Below are positions 1-64,000 of a stretch of 64,000 nucleotides of DNA, in pieces. The DNA comes from a virus (taxonomy: Duplodnaviria > Caudoviricetes). The notes under the pieces are model-generated. The model did no database searches. It worked only from the letters and a program-made list of their open reading frames with translations, and was not told where the DNA came from. The translations under genes and the position numbers were made by a program. The stretch lies in IMG/VR virus record IMGVR_UViG_3300046011_007348, positions 1 to 64,000 of that record; one strand, 5' to 3'. Within the stretch, counting starts at the first letter, position 1. Each line of letters opens with the position of its first letter.

Positions 1-3000
1 AGCACTATAGTGGCTGGGAACATTAGACGGTGCTTGCCTGGTGATGCGTTAGTGCATACAGAGTCAGGCTTAGTACCTATTGCTAAGATAAGAATAGGAG
101 ATCGTGTTCTCACCAGCAAAGGATTTTACCCTGTAACTAACTTCTTTGATCAAGGTGAGCAATCTCTTTGCAGAATCAAAACTCAAGACGGTAGTTTTGA
201 GTGTACAGCAGAACACAAGATTGCTGTGTTAACAGATGTCTATGGCAACTACAAAATGGTTAAAGCCAAAGACTTGAAGCAAGGTGATAGATTAGTACGT
301 GTTCTAGAAGCCACAGAATTAATACCAGTCAAGTTTGTGGACATTGAATTTGATGTACGAACTGCTCCCACTTACGACATAGAAGTTGCTACTGTGCATG
401 AATTTGTGTGCGAAGGCATCTTAGTTTCAAATAGCGCGGGCATGCGCCAGTTCACTTCTAGTGATAACGTAGCTGCTAACGCTAAAGCAAATCTATGGGA
501 GCAAACACCAACTGGAGAGTGGAGAATAGATCCAGAGAAAGATGCTTTGCGCATGGCAAATCACACCAGAGTTTTTCACCAAAAGCCTACTTATCAGGAA
601 GTATTTGATTCAGTAACGAGTCAATATTGGAGTGGTGAAGGAGCAATACAGTGGGCGGGTGAAGCTGTCGCCAGAGCAAATGCAGATTTATTGATTACCC
701 AAAAGCTAAAAGCAAAGTTTTTGACTGCTTACGAAAATGGTGAAGCTAAAGAATGGATAAGAAAAAATTATCCAGGCATGCCACATGCGGAGATAGAACA
801 TAGAGTAAGTACATATGGATTAAATCCATGTGGTGAAATTATTGGTAGCAATTTCCACTGTGTTAGTGGTGACACGCTGCTAATTACCAAAGATGGATTA
901 CACGCAATCAAAGATGTTGTAGGATGCGATGTTGAGATTTGGAATGGTAGGAATTGGAGTCAAGTACAGCCATTCAAAACTGGCAGTTCTCGCGTTCTTT
1001 ATCGTGTACGATTTGCGGATGGTACGTATTTAGATGCTACCGAATATCATAGATTCTTTGTTAAGGATAGGTTTGGCAAAGAATACAAAGAAGTACAGAC
1101 AAAAGACTTAATGGATGCAAGTAAGTATCGTATTCACACCAAGCCATTTACTATTCAGTATGATGATGGATTGGATATTGATACTAATTATGCTTATAGC
1201 TTGGGAGTAGCCGTAGGAGATGGCACCACAGACAAAGACAACAACGCAAAAATAAGATTGTATGGCAAAAAAATTGCTTTGTCCGTAGCAGGCGATAAGT
1301 CTCCCATCAGGGAATATGAATACGTTACAAACTTCACTGATGTTACAAATTTAAGCTTTTCTGGGGAATTTCTGAAGAGTCTCAAAACCAAACCAGAAGC
1401 ATTAAACATCATAGCAAGTTGGAATCGTGAAGCAATCTTGCATTTTATTGCTGGTTTAGCAGATACAGATGGAACAAATAGTAGCGGCAATGGTATTAGA
1501 ATCTACATCTCTGATTATGACAGAGCGTACAGAATACAATTGTTGCTAATTAAATGTGGTATTCGTTCTTCTGTCAATCTTTGCGCTTATAAAGGAGCAG
1601 TTACAAATTATGGTGTTAGAAGTAAAGATTTGTACTCTGTACAAGTAACTGATTGTGGTAAAATCCCTTGTCAGCGATTAGACGTAAGCCAAGGTAGAGT
1701 ACCTAAATGTAAAGGCAAATGGCAAGTTATCAGGAGTGTGGAGCAATTACCGGGATTGCATGACACTTACTGTTTTAATGAACCACAATATCATGAAGGT
1801 GTATTTGGAAACACGTTGACTGGAAATTGCAATTTGTCAGAAATACACTTAAATCAGCTCAATCCTACTGACTACAAAGAACAAGAAGATGCTTTTAGAG
1901 CAGCTTCACTCTCAGTAGCTGCATTGCTTCACCATAGATTCACCGAGCCTATTTATCAAGAATCTAGAGAGTTAGATCCTATTGTTGGTGTTTCCTTCAC
2001 CGGATTATTTGACTTTTTTGTTCATGCTTTTGGAGCAGAATGGCTTCACTGGTGGCAACAAGAGAGAGAAGACAATGAGCAAGGCAGGATATTTAAACAA
2101 AAAGAACAGGAGTATTTATCTAGATGGAAAGACATAGTACATCAAACTGTTTGGGAATATTGTGATAAACACAATCTTAAACGTCCTAATCGTTGTACTA
2201 CCGTCCAACCCAGTGGGTGTCTAGATCGCACTGCATTAAGAATTTTTGATCAAGGCTTACTTTATGCGGATGAATTGATAGCACCTGGCAGTGGTGAAGC
2301 TACTAATTTGAAACTAAGTGTTCGTGAAGGAGTGTCTGTCACCACTGGAATTGCTAATCAACCATTGCAATTGATTAAAGTTACATTAAACAATGGACGT
2401 GTTTTACGTATGACTCCAAACCATCGTCTTTCTATTGATGGAAACTGGATTTATGCGTCTGACATGACTCCTGGAATGAAGATTGATTTTAGTCTTGGGG
2501 AATATCAAAACAGCCAAGAGACTTCACTACTTGATATAGATCAATTTAGCTATACAAGAGAAGCAAAACAATTAGAGTCTGGGCATAATCGTGGTGGCAT
2601 CACAGCAACTATCATTAAAACGCCCAAGATAATGTCTCCTGACTTAGCTTATTTTATCGGAGCATTATTTGGAAATGGATGTTTAAGTGCAACTGGACAT
2701 CGTATTAGGTTTTCTAGTAATAGTTATAAATTGCTAGAAAGACTACAACAAATAGCACAAAATCTGTTTGTTTTAAATGGGAGAATCAACAAATACTCTG
2801 GCAGAGAAGCTTATGAATTAAGCATTTCTAGTGTTCAGCTTTATGATTGGTTGCAATTGAATGGAATAGCTAAAACAGAGAAAAGTCTAAATCTTGACAG
2901 AATACCATTAGCTATTCGTTGTTCCTCTAAGCAAAGTATTCTATCGTTCTTCTGTGGATTGATTGACACTGATGGATGCATTAGAGTTAATGGCTCAATG

Positions 3001-4011
3001 TCCATTGACAGCGCTAGTGAAGAGTTCATTAGAAACCTTCAACAAATAGGTGAAGCTGTAGGATTGTGTTTCTCCGTATTCCATAACACTGAAGGGGAGA
3101 ACAACCAAACACAGAAAAATATGTGGGGTTTATGTTTAAGCCGCATGTTATCTAAACCTGATGCTTTAGATTATCTAAACGAAAATAGTCAAAAAGCTGA
3201 GATTCGTCCTATTCCTTCACTCAAAAGAAGTTATAAATTTGATCCATATCTCATTGAATCTGTGGTGTGGGAAGAAACTTCTGATTACAGCTACGACTTT
3301 GCGGTGCAAGGAGAGGACGACAATGATTCATGGTATTGGCAAGGAGCGATTAAATCACATAACACAAAGTCTTTGTTAACTGGCGCTTCCCCTGGTTGGC
3401 ATCCTCCCAAAGCACAACAATTTATCCGTCGGATTACTTTCCGTAAGAACGATCCAGTAGCATTGGCATGCATAGACTTTGGATATAACGTAGTTCCATC
3501 ACAATCAGATAAAGATGAAAATGGTAACTTATTAGACAATCCTTTTGATGAACGTTGCACAGAATGGTTAGTAGAAATACCAGTAGCAGTATCTTGGGCA
3601 AATCTACCAGGAGTTGATGTTGATATTTCTAAATTCTCGGTGTTGGCACAGTTTGATTTTTATATGCAAGTGCAGAAGTATTACACAACTCATAATACTT
3701 CAGCCACACTTGAACTACGCCAGAACGAAATTGGTGCTTTAAGTAGAGCTATATATGACTCAATCAAGAACAATGACGGGTATATTTCTGCTGCTATCCT
3801 TAGTCGCTTTGATGATTTCCAGTCTTATCCTAGATTGCCTTTTGAGCCTATTAGCAAGGACAAATACTTGCAGTTGGTAGAAGAAGTAAATCAAAGAAGA
3901 ACTAATGATTCTTTCTTAGATGCTTTGCATAAGTATGATAATGGGTTTGATGAACAATCAGGCCCTGCCCCATGTGATTCAGACAAGTGTCTTTTACCAG
4001 AGTTAAAGTGA
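1..4011 (+). CDS. nrdJ: Class II (B12-dependent) ribonucleotide reductase, 5'-truncated by window edge, containing three inteins
   Basis: Extein motifs VAGNIRR/SA, GLNPCGEI, CNLSEIHL, CTTVQPSG/TKSLL, THNTSAT and C-terminal CDSDKC cysteine pair; frame open from position 1. Confidence 0.95.
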   Translation, partial: STIVAGNIRRCLPGDALVHTESGLVPIAKIRIGDRVLTSKGFYPVTNFFDQGEQSLCRIKTQDGSFECTAEHKIAVLTDVYGNYKMVKAKDLKQGDRLVRVLEATELIPVKFVDIEFDVRTAPTYDIEVATVHEFVCEGILVSNSAGMRQFTSSDNVAANAKANLWEQTPTGEWRIDPEKDALRMANHTRVFHQKPTYQEVFDSVTSQYWSGEGAIQWAGEAVARANADLLITQKLKAKFLTAYENGEAKEWIRKNYPGMPHAEIEHRVSTYGLNPCGEIIGSNFHCVSGDTLLITKDGLHAIKDVVGCDVEIWNGRNWSQVQPFKTGSSRVLYRVRFADGTYLDATEYHRFFVKDRFGKEYKEVQTKDLMDASKYRIHTKPFTIQYDDGLDIDTNYAYSLGVAVGDGTTDKDNNAKIRLYGKKIALSVAGDKSPIREYEYVTNFTDVTNLSFSGEFLKSLKTKPEALNIIASWNREAILHFIAGLADTDGTNSSGNGIRIYISDYDRAYRIQLLLIKCGIRSSVNLCAYKGAVTNYGVRSKDLYSVQVTDCGKIPCQRLDVSQGRVPKCKGKWQVIRSVEQLPGLHDTYCFNEPQYHEGVFGNTLTGNCNLSEIHLNQLNPTDYKEQEDAFRAASLSVAALLHHRFTEPIYQESRELDPIVGVSFTGLFDFFVHAFGAEWLHWWQQEREDNEQGRIFKQKEQEYLSRWKDIVHQTVWEYCDKHNLKRPNRCTTVQPSGCLDRTALRIFDQGLLYADELIAPGSGEATNLKLSVREGVSVTTGIANQPLQLIKVTLNNGRVLRMTPNHRLSIDGNWIYASDMTPGMKIDFSLGEYQNSQETSLLDIDQFSYTREAKQLESGHNRGGITATIIKTPKIMSPDLAYFIGALFGNGCLSATGHRIRFSSNSYKLLERLQQIAQNLFVLNGRINKYSGREAYELSISSVQLYDWLQLNGIAKTEKSLNLDRIPLAIRCSSKQSILSFFCGLIDTDGCIRVNGSMSIDSASEEFIRNLQQIGEAVGLCFSVFHNTEGENNQTQKNMWGLCLSRMLSKPDALDYLNENSQKAEIRPIPSLKRSYKFDPYLIESVVWEETSDYSYDFAVQGEDDNDSWYWQGAIKSHNTKSLLTGASPGWHPPKAQQFIRRITFRKNDPVALACIDFGYNVVPSQSDKDENGNLLDNPFDERCTEWLVEIPVAVSWANLPGVDVDISKFSVLAQFDFYMQVQKYYTTHNTSATLELRQNEIGALSRAIYDSIKNNDGYISAAILSRFDDFQSYPRLPFEPISKDKYLQLVEEVNQRRTNDSFLDALHKYDNGFDEQSGPAPCDSDKCLLPELK
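31..432 (+). mobile_element. Mini-intein (134 aa, no endonuclease) in NrdJ
   Basis: Starts CLPGDALV, block B CTAEHK, block F TYDIEV..HEF, ends VSN followed by Ser. Confidence 0.92.
859..1827 (+). mobile_element. Intein (323 aa) with LAGLIDADG homing endonuclease in NrdJ
   Basis: Starts CVSGDT, block B ATEYHRF, motifs LGVAVGDG and FIAGLADTDG, ends TGN followed by Cys. Confidence 0.92.
2218..3363 (+). mobile_element. Intein (382 aa) with LAGLIDADG homing endonuclease in NrdJ
   Basis: Starts CLDRT, block B MTPNHRL, motifs IGALFGNG and FCGLIDTDG, ends SHN followed by Thr of the PSG/T motif. Confidence 0.92.
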
Positions 4012-4553
4012 AAAATAACAGCAAACAATTAGGAGTTTTAGCGGTTCATGATGGAGATCATAAAACTGCTATCAAACACTATTCAGATGCCCTTGCTACT
4101 GAAAAAAGTGTTGATTTATTACGTGAAAGAGCTAAATCCTATGCTGCTTTAAAGAAGCTGGATAGTGCTATCAAAGACTACACTACAGCTATCAATATTC
4201 AGCTAGATAATTCAGCTCTTTATTGTGAGAGAGCTGAACTTTATATCAAAAAAGCTGACTATAATGCTGGATTGGAAGACTGTAATGATGCCTTGGAAAT
4301 TAATCCTAAATGCCCAATTGCTTTGCTACTAAAAGGACTAATACTAGTCAAATTAGGAAGTATTAATGATGGCATGAGTTGCATCAATAATTGTTTACAA
4401 ATCAACAAGTGGTATGCCAGAGCATATTACGAAAGAGCAATATTGATGGAGGGGATTGACAAAGAAAAAGCCAAATTTGATTACTACCAAGCTGCTCATA
4501 TTGGCTATCCAAATGCACTGAAAAGGTACAGAATATTAGCAGGTACTAATTAA
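3987..4553 (+). CDS. TPR-repeat protein (start may be GTG 4008)
   Basis: Several 34-aa TPR units (AIKDYTTAINI, ALYCERA, DCNDALEINP, AYYERA). Confidence 0.85.
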   Translation: MSFTRVKVKNNSKQLGVLAVHDGDHKTAIKHYSDALATEKSVDLLRERAKSYAALKKLDSAIKDYTTAINIQLDNSALYCERAELYIKKADYNAGLEDCNDALEINPKCPIALLLKGLILVKLGSINDGMSCINNCLQINKWYARAYYERAILMEGIDKEKAKFDYYQAAHIGYPNALKRYRILAGTN

Positions 4554-4558
4554 ATTTT

Positions 4559-4597
4559 TACAGCAAAGACTTAGTTGGATCTTTGCTGTATTTTTTT
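4559..4597 (+). terminator. Intrinsic terminator
   Basis: TACAGCAAAGA-loop-TCTTTGCTGTA followed by T7. Confidence 0.75.
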
Positions 4598-4639
4598 GGC
4601 AATTGATATACAATAAGAAACATATTGACAGGAGGTAAC

Positions 4640-5311
4640 ATGAAGCTTTTAATAATTGACACAGAGACAACAGGATTATCTGAGGAAGACGCTCCAATTG
4701 AAGTGGCAGGCATCTTCTATTTAGTAGGGCAAGGAATCATAAGTCAAGTTAGCACTATCGTATCTAGTGTTATACCTAACTTTGCTGTTCAAATCAACAA
4801 AATTCAACAGGAGTTGATTGATGTTGGTACAAATAATCAGATAATCACTGTCTTGAATGACATGGCAAATGAATGTGATTATGTATTAGCACACAATGCA
4901 CAGTTTGATAAACAAGCTTGTGCTAAAATTCCTGGTTTAAATATTCACCAAAAGTGGGTGGATAGTCAGTACATAAACTTTCCAAATAGTCAGTACTGCA
5001 AGACTAACGGCTTACACAATTTAGCTATAGCGCACAATGTGCCAGTTATAGATACGCACAGAGCGTTGGATGACTGCAGATTGCTGAGTAAGTTGTTAGA
5101 TACAGTTGCTAATTTAGAACAAGAAATCTTATTAGCAGCAGAACCTAGAGTTTTGGTTAAAAGTCTAGAACCATATCCAGCAACATTGACTAAACAAGCT
5201 GGTTTTAGGTGGAATGCCAATACTAAAACATGGGCAAAACACATTAAAGAAAAAGAGATTGTTGATTTACCTTTTCAAGTTAAAATAATAGGCACAGACA
5301 TAAATGATTGA
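4640..5311 (+). CDS. DEDDh 3'-5' exonuclease (DnaQ/epsilon-like)
   Basis: IIDTETTG, AHNAQFD, HRALDD motifs; GGAGG RBS before ATG 4640. Confidence 0.92.
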   Translation: MKLLIIDTETTGLSEEDAPIEVAGIFYLVGQGIISQVSTIVSSVIPNFAVQINKIQQELIDVGTNNQIITVLNDMANECDYVLAHNAQFDKQACAKIPGLNIHQKWVDSQYINFPNSQYCKTNGLHNLAIAHNVPVIDTHRALDDCRLLSKLLDTVANLEQEILLAAEPRVLVKSLEPYPATLTKQAGFRWNANTKTWAKHIKEKEIVDLPFQVKIIGTDIND

Positions 5312-5519
5312 ATACAATTCTCGTGTTTACCCAATCAAAAAGCATAAAGTAAGTGCTGCTGATAAAGGCAAGTTATCGGTGTCTTTACCTAAAGCTTTGA
5401 TTGACAGAATTAGATATATCGCTCAGAAAGCAAATGTTGAGCCGTCTAATGTAATGTGGGTTGCTTTTGAAGAATGGCTAACCAATCATCCCGATGCACC
5501 AAATCTCAAAGATGAATAA
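5304..5519 (+). CDS. Ribbon-helix-helix DNA-binding protein
   Basis: KLSVSLPKALIDRIRYIA...PSNVMWVAFEEWL pattern. Confidence 0.65.
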   Translation: MIEYNSRVYPIKKHKVSAADKGKLSVSLPKALIDRIRYIAQKANVEPSNVMWVAFEEWLTNHPDAPNLKDE

Positions 5520-5787
5520 ATACATCGACATTCTTAAACAGTTTAGATTCCTCCTAGGAATCAATGAGGAATTAGAACAAGTGGAAACATTCTCTGAATT
5601 ATTATCAGAAATGCTTGCTTGTGAAGCAGTGCTATTAGACAAAGATTGTATAACACTTGTGCTGGAAGGAAAGGAAAGTGACAACCCAGAAAGTGTTATT
5701 AAGCAATTGTTGGTTGAACATCTTATCTACTCAAAAGAAGCTGTAGAAAATCCAAGTATTATTGACGCAATTATGCAGCTTGTTTAA
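5494..5787 (+). CDS. Hypothetical protein
   Basis: Co-directional ORF coupled to upstream gene. Confidence 0.6.
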   Translation: MHQISKMNKYIDILKQFRFLLGINEELEQVETFSELLSEMLACEAVLLDKDCITLVLEGKESDNPESVIKQLLVEHLIYSKEAVENPSIIDAIMQLV

Positions 5788-5839
5788 TATTTTGTAAAGC
5801 ACTACTATTAACGTAGTGTTTTATTTTTTTATATATCCC

Positions 5840-5868
5840 TTGACGTAGTGTTGTCAATAAGTTATAGT
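5840..5868 (+). promoter_or_regulatory. Sigma70-type early promoter
   Basis: TTGACG-N17-TATAGT upstream of 5895. Confidence 0.75.
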
Positions 5869-5894
5869 AAATATTAAAAGTTCACTGATAAAGT

Positions 5895-6113
5895 ATGTAT
5901 TACTTCGCAAATGTAGAAAAAACCAAAGGTAAGAGTCATTTAGTTGACTCTAATTACAACATCAGCCAAGATGCTGCGTTAGCAGTGTTAAGTCTAGGAT
6001 TAGTTGGAGCTATTCCTGACGCTGTTGTATTTAGAGAAGTACTTGATGCTGACACCATTAAGTACCATGTCGAAGCCCCTCAAGAAGAATGGGATAAATG
6101 GAGGAAAATATGA
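5895..6113 (+). CDS. Hypothetical early protein, weakly similar to 7350..7586
   Basis: ISQDAALAVLSL..G.IP..AP.E.W.K resembles ITRDLAIIALNL..G.LP..AP.E.W.K. Confidence 0.6.
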   Translation: MYYFANVEKTKGKSHLVDSNYNISQDAALAVLSLGLVGAIPDAVVFREVLDADTIKYHVEAPQEEWDKWRKI

Positions 6114-6532
6114 AGTACGTTGTTAATTATGATGATTTACACCTTAAAGATTGGCTAAATGCTAATCCTGATGTGTGGGAACAATTCATCAAGAAACACA
6201 AAAATGGAAAGTTTTTAGCGCTCAAAGACAGATTTGATGCGTGTGTTTTTTATGAAACTAAATCTCAGTGGGGAGATTTTATCTATGGAGTCCAGCTTCA
6301 TCCTCCCCTAAAAGAAAAAGAATTTGGTTTTCTAGATATTGAACAAATAGAAAATCGTTTTCACTCTCATTGCTTAATGCTTATAGAGAAAGCAGCAAAT
6401 CCTGCTTCCAAAGAGCAACAAAAGCAGGAATACATCACTTACATAGAACTCTATGGAGTTGAAAAACTCGCACAAGTGGTGGGAGAAAATAAAGTTAGGC
6501 AAGTTTTAGGAGATTATGCAATTTATTGCTGA
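6110..6532 (+). CDS. Hypothetical protein, DWLNANPDVWEQFIK family
   Basis: GGAGG RBS; N-terminus shared with next gene. Confidence 0.65.
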   Translation: MKYVVNYDDLHLKDWLNANPDVWEQFIKKHKNGKFLALKDRFDACVFYETKSQWGDFIYGVQLHPPLKEKEFGFLDIEQIENRFHSHCLMLIEKAANPASKEQQKQEYITYIELYGVEKLAQVVGENKVRQVLGDYAIYC

Positions 6533-6592
6533 CGATAAAAAAATTCAGGATTGGCTAAATGCTAATCCTGACGTGTGGGAACAGTTCATTAA
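6149..6592 (+). repeat. 44-bp direct repeat (6149-6192 and 6549-6592)
   Basis: GATTGGCTAAATGCTAATCCTGAYGTGTGGGAACARTTCATYAA, 3 synonymous mismatches, 400 bp apart. Confidence 0.9.
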
Positions 6593-6776
6593 AGAATATC
6601 CAGAATATTCTCACACAACTTTTGATAAAGCTATTTTCTTTACAGAAGAAATGTCGGAAAATAGCGATTATTCAATGGCAACATTTGTCAGATTTGAACC
6701 AAGAATCAAAACATCTGATGGGTGGTTCTTATCTGATTGTTTCTTAGATTTTTGTAAAAGGAGATGGGATGATTAA
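6516..6776 (+). CDS. Hypothetical protein, DWLNANPDVWEQFIK family
   Basis: AGGAG RBS; N-terminus shared with previous gene. Confidence 0.65.
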   Translation: MQFIADDKKIQDWLNANPDVWEQFIKEYPEYSHTTFDKAIFFTEEMSENSDYSMATFVRFEPRIKTSDGWFLSDCFLDFCKRRWDD

Positions 6777-7371
6777 AGTAGATTGTTTTGGCACTGAATT
6801 AGTCGTTGATCTTCTAATGGACAAGAATCAAATGGCAATATTAAATCTTTCTCCATTAGAAGATTATATCTGGGCAAAAATATTTTATGAATTTGGATGG
6901 AATGTGCCAGATCCATCCAACATAGCAAAGTCTTGTTTTGCCTATTCAATGGATAAGAAAGAAAGAAGCTTTGTACTCTTTTTGGAGTACAAAGAGGATT
7001 GCCTTAGGCATGTTTACAGTCAACTACAAAGCAAAATGAAACTCTACTTAGAGTACAATCCAAATGAGTTTAGATGGGATTTACCATACGTTAAAGGAAC
7101 GTATGACTACCATTACTTTAGATTACTGGAAACTCCAGCTAGCATGTTTGTTGATGTAAATTACTACAAAGGCTGGGAGACTCAAACGTGGTTTGAGCAG
7201 CTTTCTGAAATCAACGACAACAAGACGAAAGAGCAATCTTTCAAAGAGGAAAAGGAAAAACTAAAACAGTTTTTCCTCAAACTCGCTTCAGACAAGCTAG
7301 ATATTGACTTGTCTAAATATACTTACTTAGACAACGCAAACACTTTGGTATGGACGACATGTACGCAATAA
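6769..7371 (+). CDS. Hypothetical protein
   Basis: 200-aa ORF, AGGAG RBS, coupled to neighbours. Confidence 0.65.
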   Translation: MIKVDCFGTELVVDLLMDKNQMAILNLSPLEDYIWAKIFYEFGWNVPDPSNIAKSCFAYSMDKKERSFVLFLEYKEDCLRHVYSQLQSKMKLYLEYNPNEFRWDLPYVKGTYDYHYFRLLETPASMFVDVNYYKGWETQTWFEQLSEINDNKTKEQSFKEEKEKLKQFFLKLASDKLDIDLSKYTYLDNANTLVWTTCTQ

Positions 7372-7586
7372 TTGAAAACAAACAACTCAAAGAAGCTAGT
7401 CCTGGCATTACCAGAGACTTAGCTATCATCGCTTTAAATTTGGCAAAAGCAGGTAAATTGCCAAACGCGTCTTTCAAGAAAGACAAAGATGCTTATTTAA
7501 TCAAAGCACCTAAAGAGTCTTGGAAAAAAGCACAGCGTAGATTAGACAGATTTTCGGAAAACTTCAATGGCACCTGGATACCTTAA
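7350..7586 (+). CDS. Hypothetical protein
   Basis: Operonic ORF. Confidence 0.55.
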   Translation: MDDMYAIIENKQLKEASPGITRDLAIIALNLAKAGKLPNASFKKDKDAYLIKAPKESWKKAQRRLDRFSENFNGTWIP

Positions 7587-7870
7587 TGCAGCAATACGTT
7601 GAAATCAAAACAAGTGGAGAGTTAGTCAATGGCGCTCTCCAATTAAATCAGCTAGCAATTAAAACGTTGTTAGATTTGATTGGTGATGGCAGTAATCCTG
7701 ATTTACAGACAGAATATGGTTTCTTTCGTGTACTGCCAACAGTGTCTATCAGACAAGACATTCTCTACAAACAAAAAGACAAAATCTGCATGCACGATGC
7801 GGAACTTAGTTACTTTGTTATAGCCAACGACAAAACATGGGATAATTTATTGTCAGAAACGGAACAATAA
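7586..7870 (+). CDS. Hypothetical protein
   Basis: TAATG overlap with upstream stop. Confidence 0.6.
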   Translation: MQQYVEIKTSGELVNGALQLNQLAIKTLLDLIGDGSNPDLQTEYGFFRVLPTVSIRQDILYKQKDKICMHDAELSYFVIANDKTWDNLLSETEQ

Positions 7871-8023
7871 ATACAACTAACACGACTTCAATGCACTTAG
7901 ACTCATCAGCTAAGTGCTTTTTTATTTGGTATAAAAATTTTTTGAAAAAAAAACAAAACCAGTGTCCTTTCACTGCTGGTTCTGTTATGATAAATTTATT
8001 CTTTGTTAATGGATATATTATAA

Positions 8024-9223
8024 ATGAGTTTTGTTTTTCCGGGGAGAGTAATTGCATATTCTCCAGAAGTATCAAAAAAATTAGGATCTGTCACCGCTGC
8101 CATTCTAGTAGGACAGCTAGAATTTTGGTTTAGCAAGTATAAGACATTTTGGAAGTTCTTAGAACCAAACAACTCTGAGAACTATAGAGAAGGCGACTCT
8201 TGGACAGAAGAACTAGCGATGTCTAAAGCAGAGTTCAAGACTGCTTTTAGCAAAGTAGGGATAAAGTACGCATCCCAAAAAGAGTATGAAGATGCAGAGA
8301 ATAAGTTCGTTAAAGACGGTAAAGAATATCTTTATTGTTCTTACACGAATAAATTAACGCATATCACCTGGTATGAGCGCAATGATGCCAAGGTGGAAAG
8401 ATTTTGGATAGACACGTTCTTTGTGGATAGAAACACTCTTAAAGAGCGCCCATTTTTGTCTAATGAACTACAAGACAAGAAAGAGACAAGAGCGCTCACA
8501 CCCGTACTTGGTGTGAGGCGGGATTTGCCACAATCACAATCTCGCTTTCCCGAAAGCAAGAAAGTTGATCTCGATTCATATACAGAGATCAATGCAAAGA
8601 AAAAAAATAAATATAAGAAAGATGTTGTGGACAAGACTCAGAATAAGTCTGAGGAAAAGTCGGAAGTCCAAGAAGTAAAAAGTCTTCCTTTGGTAAAAAC
8701 TCAAGAAGATAAGAATGTTGAAAGATTATCCGTTGATCAGGATAAACAAGCGTCGCCCCCGCCCGCGTCTTGTCAAAACGCGGATAGTCTTGGATTAAAA
8801 AATGATTATTATACGCGTCCAACACATCATATAAAAAATACGCCTATGAGCATTGCAACAGATGCTTGGATGGCTGAAAGCAAACAAAATGTTAAAGCTT
8901 CGTTTGCTGAATGGGTGTACAATGAGCGGCGAAAAAGCAACCCTAATGCTAATTTGGCTCATATTGTTGCTGAGATTAAAAACAATGCCGTCGGCGCTGC
9001 TATTTCGTGGAAAGAGTATCTTAAAGAACAAGCCAAGCTAGAACAACTACAACAAGAGAAGTTGAAAGAGAAAACATTGGCTGAAGCCAAAGAAAAGCAA
9101 GCGCAATGGGAGATAGAACAAGAAGCTGAATCTCTTGGCATGACTACCCAGGAGTACATTCTTTACAAAAATAAAAAAGCTGAAAAGGATTTAAAAGCTA
9201 AATTCAATGAGTGGGGTTTCTAA
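8024..9223 (+). CDS. Putative replication initiator (replisome organiser / lambda O-like)
   Basis: N-terminal AAILVGQLEFW...SWTEELAMS wHTH-type region, low-complexity centre, directly upstream of DnaB. Confidence 0.65.
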   Translation: MSFVFPGRVIAYSPEVSKKLGSVTAAILVGQLEFWFSKYKTFWKFLEPNNSENYREGDSWTEELAMSKAEFKTAFSKVGIKYASQKEYEDAENKFVKDGKEYLYCSYTNKLTHITWYERNDAKVERFWIDTFFVDRNTLKERPFLSNELQDKKETRALTPVLGVRRDLPQSQSRFPESKKVDLDSYTEINAKKKNKYKKDVVDKTQNKSEEKSEVQEVKSLPLVKTQEDKNVERLSVDQDKQASPPPASCQNADSLGLKNDYYTRPTHHIKNTPMSIATDAWMAESKQNVKASFAEWVYNERRKSNPNANLAHIVAEIKNNAVGAAISWKEYLKEQAKLEQLQQEKLKEKTLAEAKEKQAQWEIEQEAESLGMTTQEYILYKNKKAEKDLKAKFNEWGF

Positions 9224-9228
9224 TTCCA

Positions 9229-9257
9229 TTGACAGTGTGTTTTTATTGTGTTAGATT
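9229..9257 (+). promoter_or_regulatory. Sigma70-type promoter for dnaB
   Basis: TTGACA-N17-TAGATT. Confidence 0.65.
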
Positions 9258-9284
9258 GCTGGTGGTGTTTACCGTGGTGTTAAC

Positions 9285-10586
9285 ATGGACGTTACAATAA
9301 TAACTTCTCCGGAGTCGGAGAGAGAACTTCTAAGTTATGTGTTAGTGCATGGCTTGGACATAGTTGAGAAGTATGAGATACAGGAAGAAGATTTTTCTGT
9401 GTTGGATTACAAAAAGCTATTTAAAGTATTTAAGACTTTAAATAATCAAGGCAAGCGCATTGACTTGTTGGAAGTCAGCAATTTCCTAACCACAAACTCT
9501 GTCAAGTTAGTGGCAGAGCCAAAAGCATTAATAGCATCTATTCTGGATAGTGCATATTACAATCCAGAGTCAGCAGCATCTATAGTTAAGGACAAATCGC
9601 TCAGGAGGCGAATTATGTCAGCTGCTGAATTCGCAAGGAAAGAGTCCAACAACTTGCTTGTTGAGCCACAGGATTTGTTGGCATCCATGCAAGAGGAGTT
9701 ACTAAAAGTTGAAAGGCAAGTTCATGGGGACAGATATCAGCTGTACTCTGCTAATAAACTTGCTGTAAGCGTGTTTGATTATTTGACTTCAGAGCATCAA
9801 AAATTGCCTAATTTAGGCTGGTATTCACTTGATAATATACTAGAAGGCATTCGTCCGTGCGTGTACCTTGTAGCTGGCGGTACAGGCATGGGGAAAACGT
9901 CTTTTATGTTAGCTATGGCAATGCAATTAATGAAACTGCATGGATTGCCTGCATTGTACTTTACTCCTGAGATGACACAGGAGCAGTTTGCAACGAGAAT
10001 GTTGTCAAACATTACTGGGATAAATTCTAGTGATTTGTTGCAGATTGGGAGAAATGAGCAACATCATAAGTGGGATGCAATTGTTCAAGGCATTGCACAG
10101 TTAGGAGATTTACCATTGTATGTGAACGATAATAGCTCACCTAGCATGGCAATTATTGAGTCAGATATTAGGAAAGTGATAGCTCAGCGTGGTGAGAAGA
10201 TAGCTGTATTTGTGGATTATTTACAGCAATTGCCACCTGTCTCCAAGGACGGTGATTCTGCATCTGAGTTAGGACGACGGATGCAACTACTTGATAATAT
10301 TTCTAAGAAATATCAAGTACCGCTATTTGTTGGTTGTCAGATTAATCGTAGTAACGCTACTACACAGGACAAACGTCCTGATTTGTTTAGTATCCGTGGT
10401 AGTGGAGAAATAGCGGAAAAGGCAGCTGTTATTATTGGATTATTTCGTTCTGCTTATTATAGCAAAGATCCAGGAGACAATAGCTTTGAAGCATTAGTAT
10501 TAAAAAACAGATGGGGAAGGATGGGAGAGACTGCATATTTACGATGTGATTTAGGTACTTCATCTTTCTGGGATGCAACAGTGTAG
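9285..10586 (+). CDS. dnaB: Replicative DNA helicase DnaB-like
   Basis: Walker A GGTGMGKT, VFVDYLQ, QINR, RP..SIRGSGEI, KNRWG. Confidence 0.93.
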   Translation: MDVTIITSPESERELLSYVLVHGLDIVEKYEIQEEDFSVLDYKKLFKVFKTLNNQGKRIDLLEVSNFLTTNSVKLVAEPKALIASILDSAYYNPESAASIVKDKSLRRRIMSAAEFARKESNNLLVEPQDLLASMQEELLKVERQVHGDRYQLYSANKLAVSVFDYLTSEHQKLPNLGWYSLDNILEGIRPCVYLVAGGTGMGKTSFMLAMAMQLMKLHGLPALYFTPEMTQEQFATRMLSNITGINSSDLLQIGRNEQHHKWDAIVQGIAQLGDLPLYVNDNSSPSMAIIESDIRKVIAQRGEKIAVFVDYLQQLPPVSKDGDSASELGRRMQLLDNISKKYQVPLFVGCQINRSNATTQDKRPDLFSIRGSGEIAEKAAVIIGLFRSAYYSKDPGDNSFEALVLKNRWGRMGETAYLRCDLGTSSFWDATV

Positions 10587-10651
10587 CTCCTGTTGTTAAA
10601 CCTGCATTACTGTCAATATAATTAAAAAATAATGACAAATGCAGGTATCTC

Positions 10652-10942
10652 ATGACAGAAGAAGAAAGAGATTTAAGAAGGCGGGAAGCTCAAAAACGTT
10701 ACTATGAGCGTTCCAAGCGTGGATATAAGCCGTCTAGATGTAGTAAGTGTGGAGCTAGACTTAAAATTGATTCTAAGCACGCTCCTATCTGCTGGGGCTG
10801 TTGGTACAAAACTGACGAAGGCAAAGAGTATTTGCGAGACAAGCAACGTCTTTGCAGAAAGAGAAAAAAGTCAGATAATCTATTGACAATTACTAGAAAA
10901 AATACTATAGTAGATGAAACGATTAGTGTAGGTGTAGTATGA
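10652..10942 (+). CDS. Small basic Zn-finger protein
   Basis: CSKC and CWGC pairs, Arg/Lys-rich. Confidence 0.55.
   Translation: MTEEERDLRRREAQKRYYERSKRGYKPSRCSKCGARLKIDSKHAPICWGCWYKTDEGKEYLRDKQRLCRKRKKSDNLLTITRKNTIVDETISVGVV
10883..10911 (+). promoter_or_regulatory. Sigma70-type promoter for ERF gene
   Basis: TTGACA-N17-TATAGT. Confidence 0.75.
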
Positions 10943-11667
10943 ATGAATTAATAACAGCATTAATTGCAGCGGAAGAGGAATTTGAGACAATCATTAAGGA
11001 TTGTCGCAATAAAGCGCAGAATTTTTCTTATGCTTCTATGGAAGCAATCAATCAGGCTATTAAACCTGCTTTACGCAAGCATGGCTTAAATGTCATGTTT
11101 ATCAATAGTCAAGAAGCGGATGACGAAAATCCTACACTGACGCTTGTGTTAACTCACAAGTCAGGGGAGAAATTAGAGAGTTCTATGAGACTTACGCCGT
11201 CTATCATGAAGAACAAAGATGGCAGGGAAATTCAAACGTACGCTCAAGCTTTGGCTGCTGCTAATACGTCAGCCAAAAGATTACTGCTAACAAGTATGTT
11301 GAATCTTTCTTTGGAGGAAGATGAAGACAGTGTATTCAACCCCGCTGAAATGCAGGCTCACAGAGTTCCGCATCGGGCTTTACCACAGCAGCAGCAAAAA
11401 ACATTCGAGAAAATATCGTCAGAGCAGCTTTTGACGTTGAATAAGCTGCTTTACAAAAAAGGAATGGTGAACGATAAGTTCCAAGCAGACGATGCTCAGA
11501 GAGCAGCTGCGTCTTCTGTCATTAAAGAAGTCTGTGGAGGTATATTTGCAAGAGCTGATATTCCTCAGAAGCATTTTCAGGCATTGCTTACCAAGCTGGA
11601 TGCTATACCAGATGCATTAGAATCTTCTGAAGAGAAAAACACGGAAGATATAAGCAAGTGGATATAG
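10939..11667 (+). CDS. ERF-family single-strand annealing protein
   Basis: YASMEAI..AIKPALRKHGL, LTHKSGE, Q..AAANTSAKRLLL. Confidence 0.85.
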   Translation: MNELITALIAAEEEFETIIKDCRNKAQNFSYASMEAINQAIKPALRKHGLNVMFINSQEADDENPTLTLVLTHKSGEKLESSMRLTPSIMKNKDGREIQTYAQALAAANTSAKRLLLTSMLNLSLEEDEDSVFNPAEMQAHRVPHRALPQQQQKTFEKISSEQLLTLNKLLYKKGMVNDKFQADDAQRAAASSVIKEVCGGIFARADIPQKHFQALLTKLDAIPDALESSEEKNTEDISKWI

Positions 11668-11676
11668 ATTAATTTT

Positions 11677-11707
11677 TACCCGCTCTTGTTTAAGAGCGGG
11701 TATTTTT
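11677..11707. terminator. Terminator between convergent ERF and dnaN
   Basis: TACCCGCTCTT-N4-AAGAGCGGGTA followed by T-run. Confidence 0.8.
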
Positions 11708-12820
11708 TTAGTTTCTTAATTGAATAGGCATTGTCAATCTGATATTCTTGTCTAAATCGTCTACATTGGTTAAAATTACTGGACTTAACGGCTGATTTAG
11801 CTTAATTAATACTTCCTCCCCATCTAATGATTTTAATCCATCCAGGAGGTATTTTAAATTGAATGCAGTTGTTACAGAGTCGCCAGATATTTGAACTGAC
11901 TCAATAGCATCAACAGCAGAGCCAAGTTGTGGTTCTTCACTACTAATTTCTAATCTTTGATTACCAGCATCAAACACAACTTTAGCTATATTGTTGCGAC
12001 TATCAGCCATAACACTAACTCTCTCTAATGCGCCGATAAAGTCTTTTTTGGGAGCGATAACAAAAGTTGTAAATTCTTTTGGGATTAGTCTTGAGTAGCT
12101 TGGGAATGTGCCTTCTAGAATTTTAGTTACTATTGTTATTTCCGCTGTTTGGAAGTAAGCAATGTAATCTTTGATAGTAAAACTTAGCTCATCATAAGCC
12201 TTAACAATTCTGGAAATTTCTGTTAAGACTTTAGCTGGAATCGTTACTTCCATTGTTTCTAATTCTTTGTCATGAGCAAATTTATGTACAGATAATCTAT
12301 GCCCATCTGTACTAGCTAGTGTGATAAATAAATCAGAGACAGTAATATTTACTCCTTGTAGAATTTGCTTTGTCTCATCTGTTGATGCGGAGAACAGTAC
12401 GGCTTTTAAGCCCTGTAAAAAAGACTCTGCTGGTAATTTAAGTTTGTCATCTTCATCTTGAACCATTGGTATTTCTGGATATTCTGACGCACTTAGTGCG
12501 TTGATTTTCACCTTTCCAGTTTTGTGTTTGATAATTACTGTACTATCATCCAAAGTAACGGATAAATCGCATAATTGAATACGATTTACTGTATCTAACA
12601 ACAAACTTGCTGGTAAGCAAATTGAACCATTTGTATCTGTGCTACAATTGATTCTAGCTGTTATCCCAAAACTTAAATCGAATCCAGTGATAGTAAGCAA
12701 GTCGTCTTTAGCTGTTAACAATACCGTGCCTAGTATTGGATGGGTGGGACGACTTGGGACGGCTTTAGAAACTATTCCTAAAGCATTAGCCAGCATTTTT
12801 TGGTTAACGTGAAATTTCAT
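11708..12820 (-). CDS. dnaN: DNA polymerase III beta sliding clamp
   Basis: AVPSRPTHPIL, ASTDETKQILQGV, STDGHRL, FNLKYLLDGL, terminal MPIQLR; 370 aa. Confidence 0.95.
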   Translation of the reverse strand: MKFHVNQKMLANALGIVSKAVPSRPTHPILGTVLLTAKDDLLTITGFDLSFGITARINCSTDTNGSICLPASLLLDTVNRIQLCDLSVTLDDSTVIIKHKTGKVKINALSASEYPEIPMVQDEDDKLKLPAESFLQGLKAVLFSASTDETKQILQGVNITVSDLFITLASTDGHRLSVHKFAHDKELETMEVTIPAKVLTEISRIVKAYDELSFTIKDYIAYFQTAEITIVTKILEGTFPSYSRLIPKEFTTFVIAPKKDFIGALERVSVMADSRNNIAKVVFDAGNQRLEISSEEPQLGSAVDAIESVQISGDSVTTAFNLKYLLDGLKSLDGEEVLIKLNQPLSPVILTNVDDLDKNIRLTMPIQLRN

Positions 12821-12854
12821 TTTGTGTTAAAAACTAAAGGTGTCATTTAATTAT

Positions 12855-14360
12855 ATGATAAATGTCAAGTTAAATCCTAAAAATAAAACAAAAATTAAAC
12901 AAAAAACTATTGATATCTTGACACAAGATGGGAGATCTAATTCACTGGATAATTTTTACCAAGTCCCTAGGAAGTATGGAGATTTTTTAGAAGAATGTTG
13001 TCGTATACGTTCTGGTAATAAATTTATTCCATTTATGCCATTTGATTATCAAAAAGTTGTTAGTGATTTGATTGATGACTACCGTGGGATAATGATTTTT
13101 AAGACAAGACAATTAGGATTAACAGAATGTATTTCTGCTAAATTCTTACACAAAGCATTATTAAATCCAGCGTATGCTTCTGCTGTTTTATCGTTGGGAC
13201 AAAAAGAGTCGTCTAACATTGCTGTACGTATTCAATCAATGCCTGCTAATGTAAAAGATCTTAAATTTTTAACTAAATCTAAAACTGAAATTCACTTCCA
13301 GAATGCTGGTAAAATATGGTTTCGTCCAGCTACAGATAATGCTACGCGTTCTTTGGAATCTGTTAGTGATATTTTTTATGATGAAGCTGCTTTTCCTCCA
13401 AATTTTAGTGAGATTTATGCCTCATCAACACCATCTCAAGAAGCGGTAGGGGAGAATGCTAGAACTATAATGGCTACTACAATGTCACAACTAGGTAAGT
13501 TATCGACATTTTGGCAAATGTTCAATAGCGCTAATCCTGTGGATGCAGAATCTATAATTCAACGGATAAAGTTGGGGAAAGAAGAGCCATGTTATTGGTG
13601 GATAGATGACAATGGTTGGGCGAAAGTTATTATCCACTGGAAAGCACACCCTATATATTCTTCTGTACCTGACTTCTTAGAGAAAACTAAGAAGAAGCAC
13701 AAGCTAACAGATGATGCTTTGAACAGAGAATATAATTTAGGCATTCCTGACTCAGGTGGTGCATTATTTAGTTATGAATATGTCTCTAAATGCGCAGTCG
13801 GTAGTTGGCAATTACCAAACAAAGATAGATATTATATGGCTGCTTTAGATCCAAATTTTGGTGGTACAGACTATTGGGAATATTTGATTATTGACATTAC
13901 AGAAACTCCTTATCAAGTAGTTGCAGAATATAGAGAAAACTCTAGACAATCTTTGTATTGTATAGACAAAACGCTGGAGTTATCTGATGCCTATAATCCA
14001 GTTTTAACAGTGATAGAACATAATTCAGGTGGTGCTATTATTGCAGCTGAAATCTCCAAATTGAGGCGTAATTTATCAATTGAAACTGTAGCTACTACCA
14101 ACGTATCTAAAGTGCAAAATACAGATAGATTAGCGTTAGCTTTAGAAAAACAAGAAGTTATATTCCCCTACAATTGGGATGGATTAACAGAATTTGGCGC
14201 GTTCTCTTTGCAAAGCAGAAAAGCTATGTACGGACATGACGACTGTGTTATGTGCCTTGCTATTGCTTTTGCTAAATTAGATGTTGCTTTAAGACGCAAA
14301 GGTACTGCCCTAGAAGGAGATCTAGGAACTATCGCGGGACGTAAAAGCAGATTTAGATAA
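12855..14360 (+). CDS. terL: Terminase large subunit
   Basis: KTRQLGLT Walker A, YDEAAF Walker B, nuclease LDPNFGGTD and HDDCVMCLA. Confidence 0.9.
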   Translation: MINVKLNPKNKTKIKQKTIDILTQDGRSNSLDNFYQVPRKYGDFLEECCRIRSGNKFIPFMPFDYQKVVSDLIDDYRGIMIFKTRQLGLTECISAKFLHKALLNPAYASAVLSLGQKESSNIAVRIQSMPANVKDLKFLTKSKTEIHFQNAGKIWFRPATDNATRSLESVSDIFYDEAAFPPNFSEIYASSTPSQEAVGENARTIMATTMSQLGKLSTFWQMFNSANPVDAESIIQRIKLGKEEPCYWWIDDNGWAKVIIHWKAHPIYSSVPDFLEKTKKKHKLTDDALNREYNLGIPDSGGALFSYEYVSKCAVGSWQLPNKDRYYMAALDPNFGGTDYWEYLIIDITETPYQVVAEYRENSRQSLYCIDKTLELSDAYNPVLTVIEHNSGGAIIAAEISKLRRNLSIETVATTNVSKVQNTDRLALALEKQEVIFPYNWDGLTEFGAFSLQSRKAMYGHDDCVMCLAIAFAKLDVALRRKGTALEGDLGTIAGRKSRFR

Positions 14361-14485
14361 GGAAAGCCCTGTTGAAGAGAAGGGCATAGAGAGGGATAAA
14401 ATTATTGTACCAAAAATTTTCTATATTACAGTTTTGCGTATATGTAACATATAATTAAAATTATATTATTTAATAACATTTTTGT

Positions 14486-15757
14486 ATGGTTAATTACGGA
14501 AAAATATTTAGCAAACTTTGGCAATTTTTTAGAGGCTCTAATAATCTAGAAGGCATTAGGCAATCTGTTATTTATCCGCACACTCAAACTAAAAATTATT
14601 TCGATTTACCAGAAACGCCTATACGTCCGGTACACGGTGATTTGAATATATCTTACGAACTTCTAGAGATGTATTATTGGAGTTATGAATACAGGCACTC
14701 CATTGATACTATCGCATCTGATTGCTTCCAGGAAGTGGAAGGACAAGTCAGCAGTTGGTATGTCAATCCTACTTTAAGTGATGGCACAGTTGTTAGTCCG
14801 GAAGTGCTGGAAATAGCCAAAGAGCTATCAGAGTACAGATATGGTAAAGAACTAGTATTAGGTGGTGATTTCTTAATTAGAGCAGCGATAGAAGCGTTAG
14901 CGTTTGGCGACAGTTTCGTTGAATTAGGCATTGGTAAAACAGGAATTGGTAATAATGATTGGGACATTGTTTCTAGTCAGTATTTACCTACTTTCTCTGT
15001 ATTTGTGGAAAAGACTAGCAGTAATCAAACAGTAAGTTATATTCAACGTACAAGAGTCATGCCATCGGAGGATGATATTCAATTCAATCCTGTTAAAATA
15101 CTGCATTTTAAATACAAATCTAGAGGATTGTATGGCAATTCTATTGGATTTCCTTCTATAGAAACATGGCGTAAATTCAAAGAGTGTTCTGTGGCATTAG
15201 AGACAGCAGCGCGAGATGTGGGGATTACTCCATGGTTGCATATTTTACCAGAAGACAAGACGGAACAAGACAGAATAGATTACATGCAGCGTCATGAATC
15301 TATGTCAGCAAGTGGTATTATTACCAATTTGTATTTACTGTCTGGCTCTGATGTCAAGAAAGCTGCTGGAACAAGTGGTGATTCATTAGCTCCTTTAATT
15401 GATTATTGGCTAAAGCTAAGATATCAATGCATTCCTCCTAGAGTGCCTGCCTGGATATTTCCAGGATTAGCAGAATCCACAGGTTCTAGAGATATTCATG
15501 GACAGCCAGCGTTAACTTATAGTCGTCTGATTGGTGAAGTCCGTTCCTTGATTGGAGAGCAAGTTAGATGGGCGATTTGTCTAAAAATGGTATTAAGATA
15601 TGGATACGATTTTTACATTGCTAACAGGCATTTTGATGTCAAATGGCCTAAGTGGGTATTAACTCCTAACTCTGAATACACACAAGTCATGGGTGAGTTT
15701 GCTTCTCCTACTGATATTCCAACAACTACAGAATCTCCGGAGTCATATGGAAACTAA
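14486..15757 (+). CDS. Portal protein
   Basis: Follows TerL; FGDSFVE, ILHFK...LYG.S portal-like motifs; 423 aa. Confidence 0.75.
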   Translation: MVNYGKIFSKLWQFFRGSNNLEGIRQSVIYPHTQTKNYFDLPETPIRPVHGDLNISYELLEMYYWSYEYRHSIDTIASDCFQEVEGQVSSWYVNPTLSDGTVVSPEVLEIAKELSEYRYGKELVLGGDFLIRAAIEALAFGDSFVELGIGKTGIGNNDWDIVSSQYLPTFSVFVEKTSSNQTVSYIQRTRVMPSEDDIQFNPVKILHFKYKSRGLYGNSIGFPSIETWRKFKECSVALETAARDVGITPWLHILPEDKTEQDRIDYMQRHESMSASGIITNLYLLSGSDVKKAAGTSGDSLAPLIDYWLKLRYQCIPPRVPAWIFPGLAESTGSRDIHGQPALTYSRLIGEVRSLIGEQVRWAICLKMVLRYGYDFYIANRHFDVKWPKWVLTPNSEYTQVMGEFASPTDIPTTTESPESYGN

Positions 15758-15920
15758 TTTTATTCCAACTGAACAATCAAATTTAGAGCCGTTAGAAACA
15801 TTGCTAAGACGTGCTTTAATCTTCCCTGAAGATGTTGACAAATACATTGAAGATTGGGACGAAAATAATCCAGATTATGCCGGATTACTCAATGCTGAAA
15901 TTTTACCAGAGGAGACATAA
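15747..15920 (+). CDS. Small acidic head-region protein
   Basis: GGAG RBS, coupled between portal and next gene. Confidence 0.5.
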   Translation: METNFIPTEQSNLEPLETLLRRALIFPEDVDKYIEDWDENNPDYAGLLNAEILPEET

Positions 15921-16618
15921 TGGATTTTGCGTTTGATCCAAAAACTCAAAGATTTAGATATACTTCTGGTATTTTTGCTGGTAAATTTGTGTCTAGAGCA
16001 GATGTCCAAGAAATTATAGAAAATGGAATTAAACGATTAAAAACTGATATAAAAACTGTAACTGAATTATTATTAAATAATAAAATCAGTGTAAGTACTT
16101 GGGAATCTACTATGGCTGAGATTATCAAGAAAGGAGACACACAATCTTATCTAGCAGGCAAAGGAGGCAAGTACATTTTTAAATCTAGAGACAAAGGCAT
16201 TGTAGGTAAAGCCTTAGCTGAGGAATATGCTTACTTACGTCGTTTCTCTCAAGAAATTAAAAATGGCAATTTATCACCTTCTCAGATAAAAGACAGAGCT
16301 AACAAGTACGGAGATTCTTTCTATAAATTCTATGAAAGAGGACGTGCTGAATCTCATAAAGAAGCTGGATTTAGATGGGAGAAATGGATAATTGGTGCTT
16401 ACAACAATGTTTGTCCAGATTGCATAGCTTATTCATTATCCGGCTGGCAATTAATTGGACACTTCCCATCAATTGGTGTGGCAACAGCATGTAAAATGCG
16501 TTGTAGATGCCATAAAGATTATTCTAGTAATGTTAGTAAACCTGATTTAAATTTATTAAATTCAAGACAAGGATGGATTAATCATGCTGCAAATTATGGA
16601 ACTTACAAAGTCCGCTAA
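15920..16618 (+). CDS. Head morphogenesis / minor capsid protein (MuF/SPP1 gp7-like)
   Basis: Position after portal; VCPDC...C..RCRC motif. Confidence 0.7.
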   Translation: MDFAFDPKTQRFRYTSGIFAGKFVSRADVQEIIENGIKRLKTDIKTVTELLLNNKISVSTWESTMAEIIKKGDTQSYLAGKGGKYIFKSRDKGIVGKALAEEYAYLRRFSQEIKNGNLSPSQIKDRANKYGDSFYKFYERGRAESHKEAGFRWEKWIIGAYNNVCPDCIAYSLSGWQLIGHFPSIGVATACKMRCRCHKDYSSNVSKPDLNLLNSRQGWINHAANYGTYKVR

Positions 16619-17288
16619 ACGTGTTTTATACATGGGAACTCCTATTCCAGAAGATTTGGATAAAATCAAATCATTGACAAAACAAGAATGGGAAGCTGAT
16701 GAATGGTTTATTGTTCCTTTAAGAGCATCTGATAATTTGGTAAGTCGCAATTACAAAGTATGGCATGACAATGTTTTAGAACAAATGCCACAGCAATTAA
16801 TTGGTAAAAGTTTACTTAAAAATCATGATTGGGATAATGTAGAAAATTCTACTGGTTTTATTTTAGATGCTTTTTTGGCTAATGACTCCTTGCCAGAATA
16901 TAGTCAAGATAAAATGTATAAAAACTTATCCTCTATTAAAGATAAAGGATATAAATGTGTTTACTGTATTGCTGCTATCCATGCTTCAAAAGCACAAGAT
17001 ATCATGGATATTAAGACAATGCGGATTAGTAAATGTTCTACTGGTGGTGTCTTATCTGAAGTAGATATTATTTGCCCAAACTGTTCTGCTGAATATGGTA
17101 GAGAAGTTAGCTTTTTTGAAATAGACGAATATGGCAATTATATCTGTCCTCATCAAATACCAGGTGGATACGATTATGATGAGGACGACGAATTAGCTGA
17201 TTACGCTATTTGGAATGGAGTGTTCGATGGAGTCGAATTGTCCTTGGTTGTTTGCGGCAATCTGTTCAAAGCTGAAATCATTAGATAG
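16596..17288 (+). CDS. Putative prohead protease (HK97-like) with Zn-binding insertion
   Basis: LLKNHDW, CSTGG, CPNC..CPH, ELSLV pattern. Confidence 0.65.
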   Translation: MELTKSAKRVLYMGTPIPEDLDKIKSLTKQEWEADEWFIVPLRASDNLVSRNYKVWHDNVLEQMPQQLIGKSLLKNHDWDNVENSTGFILDAFLANDSLPEYSQDKMYKNLSSIKDKGYKCVYCIAAIHASKAQDIMDIKTMRISKCSTGGVLSEVDIICPNCSAEYGREVSFFEIDEYGNYICPHQIPGGYDYDEDDELADYAIWNGVFDGVELSLVVCGNLFKAEIIR

Positions 17289-17588
17289 TTCCTCTAATTC
17301 TTCACTAGAGATTAGTTGATAAGTCACAGGCATGATAATCTGTGGTAATATCAAATCTCCTACATCTTCCTGTGTTGGAACTGGGAAGATGTAAAAATCT
17401 TTGAACTCTTTAATCTCCGCCCATGTTGTAGTCTTGGCAGCATTTATATCCGGCTCTCCTGTCTCTGCATTTACAGATATTATGCCTTCCTGCGTGACTA
17501 ATTCTGGTGGAAACATAGATGCTAAAGTGACATTAATATAATCTAATGCCGTCTGTGCGTCTTCTTTGTTTGTGAATTTGTAATACAT
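17193..17588 (-). CDS. Hypothetical tail-fibre-associated protein
   Basis: Last gene of minus-strand block; TTTWAEI motif; overlaps convergent gene by 96 bp. Confidence 0.55.
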   Translation of the reverse strand: MYYKFTNKEDAQTALDYINVTLASMFPPELVTQEGIISVNAETGEPDINAAKTTTWAEIKEFKDFYIFPVPTQEDVGDLILPQIIMPVTYQLISSEELEELSNDFSFEQIAANNQGQFDSIEHSIPNSVIS

Positions 17589-17589
17589 A

Positions 17590-19311
17590 TTAAACAGCAG
17601 TTAATTGAATGTTGGCGGAAGTTAAGGTATTAGCCGTGTAATTGAACTCTTGGAAACTCCCATAGAATCCTAATCTTGATAATACTTCAGTTTCATTAAC
17701 TGCGGTAGTTGTAACCATAATACTAATTATTGGTAATTCAGTAGTAGTATTTGTGGATATTCTTAGGTTTGTAGCAGTAATCGATATTCTTTTAACATAT
17801 CCATAAAGAGTTCCTATATATACAATAGCATTTGTAACACCATTTATTGAACTAAAATTAAGAGTAATTGTTTTTGTGCTACTGAACATAACACATGTTA
17901 TGCCATTTATTGTCTGAGTTGTTAAACCAGATATTGTTTGATTGCTAGTTCCAGTTACTGGAGTCCATGCATCTACATTGCTACCACTAACAGTTAAACC
18001 ACTATTAGATCTATAACTTCTAGTTACTCCAGTTGTTAAAGTAGTTGGTGCTGCTCCTAATGGAATAGTTAAACTTTTCTTAGCTAAAATCCAGAAAAGT
18101 GCTTTTTGCCCTGACACTGTTCCGTTTGAAAAGTTGTATTGTACTCCATTTAATGATTCATTGGTGTTTCTTAATGTTTGCTCCCATGTCTTCCATTCTT
18201 GGTTGTAATTATCTACTCGTTGTTGTAAAAGTGTTTTTGTTTGATCTTCAGTATTTATCCCATTTTCGTAATCATCTATAATATTATTCCAATCTGGTAT
18301 AGTGTCTTGAATATTAGTAAAGCTAGGTTTTCTTCTGTCAATGTTTGTCAAAGATGCATTAACGTCAGAAGTAGTACGAATGTAAGTAACATTTTTTGAT
18401 AAATTATTTGCAATTCCTGCTGCTATTGATATTATAAAATTATCAAGGCTTAAAGCTGACATTGCGTTGCTTCTTAATGGATCTGTGTACGTAATTGTGT
18501 TTACATGATCAGACGCTGATATGTGTGTAATGTTTATTCCGAATGAATATGGATACAAAAAATTAGTTACAAGAGAAGTGTCAAAAGGTGGTATAATCTC
18601 AAGATTGGTGCAATTTTGGAACATTCCAGAGATACTACTTACTTTATATAATCTTGCAAAGATTAAAAATGTCAATCCAAAAAATGCGTTTGAAAAGCTT
18701 TTGTATGTAGTATTACTTATCGCTGGCGTTGTCTTAACATGTGAAGCAACAGTATTGAGACTATTTTGAGTAAGAAAAAAATGATCTAAAGAATTTAGAT
18801 TGCTGTATTTAAGGTTTTGAGACTTGCTTCCAAAATAATTCTCTATAATATTTTTATGCGTTATTTGAGAAGTTAAAACAATCCCAATTATAGATGTAAA
18901 ATTTTGAACATTTCTGCTAAAATCCCCATCTCTCCAGCATTTCAATACAACATTTTGCGTACTAGGTGGGACAGTTATTACAAATTGCAAAACACCATGT
19001 ATGGCATCAGCAATATACAGAAAGCCATCAAATCCAGCTACTCCAAAGTTTATCAAAAAATTTTTAATTGAACCCATATTTATAGTTCTTAATCCAGTGC
19101 TAGTAGCAGGATTATAAATTGGCTGTTCACTACCAACAGTTTGTGTAGCTGGCACATTATTAACACTCCTATCCCCCCAGCTAGTTATATTATTAGTGCC
19201 AGAAGCTAATGTAATTGTAAAAGTAACTGTAGCATCATAAAATCTTAATACTTCAGGGAGTATTGATGATATATCAGCTGTTGCGTTTGTTTTAATTGCG
19301 ATTTTGCCCAT
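17590..19311 (-). CDS. Putative tail fibre / receptor-binding protein
   Basis: Thr/Asn/Ser-rich beta protein; WGDRS...TQT...QP lectin-like start; one BspA-like unit MFQNCTNLEIIPPFDTSLVTNF. Confidence 0.55.
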   Translation of the reverse strand: MGKIAIKTNATADISSILPEVLRFYDATVTFTITLASGTNNITSWGDRSVNNVPATQTVGSEQPIYNPATSTGLRTINMGSIKNFLINFGVAGFDGFLYIADAIHGVLQFVITVPPSTQNVVLKCWRDGDFSRNVQNFTSIIGIVLTSQITHKNIIENYFGSKSQNLKYSNLNSLDHFFLTQNSLNTVASHVKTTPAISNTTYKSFSNAFFGLTFLIFARLYKVSSISGMFQNCTNLEIIPPFDTSLVTNFLYPYSFGINITHISASDHVNTITYTDPLRSNAMSALSLDNFIISIAAGIANNLSKNVTYIRTTSDVNASLTNIDRRKPSFTNIQDTIPDWNNIIDDYENGINTEDQTKTLLQQRVDNYNQEWKTWEQTLRNTNESLNGVQYNFSNGTVSGQKALFWILAKKSLTIPLGAAPTTLTTGVTRSYRSNSGLTVSGSNVDAWTPVTGTSNQTISGLTTQTINGITCVMFSSTKTITLNFSSINGVTNAIVYIGTLYGYVKRISITATNLRISTNTTTELPIISIMVTTTAVNETEVLSRLGFYGSFQEFNYTANTLTSANIQLTAV

Positions 19312-19320
19312 TGGTTTCTC

Positions 19321-21549
19321 CTAATTACCTGGTACTCCATTACGGAAAAATGCAAGCAAAGCTACTATTGAAACTTGACTGCCGTTAGTTCTAATTATTG
19401 TGTTTTGCGGATTAGTTGTGTAATCTGTAGAATTGGTTAACGGACTAGTGGAATTTTCTGCGGGGAATTCATAATTAACTACAACTGAACTAATGCCTGC
19501 TGCAATTCCATCGCTTACATTTCCTTTGGAGATAACTACACTGGTTGCATCAATAATTTCAACAATAATAGAAGGTGTGCTTGTTCTAGAAGCAAAAGGT
19601 ACAGATATTGATGATGATGATAATCTAACCGTGTCTCCTACTAAAAGATTTGTTGTAAGAATATTACTTATTGTAAAAAATGATGTTGTCGTTTCAGTCA
19701 AATAAGTTGTATTTGCAGTTATGGTTACATTAGTAAAAGTACTTCTAGTTTTAATAGGAATTAATTTAAAAGATATAACTAAATTATTCCCAGATACTGT
19801 TCTTGATACTGTATCTCCGCTATAGTTAGAAATTCTTCTTAACTGAATATTGGAGTGAGTGCCAACAAATTGTTGATTCTGAAGGGTTTGTTTTTTAAAA
19901 CAAATAGGCACGCCATTCTGAAAATGATTTGCTATTGTGTTATTAATATTTCCATTTGGTGCGCCGCCTGCAATAGTAATTGTAACAACTTCTCCACTAA
20001 AAGTAAGAGTACTATTGGGTAAATTTCCTCCATCTTGTAGTGACGATGCGCCTCCCACATGAGCTGCGGTGCTGCCATTAAAAGAATACCCGCCAGTTAC
20101 TAGACTGGTTGGCATATAAAATTCAGAATCTGTTCTAACATCTTCTCCCCAAAGCAAAGATGAAGATATTTGAGCTAAAGCTAGATCAAGATACTGAGTT
20201 TCGCTCAAACCACCAGTAAGAAGTCCATGAGTTGTAACAGTTCTAGTAGGGTTAAATAATTCCCTAAATCCTGAAAAACGTATATTTGTGGGAGATACAC
20301 TAGGATTAAAAATAAATTCTTTTAGATTTCTTAATGCACTAAAATTAGGTTTATTCGTATTAGCTAAAAAATATATAACTGTCTCAAGATTCAAACATTT
20401 TGGTACATTTGCGATTGTAGTAGGAATATCAAAACAACCTTCTACAAATAAAGTCTTAAGAGATTGTAATGGTAACGGAAGTTGTCCTATAGCTGGTTTG
20501 AATTGTCTTATAGCATTTACGCTAGGGCTTGTTAAATCATCTACAGATCTAATTTCTAATTCTTGCAAGTTACTTAAGTTTTGTATTGAAGTTGAGTTAA
20601 ATATACTAGTTCCAGTCCCAGTAGATGGATTAACGATTCTAATTCCCAGTAAATCAGTTAAGCTACTGAATGCAATTCTGATAACAATTGGTAATGCTGC
20701 AAAACTTTGACTAGTAATTGTTCTCCAACTAGAAGTTATCGTATTGACATTTTCTATGCTTTCGTTCGGGAAAGTAATCGTGTAATTTTTCCCTGCGTTT
20801 GTTAATAATTCTATTCTAGATAATCTACTTGCTGTTCCAGTTGCGTAATCTCCACTTAATGCAAGTCCATCAAATCTTTGTGCTTGACTGGTAAGTCCAT
20901 TACACAAAATCCAAATTTCTTTGCTGTAATCTATTGAAGGTACAGTAAATCCAGATCCACCTTCCAATCCAATATTAGTTATTGTGTTATTATTAAAACC
21001 ACACACTCCGACTACATATAATGGCATGCTAGTTTGTATTGCAGATGTAAAAACAATAGTTGAGCCTACTTGGTAAGTTGCAACTCCGTTTTTAATTTCT
21101 ATAGACAACACGCTAGATGGAGTGTGTTGAGTCCCAAGCTGTGTTAATGTATTTTCATGAACAACCCATAGTCGGTTTTGATTGTTTGTAATATTAAAAG
21201 GATTGCATATAAATCCATAAGCAATTGATTTAGTAATTGTATTTATATGTGTTGCATATAGAGGGGGAATGCCTAATGTGAAACCACAAGCAGCGCTTAA
21301 CACTGTGCCACCACCGGTTCCCATGCTAAATTCTAATTTTCCAATATAATTTGATGGCAAATTTGATGGCAATCTTAAATTAAGCATTCTCCAACCAGCG
21401 GAAGATACAAATGAATTATTGTATCCAGAAACGCCGTTGACTAAGCTTTCAATAAAACTATCGCTTCCAAGATTAGAATTTGGTTGAGTATATCTATACA
21501 CAAATTGTTCATTTGATGAGCCTTGTCTAAGTAAAACATTTGTAGCCAT
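19321..21549 (-). CDS. Putative tail fibre / receptor-binding protein with LRR-like segment
   Basis: LSNLQELEI, LQSLKTLFVEGC, LNLETV, LRNLKEF repeats within a beta-rich protein. Confidence 0.55.
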   Translation of the reverse strand: MATNVLLRQGSSNEQFVYRYTQPNSNLGSDSFIESLVNGVSGYNNSFVSSAGWRMLNLRLPSNLPSNYIGKLEFSMGTGGGTVLSAACGFTLGIPPLYATHINTITKSIAYGFICNPFNITNNQNRLWVVHENTLTQLGTQHTPSSVLSIEIKNGVATYQVGSTIVFTSAIQTSMPLYVVGVCGFNNNTITNIGLEGGSGFTVPSIDYSKEIWILCNGLTSQAQRFDGLALSGDYATGTASRLSRIELLTNAGKNYTITFPNESIENVNTITSSWRTITSQSFAALPIVIRIAFSSLTDLLGIRIVNPSTGTGTSIFNSTSIQNLSNLQELEIRSVDDLTSPSVNAIRQFKPAIGQLPLPLQSLKTLFVEGCFDIPTTIANVPKCLNLETVIYFLANTNKPNFSALRNLKEFIFNPSVSPTNIRFSGFRELFNPTRTVTTHGLLTGGLSETQYLDLALAQISSSLLWGEDVRTDSEFYMPTSLVTGGYSFNGSTAAHVGGASSLQDGGNLPNSTLTFSGEVVTITIAGGAPNGNINNTIANHFQNGVPICFKKQTLQNQQFVGTHSNIQLRRISNYSGDTVSRTVSGNNLVISFKLIPIKTRSTFTNVTITANTTYLTETTTSFFTISNILTTNLLVGDTVRLSSSSISVPFASRTSTPSIIVEIIDATSVVISKGNVSDGIAAGISSVVVNYEFPAENSTSPLTNSTDYTTNPQNTIIRTNGSQVSIVALLAFFRNGVPGN

Positions 21550-24080
21550 TATATTTGTCCTGTAATAATAGAAATTGTACCACTACCTATATTAACAACA
21601 TGTAAAGGATTTTGTTCAGTGACGTTTGCTGTTACAGTCATACTACCAAATCCTGAAAGCCATTCAATTTGTTCATTTATCTTACTTGGTAATTCTCCTA
21701 AATGCTTCATATAAAATAAAACAAGATCTTGTGATGACAAAGAATTATTAAAGGTGTCGTAAGTTGTAGTAAAAAACTCTCTGTAATCCTGAAATAAATC
21801 AGCTATTTTTAATTGCTTGCTACCATTTCCAATAATCATACTTGCTATAATATCACCAATAGGATTATATCCATCATTTTGGATTAACGCTGTTATTCCA
21901 GCTGCCAACAAGTTGCCTTTTAAAAATGCCCCAGGAGCTAATAAATCTATAAATGTTGTCTGAGAATTAAGTTCCATTAATATGGGTGATGTGTTGTACA
22001 GAATTGTTTTTAAATCAGCATCTACTGAAATACCAATAGTTGGGAAAGTTGTATTAATTGTCGTTACACTATTTAGTCCATCATAATTACGTCTTCTTAC
22101 TACGCCAGCTGTTGTACTACTAGCAACATATACAACGTCAACTGCATCTACAGATGTAATTATATCCGGGTTGGCTAAGCTAATATTAAATGTAAATTGA
22201 TTATCAAGTGTGTATGCAGTAGCTGTGCCAAATCTAGTATAAGCTCGAACAACTCCTGCGAATGTTGCGAATAATTTTAATTGGCTGTACGTTATTGCAA
22301 GTGGAACTTCAAACTGTTGGCTAATAGTCTGTAGTAAACTAACGGCTGAAGTAGTAGCACTATAAACTAAAATAGAAGTTGAGGTTAAAACAAAAAATCT
22401 ATTATCAGCTGCTAATACAGAAGCATTTGGTGGTATTATTAGCCCAGATTCAGAATAAAGCAAGACTGGTTCTAACCAATTTGTTATATTCCAAACTGTA
22501 AATCCTGTTGAGTTTGTAATAATTAATCTATCTTGAGCTGGACTGGTAATTGTTATGATTGCTAAATCTATTGAATCAGGCACGCTAGGAGGGATAAAAC
22601 TTGTAATAGTATCTCCTGTTATTCCATTCAATATTAGTATTGTAGATGAATTGTCTTCAGCAACATAAAGTACATCGTTTTTAGTAAAATAAGCAATATT
22701 TCTAGCGTTTCTATCTATTCTTCTAACAACATTTTGCAAGGTTGTTGATACAATCAATACATCTTTTGATGAAGGCTCAATTAAATAAACTAAATTATTT
22801 GGATCATATTGTTCTTGTACTGATGGATTTAGATTAATTGTTGCAGAATTAGCAGGAGTAACTCTAAATCTTCTAGCTACTATTTCCGTGGGGACATTGC
22901 TGATTGCATTTAAATATTTAGGATAGTGTTTAGTATAGTTAAATCTAGAATTAAATAGTTCTTTTGTTAGCATTCCAAATAAAAATATCTCTTTAGCTGG
23001 TGTTAAATTCTGGAATTGTCCAGCAGCAGAAAACATTTTTACTACTGAATTAGTTGATCCTATTTTTGTGACAGAAGTTCCATATTTTTTTAATTTACTA
23101 TACCCACTTGTTATTTTAGTTCGATGTATAAAAGTTACTGGTAACGCAGATGCATTACGCTCTGGGAAATCTAAAGTGTCTGAAATATTTATTTTATGGA
23201 ACATTACCCATGTAGTTGATCCGCCTGCTCTTGCATCTGGGACGTAAGCGTAAAATTTTACGGCACTACCATCGTAACTGCCAATTTCAATTCCAAGCAT
23301 GACTACGCGAGAAAAATTTATAGTATGCCCAGATATTCCTGTTCCATCTAATTTGTCAACAAACGAACTTCTATTATAAACGATATTTGTAACAATATTT
23401 GAAGAGTCAGTGTATCTTCTAACTACTCTAAAATTATTACCTGAACCATCGCCTTGAATTTCTATATACCATCCAGAAGTAGATGAGAACAATCCACATT
23501 GAGAGATGCAATTATCGCTAACACTTTCTCTGACAATACCAAAAGATGCAAACGTGTTGGCAGCAACGTCGCAATCAAAAACTTGCTTGGTTGAACAAGC
23601 TGCGTTTCGTGGTGGATCACTTGGATTATTTGGATCATTGTCATATTGAGTGTCAATAGTTAATTCAACAGCTGAGTTTTCGTACTTGGCATAAGTTACA
23701 ATTCCAGCATATAAATCAAGCATTATGCTTTGACTAGGAGAGTTGTCTAACCAAATACCTTGATAATCAGATGTTAAAGGGGCATTTTGTAAAAGTGTTT
23801 TTTTAATGCCACCTCCACTAACAAGTCCTAAGACTATATCCCAGTCATTTTTATCTATTCCGTATTGGTGTGTGTCTGCAAACAATATTTGGCGTTTATC
23901 TTCAATAGGAAAGCCAAACATTGTAGTTTCAATGTCTTCTGGTAATGACTTGTTTACTCTATTTACTTGGTAAACTGGATCATTAGCTAAAGTGACAGAA
24001 TAAGAAGTTGCCGCAGGTTTTTGTCCATAGTCCGCAGCATTTTCCCCCAATGAATCCGGTATATATATGTAGTCTGCCAT
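21549..24080 (-). CDS. Virion structural / tail fibre protein with probable beta-propeller insertion
   Basis: Paralogue of 24080..26062 (GQKPAATSYSVTLAND..MFGFPIEDKRQ). Confidence 0.6.
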   Translation of the reverse strand: MADYIYIPDSLGENAADYGQKPAATSYSVTLANDPVYQVNRVNKSLPEDIETTMFGFPIEDKRQILFADTHQYGIDKNDWDIVLGLVSGGGIKKTLLQNAPLTSDYQGIWLDNSPSQSIMLDLYAGIVTYAKYENSAVELTIDTQYDNDPNNPSDPPRNAACSTKQVFDCDVAANTFASFGIVRESVSDNCISQCGLFSSTSGWYIEIQGDGSGNNFRVVRRYTDSSNIVTNIVYNRSSFVDKLDGTGISGHTINFSRVVMLGIEIGSYDGSAVKFYAYVPDARAGGSTTWVMFHKINISDTLDFPERNASALPVTFIHRTKITSGYSKLKKYGTSVTKIGSTNSVVKMFSAAGQFQNLTPAKEIFLFGMLTKELFNSRFNYTKHYPKYLNAISNVPTEIVARRFRVTPANSATINLNPSVQEQYDPNNLVYLIEPSSKDVLIVSTTLQNVVRRIDRNARNIAYFTKNDVLYVAEDNSSTILILNGITGDTITSFIPPSVPDSIDLAIITITSPAQDRLIITNSTGFTVWNITNWLEPVLLYSESGLIIPPNASVLAADNRFFVLTSTSILVYSATTSAVSLLQTISQQFEVPLAITYSQLKLFATFAGVVRAYTRFGTATAYTLDNQFTFNISLANPDIITSVDAVDVVYVASSTTAGVVRRRNYDGLNSVTTINTTFPTIGISVDADLKTILYNTSPILMELNSQTTFIDLLAPGAFLKGNLLAAGITALIQNDGYNPIGDIIASMIIGNGSKQLKIADLFQDYREFFTTTYDTFNNSLSSQDLVLFYMKHLGELPSKINEQIEWLSGFGSMTVTANVTEQNPLHVVNIGSGTISIITGQI

Positions 24081-26062
24081 TATTGAACTCCAAATACAAG
24101 ACTACAAGATGCTGTTGTGCTACTTGTTGAAAGACTTCTTGCTATAACAAGCAAGATGTCTCCAGGAACATTGTTAGCTACGCCTTCAGCGCGTCCTAAC
24201 AACTCTCTTTGGGGATCGAAAATTTCTGTTAAGTCAAATTCAGTGCCTTCGTTTGCACCACAGTAAAAAGCTCCAATTACTTTAGTCGCTCCATTAATAC
24301 TAGGATATCCGTTCAATGTTTGAATTGTACTAGAATTCCAGTATGGTGGGTTAATAATTGCTACCGCATCTAATGACACAGCTGCGTTTTGAGCTGTTAA
24401 TATATTTGAACCTTCTGGTGTTAAATAACTATTAAGCCAACTACCAGCCGCTTTAACTAAATAAAATTCTGTATTTTGCGTTGAACTAATATATAACTTA
24501 TATGGGTATGCTCTAGATTTCTGAGGACGAGATTGACTTATATCGTTGTTCCATATATATGGACGCATGACTATAGCAAGCATTGGTAAGTAGTTAGTGT
24601 TGGCAATACTAACGCTAGTTGCTGAACCTGTTTTAACAATTGCTGGGCGAGGATCTCCTCCATCAATCCAAATAGATACGCCGAATCTTCTTAGTAATCC
24701 TGGGATTGTTGAACTAGTAAATCCGCCGAGAGAAAAATCAGATTGGAAACTGTTACTAGAATTAATTTGTTTTCCGTACAAATAAGTTACAGGCATATCT
24801 GGATTAGACATACTTGGAACTGGCAAAGTATCTCCCACTCTTATTTCATGTCCGGTAACCCATCTTGTTGCTCCATTAAAAGGCACGTTTCTATCAGGAA
24901 TGTAAGCTAATCCTTTACCACCAGATCCGCCGTACCAGCTTCTTTGTATAAGAAACATGCATAAATTAGAGCGCTCATTGATATAAATTGTTCCATTTAA
25001 TGCTCCTCCTGTTATTGCTTGGTTTATAGTAATAGCTGTAATATTTCCCGAAGTAATTGTTACTGCTGTAATTCTTGTGTCTGCCGGGATATTAGTACCA
25101 CGCACTGTCATTCCTATTGCTAAAGGGGCGGAAGTACTAGGGACAGGACTACCAAAATTTATTGCCGAGCTATTATTATTACCTGTGCAACTAGCTATCT
25201 CATAGCTGTCAGTAATAAAACTAATTTGCTTAGCAGAGTTGCCAGCTGTTCCATCTATTTGTGGACTGCCTTCTTGATTTCTTCCTGTGTATTTATCTCT
25301 GTTAAAATTACTGCCTACCATAGAAGTGTAAGCTATTTCTTCCCAGGTGTTACTTCCTATGTAGTTGGTGTTGGTTCCATTCCCAACTAAATATTCTGGG
25401 CGAAACATTAAGCTATTCCCGACTTGAACTCCTTGGCTAGTATTTCCTTGTTCATAAAAATCTTTTTTTACTTGGTTAGAAGCAGTCCCTGGTGGTACAG
25501 CAGAAGTGCGTCTAAAAAACAATAAATAATTACGCCATATTCTTAAATTACCAGTGGCATCACCTCTTTTTGTTAGAACTCGCCAACCATAGCCATCGAA
25601 TTTAGTAAATTCTCCCCACTGGACAAAGCAATTATGAATAGCAGGCCCAATAGCACATTGAATAGCTTGTGATACTGAAATTTGTTTACCAGGCTGATAT
25701 TTATAGGCGAATTTAGTTTGATGTGTTGAAAAATCATTTGTTCCTAAACTTAATTGTACACAGCTTCTATTTGGATCGTATGTAAAAGTGCCTGTGCTTT
25801 CCCAAACAGATGAGTCTATACCATAGCTTGGTAATTCTTGTAATAAAAATTGTCTTTGTTCTGTGATTGGAAAACCAAACATTGATGATTTAACATCGCT
25901 GACTATAGATGTTGCATCTTGAATATTTAATGATGCTTGATCTGATGCTAAAACTACAGAAATTGAGTTAGCAGCTGTTTGTCTCCCTGGTTGGATAGGA
26001 ACACTTCTAGACACAGATACTGCATTATCTGTTTGTTCTCCGGTTATTATAATATCACTCAT
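24080..26062 (-). CDS. Virion structural / tail fibre protein
   Basis: GRQTAANSISVVLASD..MFGFPITEQRQF, YKYQPGK, SWYGGSG; G.TV.GTNIPADTRIT beta module. Confidence 0.6.
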   Translation of the reverse strand: MSDIIITGEQTDNAVSVSRSVPIQPGRQTAANSISVVLASDQASLNIQDATSIVSDVKSSMFGFPITEQRQFLLQELPSYGIDSSVWESTGTFTYDPNRSCVQLSLGTNDFSTHQTKFAYKYQPGKQISVSQAIQCAIGPAIHNCFVQWGEFTKFDGYGWRVLTKRGDATGNLRIWRNYLLFFRRTSAVPPGTASNQVKKDFYEQGNTSQGVQVGNSLMFRPEYLVGNGTNTNYIGSNTWEEIAYTSMVGSNFNRDKYTGRNQEGSPQIDGTAGNSAKQISFITDSYEIASCTGNNNSSAINFGSPVPSTSAPLAIGMTVRGTNIPADTRITAVTITSGNITAITINQAITGGALNGTIYINERSNLCMFLIQRSWYGGSGGKGLAYIPDRNVPFNGATRWVTGHEIRVGDTLPVPSMSNPDMPVTYLYGKQINSSNSFQSDFSLGGFTSSTIPGLLRRFGVSIWIDGGDPRPAIVKTGSATSVSIANTNYLPMLAIVMRPYIWNNDISQSRPQKSRAYPYKLYISSTQNTEFYLVKAAGSWLNSYLTPEGSNILTAQNAAVSLDAVAIINPPYWNSSTIQTLNGYPSINGATKVIGAFYCGANEGTEFDLTEIFDPQRELLGRAEGVANNVPGDILLVIARSLSTSSTTASCSLVFGVQ

Positions 26063-27186
26063 TGTAAATCACTCCAACTATCTGTAAATGTACAATTCCC
26101 TTCCATAACTCTAACAGTGTCTCCGTTATTCAATCTAACTAATATTTCATATCCATATTCTCCATCCATATCGTAAAATTCAGCGCTGTTTACGTATAAT
26201 TCTAAACTAATTGTGTTGAATGGTATTACTCCAACCATGAATTTGGAATAAGGAGGGATGATAACATTACCTTCGGGTGCCAAAAGTTTTACTGTTGGTG
26301 TAGTTAATGCAGTAGGAGGGATTCCTACAAAATTTTCCTTGAAAGCTACTGCTCCTACATATTTCCATTCTTTATCAACATTAGAATAAGATTGAACATA
26401 CAATCTTGTATTTGCAGTCATTGCGGGTAAACCTAAATACCAGCCTTGGATGCTTACATCTACTCCTGTTGTATTAGTTGAGTTAATCGCTATATCCGCA
26501 CTTCCGTTGTTTAAGTAACCATGACTATTTGTAACATAACAGTTGTAGCCATTAAGAGTGCCAGCGACAACTGTTTCTCTAATTTCAATACTTGTTTGTC
26601 CAGCATTTACAGTGTTTGCTACTGTAACTCCTGTTACTAATGTACCACTTGTAAAAGCAAGTATACTGCCAGCGGGGATTTGTTGAGTTACGCCTGTTAC
26701 ATTTAATGTATTTGATGTATTGCTAGTTACATTTACAGTAAAGCTGCTTGCTACATTAGCATGAAACGCAGCCACTGATGCAGAACGATTAAATATTCTA
26801 GCTTCACTAACTGTTTTAGTTGCATTAGAACTTAAAACAAGAGTAGAGTCAGTAACAGCGTCTACTTTAGCAATTGCAACAGCGCCTTCAATAATTACTT
26901 TATCCCCAACTCTAACAGGCAGTAAAGACAATATTTTACTTTTGTCAGCTGTAGCAGGATATGCTTTAATTTGTACATTTGGGGTGTTAATTGTAGTAGA
27001 TGCAGTAAATCGTTTAACTAAACTAAATCCCGGAGATTTACGTCGAACTTCTCCAAATACCAAAGCATTTGCAAAGTTCATGCCATAACTACCTGTTACA
27101 GTTAAATTAAATCTAGCTGTCTCACCTTTTTTAAGTAATAAATCTAATTTTTGTGTATTAAACTGAGGTTTAAATGGTTCAGTCAT
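26059..27186 (-). CDS. Baseplate/fibre adaptor (BppU-like with insertions)
   Basis: N-terminal LLKKGETARFNL and C-terminal YGYEI..VRVMEG..F halves of an Ig-like adaptor. Confidence 0.5.
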   Translation of the reverse strand: MTEPFKPQFNTQKLDLLLKKGETARFNLTVTGSYGMNFANALVFGEVRRKSPGFSLVKRFTASTTINTPNVQIKAYPATADKSKILSLLPVRVGDKVIIEGAVAIAKVDAVTDSTLVLSSNATKTVSEARIFNRSASVAAFHANVASSFTVNVTSNTSNTLNVTGVTQQIPAGSILAFTSGTLVTGVTVANTVNAGQTSIEIRETVVAGTLNGYNCYVTNSHGYLNNGSADIAINSTNTTGVDVSIQGWYLGLPAMTANTRLYVQSYSNVDKEWKYVGAVAFKENFVGIPPTALTTPTVKLLAPEGNVIIPPYSKFMVGVIPFNTISLELYVNSAEFYDMDGEYGYEILVRLNNGDTVRVMEGNCTFTDSWSDLQ

Positions 27187-27385
27187 AATCTAATTCCAAT
27201 AAATAAGACGGACTAATTTCCAATACTTTAGCTATTTTTTTAATTAAGCAAGCACGTTTAATTCCATTACTTTCCGCCCTAACGAGAGTCATGCGGCTAA
27301 CTCCAATACAATTTGCTAGTTGTTGGCAACTAAAACCTTTTTCAATTCTACATTTTTTTAAATAGCTTCCCTGCCTTTTGGACAT
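27179..27385 (-). CDS. XRE-family HTH regulator
   Basis: LKKCRIEKGFSCQQLANCIGVSRMTLVRAE..IAKVLEISPSYL. Confidence 0.85.
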   Translation of the reverse strand: MSKRQGSYLKKCRIEKGFSCQQLANCIGVSRMTLVRAESNGIKRACLIKKIAKVLEISPSYLLELDYD

Positions 27386-27480
27386 AATTTAATACCATAA
27401 AAGATACAGCTACAATAATTATTGCCATTATAATTAGCGAGAATAGTTTAAGCTAAAAACAAGTGTTTTAGCTTAATTGT

Positions 27481-29229
27481 ATGTCACGGAAATTTATAAA
27501 AGAATTATCAGAACAGCAAGTCATAGATTCAATTAATCAAGCAAAAAGAGAAAAAATGTCAGACAAACCAAAAGGATTTGCTATTGCCAACTCCGTCAAG
27601 ATTCAAGACAGCGTATCAGTAGAATCTACTACAGATGTTTCAGCTCCTGCACCTACTCCTGCTCCTGAGCATGATGCGCCCAAGCCTTTGTCTTTAGACG
27701 ACGTTGAACGTGTTTTATCTGTTCATTTAGATAAAATGCAATCTTCTTTAGAAGCGGAAAAACAAGCTAAAGCAGAATTAGAAGCTGCTTTACAAAAAGA
27801 ACGTGCTGAAAAGGACGCTCTTAAGTCTCAACTAGATACAGCGAGATTAGCTGAAAAAGTATTAAATGATATTGGTAGAATGCAAGGAAAAACTGAAAAC
27901 GTTTCTGTTCCTAATGTTAATAGAGTAATAACATCTAAAGCAGATGCGCCACAAGGTGCTTTAAAAGATTGGTTTAACATTTTTGATGACTGCTCCAAAG
28001 TTATCAAAGTACGCGCCAATGGCTCCCAGTATGTTACTCAAGACAACAGGCAGTTGAATCAATTTGTTAAAGAAAACAAAGCAGCTGTTATTAAAGACTT
28101 AGAGTCTTGGGCAAAAGCCAATGGTATGTTGCGTGGTTCTTCTACCATTTCCAAGGATGCTGCAACAGTTGGTGGAGACATCCAAGGCGGATTTTTGTCT
28201 GTTTTGTCATCGATTATGCGTACCAACAATCGTCAAGGATTTATCTTTTGGCAATTTGCTAATACTGTAATTGATTTTGGTAAAGGATTGGGAGACAACA
28301 TTAAGATTCCTAGAGCGGCTTATTTACCTGCTCCTAACGCTCCTGAGGACAGATTATTGTCAAGTGCTGGTGCGTATACTCGTATTGACTCTGGTAATCA
28401 AAATTTATCCACTGGAGTTGTAACAGCTCAGTTAAGTGAATGGGGTTTAGGACGTAATTCCCAATATCCTCCTGTTACTTTAGTTAGCTTTGTAACTGCC
28501 TATTCAATGATTGAATTGTTGTCAATTTTGAATAGAAACTTAATGCGAGATTACTACGCATGGGAAGATTTGCAGATTAGAAGCTTGTGGACTGGCACAA
28601 CTCGTGTTGTTTACAATGATAAAAACGCTGTTACCACTGCGATTGGTGATGTTGCTACTGCTGGAGATGATGGAACTTTATCTCGCAAATTCTTAGCGTC
28701 TCTGTATGGTTACATGAAAGAGCTACAGATTCCTCCATTTGCTGGTAACAAGTATGGCTTGGTAGTTAACAGCACAGCTTTGACTCAATTAAAAATTAGC
28801 TATGACACTTTGTGGCATGCTGCTAGTCCTAGCGAATTGCAAGCCTTGACAGAGTTCTTAAATCCTGTTCTAATCTCTCCTGGTGAGACAGATAAGCTAA
28901 CTGGATATTGTGGAGATTTTGAGAACTTCATGATTTTCGAGACTAATGCTTATGGTGTTGGTGGTAGCGGCGCTCCCGGCGTTCAAACAGAAAGCAGCAA
29001 AGTCACTCACACTAGCTTTGCTTTTGGTTCTGACACAATCGGACGTGGCATCGGCACTGAAATGGAAGTTCGCTTTGATGATGACACTGATTTTGGACGT
29101 GCTACTAGAACTATCTGGCGCTCTGAAGAAGGATTTGTTCAAATGGATGTTGATGGTGCAGGAGACAGTAGTGCTGTCCCACAACAACTTAGAGTTATCA
29201 AAGTTAACACACTCAAAACCGCAGTTTAA
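27481..29229 (+). CDS. Major capsid protein with N-terminal scaffold/coiled-coil region
   Basis: 582 aa; AP-rich linker and coiled coil, then GDNIKIPR...FAFGSDTIG...DDTDFGR capsid-like region; precedes head-completion genes. Confidence 0.7.
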   Translation: MSRKFIKELSEQQVIDSINQAKREKMSDKPKGFAIANSVKIQDSVSVESTTDVSAPAPTPAPEHDAPKPLSLDDVERVLSVHLDKMQSSLEAEKQAKAELEAALQKERAEKDALKSQLDTARLAEKVLNDIGRMQGKTENVSVPNVNRVITSKADAPQGALKDWFNIFDDCSKVIKVRANGSQYVTQDNRQLNQFVKENKAAVIKDLESWAKANGMLRGSSTISKDAATVGGDIQGGFLSVLSSIMRTNNRQGFIFWQFANTVIDFGKGLGDNIKIPRAAYLPAPNAPEDRLLSSAGAYTRIDSGNQNLSTGVVTAQLSEWGLGRNSQYPPVTLVSFVTAYSMIELLSILNRNLMRDYYAWEDLQIRSLWTGTTRVVYNDKNAVTTAIGDVATAGDDGTLSRKFLASLYGYMKELQIPPFAGNKYGLVVNSTALTQLKISYDTLWHAASPSELQALTEFLNPVLISPGETDKLTGYCGDFENFMIFETNAYGVGGSGAPGVQTESSKVTHTSFAFGSDTIGRGIGTEMEVRFDDDTDFGRATRTIWRSEEGFVQMDVDGAGDSSAVPQQLRVIKVNTLKTAV

Positions 29230-29243
29230 TATTGATATTTCCT

Positions 29244-29474
29244 ATGACAGAACAAGATGAAAATAAGGAAATAATCAAAGAAGCCAAAGAGGTAAAGGAG
29301 TCAAGGAAAAAAACATCTACGGCTCCTACCCCAGCTTTTCAGCATCCTGGCTTTGACTCACAGTTCAAATGTTTGTTGTGTGGGCAATTTAGAACTAATT
29401 TGGTTGGTACAATATTTTGCCCAGAGTATTTAAAAGAATGTCCTAGATTTGTGGAGGATAGACGCAATGCCTAA
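29244..29474 (+). CDS. Small Cys-containing protein
   Basis: CLLC..CPE..C. Confidence 0.5.
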   Translation: MTEQDENKEIIKEAKEVKESRKKTSTAPTPAFQHPGFDSQFKCLLCGQFRTNLVGTIFCPEYLKECPRFVEDRRNA

Positions 29475-29886
29475 GTTGAATACAATACCAGCTAGAGTTC
29501 AAACTGACTCTGTTGGTGGAATCGTTAAAGTTATTTATGATTTTGCTGATGTAGGCGGGAAAATTGGGAACATTCCATTAGAGCTAGAATTACCCCCTGG
29601 CTCCATTATTCATCGTGGTTTTATAGACGTTGTCACTACTATAACAAGTGGTGGTAGCGCTACAGTTGGATTAAGTTTCATCAATAATGCGTCATCTCCA
29701 GTGGCGCAATCTATCTATACTGCTACAGCAATTGCTTCTGTAACAGGAGTTGTAGCTTTAACTGCTAACACTACACCAGTTAAATTAGCTGGCGGTACTA
29801 AATCTGCGCTTAATTTAGTAGTAGCTACTGCTGATTTAACCGCTGGCAAAGCTAACATTTATTTGCAATACTTCGGGGTTGCTTAA
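29467..29886 (+). CDS. Putative capsid decoration protein
   Basis: YDFADVGG..LPPGSII..DV.T..TSGGSATV..ADLTAGK..YL.Y; GGAGG RBS. Confidence 0.6.
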   Translation: MPKLNTIPARVQTDSVGGIVKVIYDFADVGGKIGNIPLELELPPGSIIHRGFIDVVTTITSGGSATVGLSFINNASSPVAQSIYTATAIASVTGVVALTANTTPVKLAGGTKSALNLVVATADLTAGKANIYLQYFGVA

Positions 29887-29887
29887 T

Positions 29888-30601
29888 ATGCCGTGGCTCT
29901 CTAATCAAGACTGTATTAGTTATGCTCCCAGCATTACTTTGACTGGAGAGCCATTGACTACTGCAATAACTTTAGCTCAAAGTTTAGTGGAAGGAGTTAA
30001 TGGCTCTAACCGTCCATTAGCTCTAACAGAATTTACTAAAATTTTGTCTATACCAAATACTGGAAGAGTGATTGTGCCAATACGTCCACTACTTCCTTCT
30101 CCTGCTCCTGTAATAGAATTAAGAGGGAGTGATACTCCGCCTCGCTTTGGTGTTTATTCTTTACAAGAATGGGAATTACTTACTTTAGATAAAGATTATA
30201 TTATTGATTACGATAACAATGAAGTTGGCTTATTGTCTCTTAGTCGAGTGTTAAGACATGAATATTTTTATCACACTGGATTTAGGAGATATAGTCGCAG
30301 TCCAACAGTTCCTAGACTAAAAAAACAACTTAAAATTACTTATTATTCTGGTTTTAATTTTACAACTAACACAGAGGAAGTTGTAATACTAAAACGTGCT
30401 TTAGCTAGTATTGTGGCTATGAGAATTTCTCCTCAATCACAGGGAGTAAAATCTGTAGATGTTTCTGACGAGAAGTACAAAGTAGAGTATGCATCACAGT
30501 CAGATTATCTTGGAATAAGTGGCAACAAAACTAGTGGTAGCCCAATAAATGAGTTATTATCAATATTTAGAAAATATCGCCCAAGTGAGTACACGTCATG
30601 A
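29888..30601 (+). CDS. Putative head-tail adaptor
   Basis: KITYYSGF..LKRALASIV..GVKS....ELLSIFRKYR pattern; synteny. Confidence 0.6.
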   Translation: MPWLSNQDCISYAPSITLTGEPLTTAITLAQSLVEGVNGSNRPLALTEFTKILSIPNTGRVIVPIRPLLPSPAPVIELRGSDTPPRFGVYSLQEWELLTLDKDYIIDYDNNEVGLLSLSRVLRHEYFYHTGFRRYSRSPTVPRLKKQLKITYYSGFNFTTNTEEVVILKRALASIVAMRISPQSQGVKSVDVSDEKYKVEYASQSDYLGISGNKTSGSPINELLSIFRKYRPSEYTS

Positions 30602-31038
30602 ATATTGAGCAACTTGTCAGTGGCGCGTTAGAACATTTGCCCGATAATTATTTTAGTACAGTTAATTTAGAGTTAAAATTCAACGTTGGCAGTGGTAGTT
30701 TTACAGTAGATCCAGAGACTGGGAATTATGTTCAATCATCTACTCCTACTACACTATTAGTTTCTGCAACTGAATACAAAGATCCAAAAGTGCTGCAAAT
30801 GCCTGGCAGCTACAGTACTAGCTTAATCCAAGTCGAAGGACGGCTGAGTAATCCAAAATTGATGCCAACTACAATCACTGTTCAATCTGTTGGTACAGCT
30901 AAACTAACTAATAACGATGGTTCTATATTTCAAGGAACTTGGAAGTTCATAGCTATTACACAGAACAGAATAAATGCTTACACAACTAAAAGAGGTACGT
31001 TAATACGAGGTACTATAACGCTGCCAACAGCAGTCTAA
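30598..31038 (+). CDS. Putative head-closure protein
   Basis: VDPETGN motif; synteny. Confidence 0.5.
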   Translation: MNIEQLVSGALEHLPDNYFSTVNLELKFNVGSGSFTVDPETGNYVQSSTPTTLLVSATEYKDPKVLQMPGSYSTSLIQVEGRLSNPKLMPTTITVQSVGTAKLTNNDGSIFQGTWKFIAITQNRINAYTTKRGTLIRGTITLPTAV

Positions 31039-31057
31039 ATAATTTTTCAGAAAACTA

Positions 31058-31086
31058 TTGACAGGGATAAAATAGGATGCTATATT
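31058..31086 (+). promoter_or_regulatory. Sigma70-type promoter with extended -10
   Basis: TTGACA-N17-TATATT, TGn before the -10. Confidence 0.75.
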
Positions 31087-31092
31087 AATTTT

Positions 31093-31233
31093 ATTCGATA
31101 AGCAATAGGCAAATTCTATGTTTGATTACGATTATCCCGAACGGGATAAAAAAGACAAACAGTAAGCTCTAACTTACTAACTTGCAATAGCTACACCACA
31201 ACACAAATGGGGCCTCCGCAAGGAGGTTTTTTT
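31093..31233 (+). ncRNA. Candidate small RNA (~140 nt)
   Basis: Own promoter, two hairpins, C/A-rich single strand and terminator; only a 15-codon ORF inside. Confidence 0.5.
31212..31233 (+). terminator. Intrinsic terminator
   Basis: CCTCC-GCAA-GGAGG followed by T7. Confidence 0.85.
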
Positions 31234-31236
31234 ATT

Positions 31237-31455
31237 ATGTCAAACGTAGATCACCCACAGCATTACACAGCAAGTTCAGTTGAATGCATTGATGCAATTG
31301 CAGCAGCTTTATCTCCGGAAGAGCTAAGAGGATTCATCAAAGGCAATGTCATCAAATACTTATGGAGAAGCGAACACAAGAATGGTAATGAAGATTTACA
31401 GAAAGCTTTATGGTACTTAAATTGGTATGTCAATAAAATCAAAAATCCATCATAG
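31237..31455 (+). CDS. DUF3310 / T7 gp1.7-like protein
   Basis: VDHPQHY..ECIDAI..GFIKGNVIKYLWR..KNG.EDLQKA.WYL. Confidence 0.88.
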   Translation: MSNVDHPQHYTASSVECIDAIAAALSPEELRGFIKGNVIKYLWRSEHKNGNEDLQKALWYLNWYVNKIKNPS

Positions 31456-32398
31456 AGTTTTTGTGTAATTTTCCATTTACCACCTTATATTGCTTTAGCC
31501 AGTTATAGGCAGTAGATTGGCAAACACCTAAATAGAGTTTGCACCATGCGAATGATTTGCCATTAGAAAGTGCGTTTAAGACTGTTATCTTGACATTGTC
31601 ATCGTAAGAAGGCCTGCCAATTTGTAATGGATTTTCAACAAACTGACTTTGGCAACTTTTGCATAAATATTGCTGCCTATTTCCTCTTTTCCCGTTCTTG
31701 ACAACATTTTTGCTTAAACAGCTAGGACAAACAACAATATCGTTGACTACATTTTTAAGTAGTTCTATACCTTCAGATTCTAGTTGTTTAATTTGGTATA
31801 CTGACAAATTTAATAATGACTTAATATCTTGTATTTTATAATCTTCAATATAAATTAATCTAAGTATTTGTGCGTGCTTGCTTGGAATTTTAGCTAGTAT
31901 TATCTCTAATTCATCGATAGTAGAGTTATCAAAGTAACTGATTTCAGGAAGTTCTATGTGAATTTTATCATGAGCTATCGCAGCTTCTTTGGCGGTTAAT
32001 TCTGAAATAGTCAAGTCCCTAGCTGATTGTTCATAAGTAATGCCTTTCTTTTTAGCATTACGCATTATTTTCTGATAAATGTCTTGGATATTCCTAGGGA
32101 TTTTAACTAATCTGTCCTTGTCCCGCAGGAACATTAGCATATATCCATTTATAAAAGGAACAGCAAAGCTGGACAACTTTTTAGACTTTTCAGGATTATA
32201 TCTTTCAATAGCTTGAATTAATCCTAGACACCCAATTTGTACTAAATCCTCTAATGGAACAGAGCAAGACTTCTGGACTTTTTGAGCAACAGAGTAGACA
32301 AGTCCTAAATTCTTTTCTACAATCTTATTTCTTATTTTTATGTCTTTACTCTCGTAGTATTTGATTAGCAGCTGTTGGTTAACATCAAAATTCATCAC
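31439..32398 (-). CDS. Phage sigma-70-family (SigF/group 3-like) factor fused to IS1 InsA-like Zn-ribbon + HTH
   Basis: RNKIVEKNLGLV, EDLVQIGCLGLIQAIERYNP, SSFAVPFING..LRD..VKIPR; C-terminal CPSC..VVKNG..QQYLCKSC..ST.YNW. Confidence 0.88.
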   Translation of the reverse strand: MMNFDVNQQLLIKYYESKDIKIRNKIVEKNLGLVYSVAQKVQKSCSVPLEDLVQIGCLGLIQAIERYNPEKSKKLSSFAVPFINGYMLMFLRDKDRLVKIPRNIQDIYQKIMRNAKKKGITYEQSARDLTISELTAKEAAIAHDKIHIELPEISYFDNSTIDELEIILAKIPSKHAQILRLIYIEDYKIQDIKSLLNLSVYQIKQLESEGIELLKNVVNDIVVCPSCLSKNVVKNGKRGNRQQYLCKSCQSQFVENPLQIGRPSYDDNVKITVLNALSNGKSFAWCKLYLGVCQSTAYNWLKQYKVVNGKLHKNSMMDF

Positions 32399-32469
32399 AT
32401 TAACACAAATGTTACATATTTATGTTACTTTAAAAATGGCAACTTTATAGGTAAACTATTCAGGAAACT

Positions 32470-32877
32470 ATGAAAGCTATTTGGAATAAAAATATTAATA
32501 TTTCTCCTAAGACTGCTACTTATACTTGGAGTGCAAATTACGCTCCTATTGTTCATGAAGGCGGTACGAGAAAGGATGGAAGTGATTTACCTGCTCGTCC
32601 CTGGGTTTGGAGAACCGTAGGATTAAATGGACAGGAAAGACGTTATGATATTGTACAGGATTTCAATGATAAAATACGTACAGCAAATAGTTTCGATGAA
32701 TTGTTTGAGGACATTGCAACTGAACTTAATAGTGAATTTAGGAAGACTATAGAAGCTGAAATATTTGCATGGGATGCAACGACAAAAAGGAAAAATAGCT
32801 CTACAGTTACGTCTCCAAGAAATATTGTTGATTTAGGAAATTTAAGAAACTCTCAATCTATGTCTATACAGCCATGA
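32470..32877 (+). CDS. HK97 gp10-like tail completion protein
   Basis: YAPIVHEG..PARPW and VDLGNLRNS motifs. Confidence 0.65.
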   Translation: MKAIWNKNINISPKTATYTWSANYAPIVHEGGTRKDGSDLPARPWVWRTVGLNGQERRYDIVQDFNDKIRTANSFDELFEDIATELNSEFRKTIEAEIFAWDATTKRKNSSTVTSPRNIVDLGNLRNSQSMSIQP

Positions 32878-33248
32878 ATGTAGCTGAATTAAACACACAA
32901 CTAAGAACGCTATTAAGCACAGAGTTAGGAGTATACAGCAACGGTACTCCTAGTATTTGGGTGTATGGTTCAACAAGCAGTCCACCATCTGTAAGTAATG
33001 GATTGGAGTGCTTAATACGTCAGAATCCGATTGGATATGCCGGCGGATCTAGTGCTGGGCAAAGATATAAACCGCAGCAGTGGGAGATAATTCTTAAGAA
33101 TTGGAAGCGAGATTCTAATTTAATAAAAGCAATATCTAAAATAGAGCAACGTTATTGTGTTATGTCTTTGACACACATACCATTTAGCAATGAATTTATA
33201 GAACAGGCAACTATTTTTATTAAAGATCCAATTTTTATTAACACTTAG
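32874..33248 (+). CDS. Putative tail terminator
   Basis: Size and synteny before the tail tube genes. Confidence 0.45.
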   Translation: MNVAELNTQLRTLLSTELGVYSNGTPSIWVYGSTSSPPSVSNGLECLIRQNPIGYAGGSSAGQRYKPQQWEIILKNWKRDSNLIKAISKIEQRYCVMSLTHIPFSNEFIEQATIFIKDPIFINT

Positions 33249-33286
33249 TCTTGGCAACTATTACAAAAGAAGTATAGGGGATTTAT

Positions 33287-34495
33287 ATGCCTTTAGCAAC
33301 TAGTTCTTTAATATTACAGAATACAAGCTTAGATTTAATTTTATTACCTACAAGAGACGCGCTTTTTGGTGCAGTAGATAGATCTGTATCAACAGTCAAA
33401 ATTAAAGCTGGGACTACAGCTACTACAGTTGACATAGGCGCTACTAGTTTAAGCTTGCAATCTGACAGCCCAATTTTTGTAAAGCAGGGAACGTCATTAT
33501 CTTTCTCTGGAGACTCAACTAACAAATTTAGAAGACAAGTAATTATCAATGAAGATGTTTTACTGAATAATACTCCAAAAGCTGTTAGGGTATATCCTTT
33601 ATTGCGCCCAATAGTTTCTACTGCTGCTTTAATAGATGCTGAAACAGTTGGTGTGGCTAACTTACGGTTTGCTAAAAATTATAAAAATAGCAGCACTATT
33701 TCAGTTACGAGTTCTTCTACATTATTAACGGCGAGTACAGGCAATTTTGCAGCAGTAGAAGTTGGAGATACAGTATCTCAAGGTGCCTTTGTTGCCACTG
33801 TAGTGTCTAAGAGAAGTAATACTGTATTAACAATTAGCACAGCTCCAGCCACTGCTTTTTCAAATACATCAGTAGTATTCGCTTCTAACTCGGCAGCTCC
33901 TCTTCTTTCTAGTATTAGTTCTATAACAAACACTTCAGGTAGTGCAAGTTTAAGCGGTTCAAACGATCTTTTTGCTTTGGTAGAGGTTGGAGATTTAGTA
34001 AGTGGGACAGGTGTGGCTGATGATACTTATGTATTATCAAAGCAAAGTAATAACTCTATAACTCTTAATAAAGCATCTACTAGTGGAATTACTAGTGCAA
34101 CTTTTATTTCTCGTATTGCTTCAACACCATTAACTGGTATCCAAACACTTGATTTGAATAATCAAGAAACTCAAGTTGATACTACTCACTTTGGCTCTGG
34201 CGCTGGCACTGAAGCTGCAATTGTTAGATTTAATAGAAGCTACTCTGCATCTGGCATTGCGTTAATTGGTGATGAAGCATTAGAAAGAATTGTAAAAAGA
34301 GTAGCTGGATTTGACAATGCTTTCTTGGGCAGAGAAGTATATGCTATTGCAACTACGTCCGATGGAGAAGCTATCGAAGGTGCTGCAAAAATCATGGCAT
34401 TAAACTTGCCTGCCAACCAAAACGAAGTTAAGAAATACTCTTTCACTCTTATGTATCAAGGCAATGCTGCTTGGGTACAACCTTACTCTTATTAG
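33287..34495 (+). CDS. Tail tube (major tail) protein paralogue 1 with beta-rich insertions
   Basis: C-terminal ETQVDTTHFGSG..YSASG..EVKKYSFTL.YQG tube-like domain. Confidence 0.65.
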   Translation: MPLATSSLILQNTSLDLILLPTRDALFGAVDRSVSTVKIKAGTTATTVDIGATSLSLQSDSPIFVKQGTSLSFSGDSTNKFRRQVIINEDVLLNNTPKAVRVYPLLRPIVSTAALIDAETVGVANLRFAKNYKNSSTISVTSSSTLLTASTGNFAAVEVGDTVSQGAFVATVVSKRSNTVLTISTAPATAFSNTSVVFASNSAAPLLSSISSITNTSGSASLSGSNDLFALVEVGDLVSGTGVADDTYVLSKQSNNSITLNKASTSGITSATFISRIASTPLTGIQTLDLNNQETQVDTTHFGSGAGTEAAIVRFNRSYSASGIALIGDEALERIVKRVAGFDNAFLGREVYAIATTSDGEAIEGAAKIMALNLPANQNEVKKYSFTLMYQGNAAWVQPYSY

Positions 34496-35255
34496 GAGAA
34501 TAAATCATGCCTTTAGCTACCGCGTCTCAGATTTTACAGTCTTTTTCTCTTGAAATGATGCTTTTGCCATTAGATGCTTTTGGTGCTGCCGATAGATCTT
34601 CTACTGGGTATTCAACTGCAACTATTAGCACAACTGGTGCTGCTGTAGGTGCTACGTCTTTAAGCATAACTACTAGTTCCGCTGTTACTGGTACTTCAAC
34701 AAACTTTGCTATTAATGCTGGGACAGCTTTATCTTTTGCTGCTAGCGGCGCAAAATCTAGGCAACAAGTCGTAGTAACCCAAGATCTTCAAAGTATTTTA
34801 ACTACATCTACGACAATTTCTATTTCCCCATTACTTCGCCCAATAGCAGCATCATCAACTGCTACTTTGATTTATCAATCATCAACTAATATTACTGATA
34901 AGGGCGCTACAAAGCTATTGCCATTAAGTGGTATTCAAACACTTGATTTGAATAATCAAGAAACTCAAGTTGATACTACTCATTTTGGCTCTGGCGCTGG
35001 CACTGAAGCTGCAATTGTTAGATTCAATAGAAGTTATTCTGTATCTGGAATTGCATTAATTGGTGATGAATGCTTAGAAACTGTTGTTAAAAGAGCAGCT
35101 GGTTTTGATAACGCTAGACTTGGCAGAGAAGTGTATGCAATTACAACAATGCCTGATGGCGAAAGAATTGCTGGTGTTGCAAAAATCATGGCACTAAACT
35201 TGCCTGCTAACCAAAACGAAGTTAAGAAATACTCTTTTACATTAATGTATCAAGG
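34136..35255 (+). repeat. Near-identical DNA blocks shared by tube paralogues 1 and 2 (34136-34239 = 34930-35033; 34384-34461 = 35178-35255)
   Basis: 104-bp block with 3 synonymous mismatches and 78-bp block with few mismatches, both at offset 794. Confidence 0.9.
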
Positions 35256-35295
35256 TTCTATTTACGAATGGACTGCTCCTTACTCTAATTTTTAG
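34507..35295 (+). CDS. Tail tube protein paralogue 2
   Basis: MPLAT start and C-terminal domain shared with paralogue 1. Confidence 0.65.
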   Translation: MPLATASQILQSFSLEMMLLPLDAFGAADRSSTGYSTATISTTGAAVGATSLSITTSSAVTGTSTNFAINAGTALSFAASGAKSRQQVVVTQDLQSILTTSTTISISPLLRPIAASSTATLIYQSSTNITDKGATKLLPLSGIQTLDLNNQETQVDTTHFGSGAGTEAAIVRFNRSYSVSGIALIGDECLETVVKRAAGFDNARLGREVYAITTMPDGERIAGVAKIMALNLPANQNEVKKYSFTLMYQGSIYEWTAPYSNF

Positions 35296-35323
35296 TATGG
35301 CTTACTAAAAGCTAGGGGGATAA

Positions 35324-36052
35324 ATGGCTTCTACTTCGCAACCACTAAGAAGTTGCTGCTTAGAAATATTGCTGCTTGACGTTAATTCTGATGGCAGCAC
35401 TATTACTGATTTATTTAAGACAGAAATAGAAGTAGTAGAGACGGCAAACATCTCTGCTACTTCTGTTAAACTGCGCAGTTATACTGATGTATTCTTACCT
35501 GCTGGCACTTCTCTATCTTTTGTTAATCCAGACGCTGACGGCATAAATACATACAGAAAGCAAATTATATTAACAGAAGACACAACGATAGAAGAATTTA
35601 CTACAACTGTTAAAATCTATCCTTTACCTTATTTTTTGCGGCAAGGTGATATAGCAGAAGCCATAGAAGGAATTTTGCCATTATTTGGATTGCAAACAAT
35701 TGATTTATCTTCTCAGGAAACTCAAGTAGAAACAACAAATTTTCGCTCTGGAAAAGGCGTAAATAATGCTTTTGTAAGATTAGCTAAAACATGTAATGTT
35801 ACTGGCATAGCATTGGCAGGAGACAGAGCATTAGAAACTATAGTAAAACCAGTTGGTATTTTCTCTAGTGAACTATTTGGCAGGGACGTATATGTAGCTG
35901 TTACAATGCCAAATGGCGAGCGATTTGAAGGTATAGCTAAAATAGGATCTATGGCATTACCAGCTAATCAAAATGATGTTCAAAAATTTAGCTTTACTTT
36001 ACTATTCCAAGGTGAAGATTTTGTTTGGCATCCTCCCTTCATTTTTAGTTAA
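35324..36052 (+). CDS. Tail tube protein paralogue 3 (divergent)
   Basis: GLQTIDLSSQETQVETTNF..LPANQNDVQKFSFTLLFQG. Confidence 0.62.
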   Translation: MASTSQPLRSCCLEILLLDVNSDGSTITDLFKTEIEVVETANISATSVKLRSYTDVFLPAGTSLSFVNPDADGINTYRKQIILTEDTTIEEFTTTVKIYPLPYFLRQGDIAEAIEGILPLFGLQTIDLSSQETQVETTNFRSGKGVNNAFVRLAKTCNVTGIALAGDRALETIVKPVGIFSSELFGRDVYVAVTMPNGERFEGIAKIGSMALPANQNDVQKFSFTLLFQGEDFVWHPPFIFS

Positions 36053-36095
36053 TCCATGATATTATTATTGTGCAACTAATTTGGTACAACAATAA

Positions 36096-36338
36096 TTGAA
36101 AATACTAACTGATAACACACGAGTGCTAGCAATTCTGGTAAACTGTAGACAAAACGGCAATAAATTATTGTGTGGAGCAGCAGTTTTTAAGGGCGGATTA
36201 TCAGGAAACATAAAAGTATACGATATATCAGATCCTTCTGTGTCGTTTACTATCAAAGTCCCGGAGTCAGTTGCTTTAGTTGCTACAACAGAAACATTTG
36301 CTGATTACTACGATTCGTTTGAACTATTATTGGTGTAA
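36096..36338 (+). CDS. Hypothetical tail-region protein
   Basis: TTG-start ORF filling the operon gap. Confidence 0.5.
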   Translation: MKILTDNTRVLAILVNCRQNGNKLLCGAAVFKGGLSGNIKVYDISDPSVSFTIKVPESVALVATTETFADYYDSFELLLV

Positions 36339-36343
36339 TAAAC

Positions 36344-37108
36344 ATGCTGCCATTAATTCAAAAAAAAAGTTTACCAGAAATTATCAAAGTCGGAACTGAT
36401 GAATCTGGATATTTGTATTTAGCTAAAACAAAATCTATCACAGTTGGGGAGAGGCAAGAACTATCTGAACACGAAAGAAAGCGTGGGCAAGGTAGCGTAA
36501 TGGCATCAAATCTAATTAACAAAATTGCCAAAGAAAAAAGCATCAGCACAGTTGAAGCACGTAATCTACTTGGTGGTATTGATAACTTAGATAATAGTCA
36601 AATTGTGGAAGAATATGCCAAAGAATTTTACGATTTGTCTACATTTATTGGCTCTGCTGACTTAGATATTAAAGTTGCTGTAGCGCATATCATTATTAAG
36701 AATAGAGTTGCTTACCCAATCAAAGTTGCTGTAGATGGCAACATAAATGACAAGAAGTTAACAGTTGAACCATTAACAGTTAATTTAACACATAGGCAAG
36801 GCATTAGAATAGGCAGTAGCTACATTATTGCTGAAGGAAATTATGAAATAGATAACACGTTGATTAAAACGCAGCCATTACCAGCTTCTATTAAAGCAGG
36901 CAGTGTTGGATTTTTGTCCTCTAATTATTTCTATGTGCTTGGAAGTTCTGAGTGGACACTAGAAATGACTAAGCAGCTAGATGAAATTCTTATTAACGAT
37001 ATTTATGACTTCTTCCAAAATGAATCTAACAGATGGGAATCTGTAGAGACAGTTGTACAAGATGAGCCGGGGGAGGACAAGACTCAACTAGCGTTACCGA
37101 TGGAATAG
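36344..37108 (+). CDS. Tail assembly chaperone (gpG-like)
   Basis: After tube genes; ends near slippery G-GGG-GAG. Confidence 0.6.
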   Translation: MLPLIQKKSLPEIIKVGTDESGYLYLAKTKSITVGERQELSEHERKRGQGSVMASNLINKIAKEKSISTVEARNLLGGIDNLDNSQIVEEYAKEFYDLSTFIGSADLDIKVAVAHIIIKNRVAYPIKVAVDGNINDKKLTVEPLTVNLTHRQGIRIGSSYIIAEGNYEIDNTLIKTQPLPASIKAGSVGFLSSNYFYVLGSSEWTLEMTKQLDEILINDIYDFFQNESNRWESVETVVQDEPGEDKTQLALPME

Positions 37109-37479
37109 ATTGGAAAAAACTGTATTGGCGTATTCAATCTTATCAAATCAAAGATAGAAGATTTAGTGACTGGGAAACTTATTTGCAGCAGCCAGATTAT
37201 GTAGTATTTGAATGTATTACTGAGATGGAATCTTTACGCATGGCTCAGTCAAACATTGACTCTAGAGTTCATGCAATTGGCTGGGCTGGACTATTCAATG
37301 GATTCAAAGGAAAGGAAGATCCATCTATTGATTACACTGAATTGTTGCCTTTTCCAAATCAAGCCCACAATCCAAAATGCAAATTGAGTGATGTCACAAA
37401 AGCGATTATTAACGAAGCTATACGTAAAAAAGATTTACCATTGATTTCGTTGACTAGCTTAGCTCTACTGTTAAATTAA
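37066..37479 (+). CDS. gpT-like -1 frameshift extension of the tail assembly chaperone
   Basis: -1 frame open from 37066 to 37479, spanning GGGGGAG at 37069-37075, no start codon until TTG 37183. Confidence 0.6.
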   Translation, partial: AGGGQDSTSVTDGIDWKKLYWRIQSYQIKDRRFSDWETYLQQPDYVVFECITEMESLRMAQSNIDSRVHAIGWAGLFNGFKGKEDPSIDYTELLPFPNQAHNPKCKLSDVTKAIINEAIRKKDLPLISLTSLALLLN

Positions 37480-37510
37480 AAAGCACTGCTGATAAATGCA
37501 GTGCTTTTTA
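37477..37510. terminator. Bidirectional terminator
   Basis: TAAAAAGCACTGC-N8-GCAGTGCTTTTTA between convergent genes. Confidence 0.85.
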
Positions 37511-37513
37511 GTG

Positions 37514-37672
37514 TTATATAATTATTGCTCCAAACATCAATGCTGCTGCTTCTAGCGATGACTCAATTGTTAGTTTTTTGCCATCGCTAGCGTAGATTTT
37601 TCCACCAACACTCCTGACATAATCAATGAAAGCATTTAGGCTTTCTTTGTGTTCAAATATAACCTGAGTCAT
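37514..37672 (-). CDS. Small hypothetical protein (52 aa, not in ORF track)
   Basis: MTQVIFEHKESLNAFIDYVRSVGGKIYASDGKKLTIESSLEAAALMFGAIII; fills gap before terminator. Confidence 0.55.
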   Translation of the reverse strand: MTQVIFEHKESLNAFIDYVRSVGGKIYASDGKKLTIESSLEAAALMFGAIII

Positions 37673-37688
37673 TACATTTGATGCCCAC

Positions 37689-38024
37689 TTAGAAATAGAA
37701 TTTTAACGCCCACTCTAGAAAGTTGTAAACAACGTTTCTAGTAGTTTCCTGATTGCTTCTTTGTTCAGGAGATAATGTCTCTCCCCCAAAGAAAGAAAGA
37801 GTCTCCTCAGAGAAATTTTGCCATGGTGAGATGGCGTGATCGAATTCCTTGTCAGAATCAATGCCAATTCTGACGTTTTGTCTGATTTGTTGAACTATTA
37901 AGCTATCCAAATCGGACGTTAATTCGGCAAATTGTTCCTCTTCAGTATATCTTTGCCACAAATTATCTGACTTGATTATCTCTCCAAAGTCAAACGAATC
38001 TAGCTCAGTGACTACTTCAATCAT
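37689..38024 (-). CDS. Hypothetical acidic protein
   Basis: GGAGG RBS, operonic. Confidence 0.6.
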   Translation of the reverse strand: MIEVVTELDSFDFGEIIKSDNLWQRYTEEEQFAELTSDLDSLIVQQIRQNVRIGIDSDKEFDHAISPWQNFSEETLSFFGGETLSPEQRSNQETTRNVVYNFLEWALKFYF

Positions 38025-38394
38025 ACAATTTCCCTCCTTTATTTGTTCTCTTTGTACGACTTGTTTGAATTACTTCTCCATCATGAAGCACTACTAAACA
38101 TGCTTCATCTGTTGAGTATATGGTTTTGCCCCCAGTGGCAGGGCATAACAACAACACAAGAATATCAGTGCTGTTGTCTTTGGCTAGCACAATTTCATCA
38201 CCTACTAGCTCAACTCCTCCTTGTGTCCAGCCGACTCCATCAGGAAGAACTCCTTTGGGGACGAAGTCGTCGTACCCATGATACGAAACTTGAATTTCTG
38301 GCGATACATTGATGCCCGTCCCTTGACATTTGCCATCCAGCGTCTGTATGCCGGAAAATTTAATTCCAAATTCATCAATAGTATATGTGTTCAT
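38017..38394 (-). CDS. Hypothetical protein
   Basis: GGAGG RBS, operonic. Confidence 0.6.
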   Translation of the reverse strand: MNTYTIDEFGIKFSGIQTLDGKCQGTGINVSPEIQVSYHGYDDFVPKGVLPDGVGWTQGGVELVGDEIVLAKDNSTDILVLLLCPATGGKTIYSTDEACLVVLHDGEVIQTSRTKRTNKGGKLYD

Positions 38395-38582
38395 TCCTCC
38401 TCCTCCTTCAATATTGTTTGTGCTACCATTAGCAGCGAATATGCTTGCTGCTGAATCTCCTGTTCATCTGTAAACAGATGTTTACAGTATGCGTAGGCAA
38501 GTGAGCCACCTTGCTCACTGCTTACATCAATCCCTTGCTCTTTAGCAAAGTTAACGAATAGATATACATCTCCCAAGTCCAT
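38391..38582 (-). CDS. Hypothetical protein
   Basis: First gene after the minus-strand promoter. Confidence 0.55.
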   Translation of the reverse strand: MDLGDVYLFVNFAKEQGIDVSSEQGGSLAYAYCKHLFTDEQEIQQQAYSLLMVAQTILKEEEE

Positions 38583-38609
38583 GCCAAAATTTAAAACTCA
38601 ATCTATCTA

Positions 38610-38638
38610 ATAGTAGATGATTTTCAGGATAATGTCAA
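38610..38638 (-). promoter_or_regulatory. Sigma70-type early promoter
   Basis: Minus strand TTGACA-N17-TACTAT. Confidence 0.7.
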
Positions 38639-38647
38639 TAGATTATC

Positions 38648-38962
38648 TTATTTTTTCTTATGCAATTGCTTATAATTACGCTGTAGCATTTTAGTGAAAG
38701 CTGGAGTATTTTTATTTTTCCAGACTGGATTATCTTTATTGGTTAACCAGTTAGTAGCAGAGTGGCATATATTCTTATGACAGTATTTGCATACGGGGAA
38801 GATGTTAATTCCGTACCTGTCTCCGGATTTTCTATAGCTAGAATGATGTATTTCTTGACTATCATTGATTTTGCAGCAACAACACTTACCACCAACATTG
38901 CTATGTGCTATTGCTGCTTTCTTTTTATACTTCTTTAGATTGCCATATCTTTGCTGATACAT
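38648..38962 (-). CDS. HNH endonuclease-like protein
   Basis: CCCC..EIHHSSY..NIFPVCKYCH..CH. Confidence 0.75.
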   Translation of the reverse strand: MYQQRYGNLKKYKKKAAIAHSNVGGKCCCCKINDSQEIHHSSYRKSGDRYGINIFPVCKYCHKNICHSATNWLTNKDNPVWKNKNTPAFTKMLQRNYKQLHKKK

Positions 38963-39702
38963 TAATAGGGGAATATTACTCTACCACTTGGGCGTATATC
39001 AGCATGGAAAAATCCTTTATTTCTTCCCATGAATACGGCATCTCCTAGTCCTGTAAAATTGGAGGACAAAAGCACTTGCCAAAGTCTTCTAAAATCACCA
39101 TTAACTGGTTGCATATCTAATGCTTTGAAATAAATATGCTGACTATTCCTAGCTCCACCAATAGATTTATTTACAGCAGGTGGGCGATAGCCGGAAGTAA
39201 TTCTAATTGGTGAGCCAAATTTATCTCTGACTTCTCCCCATGTTCTAGCTAATCTGATAGCGTTTGCCACATGCTCCGACGATATAGGAACTCTTGTGCA
39301 GTCTTTAGTAGCTTCTCCCCAAGTCAGTGGAACATTATCAACAATTAATGTATTTGCATACACTGTTTTCCCACCTGGCAGCATCATACTTGGTTGACTA
39401 TCGACTTTGTCTGTCTCATTTGCCGAGCATTCTTCTTTATCTTGAAGTTCTAATAGTTCCTTTGCAGTTGTAGCACCAAGAAATAGAGGATACTCAAGAT
39501 TTTTATCAGATTTAAAATCTATAAATGCTTGCTTGGTGTTGCTCCCGACAATGCCATCTACAGTAATTTTAAGTAAAGATTGAATTTCTTTAACTAATTC
39601 TACTGGTAATTCGGAAATATGAATTGCAGTAGAATTAGTGCTTATGAATTTCTCAAGATTTTGCATGACTGGTAAAGATAAGATCAATACCAATCTTAGC
39701 AT
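38962..39702 (-). CDS. Endolysin: PG-binding domain plus peptidase M15A
   Basis: VDGIVGSNT PG-binding motif; ITSGYRPPAVN..GGARNSQH...ALD, FFHADIR. Confidence 0.88.
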   Translation of the reverse strand: MLRLVLILSLPVMQNLEKFISTNSTAIHISELPVELVKEIQSLLKITVDGIVGSNTKQAFIDFKSDKNLEYPLFLGATTAKELLELQDKEECSANETDKVDSQPSMMLPGGKTVYANTLIVDNVPLTWGEATKDCTRVPISSEHVANAIRLARTWGEVRDKFGSPIRITSGYRPPAVNKSIGGARNSQHIYFKALDMQPVNGDFRRLWQVLLSSNFTGLGDAVFMGRNKGFFHADIRPSGRVIFPY

Positions 39703-40317
39703 TTAAACTTTGGGGCGGCCTTGTATTTTACTTGCCCAACTGATTTCATATACCGCCTTCTCTAATTGTTCAGAAGTACCGTATATGTTATTCCTACTGT
39801 CAAATGTCTTGATATATCTTACAGCAGTGTCAAAGTCGTGCTGGAATAATTGCCATGCTTGTTTTGTTCCTGCCTCTCCAAGATTTAAGTTAGTATCACA
39901 TAAATTCTTGAGTTCTATTGCTTTCGCTCTAATACCTTCTTCTAAAAGCATTATAGAAGAAATTGGATTGTACACAAAAATTTCCCATGCTAATCCATCA
40001 TTGATTAATAGATTAATGTATCTTAATGCTTTATTGCTGTCTTGATAAAATATTTTCCAGACATATTTTATAGCATTTTCTCCAACAGGAAATGCTTCAT
40101 AGACTTGCTTAATATCTAAAGCAACACTCCTGGTTTTTTCGTTAATTGCAAAAACTGATGCAGCAGGGGGAAAATATTCAAAAATCTCCCATACCAATTT
40201 GTTTTTTCTCAGCCCTTCTTTGATTATTTCAGTCTTAATCTCCTCAGAATCGTAGGAGAAGTAATACGGATCTTGTAAATTAATAGCTTCTAACAGCTTC
40301 TGTATCCCTCTAGTCAT
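39703..40317 (-). CDS. Hypothetical protein with internal duplication
   Basis: Two ~65-aa units WEIF.Y.P...GE...K..W..F..D...A.RYI. Confidence 0.6.
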   Translation of the reverse strand: MTRGIQKLLEAINLQDPYYFSYDSEEIKTEIIKEGLRKNKLVWEIFEYFPPAASVFAINEKTRSVALDIKQVYEAFPVGENAIKYVWKIFYQDSNKALRYINLLINDGLAWEIFVYNPISSIMLLEEGIRAKAIELKNLCDTNLNLGEAGTKQAWQLFQHDFDTAVRYIKTFDSRNNIYGTSEQLEKAVYEISWASKIQGRPKV

Positions 40318-40343
40318 GCGTTTATATCCAAAACAATTAGTTA

Positions 40344-40427
40344 ATAATACAGCAAAAAACACATAACGTCAATAGTTTTAGGAATAGTGATATATCTATT
40401 GACAAAGTAGCCAAAATGCTTTACTGT
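40344..40427. promoter_or_regulatory. Divergent sigma70-type promoters
   Basis: Minus TTGACG-N17-TATTAT (40372-40344); plus TTGACA-N17-TACTGT (40399-40427). Confidence 0.65.
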
Positions 40428-40452
40428 TAGAATGTGTAGCTATTTTCCATTT

Positions 40453-42174
40453 ATGCTAAGAGACTATCAACAGTCAGCAATTAACCGGATATACCAGTTA
40501 TTCAGAAACAACATAACCAGTGTTATGTTGTACGCTCCTACGGGTGCAGGCAAAACGCATATCAGCAGCAAGATTATCGCTGATTGCTTGTCTAAGAACA
40601 GGAGAATTTTATTTTTAGTCCACAGGACTAAGTTAATTGAACAGACAATATCTACTCTGGTAAAAAGCTATGGAGTGAAACTAGAGCAGATAGGCGTTAT
40701 AGCGCCTAATTACAAGTCGGATTACAAATGTCCGGTTCAGATATCCATGGTGCAAACTATCCAAAACAGACAATATCCAGAAGACATCGGATTACTAATT
40801 GTGGATGAAGCCCATACCACTGCTTATTTCAGTGTGTTTGAAAAGTTACTAAATCATTACAGTGGTGGCATTTGGACACAATCTAAATGCTTTGTACTTG
40901 GTTTATCTGCTTCACCATGGAGAACTAAAAAGAGAGAAGGTTTTTGTAGATTCTTCCAAGCGATGGTACGCGCGCCATATCCAGAAGAATTGATTAAGCA
41001 AGGACATTTATGCAGCGCTAGACATTTTGGCTGGGGTGGATTAATTGATTACTCTAAACTCGATGTTGGAGCAGCTGGAGATTTTACCCAAAACAGTTTA
41101 GAGGTTGTTTGTAATAGCGAATATAACAAAGTTATTATAGACAAATTTCTTGAGTTATGCCCCACCAGGAAGACGATAGCTTTCTGCGCTGGTGTTAAAC
41201 AATCCATAGATTTAGCTGAACAATTCAATAGTGCTGGCATTAAAGCTAGTGTTGTTACCGGTGAAACTCCGGAATTTGTCCGGAAAGACATCTACAATCA
41301 ATTTAAACGTGGAGACATCCAAGTTATTAGTAGCGTATCTGTATTGTGTGAGGGCTTTGATGAGACTAGCTGTAATGCTGCAATTATTGCCCGTCCTACT
41401 AAATCTAGAGCATTATTGGTGCAGATGTGTGGTAGAGCATTGAGATTGCATCCTGATAAACAAGATGCTTATTTATTAGACTTTGGGGATAATTTTAAAC
41501 GACTTGGATTACCTGTCTCTAAATTCCCCACACCATTGTGTCCAACGTTTAAGAAAGCAGAAGAAATGCCAGTTAAAGAATGTCCTAACTGTTCTGCAAT
41601 ACTGCCAATTTTTGCTATGATTTGTCCTGATTGTGGACACTTGTTTGTGAAAGAGGAAGAAGAAGACACTCCAGACACTTTGCCTGAGTTTGGAGAGATA
41701 TTCTCCAAAGAACAACAAGAACAAATATCTTATCTAAGAGGACAACTACTACGTGCTTACAAAGCTGAAAGAGATATTGGGAGAGTCACGTGGTTGTTCA
41801 CAGAAAGATATAATTTTTTGCCTCCACAGCATTGGTATTTAGACGCTATTTTTAGACGTGGTAGAAATGTCCATCCCACAGTCAGAAAGACAGATGAACA
41901 AGCATTACTACGTTTCTTTAAGAAGACTAAACCCACCGCTAACTCTGGTTGGTTAGGAGAACAATTTAGGCGAGAATTTGGCAAAGGATATTATGACTTT
42001 GATGCAATCAACTGGAAAGATGTTTTAGGAGTTCCTGAGCATAGTAATTACAGTTACAAAGACGTAACTGATTTGTATAGACAAAAAATAGTACAAGCCT
42101 CTCCAGAAGATGCTTCGCTCTTAAACTTCTGCCTGGAAGAGGCATTGAAAATATTGAATTCGTCAGTCTATTAA
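40453..42174 (+). CDS. SF2 DEAH helicase (YejH/RadD-like) with Zn ribbon
   Basis: LRDYQ, APTGAGKT, VDEAH, GLSASP, LCEGFD, QMCGRALR, CPNC..CPDC. Confidence 0.92.
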   Translation: MLRDYQQSAINRIYQLFRNNITSVMLYAPTGAGKTHISSKIIADCLSKNRRILFLVHRTKLIEQTISTLVKSYGVKLEQIGVIAPNYKSDYKCPVQISMVQTIQNRQYPEDIGLLIVDEAHTTAYFSVFEKLLNHYSGGIWTQSKCFVLGLSASPWRTKKREGFCRFFQAMVRAPYPEELIKQGHLCSARHFGWGGLIDYSKLDVGAAGDFTQNSLEVVCNSEYNKVIIDKFLELCPTRKTIAFCAGVKQSIDLAEQFNSAGIKASVVTGETPEFVRKDIYNQFKRGDIQVISSVSVLCEGFDETSCNAAIIARPTKSRALLVQMCGRALRLHPDKQDAYLLDFGDNFKRLGLPVSKFPTPLCPTFKKAEEMPVKECPNCSAILPIFAMICPDCGHLFVKEEEEDTPDTLPEFGEIFSKEQQEQISYLRGQLLRAYKAERDIGRVTWLFTERYNFLPPQHWYLDAIFRRGRNVHPTVRKTDEQALLRFFKKTKPTANSGWLGEQFRREFGKGYYDFDAINWKDVLGVPEHSNYSYKDVTDLYRQKIVQASPEDASLLNFCLEEALKILNSSVY

Positions 42175-42335
42175 CATTTCTCCCAAAGTATGTTTGCTTT
42201 AAGCAGATTCACAGCTTGCAATTTACTTAATGCAGTAGTAACGACTGCAGGAGGATAAGTTGAAAATTGTTTAAGAATCTCGCCGTAATTGCGAGGTTCA
42301 TTACAAAATTTGACTAGCTCTTGTTCTAAATCCAT
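42171..42335 (-). CDS. Small hypothetical protein (54 aa, possible wHTH; not in ORF track)
   Basis: MDLEQELVKFCNEPRNYGEILKQFSTYPPAVVTTALSKLQAVNLLKANILWEKC with its own consensus promoter. Confidence 0.55.
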   Translation of the reverse strand: MDLEQELVKFCNEPRNYGEILKQFSTYPPAVVTTALSKLQAVNLLKANILWEKC

Positions 42336-42361
42336 AACAATGGTAAAAATGGTACTCTAAA

Positions 42362-42389
42362 ATTATACTATAATCCATTGACATGTCAA
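42362..42389 (-). promoter_or_regulatory. Consensus sigma70 promoter; -35 lies in palindrome TTGACATGTCAA
   Basis: Minus strand TTGACA-N16-TATAAT. Confidence 0.7.
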
Positions 42390-42410
42390 ATTTAAAATTT
42401 ATTTAAAGCA

Positions 42411-42436
42411 AAGCCTGTGTTGATTGGCACAGGCTT
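42411..42436 (-). terminator. Hairpin terminator after tail-tip operon
   Basis: AAGCCTGTG-N8-CACAGGCTT. Confidence 0.6.
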
Positions 42437-42439
42437 AAA

Positions 42440-42820
42440 TTATTTAACATCATAGACTAAAAAGTTAGAACTCCATTCCAAAATGGATAGCAACATCTTT
42501 TGAAAAAAAATTATAAATAATGATTTGACTTTTACTACTGACTTAAAGATATTGATTTTAATGTTCCTGATTTCAAAAGTAACTGCATGAGATGCATCAT
42601 CAACTGAAACCAAGACAATTGATTTGATTTTAGATGGTTCAAATTTATCTGTCTGCATGTTATTAGAGCGTAAAAAAGCAATAAATCTAGGATAATGTTC
42701 AGTTATCAATATCCAGATATCGTCTTGACAAGATATAAATAAATCATATCCTTCTTCACTTTGAAAACCTGAGATTGAGCAATATTCAAGTATTTCTTTG
42801 ATAGGATTAAGATTATTCAT
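42440..42820 (-). CDS. Hypothetical protein
   Basis: ATGA-coupled to gpK-like gene. Confidence 0.5.
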   Translation of the reverse strand: MNNLNPIKEILEYCSISGFQSEEGYDLFISCQDDIWILITEHYPRFIAFLRSNNMQTDKFEPSKIKSIVLVSVDDASHAVTFEIRNIKINIFKSVVKVKSLFIIFFQKMLLSILEWSSNFLVYDVK

Positions 42821-43587
42821 TCAAAACTCCTGTGTCTGCATATATATCGTGTTGCATGTTTCCAGTAAGTGCCACCATAAACAAACAATTCGCTAGTTCT
42901 TTCACCTCCTAGATTATGTAAACCAGTGTTATTGTCATCAATTATTATGCTTACATGGTGAGGTTGTATGTTGTTTAAGCTCATAACAATGACATCATTT
43001 TTTTGATGTAATTCTCCAAATTCTAACTTACGGAAATTAGCTTTTTGGAAATTCTCTTCTATTAGATTCCAAGAAGAAGATGTTGTTTCTTGCAAAGAAA
43101 ACCCACGGGGAAAATCAGGTAAAGATATATCTAACATTCCTTTATAATAAGCTCTAAGCAAGCTAAAGCAGTCAGTCCTATTGTAAACAAATGGCCACTT
43201 TAAATAATAGTTGACTTCTTTAGGGGAACCGTCAATGAACAAAGGAAATGGATTAGCTAAATTTGCTGGATCAAACAAGTCCCAGGATTCAAAAGCAGAA
43301 TGGTACAGAATATATTTTATCTTACTGGATTTTGCATTACAAATATCTGGCGGGCTTAGATATTCGCTTTGTTCTGTCTTCCAGTGAGTGTGGTAAACAC
43401 CTTGGATGTCATTGTATCCAACTATTAAATCTAGTTCGTCCGGTTCAATAACAAATGCTTCATGCTTGTTCTCAGCAGCATTTGTACATCTATACGGCAC
43501 GTCTTCCACAATGACACCGCAAACTTCTTGTTCTGGAAACTCCTTTGCGTGTTCAATTATATGCTCTTTTATGTAAGCAGATATCAT
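42817..43587 (-). CDS. Tail tip assembly protein K-like (MPN/JAB + NlpC/P60)
   Basis: PEQEVCGVI, YHTHW..S..D; DCFSLLRAYY, PHHVSI, LH. Confidence 0.88.
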   Translation of the reverse strand: MISAYIKEHIIEHAKEFPEQEVCGVIVEDVPYRCTNAAENKHEAFVIEPDELDLIVGYNDIQGVYHTHWKTEQSEYLSPPDICNAKSSKIKYILYHSAFESWDLFDPANLANPFPLFIDGSPKEVNYYLKWPFVYNRTDCFSLLRAYYKGMLDISLPDFPRGFSLQETTSSSWNLIEENFQKANFRKLEFGELHQKNDVIVMSLNNIQPHHVSIIIDDNNTGLHNLGGERTSELFVYGGTYWKHATRYICRHRSFE

Positions 43588-43958
43588 ACTCTTGGTGGGT
43601 AAACTTTAGAAATTATGCTGGCGTTAGATCTTACTTGAGTACTTGTTATTTTAGTAGAGATTGTGTATTGATTTTCTCCAACTGTGGTTACAGTCCATTC
43701 ATCACAAACACACTCTTTAAGATCTTCTCCTGTAGGACTCCATTCAAAAGAAGATAAAGAGTACTGTCGTAAATCAGCTAAAATAACATCTAATTCAGGC
43801 TTGCTATACACTGGACTGCGCACATCCCATTCACAATATGGTGATATGCCCTGCGTTAAGATTTGGCTGTAATTATCCCCTAATCTTGTTTTAATAGTTG
43901 GGATAATTGTGTTTTTAGATAACTGCCACAATGGCGATAATTCCAGCACTAAACTCAT
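43584..43958 (-). CDS. Minor tail protein M-like (distal tail), copy 1
   Basis: LGDNYSQ..QGI, SFEWSP, CDEW. Confidence 0.75.
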   Translation of the reverse strand: MSLVLELSPLWQLSKNTIIPTIKTRLGDNYSQILTQGISPYCEWDVRSPVYSKPELDVILADLRQYSLSSFEWSPTGEDLKECVCDEWTVTTVGENQYTISTKITSTQVRSNASIISKVYPPRV

Positions 43959-44473
43959 AAGACAAAATATCCGATTGTGTAATTAAACGCAGAAGCAGCA
44001 CTTGAGACAATATTCAAAGCAGTGTTAGCTGTTAGCTTAAATTCTCTATTTGCTGCAAGACTTATATCTTTGACAGAACCTTGAGAGGACAAATAAAAGC
44101 GAATTCTGTCTGTAGATCCATCTCGAATAGTAATAGTCTGAGCGGTAGTACCTTCTAATTCAACTCTAATGAAAGACACATAAATACTTACTCCCGCTCC
44201 TGGCGCTGCTATTGCTGCTGTGGTAGTAGCAGTACTTGCAGTACCAGTTACAAATAGCATTGTTGGCGATACATTAGTTTTTACTAGTAATCTTTTTGCT
44301 AAAGAGATTAAACTTGCTGATGCAGTGTCTGATGTAGCAGCAGTGTCATCTTTAGTCCCAATAGCTGTTGATTCAAATTGCATCACATCTGGATTATTGG
44401 CAGTCCCAGCCCCTGAAGTTGTAGCTCTTTCCCGTAGTTGTCCGGCTCCGTCGATATATTTAACGCTTGGCAT
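43955..44473 (-). CDS. Putative tail structural protein
   Basis: Ala/Thr-rich; AAPGAG.SIYV..TANTALN jelly-roll-like C-terminus. Confidence 0.5.
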   Translation of the reverse strand: MPSVKYIDGAGQLRERATTSGAGTANNPDVMQFESTAIGTKDDTAATSDTASASLISLAKRLLVKTNVSPTMLFVTGTASTATTTAAIAAPGAGVSIYVSFIRVELEGTTAQTITIRDGSTDRIRFYLSSQGSVKDISLAANREFKLTANTALNIVSSAASAFNYTIGYFVL

Positions 44474-44474
44474 A

Positions 44475-44948
44475 TTAAAAATCTAAAGCAATGAATGAGT
44501 TTATTTTAGCACTTAACTTTAAGCTGTACGTTGTGTAATCCACAATAATAAATGACTCAGCCCAATCAGATGGATTTGTGTTGCTAAAAAATGTTGCCTT
44601 GACTCTTGCATAATAAGTAGTCTTAGGCATATTTGAAAACATGGCAAATGTCTCTATTGTGTTTTGAGCCATTTCCCATGCTCCTGTCAATCCTTTCTTA
44701 ATCTCTACAACATATCCAATTGTCCATGGAGAATTTTGCAAAGAACCATTGATTGTCTGTTGAGGTGGAAGCCAAGAAACATAAATATCAAAAAAGTTTG
44801 CTCCTTCCGTGATTGGAATACCATCAGCTGATAGTTTACCAATTGGATTAGTTGATACTGTAACTTCTCTTGGAACTACATTAACGTTGGGAGCATTAGA
44901 AGACACTCGTTGAGGCAACGAATCAAAAGCCCATTGTACTGGTGTCAT
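44475..44948 (-). CDS. Fibronectin-III domain tail protein (separated C-terminal part of gpJ)
   Basis: VSWLPP..GYVVE..W..YYARVKA..PSDW; ATGA overlap with gpJ stop. Confidence 0.65.
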   Translation of the reverse strand: MTPVQWAFDSLPQRVSSNAPNVNVVPREVTVSTNPIGKLSADGIPITEGANFFDIYVSWLPPQQTINGSLQNSPWTIGYVVEIKKGLTGAWEMAQNTIETFAMFSNMPKTTYYARVKATFFSNTNPSDWAESFIIVDYTTYSLKLSAKINSFIALDF

Positions 44949-46879
44949 ATTGTTGACATACTATCAATAAAACTATATTTAGTACTATCATATTCTGATG
45001 CAGTAATTTCATGCATACCTTCAATCGTTTCTGAAACAGGCACTCTATTTATTACTCGATATTGTTTAGGAACAACAGAATTGCCGGATAATATCCAGTT
45101 AGATTCAGGTGGTGGTGCTGCACTAAAAGCAGAAGTTACTGTGACAACTGAAGTTGTATTAGCAGTGTTTTGTATTGTTTTTTGTTGCCAAGTACCATCA
45201 CTCAAAGTAACACTAATTTGATATGTTTGCCCTACCACTAACGTCACTGGACTATCTAGATTAATTGTGGTTGTAGTAGCTGAAATAATTAATCCTCCAG
45301 CACGCATTTCTAATCGTTCAGAGTCAGATACAGCAATAATATCTCCTGGTTTTATAAAAGCTGCATAAGCTCTAGCTTTAAATGTTACTGTCTCTTGTTC
45401 TAATCTATCAGAAATTAAAGCTGCCACTCCTGCTCGTCTTGCTTGTCCTCTGCTAGTGCATGCAATAGCTTCTAATTCTAATTCTTTAATTCCCCATTTT
45501 TGTATAGCAATTGGATCTTCTACCATCTCAACTGTTTTGCGGTAAAAATCAGCTGGATTTAGCCAACTTACTAATGCTACAGTTTTTTTGGATTTTAGCC
45601 CAACTCTGCTATATATAAAAACCCCATCTTCAACATCTGCTTGCGTAAATTGGTATTTAATAGCATCTGGTTTATCTGCAATAAATGTTATTGTTCCAGC
45701 CTGCCAATAAGCAAATCCTCTAAATATTGATATTAAAGATTCCAGTACTTGATATGCTTCTGTTTTAGATTGTAAGACAATATTACATTGAAATCTTGGC
45801 TCATAAATTGGGCTACCATTTGTGCTATATCCGCTTGGAACTAATTCATTACAGTATTTACTAATTTCGTATAATCCCCATTTATCTATTTGTTTAGTAT
45901 CAATATACTTGCCAAGTCCATATCTAGTATTTGTAATTAAATCATATAAAATCCATGCTGGATCTGAAACAGCTACGTTTGGCGTTTGGAAAACTCCATT
46001 CCAAACACCTTCGTAAAGAATACGTCTATTCAATCCATCTATTATGGCATTACTTGGAACTTGTACTAATCTCCCAAAAACTTCAAATAAGACATTTGGG
46101 ACTGAGCTAAACCCAGATGTGTCAAATGAAAAAGCTGTTAAAGCTGTATTTGGATAATTTAATTTTTTGTTTGTAATTTTTGCGTAAGAAACAAACGACA
46201 TACTGCGTTGATATCCAGTCTTTTCAGTTTCTGCATTATCTAAAGTAAGTTTGATAACTTTAATAGATAAATTACCCAACCCAGTAACTGGAGGAAATCT
46301 AAATCTATAATCAAATTCTGTTGGGCTTGAATAACGCCCAGAAACTACATTGTAATAAGTAAATAATGTTTCATAAGCATTATTTACTTCTCGTTGTATA
46401 ATAATTTGAAATTCTATATTAGTTGTTTCAATATTACCATTATCTGGATTCTGTCTTTGCATTTGAAAAGACAATTTTACTTTAACTTCATCAGGAATAC
46501 CACCTTGAATTTGTTGAGTAACACCAAGATTATTTCCTTCTCCATTCCATTCTACTGCTGCATTTACAGATATTTCGTTTGAAATAGTATCTCCAAATCC
46601 AAATAATTCAATTGGTGGTTGAATTTGAGTTCCTGCACGATAGTCAAATTGAACATTCTTGAAATTATCACTATTATCTTCATTTTTGACTGGAGTTTCA
46701 TCTAGATAAACTCTAGTCAATGGATTTGTCCCAAAACCTTGTATTGGGCCTTCTGAGATTGCTCCTAAAATGTAAGCAATCGAAGTACTTGTCCCTGTCA
46801 CTCTAGCAACATTAGGAGTTCCTCTTCCTCCTTTACCGCCGCCACTTCCTTGGATTTTTTTATGTTTTTTGTGTTTCAT
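44945..46879 (-). CDS. Tail tip / host specificity protein J-like
   Basis: GSGGGKGG, ISEGPIQG, YLDETPV, YPNTAL, SDPAWILYDL.TN.RYGLG, CTSRGQARRAG. Confidence 0.92.
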   Translation of the reverse strand: MKHKKHKKIQGSGGGKGGRGTPNVARVTGTSTSIAYILGAISEGPIQGFGTNPLTRVYLDETPVKNEDNSDNFKNVQFDYRAGTQIQPPIELFGFGDTISNEISVNAAVEWNGEGNNLGVTQQIQGGIPDEVKVKLSFQMQRQNPDNGNIETTNIEFQIIIQREVNNAYETLFTYYNVVSGRYSSPTEFDYRFRFPPVTGLGNLSIKVIKLTLDNAETEKTGYQRSMSFVSYAKITNKKLNYPNTALTAFSFDTSGFSSVPNVLFEVFGRLVQVPSNAIIDGLNRRILYEGVWNGVFQTPNVAVSDPAWILYDLITNTRYGLGKYIDTKQIDKWGLYEISKYCNELVPSGYSTNGSPIYEPRFQCNIVLQSKTEAYQVLESLISIFRGFAYWQAGTITFIADKPDAIKYQFTQADVEDGVFIYSRVGLKSKKTVALVSWLNPADFYRKTVEMVEDPIAIQKWGIKELELEAIACTSRGQARRAGVAALISDRLEQETVTFKARAYAAFIKPGDIIAVSDSERLEMRAGGLIISATTTTINLDSPVTLVVGQTYQISVTLSDGTWQQKTIQNTANTTSVVTVTSAFSAAPPPESNWILSGNSVVPKQYRVINRVPVSETIEGMHEITASEYDSTKYSFIDSMSTI

Positions 46880-46881
46880 GG

Positions 46882-47898
46882 TTAAGAACCACCATGCTCA
46901 TATTCTGAAGCACCATACTCATATCCTACATTCCAATGTATTTCTAGTTTTTGAGAATAATCGTAATTTTGAGATAATCCAGATGTTACTGCTCTAACAC
47001 GAATTGTCCAAGGGTTGACATTTGTATTGATATAAAAAGAACTGCACACAACAAAACCAGCCCCATCGTCTAAAGAGCAATTATATCCAGTTGAATATAG
47101 ATCCTCTGTCAAAAATCCTTGTGGGTTAAAAATTAATTTATTTCCAGATATTATAAACCGAGAATTATAAGTATCTCCATCCCCTTGCACTAAAGAGAAA
47201 GTAACAGGAGAGTTATTTGGATCTCCCAAGAATTGAAGAGTAGCAAGTTCACTATTTGCTTGGTATGAATCAGGATCAAATGAAGTTTGATTTTGAAATC
47301 TTATCTGAAGTGGATTACCACTAATTGAACTATCCACTCTACTTGAAATAACATACATACCTGTTTGTATTCTTCCGTATACAACAGGCATTCTACCGCC
47401 TTCTTGTGTGTTGTTAGGCAATCCTCCTATCGTTTTACTCGTTGGCTCCTCTTCCGGCTTGGCTGGCTTAAATAAAGAGCTAATACCAGCAAGTAGTAAA
47501 ATACTTCCTAATAAAATTGTGGTGCTAGATGTAAGTAGTGGAGTTCCCCAAATAGTTATTCCACCTGGAACCCAAATAGCTAAAGCAAACATTGCAGCAG
47601 CGCCGAGCCACATCCACCAATTATCTCCGCTACCAGCAAGCACAGGGACAATTCTAATGTTACGTACTTTCTTAGATATTGGGCAGCTAAGCTTGTCAAT
47701 TTTATCGTTAGTTATGTTTTCATGTCCAACAACTATGCGATATCTTACGCCACGATTTTCAGCATCTTGTAAATAACTTAAAAAATTGCTAAAATTAGCT
47801 TTTAAAGCACGAAGTACTTCAGCAACTGATTCTACCGCTAAATCAAGTTTGCTTGTAAATAAATCGCCTAATTCACCTTCTAGGAAGACAGAGATCAT
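46882..47898 (-). CDS. Tail assembly protein I-like with C-terminal cadherin-like extension
   Basis: L.GELG..F, IRIVPVLAGSG, EGGRMPVVYGR; FSLVQGDGDTYNSRFII..IRVR. Confidence 0.85.
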   Translation of the reverse strand: MISVFLEGELGDLFTSKLDLAVESVAEVLRALKANFSNFLSYLQDAENRGVRYRIVVGHENITNDKIDKLSCPISKKVRNIRIVPVLAGSGDNWWMWLGAAAMFALAIWVPGGITIWGTPLLTSSTTILLGSILLLAGISSLFKPAKPEEEPTSKTIGGLPNNTQEGGRMPVVYGRIQTGMYVISSRVDSSISGNPLQIRFQNQTSFDPDSYQANSELATLQFLGDPNNSPVTFSLVQGDGDTYNSRFIISGNKLIFNPQGFLTEDLYSTGYNCSLDDGAGFVVCSSFYINTNVNPWTIRVRAVTSGLSQNYDYSQKLEIHWNVGYEYGASEYEHGGS

Positions 47899-48226
47899 GA
47901 GTTATCCTATTATTCCTTTGGTTCCAAATTGGGACAGCACAAAGTCAGAGCAATCAAATATTATTGTAACTAAATACCAGCCTAACACAATTGAGGCAAG
48001 ATCATCAAGAACTAAAATCAATACCACAAATGTTACTTTCTCTGTGTCTGTTAATATAACTAATGGAACTGCTGTAGACACATTCTTGAGAGAACGTAAT
48101 GGCAAAGCATTTAGAGTGGAAAATGACACTATGCTTTACTCTTGTACAGAATGGACTATACAAGCATTGGGAGAAGGTATTGATTTATTCTCAGCTACAT
48201 TTGAACAAGTTAGGAGATTTTTATGA
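47897..48226 (+). CDS. Minor tail protein M-like, copy 2
   Basis: VDTFLRERNGKAF..CTEW..FSATFEQV; ATG 47897. Confidence 0.75.
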   Translation: MSYPIIPLVPNWDSTKSEQSNIIVTKYQPNTIEARSSRTKINTTNVTFSVSVNITNGTAVDTFLRERNGKAFRVENDTMLYSCTEWTIQALGEGIDLFSATFEQVRRFL

Positions 48227-48954
48227 TTCCAAATTTATTAAGTTTGAATCCAGATTCATTTATAGAATTATATGAAATATATAAATACAGAGTGGAAGAT
48301 ATAAATAAAGATGAAGCTGCACAAAATCCTAACGTGCCATCAACAATGATTGAAACAATTAGGATTGGTAGTATAGCTATTGATGAAAACACACCATGGG
48401 TTGTCTTTGAAGGCAAAACTTATTATGCAGTTGGATGCCAAGGAGAAGGATTTGATTTAATCGGACGTGGTACTATTCCTACTCCAACATTAACTGTATC
48501 TAACGTTGGTGGTATTTTAACTAAATGGCTAAAAGACAGTAGAGATCCAGCATACAGACTGGAAGGCACACACGTCAAAAGGCGCGTGACTCAAAAAAGA
48601 TTTTTAGATGGACAAGTAGATGCTAATGCTGGGGTAAAAGAACTGCCAATACAAATTTATGTTATTGAACAGCTAGTAGAAGAGAACTATACTAACGCAA
48701 AATTCAGACTTGGATCTGCCTTTGACGTTGAGGGAATAACATTGCCAGCTAGAGTAATGGTGCGTAGCTGCACTTGGGTATATCGTAGTCCAGAATGCAG
48801 TTACGCTAATCCTGCAAAATTTACAATAAATAATGAGCCAACCCAAAATGCAAGTGAAGATTTCTGTGCAAAAACTATTGCAGCTTGTGAAACAAGATTT
48901 GGTGCAGGCAGTATATTACCATTTGGTGGATTCCCAGGATTAAATACTTACTAA
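48223..48954 (+). CDS. Minor tail protein L-like
   Basis: IELYE, PTPTLTVSN, T..RFLD, CTWVYRSPECSY, C.K...C..RF, LPFGGFPG. Confidence 0.92.
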   Translation: MIPNLLSLNPDSFIELYEIYKYRVEDINKDEAAQNPNVPSTMIETIRIGSIAIDENTPWVVFEGKTYYAVGCQGEGFDLIGRGTIPTPTLTVSNVGGILTKWLKDSRDPAYRLEGTHVKRRVTQKRFLDGQVDANAGVKELPIQIYVIEQLVEENYTNAKFRLGSAFDVEGITLPARVMVRSCTWVYRSPECSYANPAKFTINNEPTQNASEDFCAKTIAACETRFGAGSILPFGGFPGLNTY

Positions 48955-49139
48955 ACCTCGGATTCGTTGCGTTTTAATTTCATGTATATCTTTATCTTGT
49001 TCCGTAGTTCTAGCTCCTGTATTAATCCACTAACAACTAATCTATTCACAATTGAACTGATAGATTCTTCTGTTTCTTGATGGATTGATTGTAAAACAGC
49101 AAAAACATCAGTTGATACAGACACGGAAACTTGTTTCAT
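48951..49139 (-). CDS. Ribbon-helix-helix (CopG-like) regulator
   Basis: KQVSVSVSTDVFAVLQSI..ESISSIVNRLV; GAGGT RBS. Confidence 0.7.
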   Translation of the reverse strand: MKQVSVSVSTDVFAVLQSIHQETEESISSIVNRLVVSGLIQELELRNKIKIYMKLKRNESEV

Positions 49140-49169
49140 ATTACCTCTCATTGCTTACTAAATTAACTA

Positions 49170-49218
49170 TACATTATGTATAATGTACATAGCAAAAAAG
49201 TCCGACTTTTGTCGGACT
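49170..49218. promoter_or_regulatory. Two palindromic operators between divergent RHH and HTH genes
   Basis: TACATTA-N4-TAATGTA (49170-49187, contains TATAAT) and AGTCCGAC-TTTT-GTCGGACT (49199-49218). Confidence 0.6.
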
Positions 49219-49234
49219 AATGGAGGTAACATAC

Positions 49235-49516
49235 ATGGAAATTATAACTAAATTTAAGCCTATCCCAGACAAATATTCCTCTTTGGATAGACTCATGTGT
49301 CCACTAGAATTTAAACAAAAGTGGAAATTAACGATAGACGAGATGTCTTGGGTGCTGCAAATTAGTCCGGATACTTTTAAATCTTGGGCTGTACCTGAGA
49401 CAAGTGCCAAAAGCAGAAAAACACCTTTAATTGCTTTTGTTGCTTGCAAAGCATTAGACACTCTTTGGGAGCAGCAAGGTATGCCCAACGTTAGAGTTTT
49501 GATGAATTTACATTAA
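49235..49516 (+). CDS. Cro/XRE-like HTH protein
   Basis: PLEFKQKWKLTIDEMSWVLQISPDTFKSW..RKTP; GGAGGT RBS. Confidence 0.65.
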   Translation: MEIITKFKPIPDKYSSLDRLMCPLEFKQKWKLTIDEMSWVLQISPDTFKSWAVPETSAKSRKTPLIAFVACKALDTLWEQQGMPNVRVLMNLH

Positions 49517-49539
49517 AAACTAATTTAATTACAAAAACT

Positions 49540-49605
49540 GTGTACTTTGTCCACGCTATTTGTGTACAGAGTACACTTGCTTTATATATACTTTATTCTT
49601 ATAGT
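49540..49605 (+). promoter_or_regulatory. Promoter of the FtsK-module operon with tandem upstream operators
   Basis: GTGTAC-N3-GT(C/A)CAC at 49540 and 49562; TTGCTT-N17-TATAGT at 49577-49605. Confidence 0.7.
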
Positions 49606-49618
49606 TTAAGCATAGTTC

Positions 49619-49670
49619 CAGAAACATTCCAGAAATAGTTCGGAAGTAAGACGGAAGTAAGGAGGAAAAA
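49619..49670 (-). repeat. 11-bp-period array of 8-mers (left array)
   Basis: CAGAAACA 49619, CAGAAATA 49630, CGGAAGTA 49641, CGGAAGTA 49652 (= TAnTTCYG on the minus strand). Confidence 0.8.
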
Positions 49671-50044
49671 TGGATACAGACATCTTGTATCCTGTTAAAC
49701 ACAAAAGACAGTATAGGAGGAAAACTCAGTCATCGGTGGTGCTATCTGATTGCACCAGAGAAGCAATTGCACTTGAGCTGGAAGTATCTACTAGAACTGT
49801 TCAAGAGTTAATCAGAATTGCATCAACGTATATTGATTTGTTTAATGAGTATACAGATGACAATTACAGATTAAATGGTTTGCCGATAGATTCAAAACAA
49901 CAAGTTGAAGTGTTAAGGCAAATTAGACAAGTTAGACAAAAGTACAGACACGTCAAAGACAAGTCCTTTATTAAGAAGGAGTATCAAAAAATCAACCAAA
50001 GAGTTAAGGAGGAACAAAATGGCAGTCAAGAAAGCAACAGTTAA
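49670..50044 (+). CDS. HTH DNA-binding protein
   Basis: TREAIALELEVSTRTVQELI HTH; GGAGG RBS. Confidence 0.7.
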   Translation: MDTDILYPVKHKRQYRRKTQSSVVLSDCTREAIALELEVSTRTVQELIRIASTYIDLFNEYTDDNYRLNGLPIDSKQQVEVLRQIRQVRQKYRHVKDKSFIKKEYQKINQRVKEEQNGSQESNS

Positions 50045-50621
50045 AGATGTCGCAGCATCAATTGGCTGGACAGTCAAAGAGTTGGTAACAAGACTAAATC
50101 AAGAGCCTGGCATTAATGTCGCTCCTAGTGAAGCTTTTCCGACTTTGTCAGAGGACAGCGAGTTGTGGAAGCAAATCCAAGCTGCTGCTCAAAAAAGTCA
50201 AGTTAGTCAAGAGCCAGTTAAGGAGTCTGTCGCTATTGGAGAAGGCGAGATTAGTCCATACCAAGCGCCAATAGAAACAGTTGAGACATTAGCTGAAGCT
50301 CAGAAAGTATTAGCAGAAGAGACAACTGGCATTCAAGTAGAACAAGCTCGTATACTTGGCTCTGTTGCTGGCATTAATGAAACCATTACATATTTTACAG
50401 CACGCCAACAAGTCACTGAAGCATTGCTTAGACATCATATTGAGCAACAAACTAATCTCACAGATAGTTTAATCGGAAAAGCCAAAGAATCTTCATTTGA
50501 ACTGCACAAGCAGACAAGGAACAGCTTGTCAGGAGCCTATGAATTAAAAAAAACTCTAGAAGAGCAAAAAGCCAGGTTGAAAAACATAGTGACGCAAATG
50601 ACACAATCATTTGGGATGTAA
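50019..50621 (+). CDS. N-terminal HTH-like plus coiled-coil protein; probable -1 frameshift at 50546
   Basis: TVKDVAASIGWTVKELV start; Q/E/A-rich coiled coil; GGAGG RBS. Confidence 0.65.
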   Translation: MAVKKATVKDVAASIGWTVKELVTRLNQEPGINVAPSEAFPTLSEDSELWKQIQAAAQKSQVSQEPVKESVAIGEGEISPYQAPIETVETLAEAQKVLAEETTGIQVEQARILGSVAGINETITYFTARQQVTEALLRHHIEQQTNLTDSLIGKAKESSFELHKQTRNSLSGAYELKKTLEEQKARLKNIVTQMTQSFGM

Positions 50622-50917
50622 TCAGACTGGTTAATGAATCGACTTTAGCGCAAATAGAGTTAGCAATATCGATTGGGCAAATTGAGATGCTTCAGCAAAT
50701 TCTAAAAAGAAGAAAGGAGTTAATTAAAATCATGATTGACACATTGTTAGGAGTATCAAGTGTAGCAGGAGTAGCGACTATAGCAAGTTATTTTGCTGTT
50801 GCCACTGCTGTAGTCAATCCAGTTGTATTAACGGCATTAGGTGCAGCTGCTTTTTTAAGTGGTGTCTATATGCAATTTTCATCATCTAATTCAATTCAAA
50901 TTACCCGGAGAAAATAA
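50543..50917 (+). CDS. Membrane-anchor ORF (ATG 50687/50732), open in the -1 frame from the A8 slippery site
   Basis: Hydrophobic hairpin LLGVSSVAGVATIASYFAVATAVVNPVVLTALGAAAFLSGVY; no stop 50543-50914. Confidence 0.6.
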   Translation: MKKNSRRAKSQVEKHSDANDTIIWDVIRLVNESTLAQIELAISIGQIEMLQQILKRRKELIKIMIDTLLGVSSVAGVATIASYFAVATAVVNPVVLTALGAAAFLSGVYMQFSSSNSIQITRRK

Positions 50918-50918
50918 C

Positions 50919-51176
50919 ATGTTTAACGGAAAAGAACAAATCACAAGTCGTGTAGTAACTCAGATTACTAATACTAAGTTGGAAAATGGTGGTACTTTGC
51001 ATGACAAAATAGAAACGCATTATTCACCAATTAATTCACACGTTGACAACGCGCTGTCCGGTGTCCTTGTGCCTTTATCGATTGCTGCTGGCTTGTGTGC
51101 ATTTGTTGCAGTATCTAACTGGACAGCACCATCACAGTGTCAAAGTCAGGCACAAGTTCAATCTGCTCATAAGTAA
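50919..51176 (+). CDS. Small single-TM membrane protein
   Basis: ALSGVLVPLSIAAGLCAFVAV; GGAG RBS. Confidence 0.6.
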   Translation: MFNGKEQITSRVVTQITNTKLENGGTLHDKIETHYSPINSHVDNALSGVLVPLSIAAGLCAFVAVSNWTAPSQCQSQAQVQSAHK

Positions 51177-51184
51177 GGTGACAC

Positions 51185-51595
51185 ATGCTTAGCACATTGA
51201 AAGGATTTTTCTCTAACACAGGAGACAAATTAGAAAACATTTTGTATGGAGTCAATAAGCCAATTTTCCCATACGTTTACGAAGTAAGTGAGGAGGAAGT
51301 GAAGCAAATTACTGAAGACGCAACTGCGACAGAACAAATGGCTGCAAGAGTAAAAACATATCTAAAAGCAGTGGAAAGAAAAACCAAAAGTGTTGAAGAA
51401 ATGTTTAATGCAAACAATGCTTTTGAAAAGTCAATGATGGCAACTGCTGAAAGATTAAATGACAAGAACAAGATGATGTATGCCGCTCGAAAGGAATACA
51501 AAAAACAATTGCCTTTTAGCGTCAAAAGGTACTTGCACCCAGCAAGGATTGTAGGCGATTCTACAGCAAACATTATCAAAGGAATTTGTCAATGA
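51185..51595 (+). CDS. Coiled-coil hypothetical protein
   Basis: AAGGT RBS; helical heptads. Confidence 0.6.
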   Translation: MLSTLKGFFSNTGDKLENILYGVNKPIFPYVYEVSEEEVKQITEDATATEQMAARVKTYLKAVERKTKSVEEMFNANNAFEKSMMATAERLNDKNKMMYAARKEYKKQLPFSVKRYLHPARIVGDSTANIIKGICQ

Positions 51596-51849
51596 TGGAA
51601 GACGAAAGAATGACAGATATTCAGAATTCAGCAAGGTGGATGTTAGGAGCCAATCAAATACTAATCGTCATAGCTTTTGGTGCTTTTACTGGCTATTTAT
51701 CCCGCTATTATCCACCTTCTAGTTCTGTCACGATAACAGTAATTACGTTTGCATGTATTTGTGGATTTCTGTTTCCAGCTACAAGAAAAATACTACTTTT
51801 AGTTGGAATATTTTATGGACTAGGACTTGTCCTTAGTCATTTGAATTAA
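51586..51849 (+). CDS. Small multi-TM membrane protein
   Basis: Three hydrophobic segments in 87 aa. Confidence 0.65.
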   Translation: MSMMEDERMTDIQNSARWMLGANQILIVIAFGAFTGYLSRYYPPSSSVTITVITFACICGFLFPATRKILLLVGIFYGLGLVLSHLN

Positions 51850-51913
51850 TTGTTTGGGAGGTGCCAAGTGGATACCATTACTTGCCTCCTTATTCATTTT
51901 AAAGGGAGGTATT

Positions 51914-53746
51914 ATGTTCTTTTTTAAATCAAAAGCAAAGCCTAAAGTTGTACACAAGAAATTTGAATTAAGTCCAGTTGTGTTGTACAACTTAATTGGA
52001 GTAACAATTTTAGTTTTTACACCTGCAATGATTAGCTGGAAAAATGCTAAAGAGTTGCGAGTAGCAAGTAGTGCCGTAGCAGTAATGTACTCTATGGTAT
52101 TGTTAAAATATGCCCAAAACAATATTGATGAAGCTGATAGACTTGCCATAGAAAAAGAGCATTACTTTACGGCTTATGCTAATGCTTCTGGGGATGTTTA
52201 TTTAAATTCAGAACAACAAATCAAAAATGCTTTGCTGCCTCCTGCTTCTAGTCCAGAAGTAGACTTAGAAGTTCTGCATCCATTAGAAGATACACTCTTA
52301 AAATTAGGCATCAAAGCAACAATAGATGGAGAGCCAATAGATTCTCCTACGTTTACTAGATTCAAGATAGTGCCTGACAAAGGAGTGCATTATCAAAAAT
52401 TTAATAATTTGTCAGATACTCTAAAAGTTCATATGGGGTATGATACACCTCCACTGATTTCATGTCAAAGCAAGTATGTCTCGATTGATGTAGCAAAGAC
52501 AGACTCAGAAAGACGTTTTTGTGAATATCAAGAATACTCAAACAATTTGAATTATTCTCTTGAGAAGTTCACTGTTCCTATTGGAGTTGACATCAACAAC
52601 AATCTTGTTGAAGTGTCGTTATCAGATGCTAACTCCCCTCATTTATTGATTGCTGGAACTACTGGTAGTGGCAAGAGTGGTTGGTTAGTAGCTTGCATAA
52701 CTAGTTTGCTGGATAGATTTCCTGCTGATAAATGCAGACTATTTTTGATTGATCCAAAGCTAGTTGAGTTTGATATTTTTGAAAAATACAAACAAGTTGA
52801 GTTGGTAACAAAACAAGAAGACGCTCTTACTTTGTTGCACAATTTACTTAACACAATGGAAAGTAGATATGAGCTATTCAAAAAACATAAAGCACGGGAT
52901 TTATCTCAATACAATAGAGAAAATCCTAAGAATATTATGCCACGAGTTGTGGTGTGTTTTGATGAATACGCAACATTCATGGTAGGAGACAGTAAAGATG
53001 ATTTTAACGATTGTTTATCTCAACTAGCACAGAGAGCGAGAAGTGCTGGAATACACCTTGTATTAGCTACTCAGCGTCCTGATGCGACAATTGTCACGCC
53101 TAGGATACGCTCTAACATACCTGCTCGCATTGCATTAAAGACTATCCAACACCAGGATAGTGCTATAATTTTAGGAGTAGAAGATGGCACTTTAAACTCC
53201 AAGAATTTGTGTGGTAAAGGTGACTTAATTGCTAATTACAATGGCAAGCTAGAAAGACTGCAAGGATTGTATGTCAAAGATGTAGATTACACGTTATCAA
53301 ATACTGAAATCAAGGAGTTAACAAATGTAGATTCACCTTACCAAAATGACGAAATTGCCTATAGCTATAGTGAAGCACAAGATAGCGAGAAAGGTGAAGT
53401 GTATACTCACTTCTCCAAAACAGCTCAAAAGGATAGTGTACAAGCATTTGAGTCTAAAAACAAATTTGTAACTAGCTTAGTGAAGCTAAAAATCGCTGCC
53501 TTAATGTCTGGGGATATAGACGAAACTGAGCCGTTATTTGATGATAGTTATGGGCTGTCATCAGAGCAGCAGCTTTTAGTGTTGAAGTTTTTTCTAGACA
53601 AAAACATAGGCAAAGAACGCACAATTAAAGCTCTATGGGGAACAAGTTCTGGTGGTAAAAATCATCATAAATATCAAAAATCAAGTGCTATTTATGATGA
53701 CATGATATCTAAAATAAAAGAACTTGAATACTTAACACAAGTGTAA
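51914..53746 (+). CDS. FtsK/SpoIIIE (TraB-like) membrane-anchored DNA translocase
   Basis: Two N-terminal TM segments, alpha domain (DSPTFTRFKIVP), PHLLIAGTTGSGKS, LIDPK, MESRY, FDEYA, RSAGIHLVLATQRP, L.GKGD; helical C-terminal domain; GGGAGGT RBS. Confidence 0.92.
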   Translation: MFFFKSKAKPKVVHKKFELSPVVLYNLIGVTILVFTPAMISWKNAKELRVASSAVAVMYSMVLLKYAQNNIDEADRLAIEKEHYFTAYANASGDVYLNSEQQIKNALLPPASSPEVDLEVLHPLEDTLLKLGIKATIDGEPIDSPTFTRFKIVPDKGVHYQKFNNLSDTLKVHMGYDTPPLISCQSKYVSIDVAKTDSERRFCEYQEYSNNLNYSLEKFTVPIGVDINNNLVEVSLSDANSPHLLIAGTTGSGKSGWLVACITSLLDRFPADKCRLFLIDPKLVEFDIFEKYKQVELVTKQEDALTLLHNLLNTMESRYELFKKHKARDLSQYNRENPKNIMPRVVVCFDEYATFMVGDSKDDFNDCLSQLAQRARSAGIHLVLATQRPDATIVTPRIRSNIPARIALKTIQHQDSAIILGVEDGTLNSKNLCGKGDLIANYNGKLERLQGLYVKDVDYTLSNTEIKELTNVDSPYQNDEIAYSYSEAQDSEKGEVYTHFSKTAQKDSVQAFESKNKFVTSLVKLKIAALMSGDIDETEPLFDDSYGLSSEQQLLVLKFFLDKNIGKERTIKALWGTSSGGKNHHKYQKSSAIYDDMISKIKELEYLTQV

Positions 53747-53761
53747 TATTAAATATTGTGT

Positions 53762-53824
53762 TAGTTCCGTTTTACTTCTGTTGTAGTTCTGCTTTACTGC
53801 TGAAGTATTACCGGAATTTAACCG
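53762..53824 (+). repeat. 11-bp-period array of 8-mers (right array)
   Basis: TAGTTCCG 53762, TACTTCTG 53773, TAGTTCTG 53784, TACTGCTG 53795, TATTACCG 53806, TTTAACCG 53817. Confidence 0.8.
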
Positions 53825-53922
53825 GTATTTTGGTGTTAACACATTGCCAATACTGTAAGTAGCTGGGAACAGCAAACAGTCTTAATAGTTCACTCACGTC
53901 AAACAAATCCAGTAAGCAAATT

Positions 53923-54501
53923 ATGATTAAAAACGATAAGTGGATTCTAGAAGAATGTAAAAAAGGGATGATTCAACCATATGAAACACAACTTGTTAAA
54001 TACAACAATGGCAAGCGAATTAGTTATGGATTATCTTCTTATGGTTATGATATTAGTTTGTCTGACACAGAATTCTGGGTGTTTAGAAATGATAACAATA
54101 CTGTTGTCAACCCCAAGAATTTTATTAGAACAAATCTAGAATCTGTGCCTTTGCAAAAAGATGAATATGGAGAGTTTTTTGTAATTCCAGCCCACTCTTA
54201 TGGATTGGGAGTTGCACTAGAGAAAATTACAATGCCTGACAATGTAACTGCTGTTTGTGTTGGTAAAAGCACTTATGCCAGAGTTGGATTGATTGCTAAC
54301 ATCACTCCTGTTGAAGCTGGATGGAGTGGACATTTAACATTAGAATTTAGCAATTCTTCCGGTGCTGACTGCCGAATTTATGCAAATGAGGGAATAGCAC
54401 AATTACTGTTTTTTGAAGGTGAGACTTGCTCTACAAGCTATAGTCAAAGACAAGGCAAGTATCAAGATCAGCCTGAGAAAGTGGTATTCGCTAAAGTCTA
54501 A
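53923..54501 (+). CDS. dcd: dCTP deaminase
   Basis: ISYGLSSYGYD, GKSTYARVG, TPVEAGWSGHLTLE, YANEGIAQLLF, GKYQDQ. Confidence 0.95.
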   Translation: MIKNDKWILEECKKGMIQPYETQLVKYNNGKRISYGLSSYGYDISLSDTEFWVFRNDNNTVVNPKNFIRTNLESVPLQKDEYGEFFVIPAHSYGLGVALEKITMPDNVTAVCVGKSTYARVGLIANITPVEAGWSGHLTLEFSNSSGADCRIYANEGIAQLLFFEGETCSTSYSQRQGKYQDQPEKVVFAKV

Positions 54502-55148
54502 GATTGTTGGATTACATTCTCTATAAGAGCAGCAATCTCCGCTGCTTTTTTAACTTGTGGGCATTTAATAATATGGCAACATACTCTTTCTAATAACAAA
54601 AATCCAACATACTTGCCTTCAATTAAGTAAAACATATAGCTATAAGTCTTCCTCGACTCTAACCATGTTTGGCATACCTTGCCATTTTTGACATTAGAAA
54701 ACACATATTTATCACCAGATTCTAATAAAAAATTAACTTGCAATGATACGTAAGAATAAATACATTTATTGTCTAAAACTTGCATTTTTTTTGTTTTAGC
54801 ACATACTTCTATCCAGGTGGAAAAGCTATCTGCAAATATGCCTTTATCAGTCCTCTTTGTCTGATCCAAAAAGAATAATGTAACTCTATTAAATCCTGCA
54901 CTTATCAGCTCTTGTAAATATGATTTAATGTATTCCTCCTCTTTAGTGGTAAAGGATGGTGTATTTAATGTGTTCATGGAATTTATTCTGTCATTTAATG
55001 TTTTTACACTTTTCTTAATCAAGTAAATTATCCATGCACTTATTAAAGAAAATAAGATAGGAAATGCGTCTATAATCAATTGAGACGCGACAGATGACAC
55101 TAAAGATAAATCGTTATTTTGAGAAGGAACTTCTTTGTATTCAGCCAT
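54498..55148 (-). CDS. Putative holin (single TM plus soluble GAF-like domain, T4 gpt-like topology)
   Basis: One TM (FPILFSLISAWIIYLI) then RVTLFF..VGFLLLE. Confidence 0.4.
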   Translation of the reverse strand: MAEYKEVPSQNNDLSLVSSVASQLIIDAFPILFSLISAWIIYLIKKSVKTLNDRINSMNTLNTPSFTTKEEEYIKSYLQELISAGFNRVTLFFLDQTKRTDKGIFADSFSTWIEVCAKTKKMQVLDNKCIYSYVSLQVNFLLESGDKYVFSNVKNGKVCQTWLESRKTYSYMFYLIEGKYVGFLLLERVCCHIIKCPQVKKAAEIAALIENVIQQS

Positions 55149-55188
55149 TTTTTTGCTCCCTAGCTGCTCTTAAATAAAAGTTGCCAAT

Positions 55189-58100
55189 CTATCTTTTAAG
55201 TATTCCACCCTGTCTTTGTTGACGTTGTATTTCTACTATTACTGCTGTTTTAATAGCACTCTGCATCGCATTTGGATCTATGGACGGTGATTTGTCACCA
55301 TCTTGACTTTCAATCGTTATAGGCACATTTACAGTTGTATTTGTTGTTGGTTGATTAATATTTCCTAGTCCAGGAGATGGGGGAATAACTCCACCACTTG
55401 CAAAGTTCATTATGTTTCTTACTTTTAATTCGCTATTGCTTACGTTGCCTCCCATGGCATAGTTCATTACGGATTCAATATTGTTGTTTTTAATTGCTTT
55501 ATCTAATCCCATCGACTGGAACTTAGCATTGTCAGCAACACTCAACACTCTTTCTCCTGGCGTTAATACTGCTACTACTGGTGTTATTCCTCCATTTGCA
55601 GCTTTCTCTCTGACAATTGCTTCATTTAATGATTGAATTATGCCTCCACCAGCATAGTTCTTGATTACTCCTCCTTTGTATTGGCTGGATACTTCGCCTC
55701 CATCGTTGGCACTTGGGACTTCGCCGCCGCTATTTCCTCCAAATATTCCTCCAATTGATTTGAATAATGAATCAAGAATCCCTCCTGCTCCTACTAATGA
55801 TTGCATTAATGATTTGATAGCTATGTTGATAAGTCCGTTTAGCATGTTTTTAGCTAGGTTGTTTAAGACATCGTCTAGTTTTTGGACACCCATTATTACG
55901 TCTGTAAGCCCAGCTGATAAATCATTGATCAAAGAATCTCTAACCATTTGACGGATTGTCGAAACTACATCCTTAGCTGCGTTTTTAGACTCTTCTAGTT
56001 TTGCTTTGTATTTTTCTTCAATCTCCTTAGTTCTTTCTTCATATTCCTTGTCATCTATATCCCCCCCCTCTTTTTCTTTCTTTGCTTTATCTAGTTCGTC
56101 TTGTTTCTCTTTTTTTAAACGCTCTTCATCCATCCTCCGTTGTTCTGCATTTATTTGAAACTGATTGCCACCTTTGTCTCTATATATATTTAATCTTGTT
56201 TGAGCCGTTTCTTGTTTCATGGCAATGACAGTTTGCTTAATATCTTTTGTTAAATCTGTCATTAACTTGGTTTGCATTTCTTGGTTTTTCCGTACAAGAT
56301 CTGTTCTTTGTTCCTCATTCAACAAAACGCTTGCATTAATTTGAGCCTCACGCAAAGCAGTTGCTTTCTCGATTTCATACCGTCTTGATGCAAATTCACT
56401 TTTAGAAAAATTATAGTCAACAGAGTTCATTAAATCTCTTCTTTCAAACCTCCTGTCTACTTCTGTTTTAGTTTCGTTAGCTTTATCAATTTCAAGCTGA
56501 GATTGGTTTTGTATTCTTTTTATTCTAGTAATTTCTCTATATTTTTCTATTCTTGCCTCTGCGTCTACTGAGGTTAATAGTCCTTTTGCTACTAACTCCT
56601 TTGTGTTTAATTCATATTGTGATAAAGCATCTTCAATTTGAAGTTTTCTCTCTTCAAATTGCAACTCTGGCACTGAACGGATATTTAATAACTGCATTTG
56701 GTTAAATGGCATAAGTCCTTCAGCGAAAGAATTTTGTATTTGCGAATCTTGTGTTACAGGGAAATAAGTATTGCCTTCCAATTTGTATTCATCCATACCA
56801 CCAAATCCAAATTTGCTTCTAGGCTTCATTAGTTCCGTTAAATTATTAAATCTTGGTTCATTGGGGTTTGCTGTTGGCTTTTTCAGCTCTTCAATTAACC
56901 GTAAACCCTTCAATTCATCTACTAATTTAGCATTCTCCTTAATACTTTGATTAAACTTTGGTATATCTGAATGCAATTTATCAACATCTATGTTATATTG
57001 CTTAATGTCTGAGTCAGTCATCTGGATTGCTTTAGGATATATTTCCTGTAGCCTTAAGACTTCTTTGTCCAATCTTTGTCCTTCCGTCTTTTGCTTTTGA
57101 AAGATTTCTTCTAGGTATCCCTTTTGTTGTTCTGGTGTCGTAAAATCAATTGTCCCTACTCGTTTGATACTAAACTTTGGATCTACTTGTTCTTGGAATT
57201 TTATTTTCCCCCCAGAATACTCTCCTATCTCTCTACCCTTTTGACTTATATCTAATTCAGCTTGTCTTAAAACATTATCCGAATCTCTTATTTTAGATCT
57301 ATTCTCATACTCTCTTCTAAGCCTAGACATTGCTTTAGTTAATTTAATCCTTTCTTCAATTTCTTTCTTTTGAACGTCTATCGACTTCAAGGTAGTATCT
57401 AAAGTTGCTATATCCACTTTGAATCGAGAGGCTAATCGTTGTTCGTCTTTGTTAAGGCGATCTAGATATTTCTCTCTTTGTTTTACATCTGTGATTTGCT
57501 CAAGCCCTTTCCTGAGTGGGTTAAACAAAGCTAACGTATCAGTTAGTTTACCATCGGTTCCTTTTACAAAGGATTGTCTAAGAGAATTTAATCTCTCTTG
57601 GATATCTTGTCTTGTATCATTTAACTTATTAAGAGTGTCGGTTAACTTTATGCTTTCGGGTGTTAGTGGATCGGGTAATTTATCAGGAGAATATTCGTTA
57701 AGTATGTCAGAAAACGATCTTACTAAACTATTAGTGGAATCCCTAGACTCTCTGATTGTTTTTTTAGTATTTTTAAAGAAATTATCAAGATTACGAATAA
57801 CTGATGCTTCGTTTTGTTTTCTTAAAGCTTCAGCACGCTTTTTGTTTGCTTCATCTTGTTGTTTAAGAATCTCTTCCCTTTGTTTTTGAGAATCTGCGAT
57901 AGCACCAGTGTTTACGCCAGCAGATGGAGAAGTAGAGCCAGTATTAGCAGCGCCAGTATTGGCAGTCTCAGGATTATAGCTTCTAGCTCTCTGGAAAGTT
58001 TTCATGCTATCGCTATCTCCTACAAATCGCCAGTGCCATGGTTCATAATCTATACCTTGACGATTATTCTGAGGAAAAGATAATTCAAAGCCAAAACGAG

Positions 58101-61100
58101 CAGCGTTAGATTGTAACCATGAAAATGCTTTTGTTTTTTCAAATGTGGAATTGAGATTAGTTCCTGGTGCTGCTTTATCACCAATATCGACAGCATATCC
58201 TGTATGATGCTCACTATAACCCGGAGGAGCGCTAACTTTTGCTCTTTGTTCTGGAGTTTGATTGCGTTGGGCAGCTACTCCAAAAAACAATTGTCGTTGC
58301 TGTTGAATGGAACGAAAACCAGAAATAGGAACTAGAACTACACCTTCCTCTTTAGCTCTTCGTGCCATGTATTCAAATTTTTCAGCAGCAATTTGCCGTA
58401 GTTTAATTTTCCCGTCAGTTGTGATAGGACTTAGCTCTTTCAGAGGTGCTTCGTTATAAGCTAAATGCCCATACTTGCTTTCATTGTTACTTGATGTGGT
58501 GTTTGACGCACTCCCTGCTCTAGCAGAAGCTGATGGCACAACAGCAGATATTGGCGTTTGCCCAGTTATAAAAGGTGTAGGATCTATTGCCCGTCCATTA
58601 ACCCTTATCTCAAAATGCAAATGAGGGCCGGTGCCTACTCCTGTATTGCCTAATTTTCCTATTTGTTGTCCAGCTTGAACAACGTCCCCAACCCGAACCA
58701 ACATTTCAGATAAGTGTGCATATCGCGTTTCAAGTTTTTTATTGTCTGGTGTTGTATGTTCTATGTAAATTACCTTTCCATAGGCACCCTGAGTTTTAGC
58801 AATTTTTACTATGCCAGGTAAGCTAGAAACAATAGGTTCCCCAATTTGTCCAGCAAAATCCCTTCCTGCATGCCTTCTACCAGGACGAGGATCTCCAAAG
58901 TGCCCCCCGGGTACAGTCCTTCCTCTGTTTGGGTGCGGATGCACAAAACTACTAACGCTAGATGGTGGGTTTTGTGATGCACCGAAAAAACTAAATAAAG
59001 AAGAAAACACGCCTTGAACACCGTTAGAGTTAGATGAATTACTAGATGTCGAAGAGTTGTTAGTAGGAGTTGATGGAGCCGGTGTTGCATTAGAATAAGG
59101 ATCTATTTTTATGCCCGCAGATCTCTCTAATAAATCAACAGTTTGTTGCAAGCTAACATTCATATTAGAAACAGATTCATTAGCTTTTACCATATTTTCA
59201 TTTAATTTTTCGGTGTTTTTATTAGCCTCCCCCGACTCTTTAACAGTTTGTTGAGTCTGTTGAGTTACTTTTGCCGCTGATGCTCTAACTGCATTTATTA
59301 AAGCCTCTAGTTCTTTGCTTGATTGTGTAAAAGCTTGTTTCATATCAGACTCAATATCTTCTGTGACTCCAATAATGTCTTTACCAGAAGGCAATGTCCT
59401 TATAAGTTCTCTTGCTTCTATTTGGCTATCTTTAATTCTATTTTTAAAATCTAAGCTAGTTCTTTCAGTATCTATTTGACTTAAAGCGGTTTGGTTTAAT
59501 TGTTCTATGATAGATACCAACCCATCTATATATCTAGTAAATTCAGTGTCTCCTAATCCGGTTAACGCTTCATTAATTTTGGTTTTAAAGTTAGCGTTTT
59601 GTATTTCTTGGTTAGCTTTTTTAATCTCTAATCGCCCTTGATCTATCTCTTTAGTAACAGAACGAACGTAATCATCTACCTGTTTTTGTTGTTGTCTTAA
59701 AGACTCTTTTAAATCATATCTGCTTTTAGCTAATGAACTGCGAGCGGTAGCAAGGCTCGTGGCATCATCTTGAGTTTGTTTTCTTAATTCAGTTATTTTA
59801 TCTTTAGCTTCAGTATTAAGATTGCTATCAGGTATTGTACTGAGTAAATCCAAAGCTGCCTTTCTCATTGTGAATAAACGAGACAACCCAGACACTCTTT
59901 GTTCTTGTGATATTATCCCAGATCTCCGTGTTGCATAATCAACATCCCCAGGATTAGCACCGGAGCTATATATCCTTTCCTCTCTAAGTGCAGTAGATCT
60001 ATCAATGTTTGCAGAAAACCTGTCGTAAGCAGCTTGAAATCTATTTAATGCAGATAAAGTATCTTTGTAAACTTGTTCTAAAGGATTAACAGGGACACTT
60101 TTTTCAATGATTTGCTTTGCTTCCTGTGCAAAATCTTTCATCTCTTTAGCTATTTGCAGATAAGCACCTCTCACGGGTGCTGGAACAGTTTTTGCCGCAT
60201 CCTCTAGTTTTTTCGCTTCTTCCAGTAAAACATTAGCCGAATTAGCGTTGGCTTCTACATCCTTAGCCAACTCTTTTCTTAATGCAAGTCTCTGAACTAT
60301 TTGTTTAGATAAATCCGCAGCCCTCTTTTTTGACTCTGGGGTATTTTGTTGAGTTGCTTTTGATTTTTCAACAGATAAACCTAATACTTCTATGTCAATT
60401 TGTTTTAATCTATCAGCAACGTCTTTTACCCTAGCTTTATATTTGTTTTGAGTTTCCTTGGTTAACCCTAAGTTACCAAATTCTTTTTTGCTACTTTGTA
60501 AAACAGAATCAAAGTAATCTAAATTATCAATTACCTGTTTAACTCCAAGTGTAATATCGTAATCAGTATCAGATACAAGTCCTTTTATATCATATTTTTT
60601 AAGAATTGCTTTTTGTTTAGGAGAGATTTTATCAGTTGCATATTCTCCCCCGAATCCAGTATTAATATTTTTATCAAGGCCACGCCTCCTGTTTTCCCCT
60701 TCTCTCTGCGCTACAATCTCTTCGTATTTGTTGTACTCCATTAACCCCAAACTGTTTTTATCTATTTCACCTCTTAATGCTTTATTTACATTTTTGACAA
60801 AATCGTCTGTAGTATATCCTTCTTCTTTCATCCCAAAAACATAAAAAATATCAAGCTGAAGCCCTTTTGAGGGAATAGAATCAGCAACGTTTTTATATCC
60901 TTTAGCCAACTCCTTGCTGCTTTTTTGGTTAACTTTAGAAGCTTCATCAACTTTTGCTAATGAATTACTAATACTTCCCAAAGCTCCATTAACAGATCTA
61001 GCCATTTCGCTAATGCTTTTCTGCATGGGGTTAGAAAAATCACTTCTAGCTAAAAACATAAAGGCTAGTGCTATACCAGCTTCTATCCCAATTTTTGCTA

Positions 61101-64000
61101 AGCTTTTTAATGATTTCATTAAACCTGCAAGCATTTGAGACAAAGCTTGTCCCCATGCTGCTCTAGCGCTACTTGCAAGCATTCCATCGGAGCTAAATAA
61201 AAGAGTAAATGCTTTTATAATTCCAACAGATGTAATTGTTTTCCCCAGTGAAGTAAGTGATGCTCCAATTGCGTTTAAGCCTCCAACAACACCTTGAGTC
61301 CATGCAAAATTTAGAGCAGCTTTTAGCCCTTTAAAACCATTTCCTACAAGTTGGAATAATCCAACAAAAGAAGCCCCAATTCCTTGCCAAAATCCAGCCT
61401 TAAAGCCAGCTGTTATATTTGCCATAAAACCTGCAAACGCTGCTTTTGTTGCGCTAATTCCATCTATAAAACCACCAAATATTGCAGATGCCCCGATTGT
61501 GGCTGGAAGCTGCTTAAAAAATCCAGTAAAAGAAGCCCATAGCCCTTTCATCTGAGTAGCTATTGTTGTTTTGGCAGAATAAAAAGCATATGCTATTTCA
61601 TCTTGTAATCTAGTTCCTATGGGTGAACGTTGTTTAGACTCGACTTGAGCAGATAAGTCAAAAGTGTTTGTGAATAAAGACTGTATTCCTTTTGGAGAAA
61701 TTGCTTCATTTTTCATCCCTACTAAAGACACTCTTATCCCATTAAGTCCCTGTAATAACCCCTTAAACATTGGCATCCCAAAATGTTTTGTAAGGGTAAT
61801 TAATTGCTCAAACATTAAAACTAAAGCAAGCAGTTCAATTACACCAGAAGGAATAACTTTAGTTATATTGCCGATTCCATCAATAAAAGACTTAAAGGGG
61901 TTTTCACTTGGCTTTCCTACAATAGTATCAAACAACCCTTTCCCAGTAATTTTTCGTTTTACACTATCCAAACTACTTAAAAACCATAGAATTCCATTAC
62001 TTACGCCTTCATACATGTTTTGCATTAATGTCTTCTGAGCGCCTAAAAAATCATCTAAAACATCAGCTAAAATGCCTAAGAAAAATGGCCCTAACGCACC
62101 CATAAGCGCGGCAATACCCGCCGTTAACAAACCAGATATATTCATTAAAAAAGTTTTTACTGGGTTCATTTTTAATAAGAAAACTAACCCAACTCCAAGA
62201 GTGGCAGTTACACCAATAACAAAGGAGCTAAAAATTTTGATTATATCGTCTAGGATTGCATTTATTGCGGACGCTATGTTTGAAAAGATATCAACTACAA
62301 ACGAAAATAATCCACCAAAAGCATTGACTAATTTAATAGACATTTCCATCCCAATGTTTTGCAATCTAGTTAGTGAGATAGAAAACCCTTCAGCTCCTTT
62401 TGCCGCCCCGCTATAGTCTATTTTTAATTGTTTTGCAACTTTGGGTAATACTTCTTCTGCTAGCAAACTACCTGCTGAGGACATTTCTATTAATTGGGGT
62501 ATAGAAATGTCTAGTGCCTTTGCAAATATACCCATAGCGGGAGGGAATCTTTCACCCAGCTGCTGTCTTAATTCTTCCATGGAAATTTTGCCCTTGGACA
62601 GCATTTGAGTATAAGCCATAAATACTAACTCAGCGTCTTGCCCAGATATTCCTAGCGCGCCTAGTGATGCACTAATACCTTCAAATAAATCCCTAGCGCC
62701 TTCACCTTCTAATTTTGTTCCTCTAGCTGCAATAGCAATTTGGCTGTAAGCCTGAGTAGCTGCTTTAGCTGGAACGTTTAAGGCTTTGGCTGTGTTCATT
62801 GCATAATTAAGCTCTGCTTTCCCGCCTTCTTTTGAGCCACCCAAAAAGTTTAATCGCCTTTGTAATGGCTCTAACTCCAGCATGGCCTTAACAAGAGACT
62901 GTATTTGATTTCTAACCATAAATACAGCCCCACCAATAGCTCCAAATAACGGAAGCAAAGGTGTTACCAATGGTAATAAAGTTGTGGCAAAAGTTGTGAT
63001 AGGAGCAAATACACTAGCGGCAGAAACAATAAATGAAAGCATATTCTTTTGAATATCCTCCCTTTCGTCTGGCGCAAAGTTTTTCATTTTATCTCGCTTG
63101 AATTGAGCGCCAATTGCATTCCAGAAATCTTTAAAAACGTTTTTAGGTACGACTATACCTCTTTTCCATTGAGTAACTATCTGATCCCAAATTTCTTTTG
63201 GGTTTTCAGCTCCTAATGCTTTTCTAACTTCTCTTTTAACGTCAGAACCAACATTTTTCCAGTTGGCAACAGCTTCATTAAACCCTTTAATTATGGCTTT
63301 ACCAATATTTAACCCTTCCTGAGTAAATGCTTTGTGAAAAGCAGATATACCCAAAAGCAGAGCTGTTATTGCCATTTTTACCTGAGCTGTGTCTATTTTT
63401 ATCCCCATAGTTGCGGCAACGTTTTGAAGCCCACTCGTCTTAAATAACTGTTGGGCTGTACGTGCTGTCATATTAACAGCGCCTTCAACATTCCCAGACG
63501 CATAAGCATTGGCTATCCTAACAGCTCTACCACCCAATCCATTGGTAGCAGAAAGCATTCCAGAATCAACAATTTTATTTATTAAAAAGTCTCTAATACT
63601 GTTAACAATCTTGCTATTTTTTTCTAAAATCCCTCTCAATAAATTACTATTCCCAGGGTTTTTAATAGTAAAACTATCAAACAGTGTTCTTAAAACTTGT
63701 CTAGCTAAGTCTTTAGCACCTGTTCCTTCTATACCAATAGAACTTATGTTTGTTTTAATTTGATTTTGAAGAGTTTGGGTTAAATTTTCCCTAGGGACAT
63801 TTTCCCCAAGTGCTGGTAATTTATCGCCATACACAGAACTAGCAAAACCAGCTACTTTTCGTCCAGCTTGCGCTAAAAAGGGTATGCTAGACAACGTTTT
63901 AAAAAATGGGTTTTCGCTACCTATAAACAATCTAAATAGCTTGCTTATTCCAAAAGCTTGTCCCCCTTTATCTCCCATTTTATCTTCCCTGCCTAAATCA
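55189..64000 (-). CDS. Tape measure protein (5'-truncated) with M23 and M15B/VanY peptidase domains
   Basis: MLSKGKISMEELRQQLGERFP tape-measure motif; HAGRD/YAHL/HLHFE; SGFRS, SEHHTGYAVD, EPWHW; lambda H-like end IQRQQRQGGIL; frame open to window end. Confidence 0.92.
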   Translation of the reverse strand, partial: DLGREDKMGDKGGQAFGISKLFRLFIGSENPFFKTLSSIPFLAQAGRKVAGFASSVYGDKLPALGENVPRENLTQTLQNQIKTNISSIGIEGTGAKDLARQVLRTLFDSFTIKNPGNSNLLRGILEKNSKIVNSIRDFLINKIVDSGMLSATNGLGGRAVRIANAYASGNVEGAVNMTARTAQQLFKTSGLQNVAATMGIKIDTAQVKMAITALLLGISAFHKAFTQEGLNIGKAIIKGFNEAVANWKNVGSDVKREVRKALGAENPKEIWDQIVTQWKRGIVVPKNVFKDFWNAIGAQFKRDKMKNFAPDEREDIQKNMLSFIVSAASVFAPITTFATTLLPLVTPLLPLFGAIGGAVFMVRNQIQSLVKAMLELEPLQRRLNFLGGSKEGGKAELNYAMNTAKALNVPAKAATQAYSQIAIAARGTKLEGEGARDLFEGISASLGALGISGQDAELVFMAYTQMLSKGKISMEELRQQLGERFPPAMGIFAKALDISIPQLIEMSSAGSLLAEEVLPKVAKQLKIDYSGAAKGAEGFSISLTRLQNIGMEMSIKLVNAFGGLFSFVVDIFSNIASAINAILDDIIKIFSSFVIGVTATLGVGLVFLLKMNPVKTFLMNISGLLTAGIAALMGALGPFFLGILADVLDDFLGAQKTLMQNMYEGVSNGILWFLSSLDSVKRKITGKGLFDTIVGKPSENPFKSFIDGIGNITKVIPSGVIELLALVLMFEQLITLTKHFGMPMFKGLLQGLNGIRVSLVGMKNEAISPKGIQSLFTNTFDLSAQVESKQRSPIGTRLQDEIAYAFYSAKTTIATQMKGLWASFTGFFKQLPATIGASAIFGGFIDGISATKAAFAGFMANITAGFKAGFWQGIGASFVGLFQLVGNGFKGLKAALNFAWTQGVVGGLNAIGASLTSLGKTITSVGIIKAFTLLFSSDGMLASSARAAWGQALSQMLAGLMKSLKSLAKIGIEAGIALAFMFLARSDFSNPMQKSISEMARSVNGALGSISNSLAKVDEASKVNQKSSKELAKGYKNVADSIPSKGLQLDIFYVFGMKEEGYTTDDFVKNVNKALRGEIDKNSLGLMEYNKYEEIVAQREGENRRRGLDKNINTGFGGEYATDKISPKQKAILKKYDIKGLVSDTDYDITLGVKQVIDNLDYFDSVLQSSKKEFGNLGLTKETQNKYKARVKDVADRLKQIDIEVLGLSVEKSKATQQNTPESKKRAADLSKQIVQRLALRKELAKDVEANANSANVLLEEAKKLEDAAKTVPAPVRGAYLQIAKEMKDFAQEAKQIIEKSVPVNPLEQVYKDTLSALNRFQAAYDRFSANIDRSTALREERIYSSGANPGDVDYATRRSGIISQEQRVSGLSRLFTMRKAALDLLSTIPDSNLNTEAKDKITELRKQTQDDATSLATARSSLAKSRYDLKESLRQQQKQVDDYVRSVTKEIDQGRLEIKKANQEIQNANFKTKINEALTGLGDTEFTRYIDGLVSIIEQLNQTALSQIDTERTSLDFKNRIKDSQIEARELIRTLPSGKDIIGVTEDIESDMKQAFTQSSKELEALINAVRASAAKVTQQTQQTVKESGEANKNTEKLNENMVKANESVSNMNVSLQQTVDLLERSAGIKIDPYSNATPAPSTPTNNSSTSSNSSNSNGVQGVFSSLFSFFGASQNPPSSVSSFVHPHPNRGRTVPGGHFGDPRPGRRHAGRDFAGQIGEPIVSSLPGIVKIAKTQGAYGKVIYIEHTTPDNKKLETRYAHLSEMLVRVGDVVQAGQQIGKLGNTGVGTGPHLHFEIRVNGRAIDPTPFITGQTPISAVVPSASARAGSASNTTSSNNESKYGHLAYNEAPLKELSPITTDGKIKLRQIAAEKFEYMARRAKEEGVVLVPISGFRSIQQQRQLFFGVAAQRNQTPEQRAKVSAPPGYSEHHTGYAVDIGDKAAPGTNLNSTFEKTKAFSWLQSNAARFGFELSFPQNNRQGIDYEPWHWRFVGDSDSMKTFQRARSYNPETANTGAANTGSTSPSAGVNTGAIADSQKQREEILKQQDEANKKRAEALRKQNEASVIRNLDNFFKNTKKTIRESRDSTNSLVRSFSDILNEYSPDKLPDPLTPESIKLTDTLNKLNDTRQDIQERLNSLRQSFVKGTDGKLTDTLALFNPLRKGLEQITDVKQREKYLDRLNKDEQRLASRFKVDIATLDTTLKSIDVQKKEIEERIKLTKAMSRLRREYENRSKIRDSDNVLRQAELDISQKGREIGEYSGGKIKFQEQVDPKFSIKRVGTIDFTTPEQQKGYLEEIFQKQKTEGQRLDKEVLRLQEIYPKAIQMTDSDIKQYNIDVDKLHSDIPKFNQSIKENAKLVDELKGLRLIEELKKPTANPNEPRFNNLTELMKPRSKFGFGGMDEYKLEGNTYFPVTQDSQIQNSFAEGLMPFNQMQLLNIRSVPELQFEERKLQIEDALSQYELNTKELVAKGLLTSVDAEARIEKYREITRIKRIQNQSQLEIDKANETKTEVDRRFERRDLMNSVDYNFSKSEFASRRYEIEKATALREAQINASVLLNEEQRTDLVRKNQEMQTKLMTDLTKDIKQTVIAMKQETAQTRLNIYRDKGGNQFQINAEQRRMDEERLKKEKQDELDKAKKEKEGGDIDDKEYEERTKEIEEKYKAKLEESKNAAKDVVSTIRQMVRDSLINDLSAGLTDVIMGVQKLDDVLNNLAKNMLNGLINIAIKSLMQSLVGAGGILDSLFKSIGGIFGGNSGGEVPSANDGGEVSSQYKGGVIKNYAGGGIIQSLNEAIVREKAANGGITPVVAVLTPGERVLSVADNAKFQSMGLDKAIKNNNIESVMNYAMGGNVSNSELKVRNIMNFASGGVIPPSPGLGNINQPTTNTTVNVPITIESQDGDKSPSIDPNAMQSAIKTAVIVEIQRQQRQGGILKR

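Follow-up and report, generated by a model that had tools for sequence, protein, structure and literature searches.

The described system that the locus studied here may parallel in function is TraB/Spd/clt of Streptomyces, a precedent for sequence-marked transfer of double-stranded DNA between cells. Two other kinds of known system are relevant as well. The native role of FtsK is the clearance of DNA at the septum, and centromeres flank or precede par operons, as do parC1/parC2 of pB171 and parC of R1.

A first-pass annotation of phage DNA from lake water metagenomes had proposed that a TraB/Spd/clt-like module spreads the phage DNA from cell to cell. We followed up this proposal computationally in a 64-kb stretch of that DNA (hereafter the window), which belongs to a 72-kb record that is about 52% complete. 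We describe a conserved operon, shared by cyanophages and plasmids of filamentous cyanobacteria, which combines a predicted membrane-anchored DNA pump with putative DNA-binding proteins. Our literature search found no paper describing it. Judged from its sequence, the operon may serve to transport the phage's own DNA, or to keep it in place, at membranes or at the septa between cells.

Results

The self-contained unit of the first-pass annotation, at 48951-53835, is real. Its nine genes, with dcd downstream, have the content and order first described, and the neighbours are conserved together with the ATPase gene (Table 1). The front of the unit had been read as a divergent RHH/HTH pair. The arrangement of the genes held, while the RHH match of the 66-aa protein is sub-threshold (Pfam RHH_7, E 0.002, 18.9 bits, under the cut-off of 27), as are the HTH_11 (13.5 bits) and IF2_N (15.3 bits) matches. 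Place and strand of the 66-aa gene are kept in nine of ten distant viral loci, the remaining one (L012) being cut, and RHH-like genes occupy the equivalent place in a Nostoc-type locus (L209) and in L112. A terminator-like hairpin was called on the minus strand of the divergent intergenic region. We could not uphold the operator-controlled sigma70 promoter. The promoter scan gave 14 promoter-like sites versus 17.0 ± 3.8 in shuffled sequences, which is not above chance, and the originally proposed TTGCTT-N17-TATAGT was not called.

Table 1. Features of the operon and its borders, in window positions.
Feature	Position	Strand	Remarks
66-aa RHH-like protein	48951..49151	-	ORF; divergent from operon
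Divergent intergenic region with palindromes	49152..49219	.	Inverted repeats I3, I18; includes hairpin 49199-49218
98-aa HTH-type protein	49220..49516	+	ORF; Cro/C1-type via annotation of CrV homologue
Palindrome GTGTACAGAGTACAC, operon leader	49562..49576	.	Candidate operator only
Upstream array, four ~11-12 bp units	49616..49662	+	Ends at RBS of 124-aa gene; core CNGAA at 49619, 49630, 49641, 49652
124-aa protein, predicted MerR-like winged HTH and long helix	49670..50044	+	ORF; AF2 model
200-aa protein, small N-terminal HTH-like domain and helical coiled-coil-like body	50019..50621	+	ORF
Slippery heptamer A AAA AAA	50546..50552	+	Candidate -1 frameshift, 200-aa protein into 2-TM 76-aa protein
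76-aa membrane protein	50687..50917	+	ORF; 2 predicted TM segments (hydropathy)
85-aa single-TM protein	50919..51176	+	ORF; 1 TM segment (hydropathy)
136-aa helical protein	51185..51595	+	ORF
87-aa membrane protein	51586..51849	+	ORF; 2 TM by hydropathy threshold, possibly 3
610-aa FtsK/SpoIIIE-family ATPase	51914..53746	+	ORF; open already from TTG 51854
Downstream array, inverted relative to upstream	53763..53793	+	TTCNG at 53765, 53776, 53787
Terminator-like hairpin TACCGG-N7-CCGGTA and T run	53809..53835	+	Operon end; hairpin 53809-53827
dcd	53923-54501		Pfam DCD 7.6e-25; next gene after unit

Homologues of eight of the nine proteins were found in the Cylindrospermopsis phage CrV-01T, in the same order. 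They include gp045 (66-aa protein, E 2e-6), gp046 (98-aa, annotated Cro/C1-type, 2e-8), gp047 (124-aa), gp048 (200-aa), gp049 (76-aa, 5e-12), gp051 (136-aa, 2e-13) and gp052 (87-aa, 7e-18); gp050 is the counterpart of the 85-aa protein by position only (E 0.34). The order is also kept in all ten distant IMG/VR loci, as far as each extends, and in six of six longer metagenome loci, and the operon always lies directly after tail gene L. All genes but one are homologous and collinear in three diverged phage lineages, only about 40-50% identical, which include the Cylindrospermopsis phages CrV-01T and Cr-LKS4. By this collinearity, the operon is inherited as a block.

According to its homologues, the module is not phage-specific and occurs on plasmids and cellular contigs as well. 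Its relatives come from phages of filamentous Nostocales and from plasmids or contigs of Nostoc, Tolypothrix, Aulosira, Calothrix, Microchaete, Fischerella and Roholtiella; contigs of Microcoleus, Tychonema and Oscillatoria carry an analogous module. The enrichment in filamentous taxa and the conservation of the ATPase neighbours, both expected under the transfer proposal, were therefore seen. As Nostocales and Microcoleaceae, the two clades to which the module is restricted, are related, common descent may explain this pattern instead of a requirement for filaments.

On the Nostocales plasmids and contigs, the front half of the operon recurs together with the bracketing repeats. The last gene encodes an FtsK-like ATPase once, in Roholtiella, and elsewhere an unrelated membrane P-loop protein, as in L209 and a Tolypothrix plasmid. 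The Roholtiella contig (L020) carries homologues of the 98-, 124- and 200-aa proteins, three TM ORFs and the ATPase gene, and is flanked by cellular genes, without phage genes. In Microcoleus and Tychonema, plasmid-like contigs of ~17 kb carry an RHH gene beside HTH/helical, helical, 3-TM and 2-TM ATPase genes, with 11-bp repeats in the operon leader; the C-terminal domain of this ATPase type is common with that of the window ATPase (hhalign 97.2%, E 3.8e-11). One member of the analogous module bears the source name 'type IV secretory system conjugative DNA transfer family protein'. The analogous operon of L112 adjoins a separate ParA/ParB pair, a Rep-like helicase and a tyrosine recombinase.

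The HTH-type proteins of the operon number two or three. The 98-aa protein aligned with a 70-aa ORF of Roholtiella (hhalign 77.7%), and its family HMM matched in L209 (4.5e-5). The 124-aa protein is predicted to bind DNA through a MerR-like winged HTH. Its AF2 model (pLDDT 73.8) gave as top structural rows MerR-family regulators, the RacA DNA-binding domain and pSK1 Par; their Z-scores of 5.1-5.9 are under the tool's reliability level. Homologues of the protein occur in Roholtiella (hhalign 96.5%) and Nostoc. For the 200-aa protein, a weak IF2_N match (E 0.017) is accompanied by homologues in Roholtiella (hhalign 97.1%) and L209 (7.2e-47). Its family matched 11 of 72,556 plasmids, all from Nostocales genera, and its atlas neighbours are commonest in Cyanobacteriota. 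No family was assigned to the 136-aa protein, for which all Pfam matches were sub-threshold and the atlas search was uninformative.

Hydropathy agreed with the three small membrane proteins of the first-pass annotation, giving two, one and two TM segments in the 76-, 85- and 87-aa proteins. The 76-aa family HMM matched in L209 (9e-5). The 85-aa protein has a hypervariable TM/C-terminal patch at about 51040-51190 and is 74-87% identical among strains with neighbouring proteins 97-100% identical. The 200-aa reading frame may continue into the 76-aa frame by a -1 frameshift. The -1 frame is open from 50543 to 50917, without ATG, GTG or TTG ahead of 50687, and the frame relation is identical in four of four phage loci. 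L014 and L001 have an in-frame A AAA AAG, and L009 has no canonical heptamer. RNA-library contigs bridged 50450-50844 in three runs.

The last gene encodes an FtsK/SpoIIIE ATPase, as first read (Pfam PF01580, 1.9e-33, 116 bits versus a cut-off of 24). Five of five orthologues keep Walker A (GTTGSGKS), Walker B (FDEY) and TQRPD without change, and by these motifs the motor is an intact member of the FtsK family. Among solved structures the FtsK motor 2iuu matches best (8.9e-41); the coupling protein 6o1w reaches 2e-18 and the EssC-type 4nh0 7e-22. In the tree the ATPase clade is monophyletic (SH-aLRT 99) and sister to PD-(D/E)XK-nuclease-FtsK fusions, some of which adjoin other P-loop NTPases; pIJ101 Tra lies on a separate, very long branch. 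On these comparisons, bona fide FtsK and the cyanobacterial fusions are the closest relatives of the motor. The predicted architecture consists of an N-terminal membrane hairpin, an alpha/beta motor and a C-terminal HTH-like domain of ~95 aa. Of the two TM segments first described, one reached the hydropathy threshold and the second, weaker one was seen by eye only. The C-terminal helical domain was borne out: it is conserved and modelled at pLDDT 76.7, with HTH DNA-binding domains as top structural rows (Z 5-6).

The first-pass annotation had placed 8-mer arrays at both ends. Phased repeats of ~11 bp are present at both, but the portion read as ACCGGAATTTA x2 downstream is the terminator-like hairpin followed by its T run. 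Only three chains of at least three TTCNG/CNGAA words at 10-12 bp spacing occur in the window, the third at 15249 inside an ORF, compared with a mean of 0.035 chains in 200 block shuffles. As this word was picked after the arrays had been seen, the independent support is the recurrence of the arrays in relatives, where, as anticipated, both positions are kept with the gene order. Upstream, L020 has 7.7 and L209 2.7 copies of CGGAACTCAAT, and L009 and CrV-type loci have degenerate units. The downstream counterparts are AGTTCCGATTG x2.7 in L020, GTCGAGTTCCG x3.2 in L209, immediately 3′ of the ATPase gene, and five units in L009. Inverted bracketing was observed in the window, L020 and L209. The two arrays of L209 have the core CGGAAYT in common, and the remainder of the unit differs. 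Since the repeats bracket the operon even with a different ATPase, the conserved HTH proteins are more likely to read them than the ATPase.

A search of the 72-kb record with the profiles Relaxase PF03432, VirB4 PF03135, Phage_integrase PF00589 and ParA-type PF13614, the only ones tried, gave no match, in agreement with the reported lack of relaxase and VirB4. The claim of a TraB-like ATPase with Spd/Kor-like accessories was not supported. The ATPase scored 61 bits against the TraB model NF041214, which has a cut-off of 800, and 35 profile comparisons of the accessory proteins with Spd, KilB and KorA reached a best probability of 1.6%.

Discussion

Our leading interpretation, to which we tentatively give a probability of about 35%, is a cis-acting, sequence-marked translocation of double-stranded DNA across septa. 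The operon would be autoregulated and act on the DNA that carries it. The 124-aa MerR-like and 200-aa HTH/helical proteins would bind the phased repeats at the operon ends, the latter possibly also being membrane-anchored through the frameshift. Together with the three small membrane proteins, they would deliver the marked DNA to a membrane-anchored hexameric FtsK-type pump, with its C-terminal HTH-like domain aiding DNA engagement. The pump would push double-stranded DNA, of the phage or of a plasmid, across the membrane or septum from one filament cell to its neighbour, in a conjugation-like spread that requires neither relaxase nor type IV secretion system. The analysis shows the gene content, the ATPase family, the repeats and their joint conservation in phages and filamentous-cyanobacterial plasmids; we infer which protein binds the repeats, any contacts between proteins, and in which direction and to what place the DNA moves. 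From the original transfer proposal this retains the conserved unit, the relatives in filamentous taxa and the repeats, and gives up TraB kinship, Spd homology and repeats read by the ATPase. Several points count against it. The repeats persist when the ATPase family changes and may serve the HTH proteins simply as operators or centromeres, the motor is by sequence nearest to FtsK and neither to TraB nor to conjugative coupling proteins, and the proposal gives no account of how double-stranded DNA enters the recipient cell.

Nearly as likely as transfer, if doubtful in itself, is segregation or anchoring, which would ensure that no cell of a growing filament loses the replicating phage genome or plasmid. 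The HTH proteins and repeats would form a centromere-like complex, and a membrane-anchored FtsK-type motor at the division septum would clear or pump copies of the element into the two daughter cells, or tether them to the membrane. This would suit a motor closest to true FtsK, arrays in the leader and behind the operon that resemble centromeres at par operons, and carriers that are large, presumably low-copy Nostocales plasmids. The weak top structural rows of the 124-aa model, RacA (Z 5.9) and centromere-bound pSK1 Par (Z 5.3), also point this way, although at unreliable Z-scores. However, partition would not call for three extra small membrane proteins, and it is already supplied in L112, where a canonical ParA/ParB pair adjoins the analogous module. 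A maintained prophage is unsupported, as neither the 72-kb record nor the annotations of the complete CrV-01T genome yielded an integrase, ParA or plasmid Rep. According to PMC9303873, CrV has been suggested to be obligately lytic, and thus maintenance as a plasmid-prophage is not an obvious need.

Exclusion or defence, in which the translocase and its helpers would block or expel superinfecting phages and competing plasmids and the repeats would be only autoregulatory, is unlikely. PADLOC defence-protein models with FtsK-like domains matched the ATPase (SspH 6.2e-49, mad8 1.1e-22), but only over the common ATPase domain. The nuclease-fusion sister clade, an AIPR abortive-infection gene ~4 kb downstream in L209 and the variability of the 85-aa protein would agree with defence, as arms-race genes are often hypervariable. 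Accessory defence islands, however, are usually not fixed core blocks, whereas this operon is vertically inherited at one place in three phage lineages, and an operator would not require inverted arrays that are conserved at either end across plasmids and phages alike.

It is quite unlikely that the arrays act in RNA by pairing the 5′ and 3′ ends of the operon mRNA, controlling translation or stability, a role limited to the arrays and compatible with any of the protein functions considered above. Both arrays lie within the likely transcript (leader; stop codon-to-terminator gap), with the terminator-like hairpin 3′ of the downstream one, although the promoter position was not established by our scan. 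Predicted duplex energies are -36.7 (window), -71.9 (L020), -51.7 (L209) and -26.1 kcal/mol (L009) versus shuffle means of -16 to -26, values reached in 0, 0, 0 and 2 of 300 shuffles each, but any inverted DNA repeat yields such energies, which do not separate RNA from DNA function. The restriction of the common L209 sequence to the core fits protein recognition better than pairing, and the strict ~11 bp period, one helical turn, suits DNA binding. Very unlikely, finally, is a genome-entry helper, an early-made translocase pulling the remaining long genome into the infected cell: such a helper would fit a membrane-anchored double-stranded DNA motor and a phage whose genome reaches ~100 kb or more and whose tape measure is very long, and two-step entry is known from T5 and phi29, but the module also occurs on plasmids and cellular contigs without phage genes and lies mid-genome in CrV-01T (40-45 kb of 104 kb).

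If the operon does transfer DNA across septa, its likeness to TraB/Spd/clt would be a functional analogy, and we propose an independent origin from a cyanobacterial accessory FtsK lineage. Whereas the Streptomyces clt is read by TraB, the repeats of the phage operon are more likely read by its HTH proteins.

Genomic setting and gene content of the module

The record is 72 kb long and about 52% complete by CheckV, and the window covers its first 64 kb. The module is the stretch from the L-like tail gene to the nearby dCTP deaminase gene (dcd). It consists of a 66-aa ORF on the minus strand and, on the plus strand, eight ORFs of 98, 124, 200, 76, 85, 136, 87 and 610 aa, the last of which encodes the ATPase. 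Near-identical DNA was absent from the phage collection. Fifteen lake-water metagenome runs contained at least half of the sampled words of the same DNA, and four of these 15 are possibly its source. In every annotated record examined, all module proteins except the ATPase are annotated as hypothetical.

Positions in the window of the module, its repeat arrays and neighbouring features
Feature	Position	Remark
CNGAA chain	15249-15275	inside a 423-aa ORF, 14486-15757
J-like tail gene	44945-46879	lambda-like tail genes surround the module
L-like tail gene	48223-48954	lambda-like
66-aa gene	48951-49151	minus strand
98-aa gene	49220-49516	plus strand
Upstream array	49616-49662	CNGAA units
124-aa gene	49670-50044	plus strand
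200-aa gene	50019-50621	plus strand
Open -1 frame	50543-50917	runs into the 76-aa gene
Candidate -1 frameshift site	50546-50552	A AAA AAA, in frame
76-aa gene	50687-50917	plus strand
85-aa gene	50919-51176	plus strand
Variable patch	51040-51190	TM segment and tail of the 85-aa protein
136-aa gene	51185-51595	plus strand
87-aa gene	51586-51849	plus strand
ATPase gene, 610 aa	51914-53746	plus strand
Downstream array	53763-53793	inverted TTCNG units
Tape measure gene, 2929 aa	from 55189	

The first-pass annotation had described three small membrane proteins, and the 76-, 85- and 87-aa proteins indeed contain two, one and two predicted membrane segments, respectively. For the 66-, 124- and 200-aa proteins, RHH, HTH and IF2_N came up as Pfam matches, all of them below threshold. 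The AF2 model of the 124-aa protein (pLDDT 73.8) is similar to winged HTH proteins of the MerR type that have a long helix at the C-terminus, RacA and pSK1 Par among them. Of its 26 top structural rows, 11 are DNA-binding domains of MerR-type proteins, RacA or Par, all with Z values of 4.8–5.9 that lie below the reliability level of the tool; no Pfam MerR match was found. Atlas neighbours of the 136-aa protein were uninformative. The proposed operator-controlled sigma-70 promoter was not supported, as promoter-like sites were no commoner than in shuffled sequences and the suggested hexamers were not called.

Contigs from RNA libraries (two metatranscriptome studies and one uncertain run) cover parts of positions 49647–53452 and bridge the junction of the 200- and 76-aa genes. 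Since these are contigs and DNA carry-over is possible, this does not prove transcription; likewise, that no cover was seen over 48900–49583 proves nothing.

Two features of the coding sequence were observed besides. At the 200-aa/76-aa junction an in-frame A AAA AAA heptamer, a candidate -1 frameshift site, lies 3 nt past the point where the -1 frame opens, and this frame reaches the gene of the two-TM 76-aa protein with no start codon before the annotated one. The frame relation is kept in all four phage loci compared: two of them, of the CrV type, carry A AAA AAG, and the locus L009, from a phage lineage of about 50% identity, has no canonical heptamer. The residues just ahead of the annotated ATG of the 76-aa gene look conserved between the window and L009. 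Judged from sequence, the candidate frameshift would yield a DNA-binding protein that carries a membrane anchor. The second feature is the variable patch of about 150 nt in the gene for the 85-aa membrane protein, whose flanking genes are 97–100% identical among strains. Here the TM segment and the tail have two alleles each, combined in different ways, a pattern suggestive of recombination or diversifying selection.

The module is conserved in a cyanophage lineage

A tblastn search of 50,697 phage records gave FtsK-like matches in 375. Query cover reached 80% or more in only two of these, which are 40% identical to the window protein: Cylindrospermopsis raciborskii virus CrV-01T and Cylindrospermopsis phage Cr-LKS4. 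The unit had been described as self-contained, and this is borne out by its neighbourhood: the genes following the ‘tail tip protein L’ gene in both phages agree with those of the window in size, strand and order. Eight of the nine window proteins match their positional counterparts with E values from 2e-6 to 1e-119, the exception being the 85-aa protein (E 0.34). Scans of IMG/VR and metagenomes added a further lineage of about 50% identity (L009–L013, L128) and more CrV-like loci (L014–L018, L126, L127), in which the gene order is that of the window as far as the contigs extend. Among 1.84 billion representative proteins, 43,584 match the ATPase profile at E ≤ 0.001, and only four of the best 150 do so from end to end, so the full-length form of the ATPase is rare.

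According to PMC9303873, an obligately lytic life style has been suggested for CrV; Cr-LKS4-6 are described in PMC10811720. No integrase, ParA, relaxase or VirB4 is present in the complete annotation of CrV-01T, and the tyrosine integrase profile PF00589 had no match in the 72-kb record of the window. We also observed that the right end of CrV-01T (in its 72–104 kb) contains a long inverted duplication around a CRISPR array, in which dCTP deaminase, lipase and Erf-like genes and about 20 small genes occur twice in mirror order.

The ATPase is an FtsK/SpoIIIE motor with a C-terminal domain of its own family

The 610-aa protein is a member of the FtsK/SpoIIIE family (Pfam PF01580, 116.2 bits against a cut-off of 24, E 1.9e-33; PHROG 1358, 7.1e-72). 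Its nearest solved structures are FtsK motors (2iuu, 8.9e-41); EssC-type chains (7e-22) and the pCW3-type coupling protein 6o1w (2e-18) match far more weakly. Invariant in all five orthologues are G248, T250, G251, G253, K254, D350, E351 and T386–D390, which represent Walker A, Walker B and the TQRPD motif. The N-terminus holds a hydrophobic segment, and the anchor comprises only one or two TM segments. Identity with the chromosomal FtsK equivalog (PRK10263) was rejected on score (NF007615, 131 bits against a cut-off of 1566), and the gamma domain PF09397 is absent among the Pfam matches at E ≤ 0.1.

The last ~95 residues form a helical domain that is conserved separately and constitutes a family of its own. 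Its AF2 model (pLDDT 76.7) gave no Foldseek row against the PDB at E ≤ 0.001. The best VIA-align rows are nearly all HTH DNA-binding domains (LsrR/SorC, LuxR-type, small terminase, sigma region 4, KorB, ScpB), with Z values of 5–6 and rmsd of 1.4–2.8 over about 48 residues, a level that the tool rates as possibly only a common arrangement. These weak rows hint at an HTH-like fold in the modelled domain. The same domain is also found in a protein of 281 aa (P0241), joined to T5orf172 and MUG113 (GIY-YIG-like) nuclease-type domains; with 155 bits this protein outscores every ATPase for the domain. The fusion fits a DNA-binding role.

In a quick maximum-likelihood tree (LG+G4) of 47 motor domains, 11 from our loci and 36 chosen from the 120 matches listed, the six module ATPases group together in a single clade (SH-aLRT 99), in which the protein from Roholtiella is placed outside the phages. 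Their sisters, with support of 97, are cyanobacterial PD-(D/E)XK-FtsK fusions together with the FtsK of pCC7120beta. Gamma-bearing FtsK and the proteins of Bacillus and Mycobacterium phages fall elsewhere, and so does pIJ101 Tra, whose branch is very long; because of long branches the exact places of pIJ101 Tra, pCC7120beta and the Bacillus phage proteins are unsure. The fusions of the sister clade include P0004–P0020 and one at 4897–6963 of a Pseudanabaena plasmid (L119). Some additionally carry a 3′-5′ exonuclease domain, and one adjoins a ‘P-loop NTPase fold protein’. The fusions are possibly a defence system.

Related modules reside on plasmids and cellular contigs

On a 25.7-kb Roholtiella contig (L020), the 98-, 124- and 200-aa proteins all have homologues (hhalign 78, 96.5 and 97.1%, respectively). 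They are accompanied by three ORFs for membrane proteins and by an FtsK-like ATPase with 37% identity, counting the C-terminal domain. The neighbours are two-partner-secretion, CHAT, kinase and HNH genes, and no phage genes are present. The 200-aa family profile was found in 3 of 401 sampled cyanobacterial genomes and in 11 of 72,556 plasmids (Nostoc 4, Tolypothrix 2, Aulosira 2, and one each from Microchaete, Calothrix and Fischerella). Around the proteins of a Nostoc-type locus (L209), clusters at 90% identity comprise 119 and 65 members, and all named members are Nostoc or Desmonostoc.

L209 and a Tolypothrix plasmid share the order of a minus-strand RHH-like gene followed by genes for proteins of 69, ~100–116 and ~190 aa, a small TM protein, a 1-TM protein, a 4-TM protein and a last protein of 626–638 aa with a membrane segment and a P-loop-like motif. 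This last protein has no detectable homology to either ATPase family, with probabilities of 0.2 and 0.4% for the 638-aa Nostoc-type form against the two profiles. Hence the front half and the repeats are the constant part of the module and the ATPase is exchangeable. Another plasmid, the 20.7-kb plasmid8 of Fischerella sp. NIES-4106 (L210), is typed as non-mobilisable. Besides a 200-aa protein homologue (5.7e-11) and a HigB/HigA-like pair, it encodes proteins of 1216 and 703 aa, the latter with two TM segments at its N-terminus, and has a series of very small ORFs. On this gene content the plasmid may represent a minimal form of carrier, with a third variant of the ATPase.

A more distant analogue was detected with the C-terminal-domain profile, which matched 11 of the 401 genomes at E ≤ 0.01, four of them at E ≤ 6e-7. 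Three of these four best genomes contribute plasmid-like contigs of ~17 kb that carry a Rep-like helicase protein (927–1101 aa), RHH, HTH/helical, helical and 3-TM genes, and a two-TM P-loop ATPase of 511–585 aa ending in the C-terminal domain of the module. One of them, a Microcoleus/Tychonema-type contig (L112), additionally encodes ParA, a ParB-like protein and a tyrosine recombinase. The profile of this Microcoleus-type ATPase aligns with the window family from Walker A to the C-terminus (hhalign 97.2%, E 3.8e-11); its sequence profile and that of the C-terminal domain found nothing below E 0.07 among PDB chains. The relatives have a weak TrwB_AAD_bind match (E 0.0028), and one is annotated at source as a T4SS conjugative DNA transfer family protein. 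Among the accessory proteins, only the RHH protein showed any relation to the phage families, at 49.6% probability. Named members come from Microcoleus, Tychonema, an Oscillatoria nigro-viridis plasmid and ‘filamentous cyanobacterium Phorm 46’, and one is a MAG labelled Sericytochromatia.

Inverted repeat arrays bracket the operon

Phased arrays had been reported at both ends of the module. They are present, with four units upstream and three downstream, once a terminator-like hairpin 3′ of the downstream array, which had been counted in, is set aside. The upstream units are ~11–12 bp long and extend into the ribosome binding site (RBS) of the 124-aa gene; the downstream units follow the ATPase stop codon with an exact 11-bp period and in the opposite orientation. 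Chains of at least three TTCNG/CNGAA words spaced by 10–12 bp occur three times in the whole window, against a mean of 0.035 in shuffled sequences. Since this word was defined after the arrays had been seen, the real test is their recurrence in relatives.

In the Roholtiella contig, 7.7 perfect copies of CGGAACTCAAT lie directly before the 124-aa homologue, matching the position in the window, and 2.7 inverted copies lie behind the ATPase gene. In the Nostoc-type locus L209 the identical unit CGGAACTCAAT occurs 2.7 times upstream, and 3.2 inverted copies follow the last gene directly. L009 shows the core TTCCG/TTCCGGAA in three units upstream and five downstream. The units of CrV-type loci are degenerate, with AAGACGGAAGTA common to them and the window. 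The strict chain test found no array at the operon ends of L009 and the CrV-type loci, where only degenerate units are recognized by eye; a chain of 12-bp period in the CrV-type loci, ~2 kb downstream and inside a coding region, was left out of the count. Microcoleus and Tychonema operons carry three 11-bp units similar to AATCGATTCC in the equivalent leader. The persistence of the arrays beside a non-homologous ATPase argues for a reader other than the ATPase.

Further repeats were observed outside these positions. The third chain of the window consists of three CNGAA words with a period of ~11 bp and contains AAGACGGAA, as does the upstream array; on its sequence, it could be a third binding site or chance. 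In L209, positions 10155–10582 between the small TM gene and the next module gene hold 2.5 copies of a 169-bp unit packed with TGTTTCA/TGAAACA words at a period of ~13 bp, which may be a second cis site or an origin. If both were transcribed, the array regions 49605–49669 and 53747–53810 would pair as RNA, close to the RBS of the 124-aa gene, with a predicted energy of -36.7 kcal/mol that none of 300 shuffles reached.

Possible function of the module

Any explanation has to account for a membrane-tied dsDNA pump, several small membrane proteins, two or three small DNA binders and bracketing cis repeats. The carriers are plasmids and a lytic-looking phage lineage, all known or named hosts are filamentous, and one analogous plasmid has a separate ParAB. 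The reading we prefer, with a probability of roughly one in three, is that the module marks its own DNA and carries it through a membrane; the likeliest such barrier is the septum that separates the cells of a filament.

Segregation or anchoring at division is the main rival, possible in our view but on the unlikely side. Iterated centromeres with small DNA-binding adaptors are found in partition systems such as R1 parC/ParR, pB171 par2 and pSK1 Par. The module resembles these systems and Bacillus subtilis RacA in its phased iterons in the leader and behind the operon, in likely autoregulation and, by weak structural rows, in a small RHH or MerR-like adaptor with a helical tail. It differs from them in that the NTPase is a membrane-anchored FtsK-type pump and not ParA, ParM or TubZ, in its several membrane proteins, and in the separate ParA/ParB of L112; the ParA-type profile PF13614 had no match in the 72-kb record. 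Exclusion or defence comes next after segregation; we consider it improbable. An RNA-level role of the repeats is quite improbable too, and could act alongside any of the other readings. That the module helps DNA to enter the cell is very unlikely, because plasmids carry it.

Transfer across the septum has a bolder form. A tailed phage would spread its genome from cell to neighbour along the filament without virions, using its own repeat-marked FtsK-type pump and small membrane proteins. The same machine on plasmids of Nostocales and Oscillatoriales would then be an undescribed conjugation or spreading system, free of relaxase and T4SS and evolved independently of Streptomyces TraB. As a whole this is speculative and rather unlikely. 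Spreading of phage DNA by Spd-like proteins is an idea voiced for actinophages in PMC4447253. No paper was found on Cylindrospermopsis cyanophages and FtsK, and a text search found the term ‘FtsK’ absent from PMC9303873, PMC12481020, PMC6293099 and PMC10811720. The module was likewise not found in abstracts and listings of the literature on TraB/FtsK conjugation in cyanobacteria, on FtsK-like proteins of phages and spreading, and on the spread of cyanophage infection along filaments.

Movement of DNA between cells by the module would, if it occurs, be without precedent outside Actinobacteria as conjugation-like transfer of dsDNA, and a phage genome would for the first time be known to pass through a bacterial filament in the absence of particles. 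Modelling of infection dynamics, bloom collapse and gene flow in bloom-forming Nostocales (Raphidiopsis/Cylindrospermopsis, Aphanizomenon, Nostoc) would change. If the module is a segregation device instead, it would be a partition system driven by an FtsK-type pump, likewise undescribed. Either way, a name and a testable hypothesis are gained for a set of ‘hypothetical proteins’ that is frequent on Nostoc-type plasmids and belongs to the core of a cyanophage lineage. As this lineage has cultured members, CrV-01T and Cr-LKS4, experiments are feasible now.

Comparison with known systems

By its sequence, the module would fall among the FtsK-type, sequence-directed DNA translocation systems of mobile elements, a known kind, as a member of putative function. 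The FtsK-like or VirD4-like coupling proteins of conjugative elements (TcpA of pCW3 and T4CPs) share the N-terminal two-TM anchor and the hexameric P-loop ATPase. However, the match to 6o1w is far weaker than that to FtsK (2e-18 versus 9e-41), and the reported lack of relaxase and VirB4 genes in the window extends to the whole 72-kb record, ~52% complete, in which PF03432 and PF03135 had no match while positive controls matched. Other phage FtsK-like translocases, in Bacillus Bastillevirinae and in Mycobacterium Omegavirus (cluster J), likewise have a phage-borne FtsK/SpoIIIE domain, but they match only the motor (53–61% query cover), lack the C-terminal domain and the module neighbours, and lie elsewhere in the tree. 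We found no description of their function.

Chromosomal FtsK/SpoIIIE is alike: it provides the closest solved motor, has both the alpha and the beta domain, is anchored in the membrane and carries a domain for reading DNA C-terminal to the motor. Its action is directed by short oriented words, the KOPS and SRS 8-mers. In contrast, the module ATPase has no gamma domain by profile, is anchored by one or two TM segments and forms a clade apart from gamma-bearing FtsK. The words of the module are clustered at the operon ends and not spread across the replicon, with a single other chain in 64 kb (at 15249).

The first-pass annotation had likened the module to TraB/Spd/clt of Streptomyces plasmids. 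Several features of that system (pIJ101, pSVH1), as described in PMC4447253 and seen in the pIJ101 map, are indeed shared. In both, one FtsK-family ATPase is associated with the membrane and has a DNA-binding domain at its C-terminus (HTH-like by model here), and the operon encodes a number of small membrane proteins of poor conservation. A repressor gene is divergent, direct repeats of short length lie by the ATPase gene, relaxase and T4SS are absent, and the hosts are multicellular filaments. The differences are in gene order (the ATPase is last in the module and first in pIJ101), in the two inverted arrays that bracket the whole operon and are kept where the ATPase family differs, and in the carrier, which in the window is a tailed phage. 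Kinship by descent is contradicted by the TraB family model NF041214 (60.6 and 61.2 bits against a cut-off of 800) and by the tree, where pIJ101 Tra stands outside the module clade on a branch of ~3 changes per site; the two ATPases share 32% identity over 225 aa. Nor do the accessory proteins resemble pIJ101 SpdA, SpdB, Orf66, KilB or KorA: the best probability in 35 hhalign pairs (seven module families, leaving out the 85-aa protein, by five pIJ101 proteins) was 1.6%. As Spd proteins are diverse (PMC4447253), the accessory proteins may nevertheless be analogous to Spd. Taken together, the TraB score, the identity to pIJ101 Tra and the accessory comparison place the module outside the TraB/Spd family and indicate that any likeness is functional and convergent.

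Follow-up and report, generated by a model that had tools for sequence, protein, structure and literature searches.

A slippery A-tract conserved in freshwater cyanophages most likely directs a -1 frameshift that fuses two adjacent genes

The sequence analyzed in the current work (referred to as the window) is a stretch of 64,000 nt and is part of a 72,023-nt phage contig with a GC content of 36%, which encodes a ribonucleotide reductase, a DnaB-like helicase, a large terminase, virion proteins, tail protein L, a tail-assembly protein and an FtsK/SpoIIIE-like ATPase. It represents a freshwater cyanophage: the runs in which the sequence occurs are lake, freshwater and drinking-water metagenomes, and its nearest cultured relatives are the Cylindrospermopsis raciborskii virus CrV-01T (MH636380.1) and phage Cr-LKS4 (OQ625504.1), to whose FtsK-like proteins the window's FtsK-like protein is closest, at 41% identity. 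The locus of interest lies after a Cro-like gene and before the FtsK-like gene, among HTH-like, small membrane and coiled-coil protein genes, and consists of a gene (here named A) followed in the -1 frame by a small gene (here named B) encoding a hydrophobic hairpin and a charged tail (QITRRK). The features of this locus are listed in Table 1.

Table 1. Features of the A/B locus (positions in the 64,000-nt window)
Feature	Position	Strand	Description
Gene A	50019..50621	+	Zero-frame product of 200 aa; SD AAGGAGG 7 nt before the ATG; stop codon TAA at 50619-21
SD-like AGGAG	50531..50535	+	10 nt upstream of the heptamer; 7 nt upstream of the ATT at 50543
TGA in the -1 frame	50540..50542	+	Upstream limit of the open -1 frame in the window; absent (TAC GAA) in contigs L001, L002, L004 and L005, where the frame opens 6 codons earlier
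Open -1 frame	50543..50917	+	124 codons; stop codon TAA at 50915-17; 48 codons precede its first ATG/GTG/TTG
Slippery heptamer	50546..50552	+	A_AAA_AAA in phase, within TTA AAA AAA ACT and part of the A8 run at 50546-50553; 22 codons before the stop of A; proposed -1 shift site
Trans-frame part	50552..50917	+	121 codons read in the -1 frame after the shift, plus the stop; with A residues 1-178 gives a 299-aa fusion
Linker	50622..50686	+	Codes only in the -1 frame, between the stop of A and the first ATG; no ATG, GTG or TTG
Conserved Met codon	50687..50689	+	Motif GQIEM; codon 49 and first canonical start in the B frame; start of the 76-aa protein reported by gene callers (P0003)
AAGGAG, 12-nt spacer and ATG	50714..50734	+	ATG at 50732; possible internal start for a 61-aa hairpin-only form of B
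Hydrophobic helical hairpin of B	50744..50878	+	Predicted membrane anchor; core conserved in all lineages

The sequence features on which the original prediction rested, namely an in-phase A-tract near the end of A, an SD-like element upstream of it and a -1 frame that stays open into a hydrophobic hairpin, were confirmed at every coordinate. In order to assess whether this arrangement could have arisen by chance, 66 rough ORFs of the genome were scanned, revealing 16 in-phase A_AAA_AAR heptamers in 22,399 codons, of which the other 15 are followed by 2-17 open -1 codons as compared to 121 for the one described here. Similarly, among 24 runs of seven or more A's located in ORFs, the others have 2-21 open -1 codons against 123 at this position. 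The AGGAG motif occurs 172 times on both strands of the 64 kb window, and we estimate the odds of one landing within a few nt of the right spacing at about 1 in 100.

Considering that homopolymers are error-prone, and that one of the related contigs (L005) carries a 1-base deletion elsewhere in gene A, the possibility that the A8 run represents an assembly or sequencing error was examined. The A8 run is identical in five of five related, independent contigs (L001-L005), and is present without gaps in contigs from four of four runs from four studies (X14, a DNA library, and X15, X16 and X18, which are RNA-type libraries). In addition, the zero-frame tail following the run is homologous to the C-terminus of A in a sister lineage (L011, see below). 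This explanation is therefore considered effectively refuted.

Gene A is predicted by AF2 (mean pLDDT 79.6) to consist of a small N-terminal helical domain (residues 6-60), a disordered stretch (residues 61-84) and one long helix of about 118 residues (residues 82-199), with the shift site being located inside that helix. Homologues of A are the proteins P0001, P0002 and P0004, gp048 of CrV-01T, and hits obtained with a profile of A in contigs L035-L041, whereas nucleotide and protein searches of a phage collection with the A region found nothing and a scan of genome contigs found no relative. No family was assigned to A or B above threshold by Pfam or PHROGs, the only row for A being a sub-threshold match to IF2_N (E 0.017). 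Foldseek comparison of the A model against the PDB gave no match with E <= 0.001, rows with E > 1 to the LacI headpiece and the RacA DNA-binding domain being leads only, and the ESM Atlas returned only unnamed, cyanobacteria-rich clusters at 0.89-0.90. The DNA-binding function that had been attributed to A is therefore unproven. The hydrophobic character of the B hairpin is indicated by Kyte-Doolittle 19-residue means above 1.6 centred on residues 69-103, while the AF2 model of the -1 frame product, which is of low confidence (pLDDT 54), shows a long helix followed by two helices (78-91 and 93-115). A predicted complex of A (P0004 alignment) with B (P0007 alignment) gave no verdict (score 0.00) and is not used either way.

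The question then arises whether the 48 codons preceding the ATG at 50687 are translated. The close relatives L001-L005 are 97-99% identical to the window, with only 2-3 substitutions in 50540-50732, and can therefore not be used to test frame constraint. An exhaustive HMMER search of 1.84 billion representatives identified one distant homologue of A (P0004, 33% identity), which led to the L011 lineage, and a search with the -1 frame product led to a third lineage, L015; the HMMER search found no natural in-frame A-B fusion. In both L011 and L015, B is 110-112 aa long, lies in the -1 frame of A and starts at an ATG that overlaps the last 31-34 nt of A, and P0008, known only as protein, is a further 115-aa form. 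The -1 frame of the window aligns with these B proteins from residue 35 (position 50645), which is 14 codons before its first ATG, BLASTP against B of L011 giving 49% identity over 77 aa. Identity upstream of the ATG is the same as in the core (6-7 of 14 residues), and synonymous and conservative changes are visible in the DNA. In the window itself, the linker has 0 stops in the B frame against 3 and 3 in the other two frames, and its codon-usage score is +3.3 against -16.9 and -9.0. At the place of the ATG used by L011 and L015 the window has AGT, and no ATG, GTG or TTG occurs before codon 49 or 55 in the window and its five close relatives (the window clade; 6 of 6 sequences), so that this clade translates an N-terminus of B for which it has no canonical start, although a non-AUG start cannot be excluded.

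A more decisive comparison was provided by CrV-01T, where the corresponding module is annotated as gp044 (tail L) to gp053 (FtsK) with the same synteny (tail L, Cro-like, gp047, A, B, three small genes, FtsK), A and B being the hypothetical proteins gp048 and gp049 (g50 and g51 in Cr-LKS4). Gene A of CrV-01T reads GCT AAG CAA AAA AAG TTG, which is A_AAA_AAG in phase, one codon away from the site of the window relative to the shared Tyr, with a TAA in the -1 frame just before it and the -1 frame then being open across the stop of A into B. Cr-LKS4 differs by one base in this stretch. Scanning of viral contigs with the conserved neighbouring 87-aa protein, which is only 43% identical between the window and CrV, yielded seven more contigs, L036 being close to CrV and the others representing three further sub-lineages (L035, L037 and L038-41). 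All nine loci of this CrV group (2 isolates and 7 contigs) carry CAA AAA AAG TTG in phase, about 20 codons before the stop of A, with 139-142 open -1 codons reaching the hydrophobic core, while flanking synonymous sites vary (for example GCT AAG against GCA AAA). The TTG annotated as the start of B in CrV abuts an AGGAG with no spacer and is TTA in L035, which has no canonical start before codon 67.

Between the stop of A and the conserved Met, pN/pS in the B frame of the CrV group is 0.27-0.39 at pS 0.42-0.63 in five of six pairs, and 0.58 in the sixth and closest pair, which has few changes, against 0.18-0.28 in the core. Indels in this region are 3 and 9 nt long, and the B frame has 0 stops where the other two frames hold 2-7, except for one frame with 0 in L038. 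In the A/B overlap itself the B frame shows no purifying selection (pN/pS about 1 or more, or undefined), the A frame being dominant there, which fits a tolerant linker but proves nothing.

These data bear on the possibility that A and B are two ordinary genes, with B being made only from the ATG at 50687 (76 aa) or at 50732 (61 aa) and the open frame upstream being a relic of a lost start or being constrained as RNA. In support of this, gene callers report the 76-aa protein, both Met codons are conserved in all lineages, L011 and L015 show that B can work as a separate protein, and AAGGAG precedes the ATG at 50732. The codons AGA AAG GAG specifying the latter motif are used in the window, L011 and L015 although AAA (75%) and GAA (73%) are preferred; however, the 12-nt spacer is long, and a hairpin-only product from this ATG is a lead only. 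Against it, the linker is as conserved as the core and is under purifying selection in the CrV group. Furthermore, P0001 and P0002, at 91-92% identity, share the C-terminus of A and hence the Ile-Val residues at the position of the missing ATG, so that the loss predates the spread of the clade, and a 48-codon open frame in 36% GC sequence has, by our estimate, a probability of about 0.03 if neutral. This explanation is therefore considered unlikely.

Another possibility is that the long form of B is a separate protein initiated at a non-canonical codon, without any fusion to A. In the window, the candidate would be the ATT at 50543, since its distance to the AGGAG is close to the 7-8 nt spacing at neighbouring genes, and such a start would explain the coding linker without recoding. 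The CrV group has no equivalent, as its frame reads GCA AAA AAA GTT after the -1 stop and no near-cognate codon is conserved at or after the stop of A (ATT in CrV, ATA in L035, GTA/GCA in L038). This possibility also leaves the conserved in-phase heptamer in 15 of 15 loci unexplained, and AUU starts appear to be very rare in bacteria, making this reading improbable.

Two deeply diverged clades retain an in-phase Lys-Lys slippery heptamer near the end of A, together with an open and selected -1 frame and the absence of a conserved start codon for that frame, the simplest reading being a programmed -1 frameshift. A and B would thus form one recoding unit, in which most ribosomes finish A and make a 200-aa soluble coiled-coil protein, while a fraction slip back one base with two Lys tRNAs re-pairing, and continue in the -1 frame through a helical linker into the two hydrophobic helices of B, resulting in a 299-aa protein in which the long helix of A is anchored in the membrane. 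The original prediction of a -1 shift generating soluble (roughly 200-aa) and membrane-anchored (roughly 300-aa) forms outside the tail-chaperone context is thereby supported, the fixed ratio of the two forms that it also proposed remaining a hypothesis. We hold this reading with fair but not full confidence, as it rests on comparative sequence data without protein, ribosome-profiling or raw-read evidence. The sister lineages L011 (six L011-type contigs) and L015 lack the heptamer, and L015 has a -1 stop; however, in both lineages B has its own ATG, and they therefore show an alternative arrangement and do not refute this reading. At the corresponding site L011 reads CAA AAG and L015 reads CAA GAA AAG, which to our eye look like decayed heptamers, although without a rooted tree this is an inference that does not indicate which state is ancestral.

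Transcriptional slippage, in which RNA polymerase adds one A on the A8 run (A7 in the CrV group), would generate the identical fusion from a fraction of the mRNAs. The homopolymer sits exactly at the junction, and slippage needs no downstream structure, none of which was found with confidence. Conversely, the run is in the X_XXY_YYZ phase in both clades, which slippage does not require, the CrV form is the classic ribosomal A_AAA_AAG site, and runs of 7-8 are shorter than the 9 or more that appear to be typical of efficient bacterial slippage. Contigs from the three RNA-type libraries show A8 with no gap, though contigs drop minor variants. Slippage is consequently viewed as a less probable route than ribosomal frameshifting.

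The signals at this site resemble those of E. coli dnaX, which has A AAA AAG, an upstream SD and a hairpin (PMC5389563) and where, as proposed here, two products come from one mRNA. The heptamer is identical to that of dnaX in the CrV group, whereas that of the window, A_AAA_AAA, may be less prone to shifting in E. coli. In the window clade the AGGAG, conserved in five of five close relatives, may stimulate the shift; within the CrV group an SD-like element is found only in L038 (GAGGT, 12 nt upstream), the other three sub-lineages having GAAGT. The strong hairpin of dnaX lies a few nt downstream of its site, while no convincing downstream structure was detected in the window by folding of 50525-50660 (z = -1.35, 17 of 200 shuffles folding as well). 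In the CrV group a candidate stem (CCCGGA/UCCGGG) starts 10 nt after the heptamer, both arms of which contain the Arg codon CGG (4% of Arg codons in the window's phage), but this stem is invariant and thus lacks covariation support, and only one pair of an inner hairpin is compensatory. In dnaX, moreover, the -1 frame stops almost at once and gives a shorter protein, whereas here 121 residues including a membrane hairpin are added, and the proteins are unrelated.

In IS3-family elements (IS911, IS150), a -1 shift on A_AAA_AAG near the end of OrfA likewise appears to fuse a helical or HTH-type protein, also made alone, to the product of an overlapping ORF in the -1 frame; the current locus has no transposase and no inverted repeats, its downstream part is a 2-helix membrane anchor, and its context is a conserved phage module with an FtsK-like ATPase. 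The tail assembly chaperone G/GT frameshift is comparable in that it appears to give a short and a C-terminally extended form in long-tailed dsDNA phages, but the A/B pair does not lie between the major tail and tape-measure genes, no tail-chaperone PHROG or Pfam match was found, and the extension is a membrane hairpin.

While the mechanism is classical, the gene family and its context are new, and no report of this frameshift was found in literature searches that covered neither supplements nor the original CrV genome paper. Conserved programmed frameshifts in phages are known mainly from tail chaperone and capsid genes, whereas the present one sits in a non-structural module of unknown function and would join a soluble protein to a membrane anchor. 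As a guess held at low confidence, the fusion may tether A next to the membrane-bound FtsK/SpoIIIE-like ATPase encoded four genes downstream. It is possible, though slightly less likely than not, that the frameshift acts as a partition switch which sets the share of an HTH-like coiled-coil protein that is joined to a membrane hairpin beside this motor, and that evolution has moved between one recoded unit (window clade and CrV group) and two separately initiated genes (L011 and L015), providing a natural record of a programmed frameshift being replaced by a start codon, or the reverse.

The finding changes the annotation of two cultured Cylindrospermopsis phages, in which B is currently given a non-conserved TTG start, and predicts a physical link between A, B and probably the FtsK-like ATPase. 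It also offers sister lineages with and without the recoding signal, which makes the origin or loss of a frameshift site directly comparable and testable in a culturable bloom-forming host.

In the single L015 contig, representing one of the sister lineages, gene A was found to be broken at an A5 run (reading TTA AAA AGC ATC TGA), with the rest of A continuing in the +1 frame from position 2600; one A fewer would restore the frame. This interruption, which falls in the part of A that is disordered in the model, could be an assembly error, a pseudogene or another slippage site. The metagenome contig L005, a close relative of the window, has a 1-base deletion in gene A relative to all other clade members, which truncates its A ORF to 150 aa. 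This contig also contains an N. The deletion is probably a sequencing error.

With respect to possible RNA structures around the heptamer, an invariant CCCGGA is located 10 nt after the heptamer in the CrV group, followed about 125 nt further on by an invariant UCCGGG. Both arms contain the Arg codon CGG, which makes up 4% of Arg codons in the window's phage, and they enclose a hairpin (ACUGGC/GCCAGU) in which one compensatory A-U to G-C change is present in L038, a contig of the CrV group. In the window, a perfect 7-bp hairpin (CAAAUGA-CACAA-UCAUUUG) lies just before the stop codon of A, yet its position 42 nt after the heptamer is too far for a usual frameshift stimulator.

Elsewhere in the window, a 1333-aa ORF matches ribonucleotide reductase in three separate stretches and also matches an endonuclease family at residues 873-1013, an arrangement that looks like an intein or homing-endonuclease insertion. 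In addition, a giant ORF runs off the window, being 4453 aa in the full contig and A-poor on its coding strand.

Coordinates of additional features in the window and in related contigs
Sequence	Position	Strand	Feature
L015	2590-2610		A5 run at which gene A is broken
L005	3180-3190		1-base deletion in gene A
L033	2498-2640 (alignment A12 columns 45-50 and 176-181)		CCCGGA and UCCGGG arms of the CrV group and the enclosed hairpin
Window	50595-50613		7-bp hairpin just before A's stop
Window	10-4011		1333-aa ORF matching ribonucleotide reductase
Window	55189-64000	minus	Giant ORF running off the window
Window	50714-50734		AAGGAG, 12 nt and ATG (50732) inside B

Finally, an AAGGAG motif was observed inside gene B, separated by 12 nt from an ATG codon. 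The Arg-Lys-Glu codons at this location (AGA AAG GAG) are the same in the window, in L015 and in L011 (the latter representing a further sister lineage), although AAA and GAA are the preferred codons. This may be an internal start giving a 61-aa hairpin-only protein, which would resemble a holin dual start.
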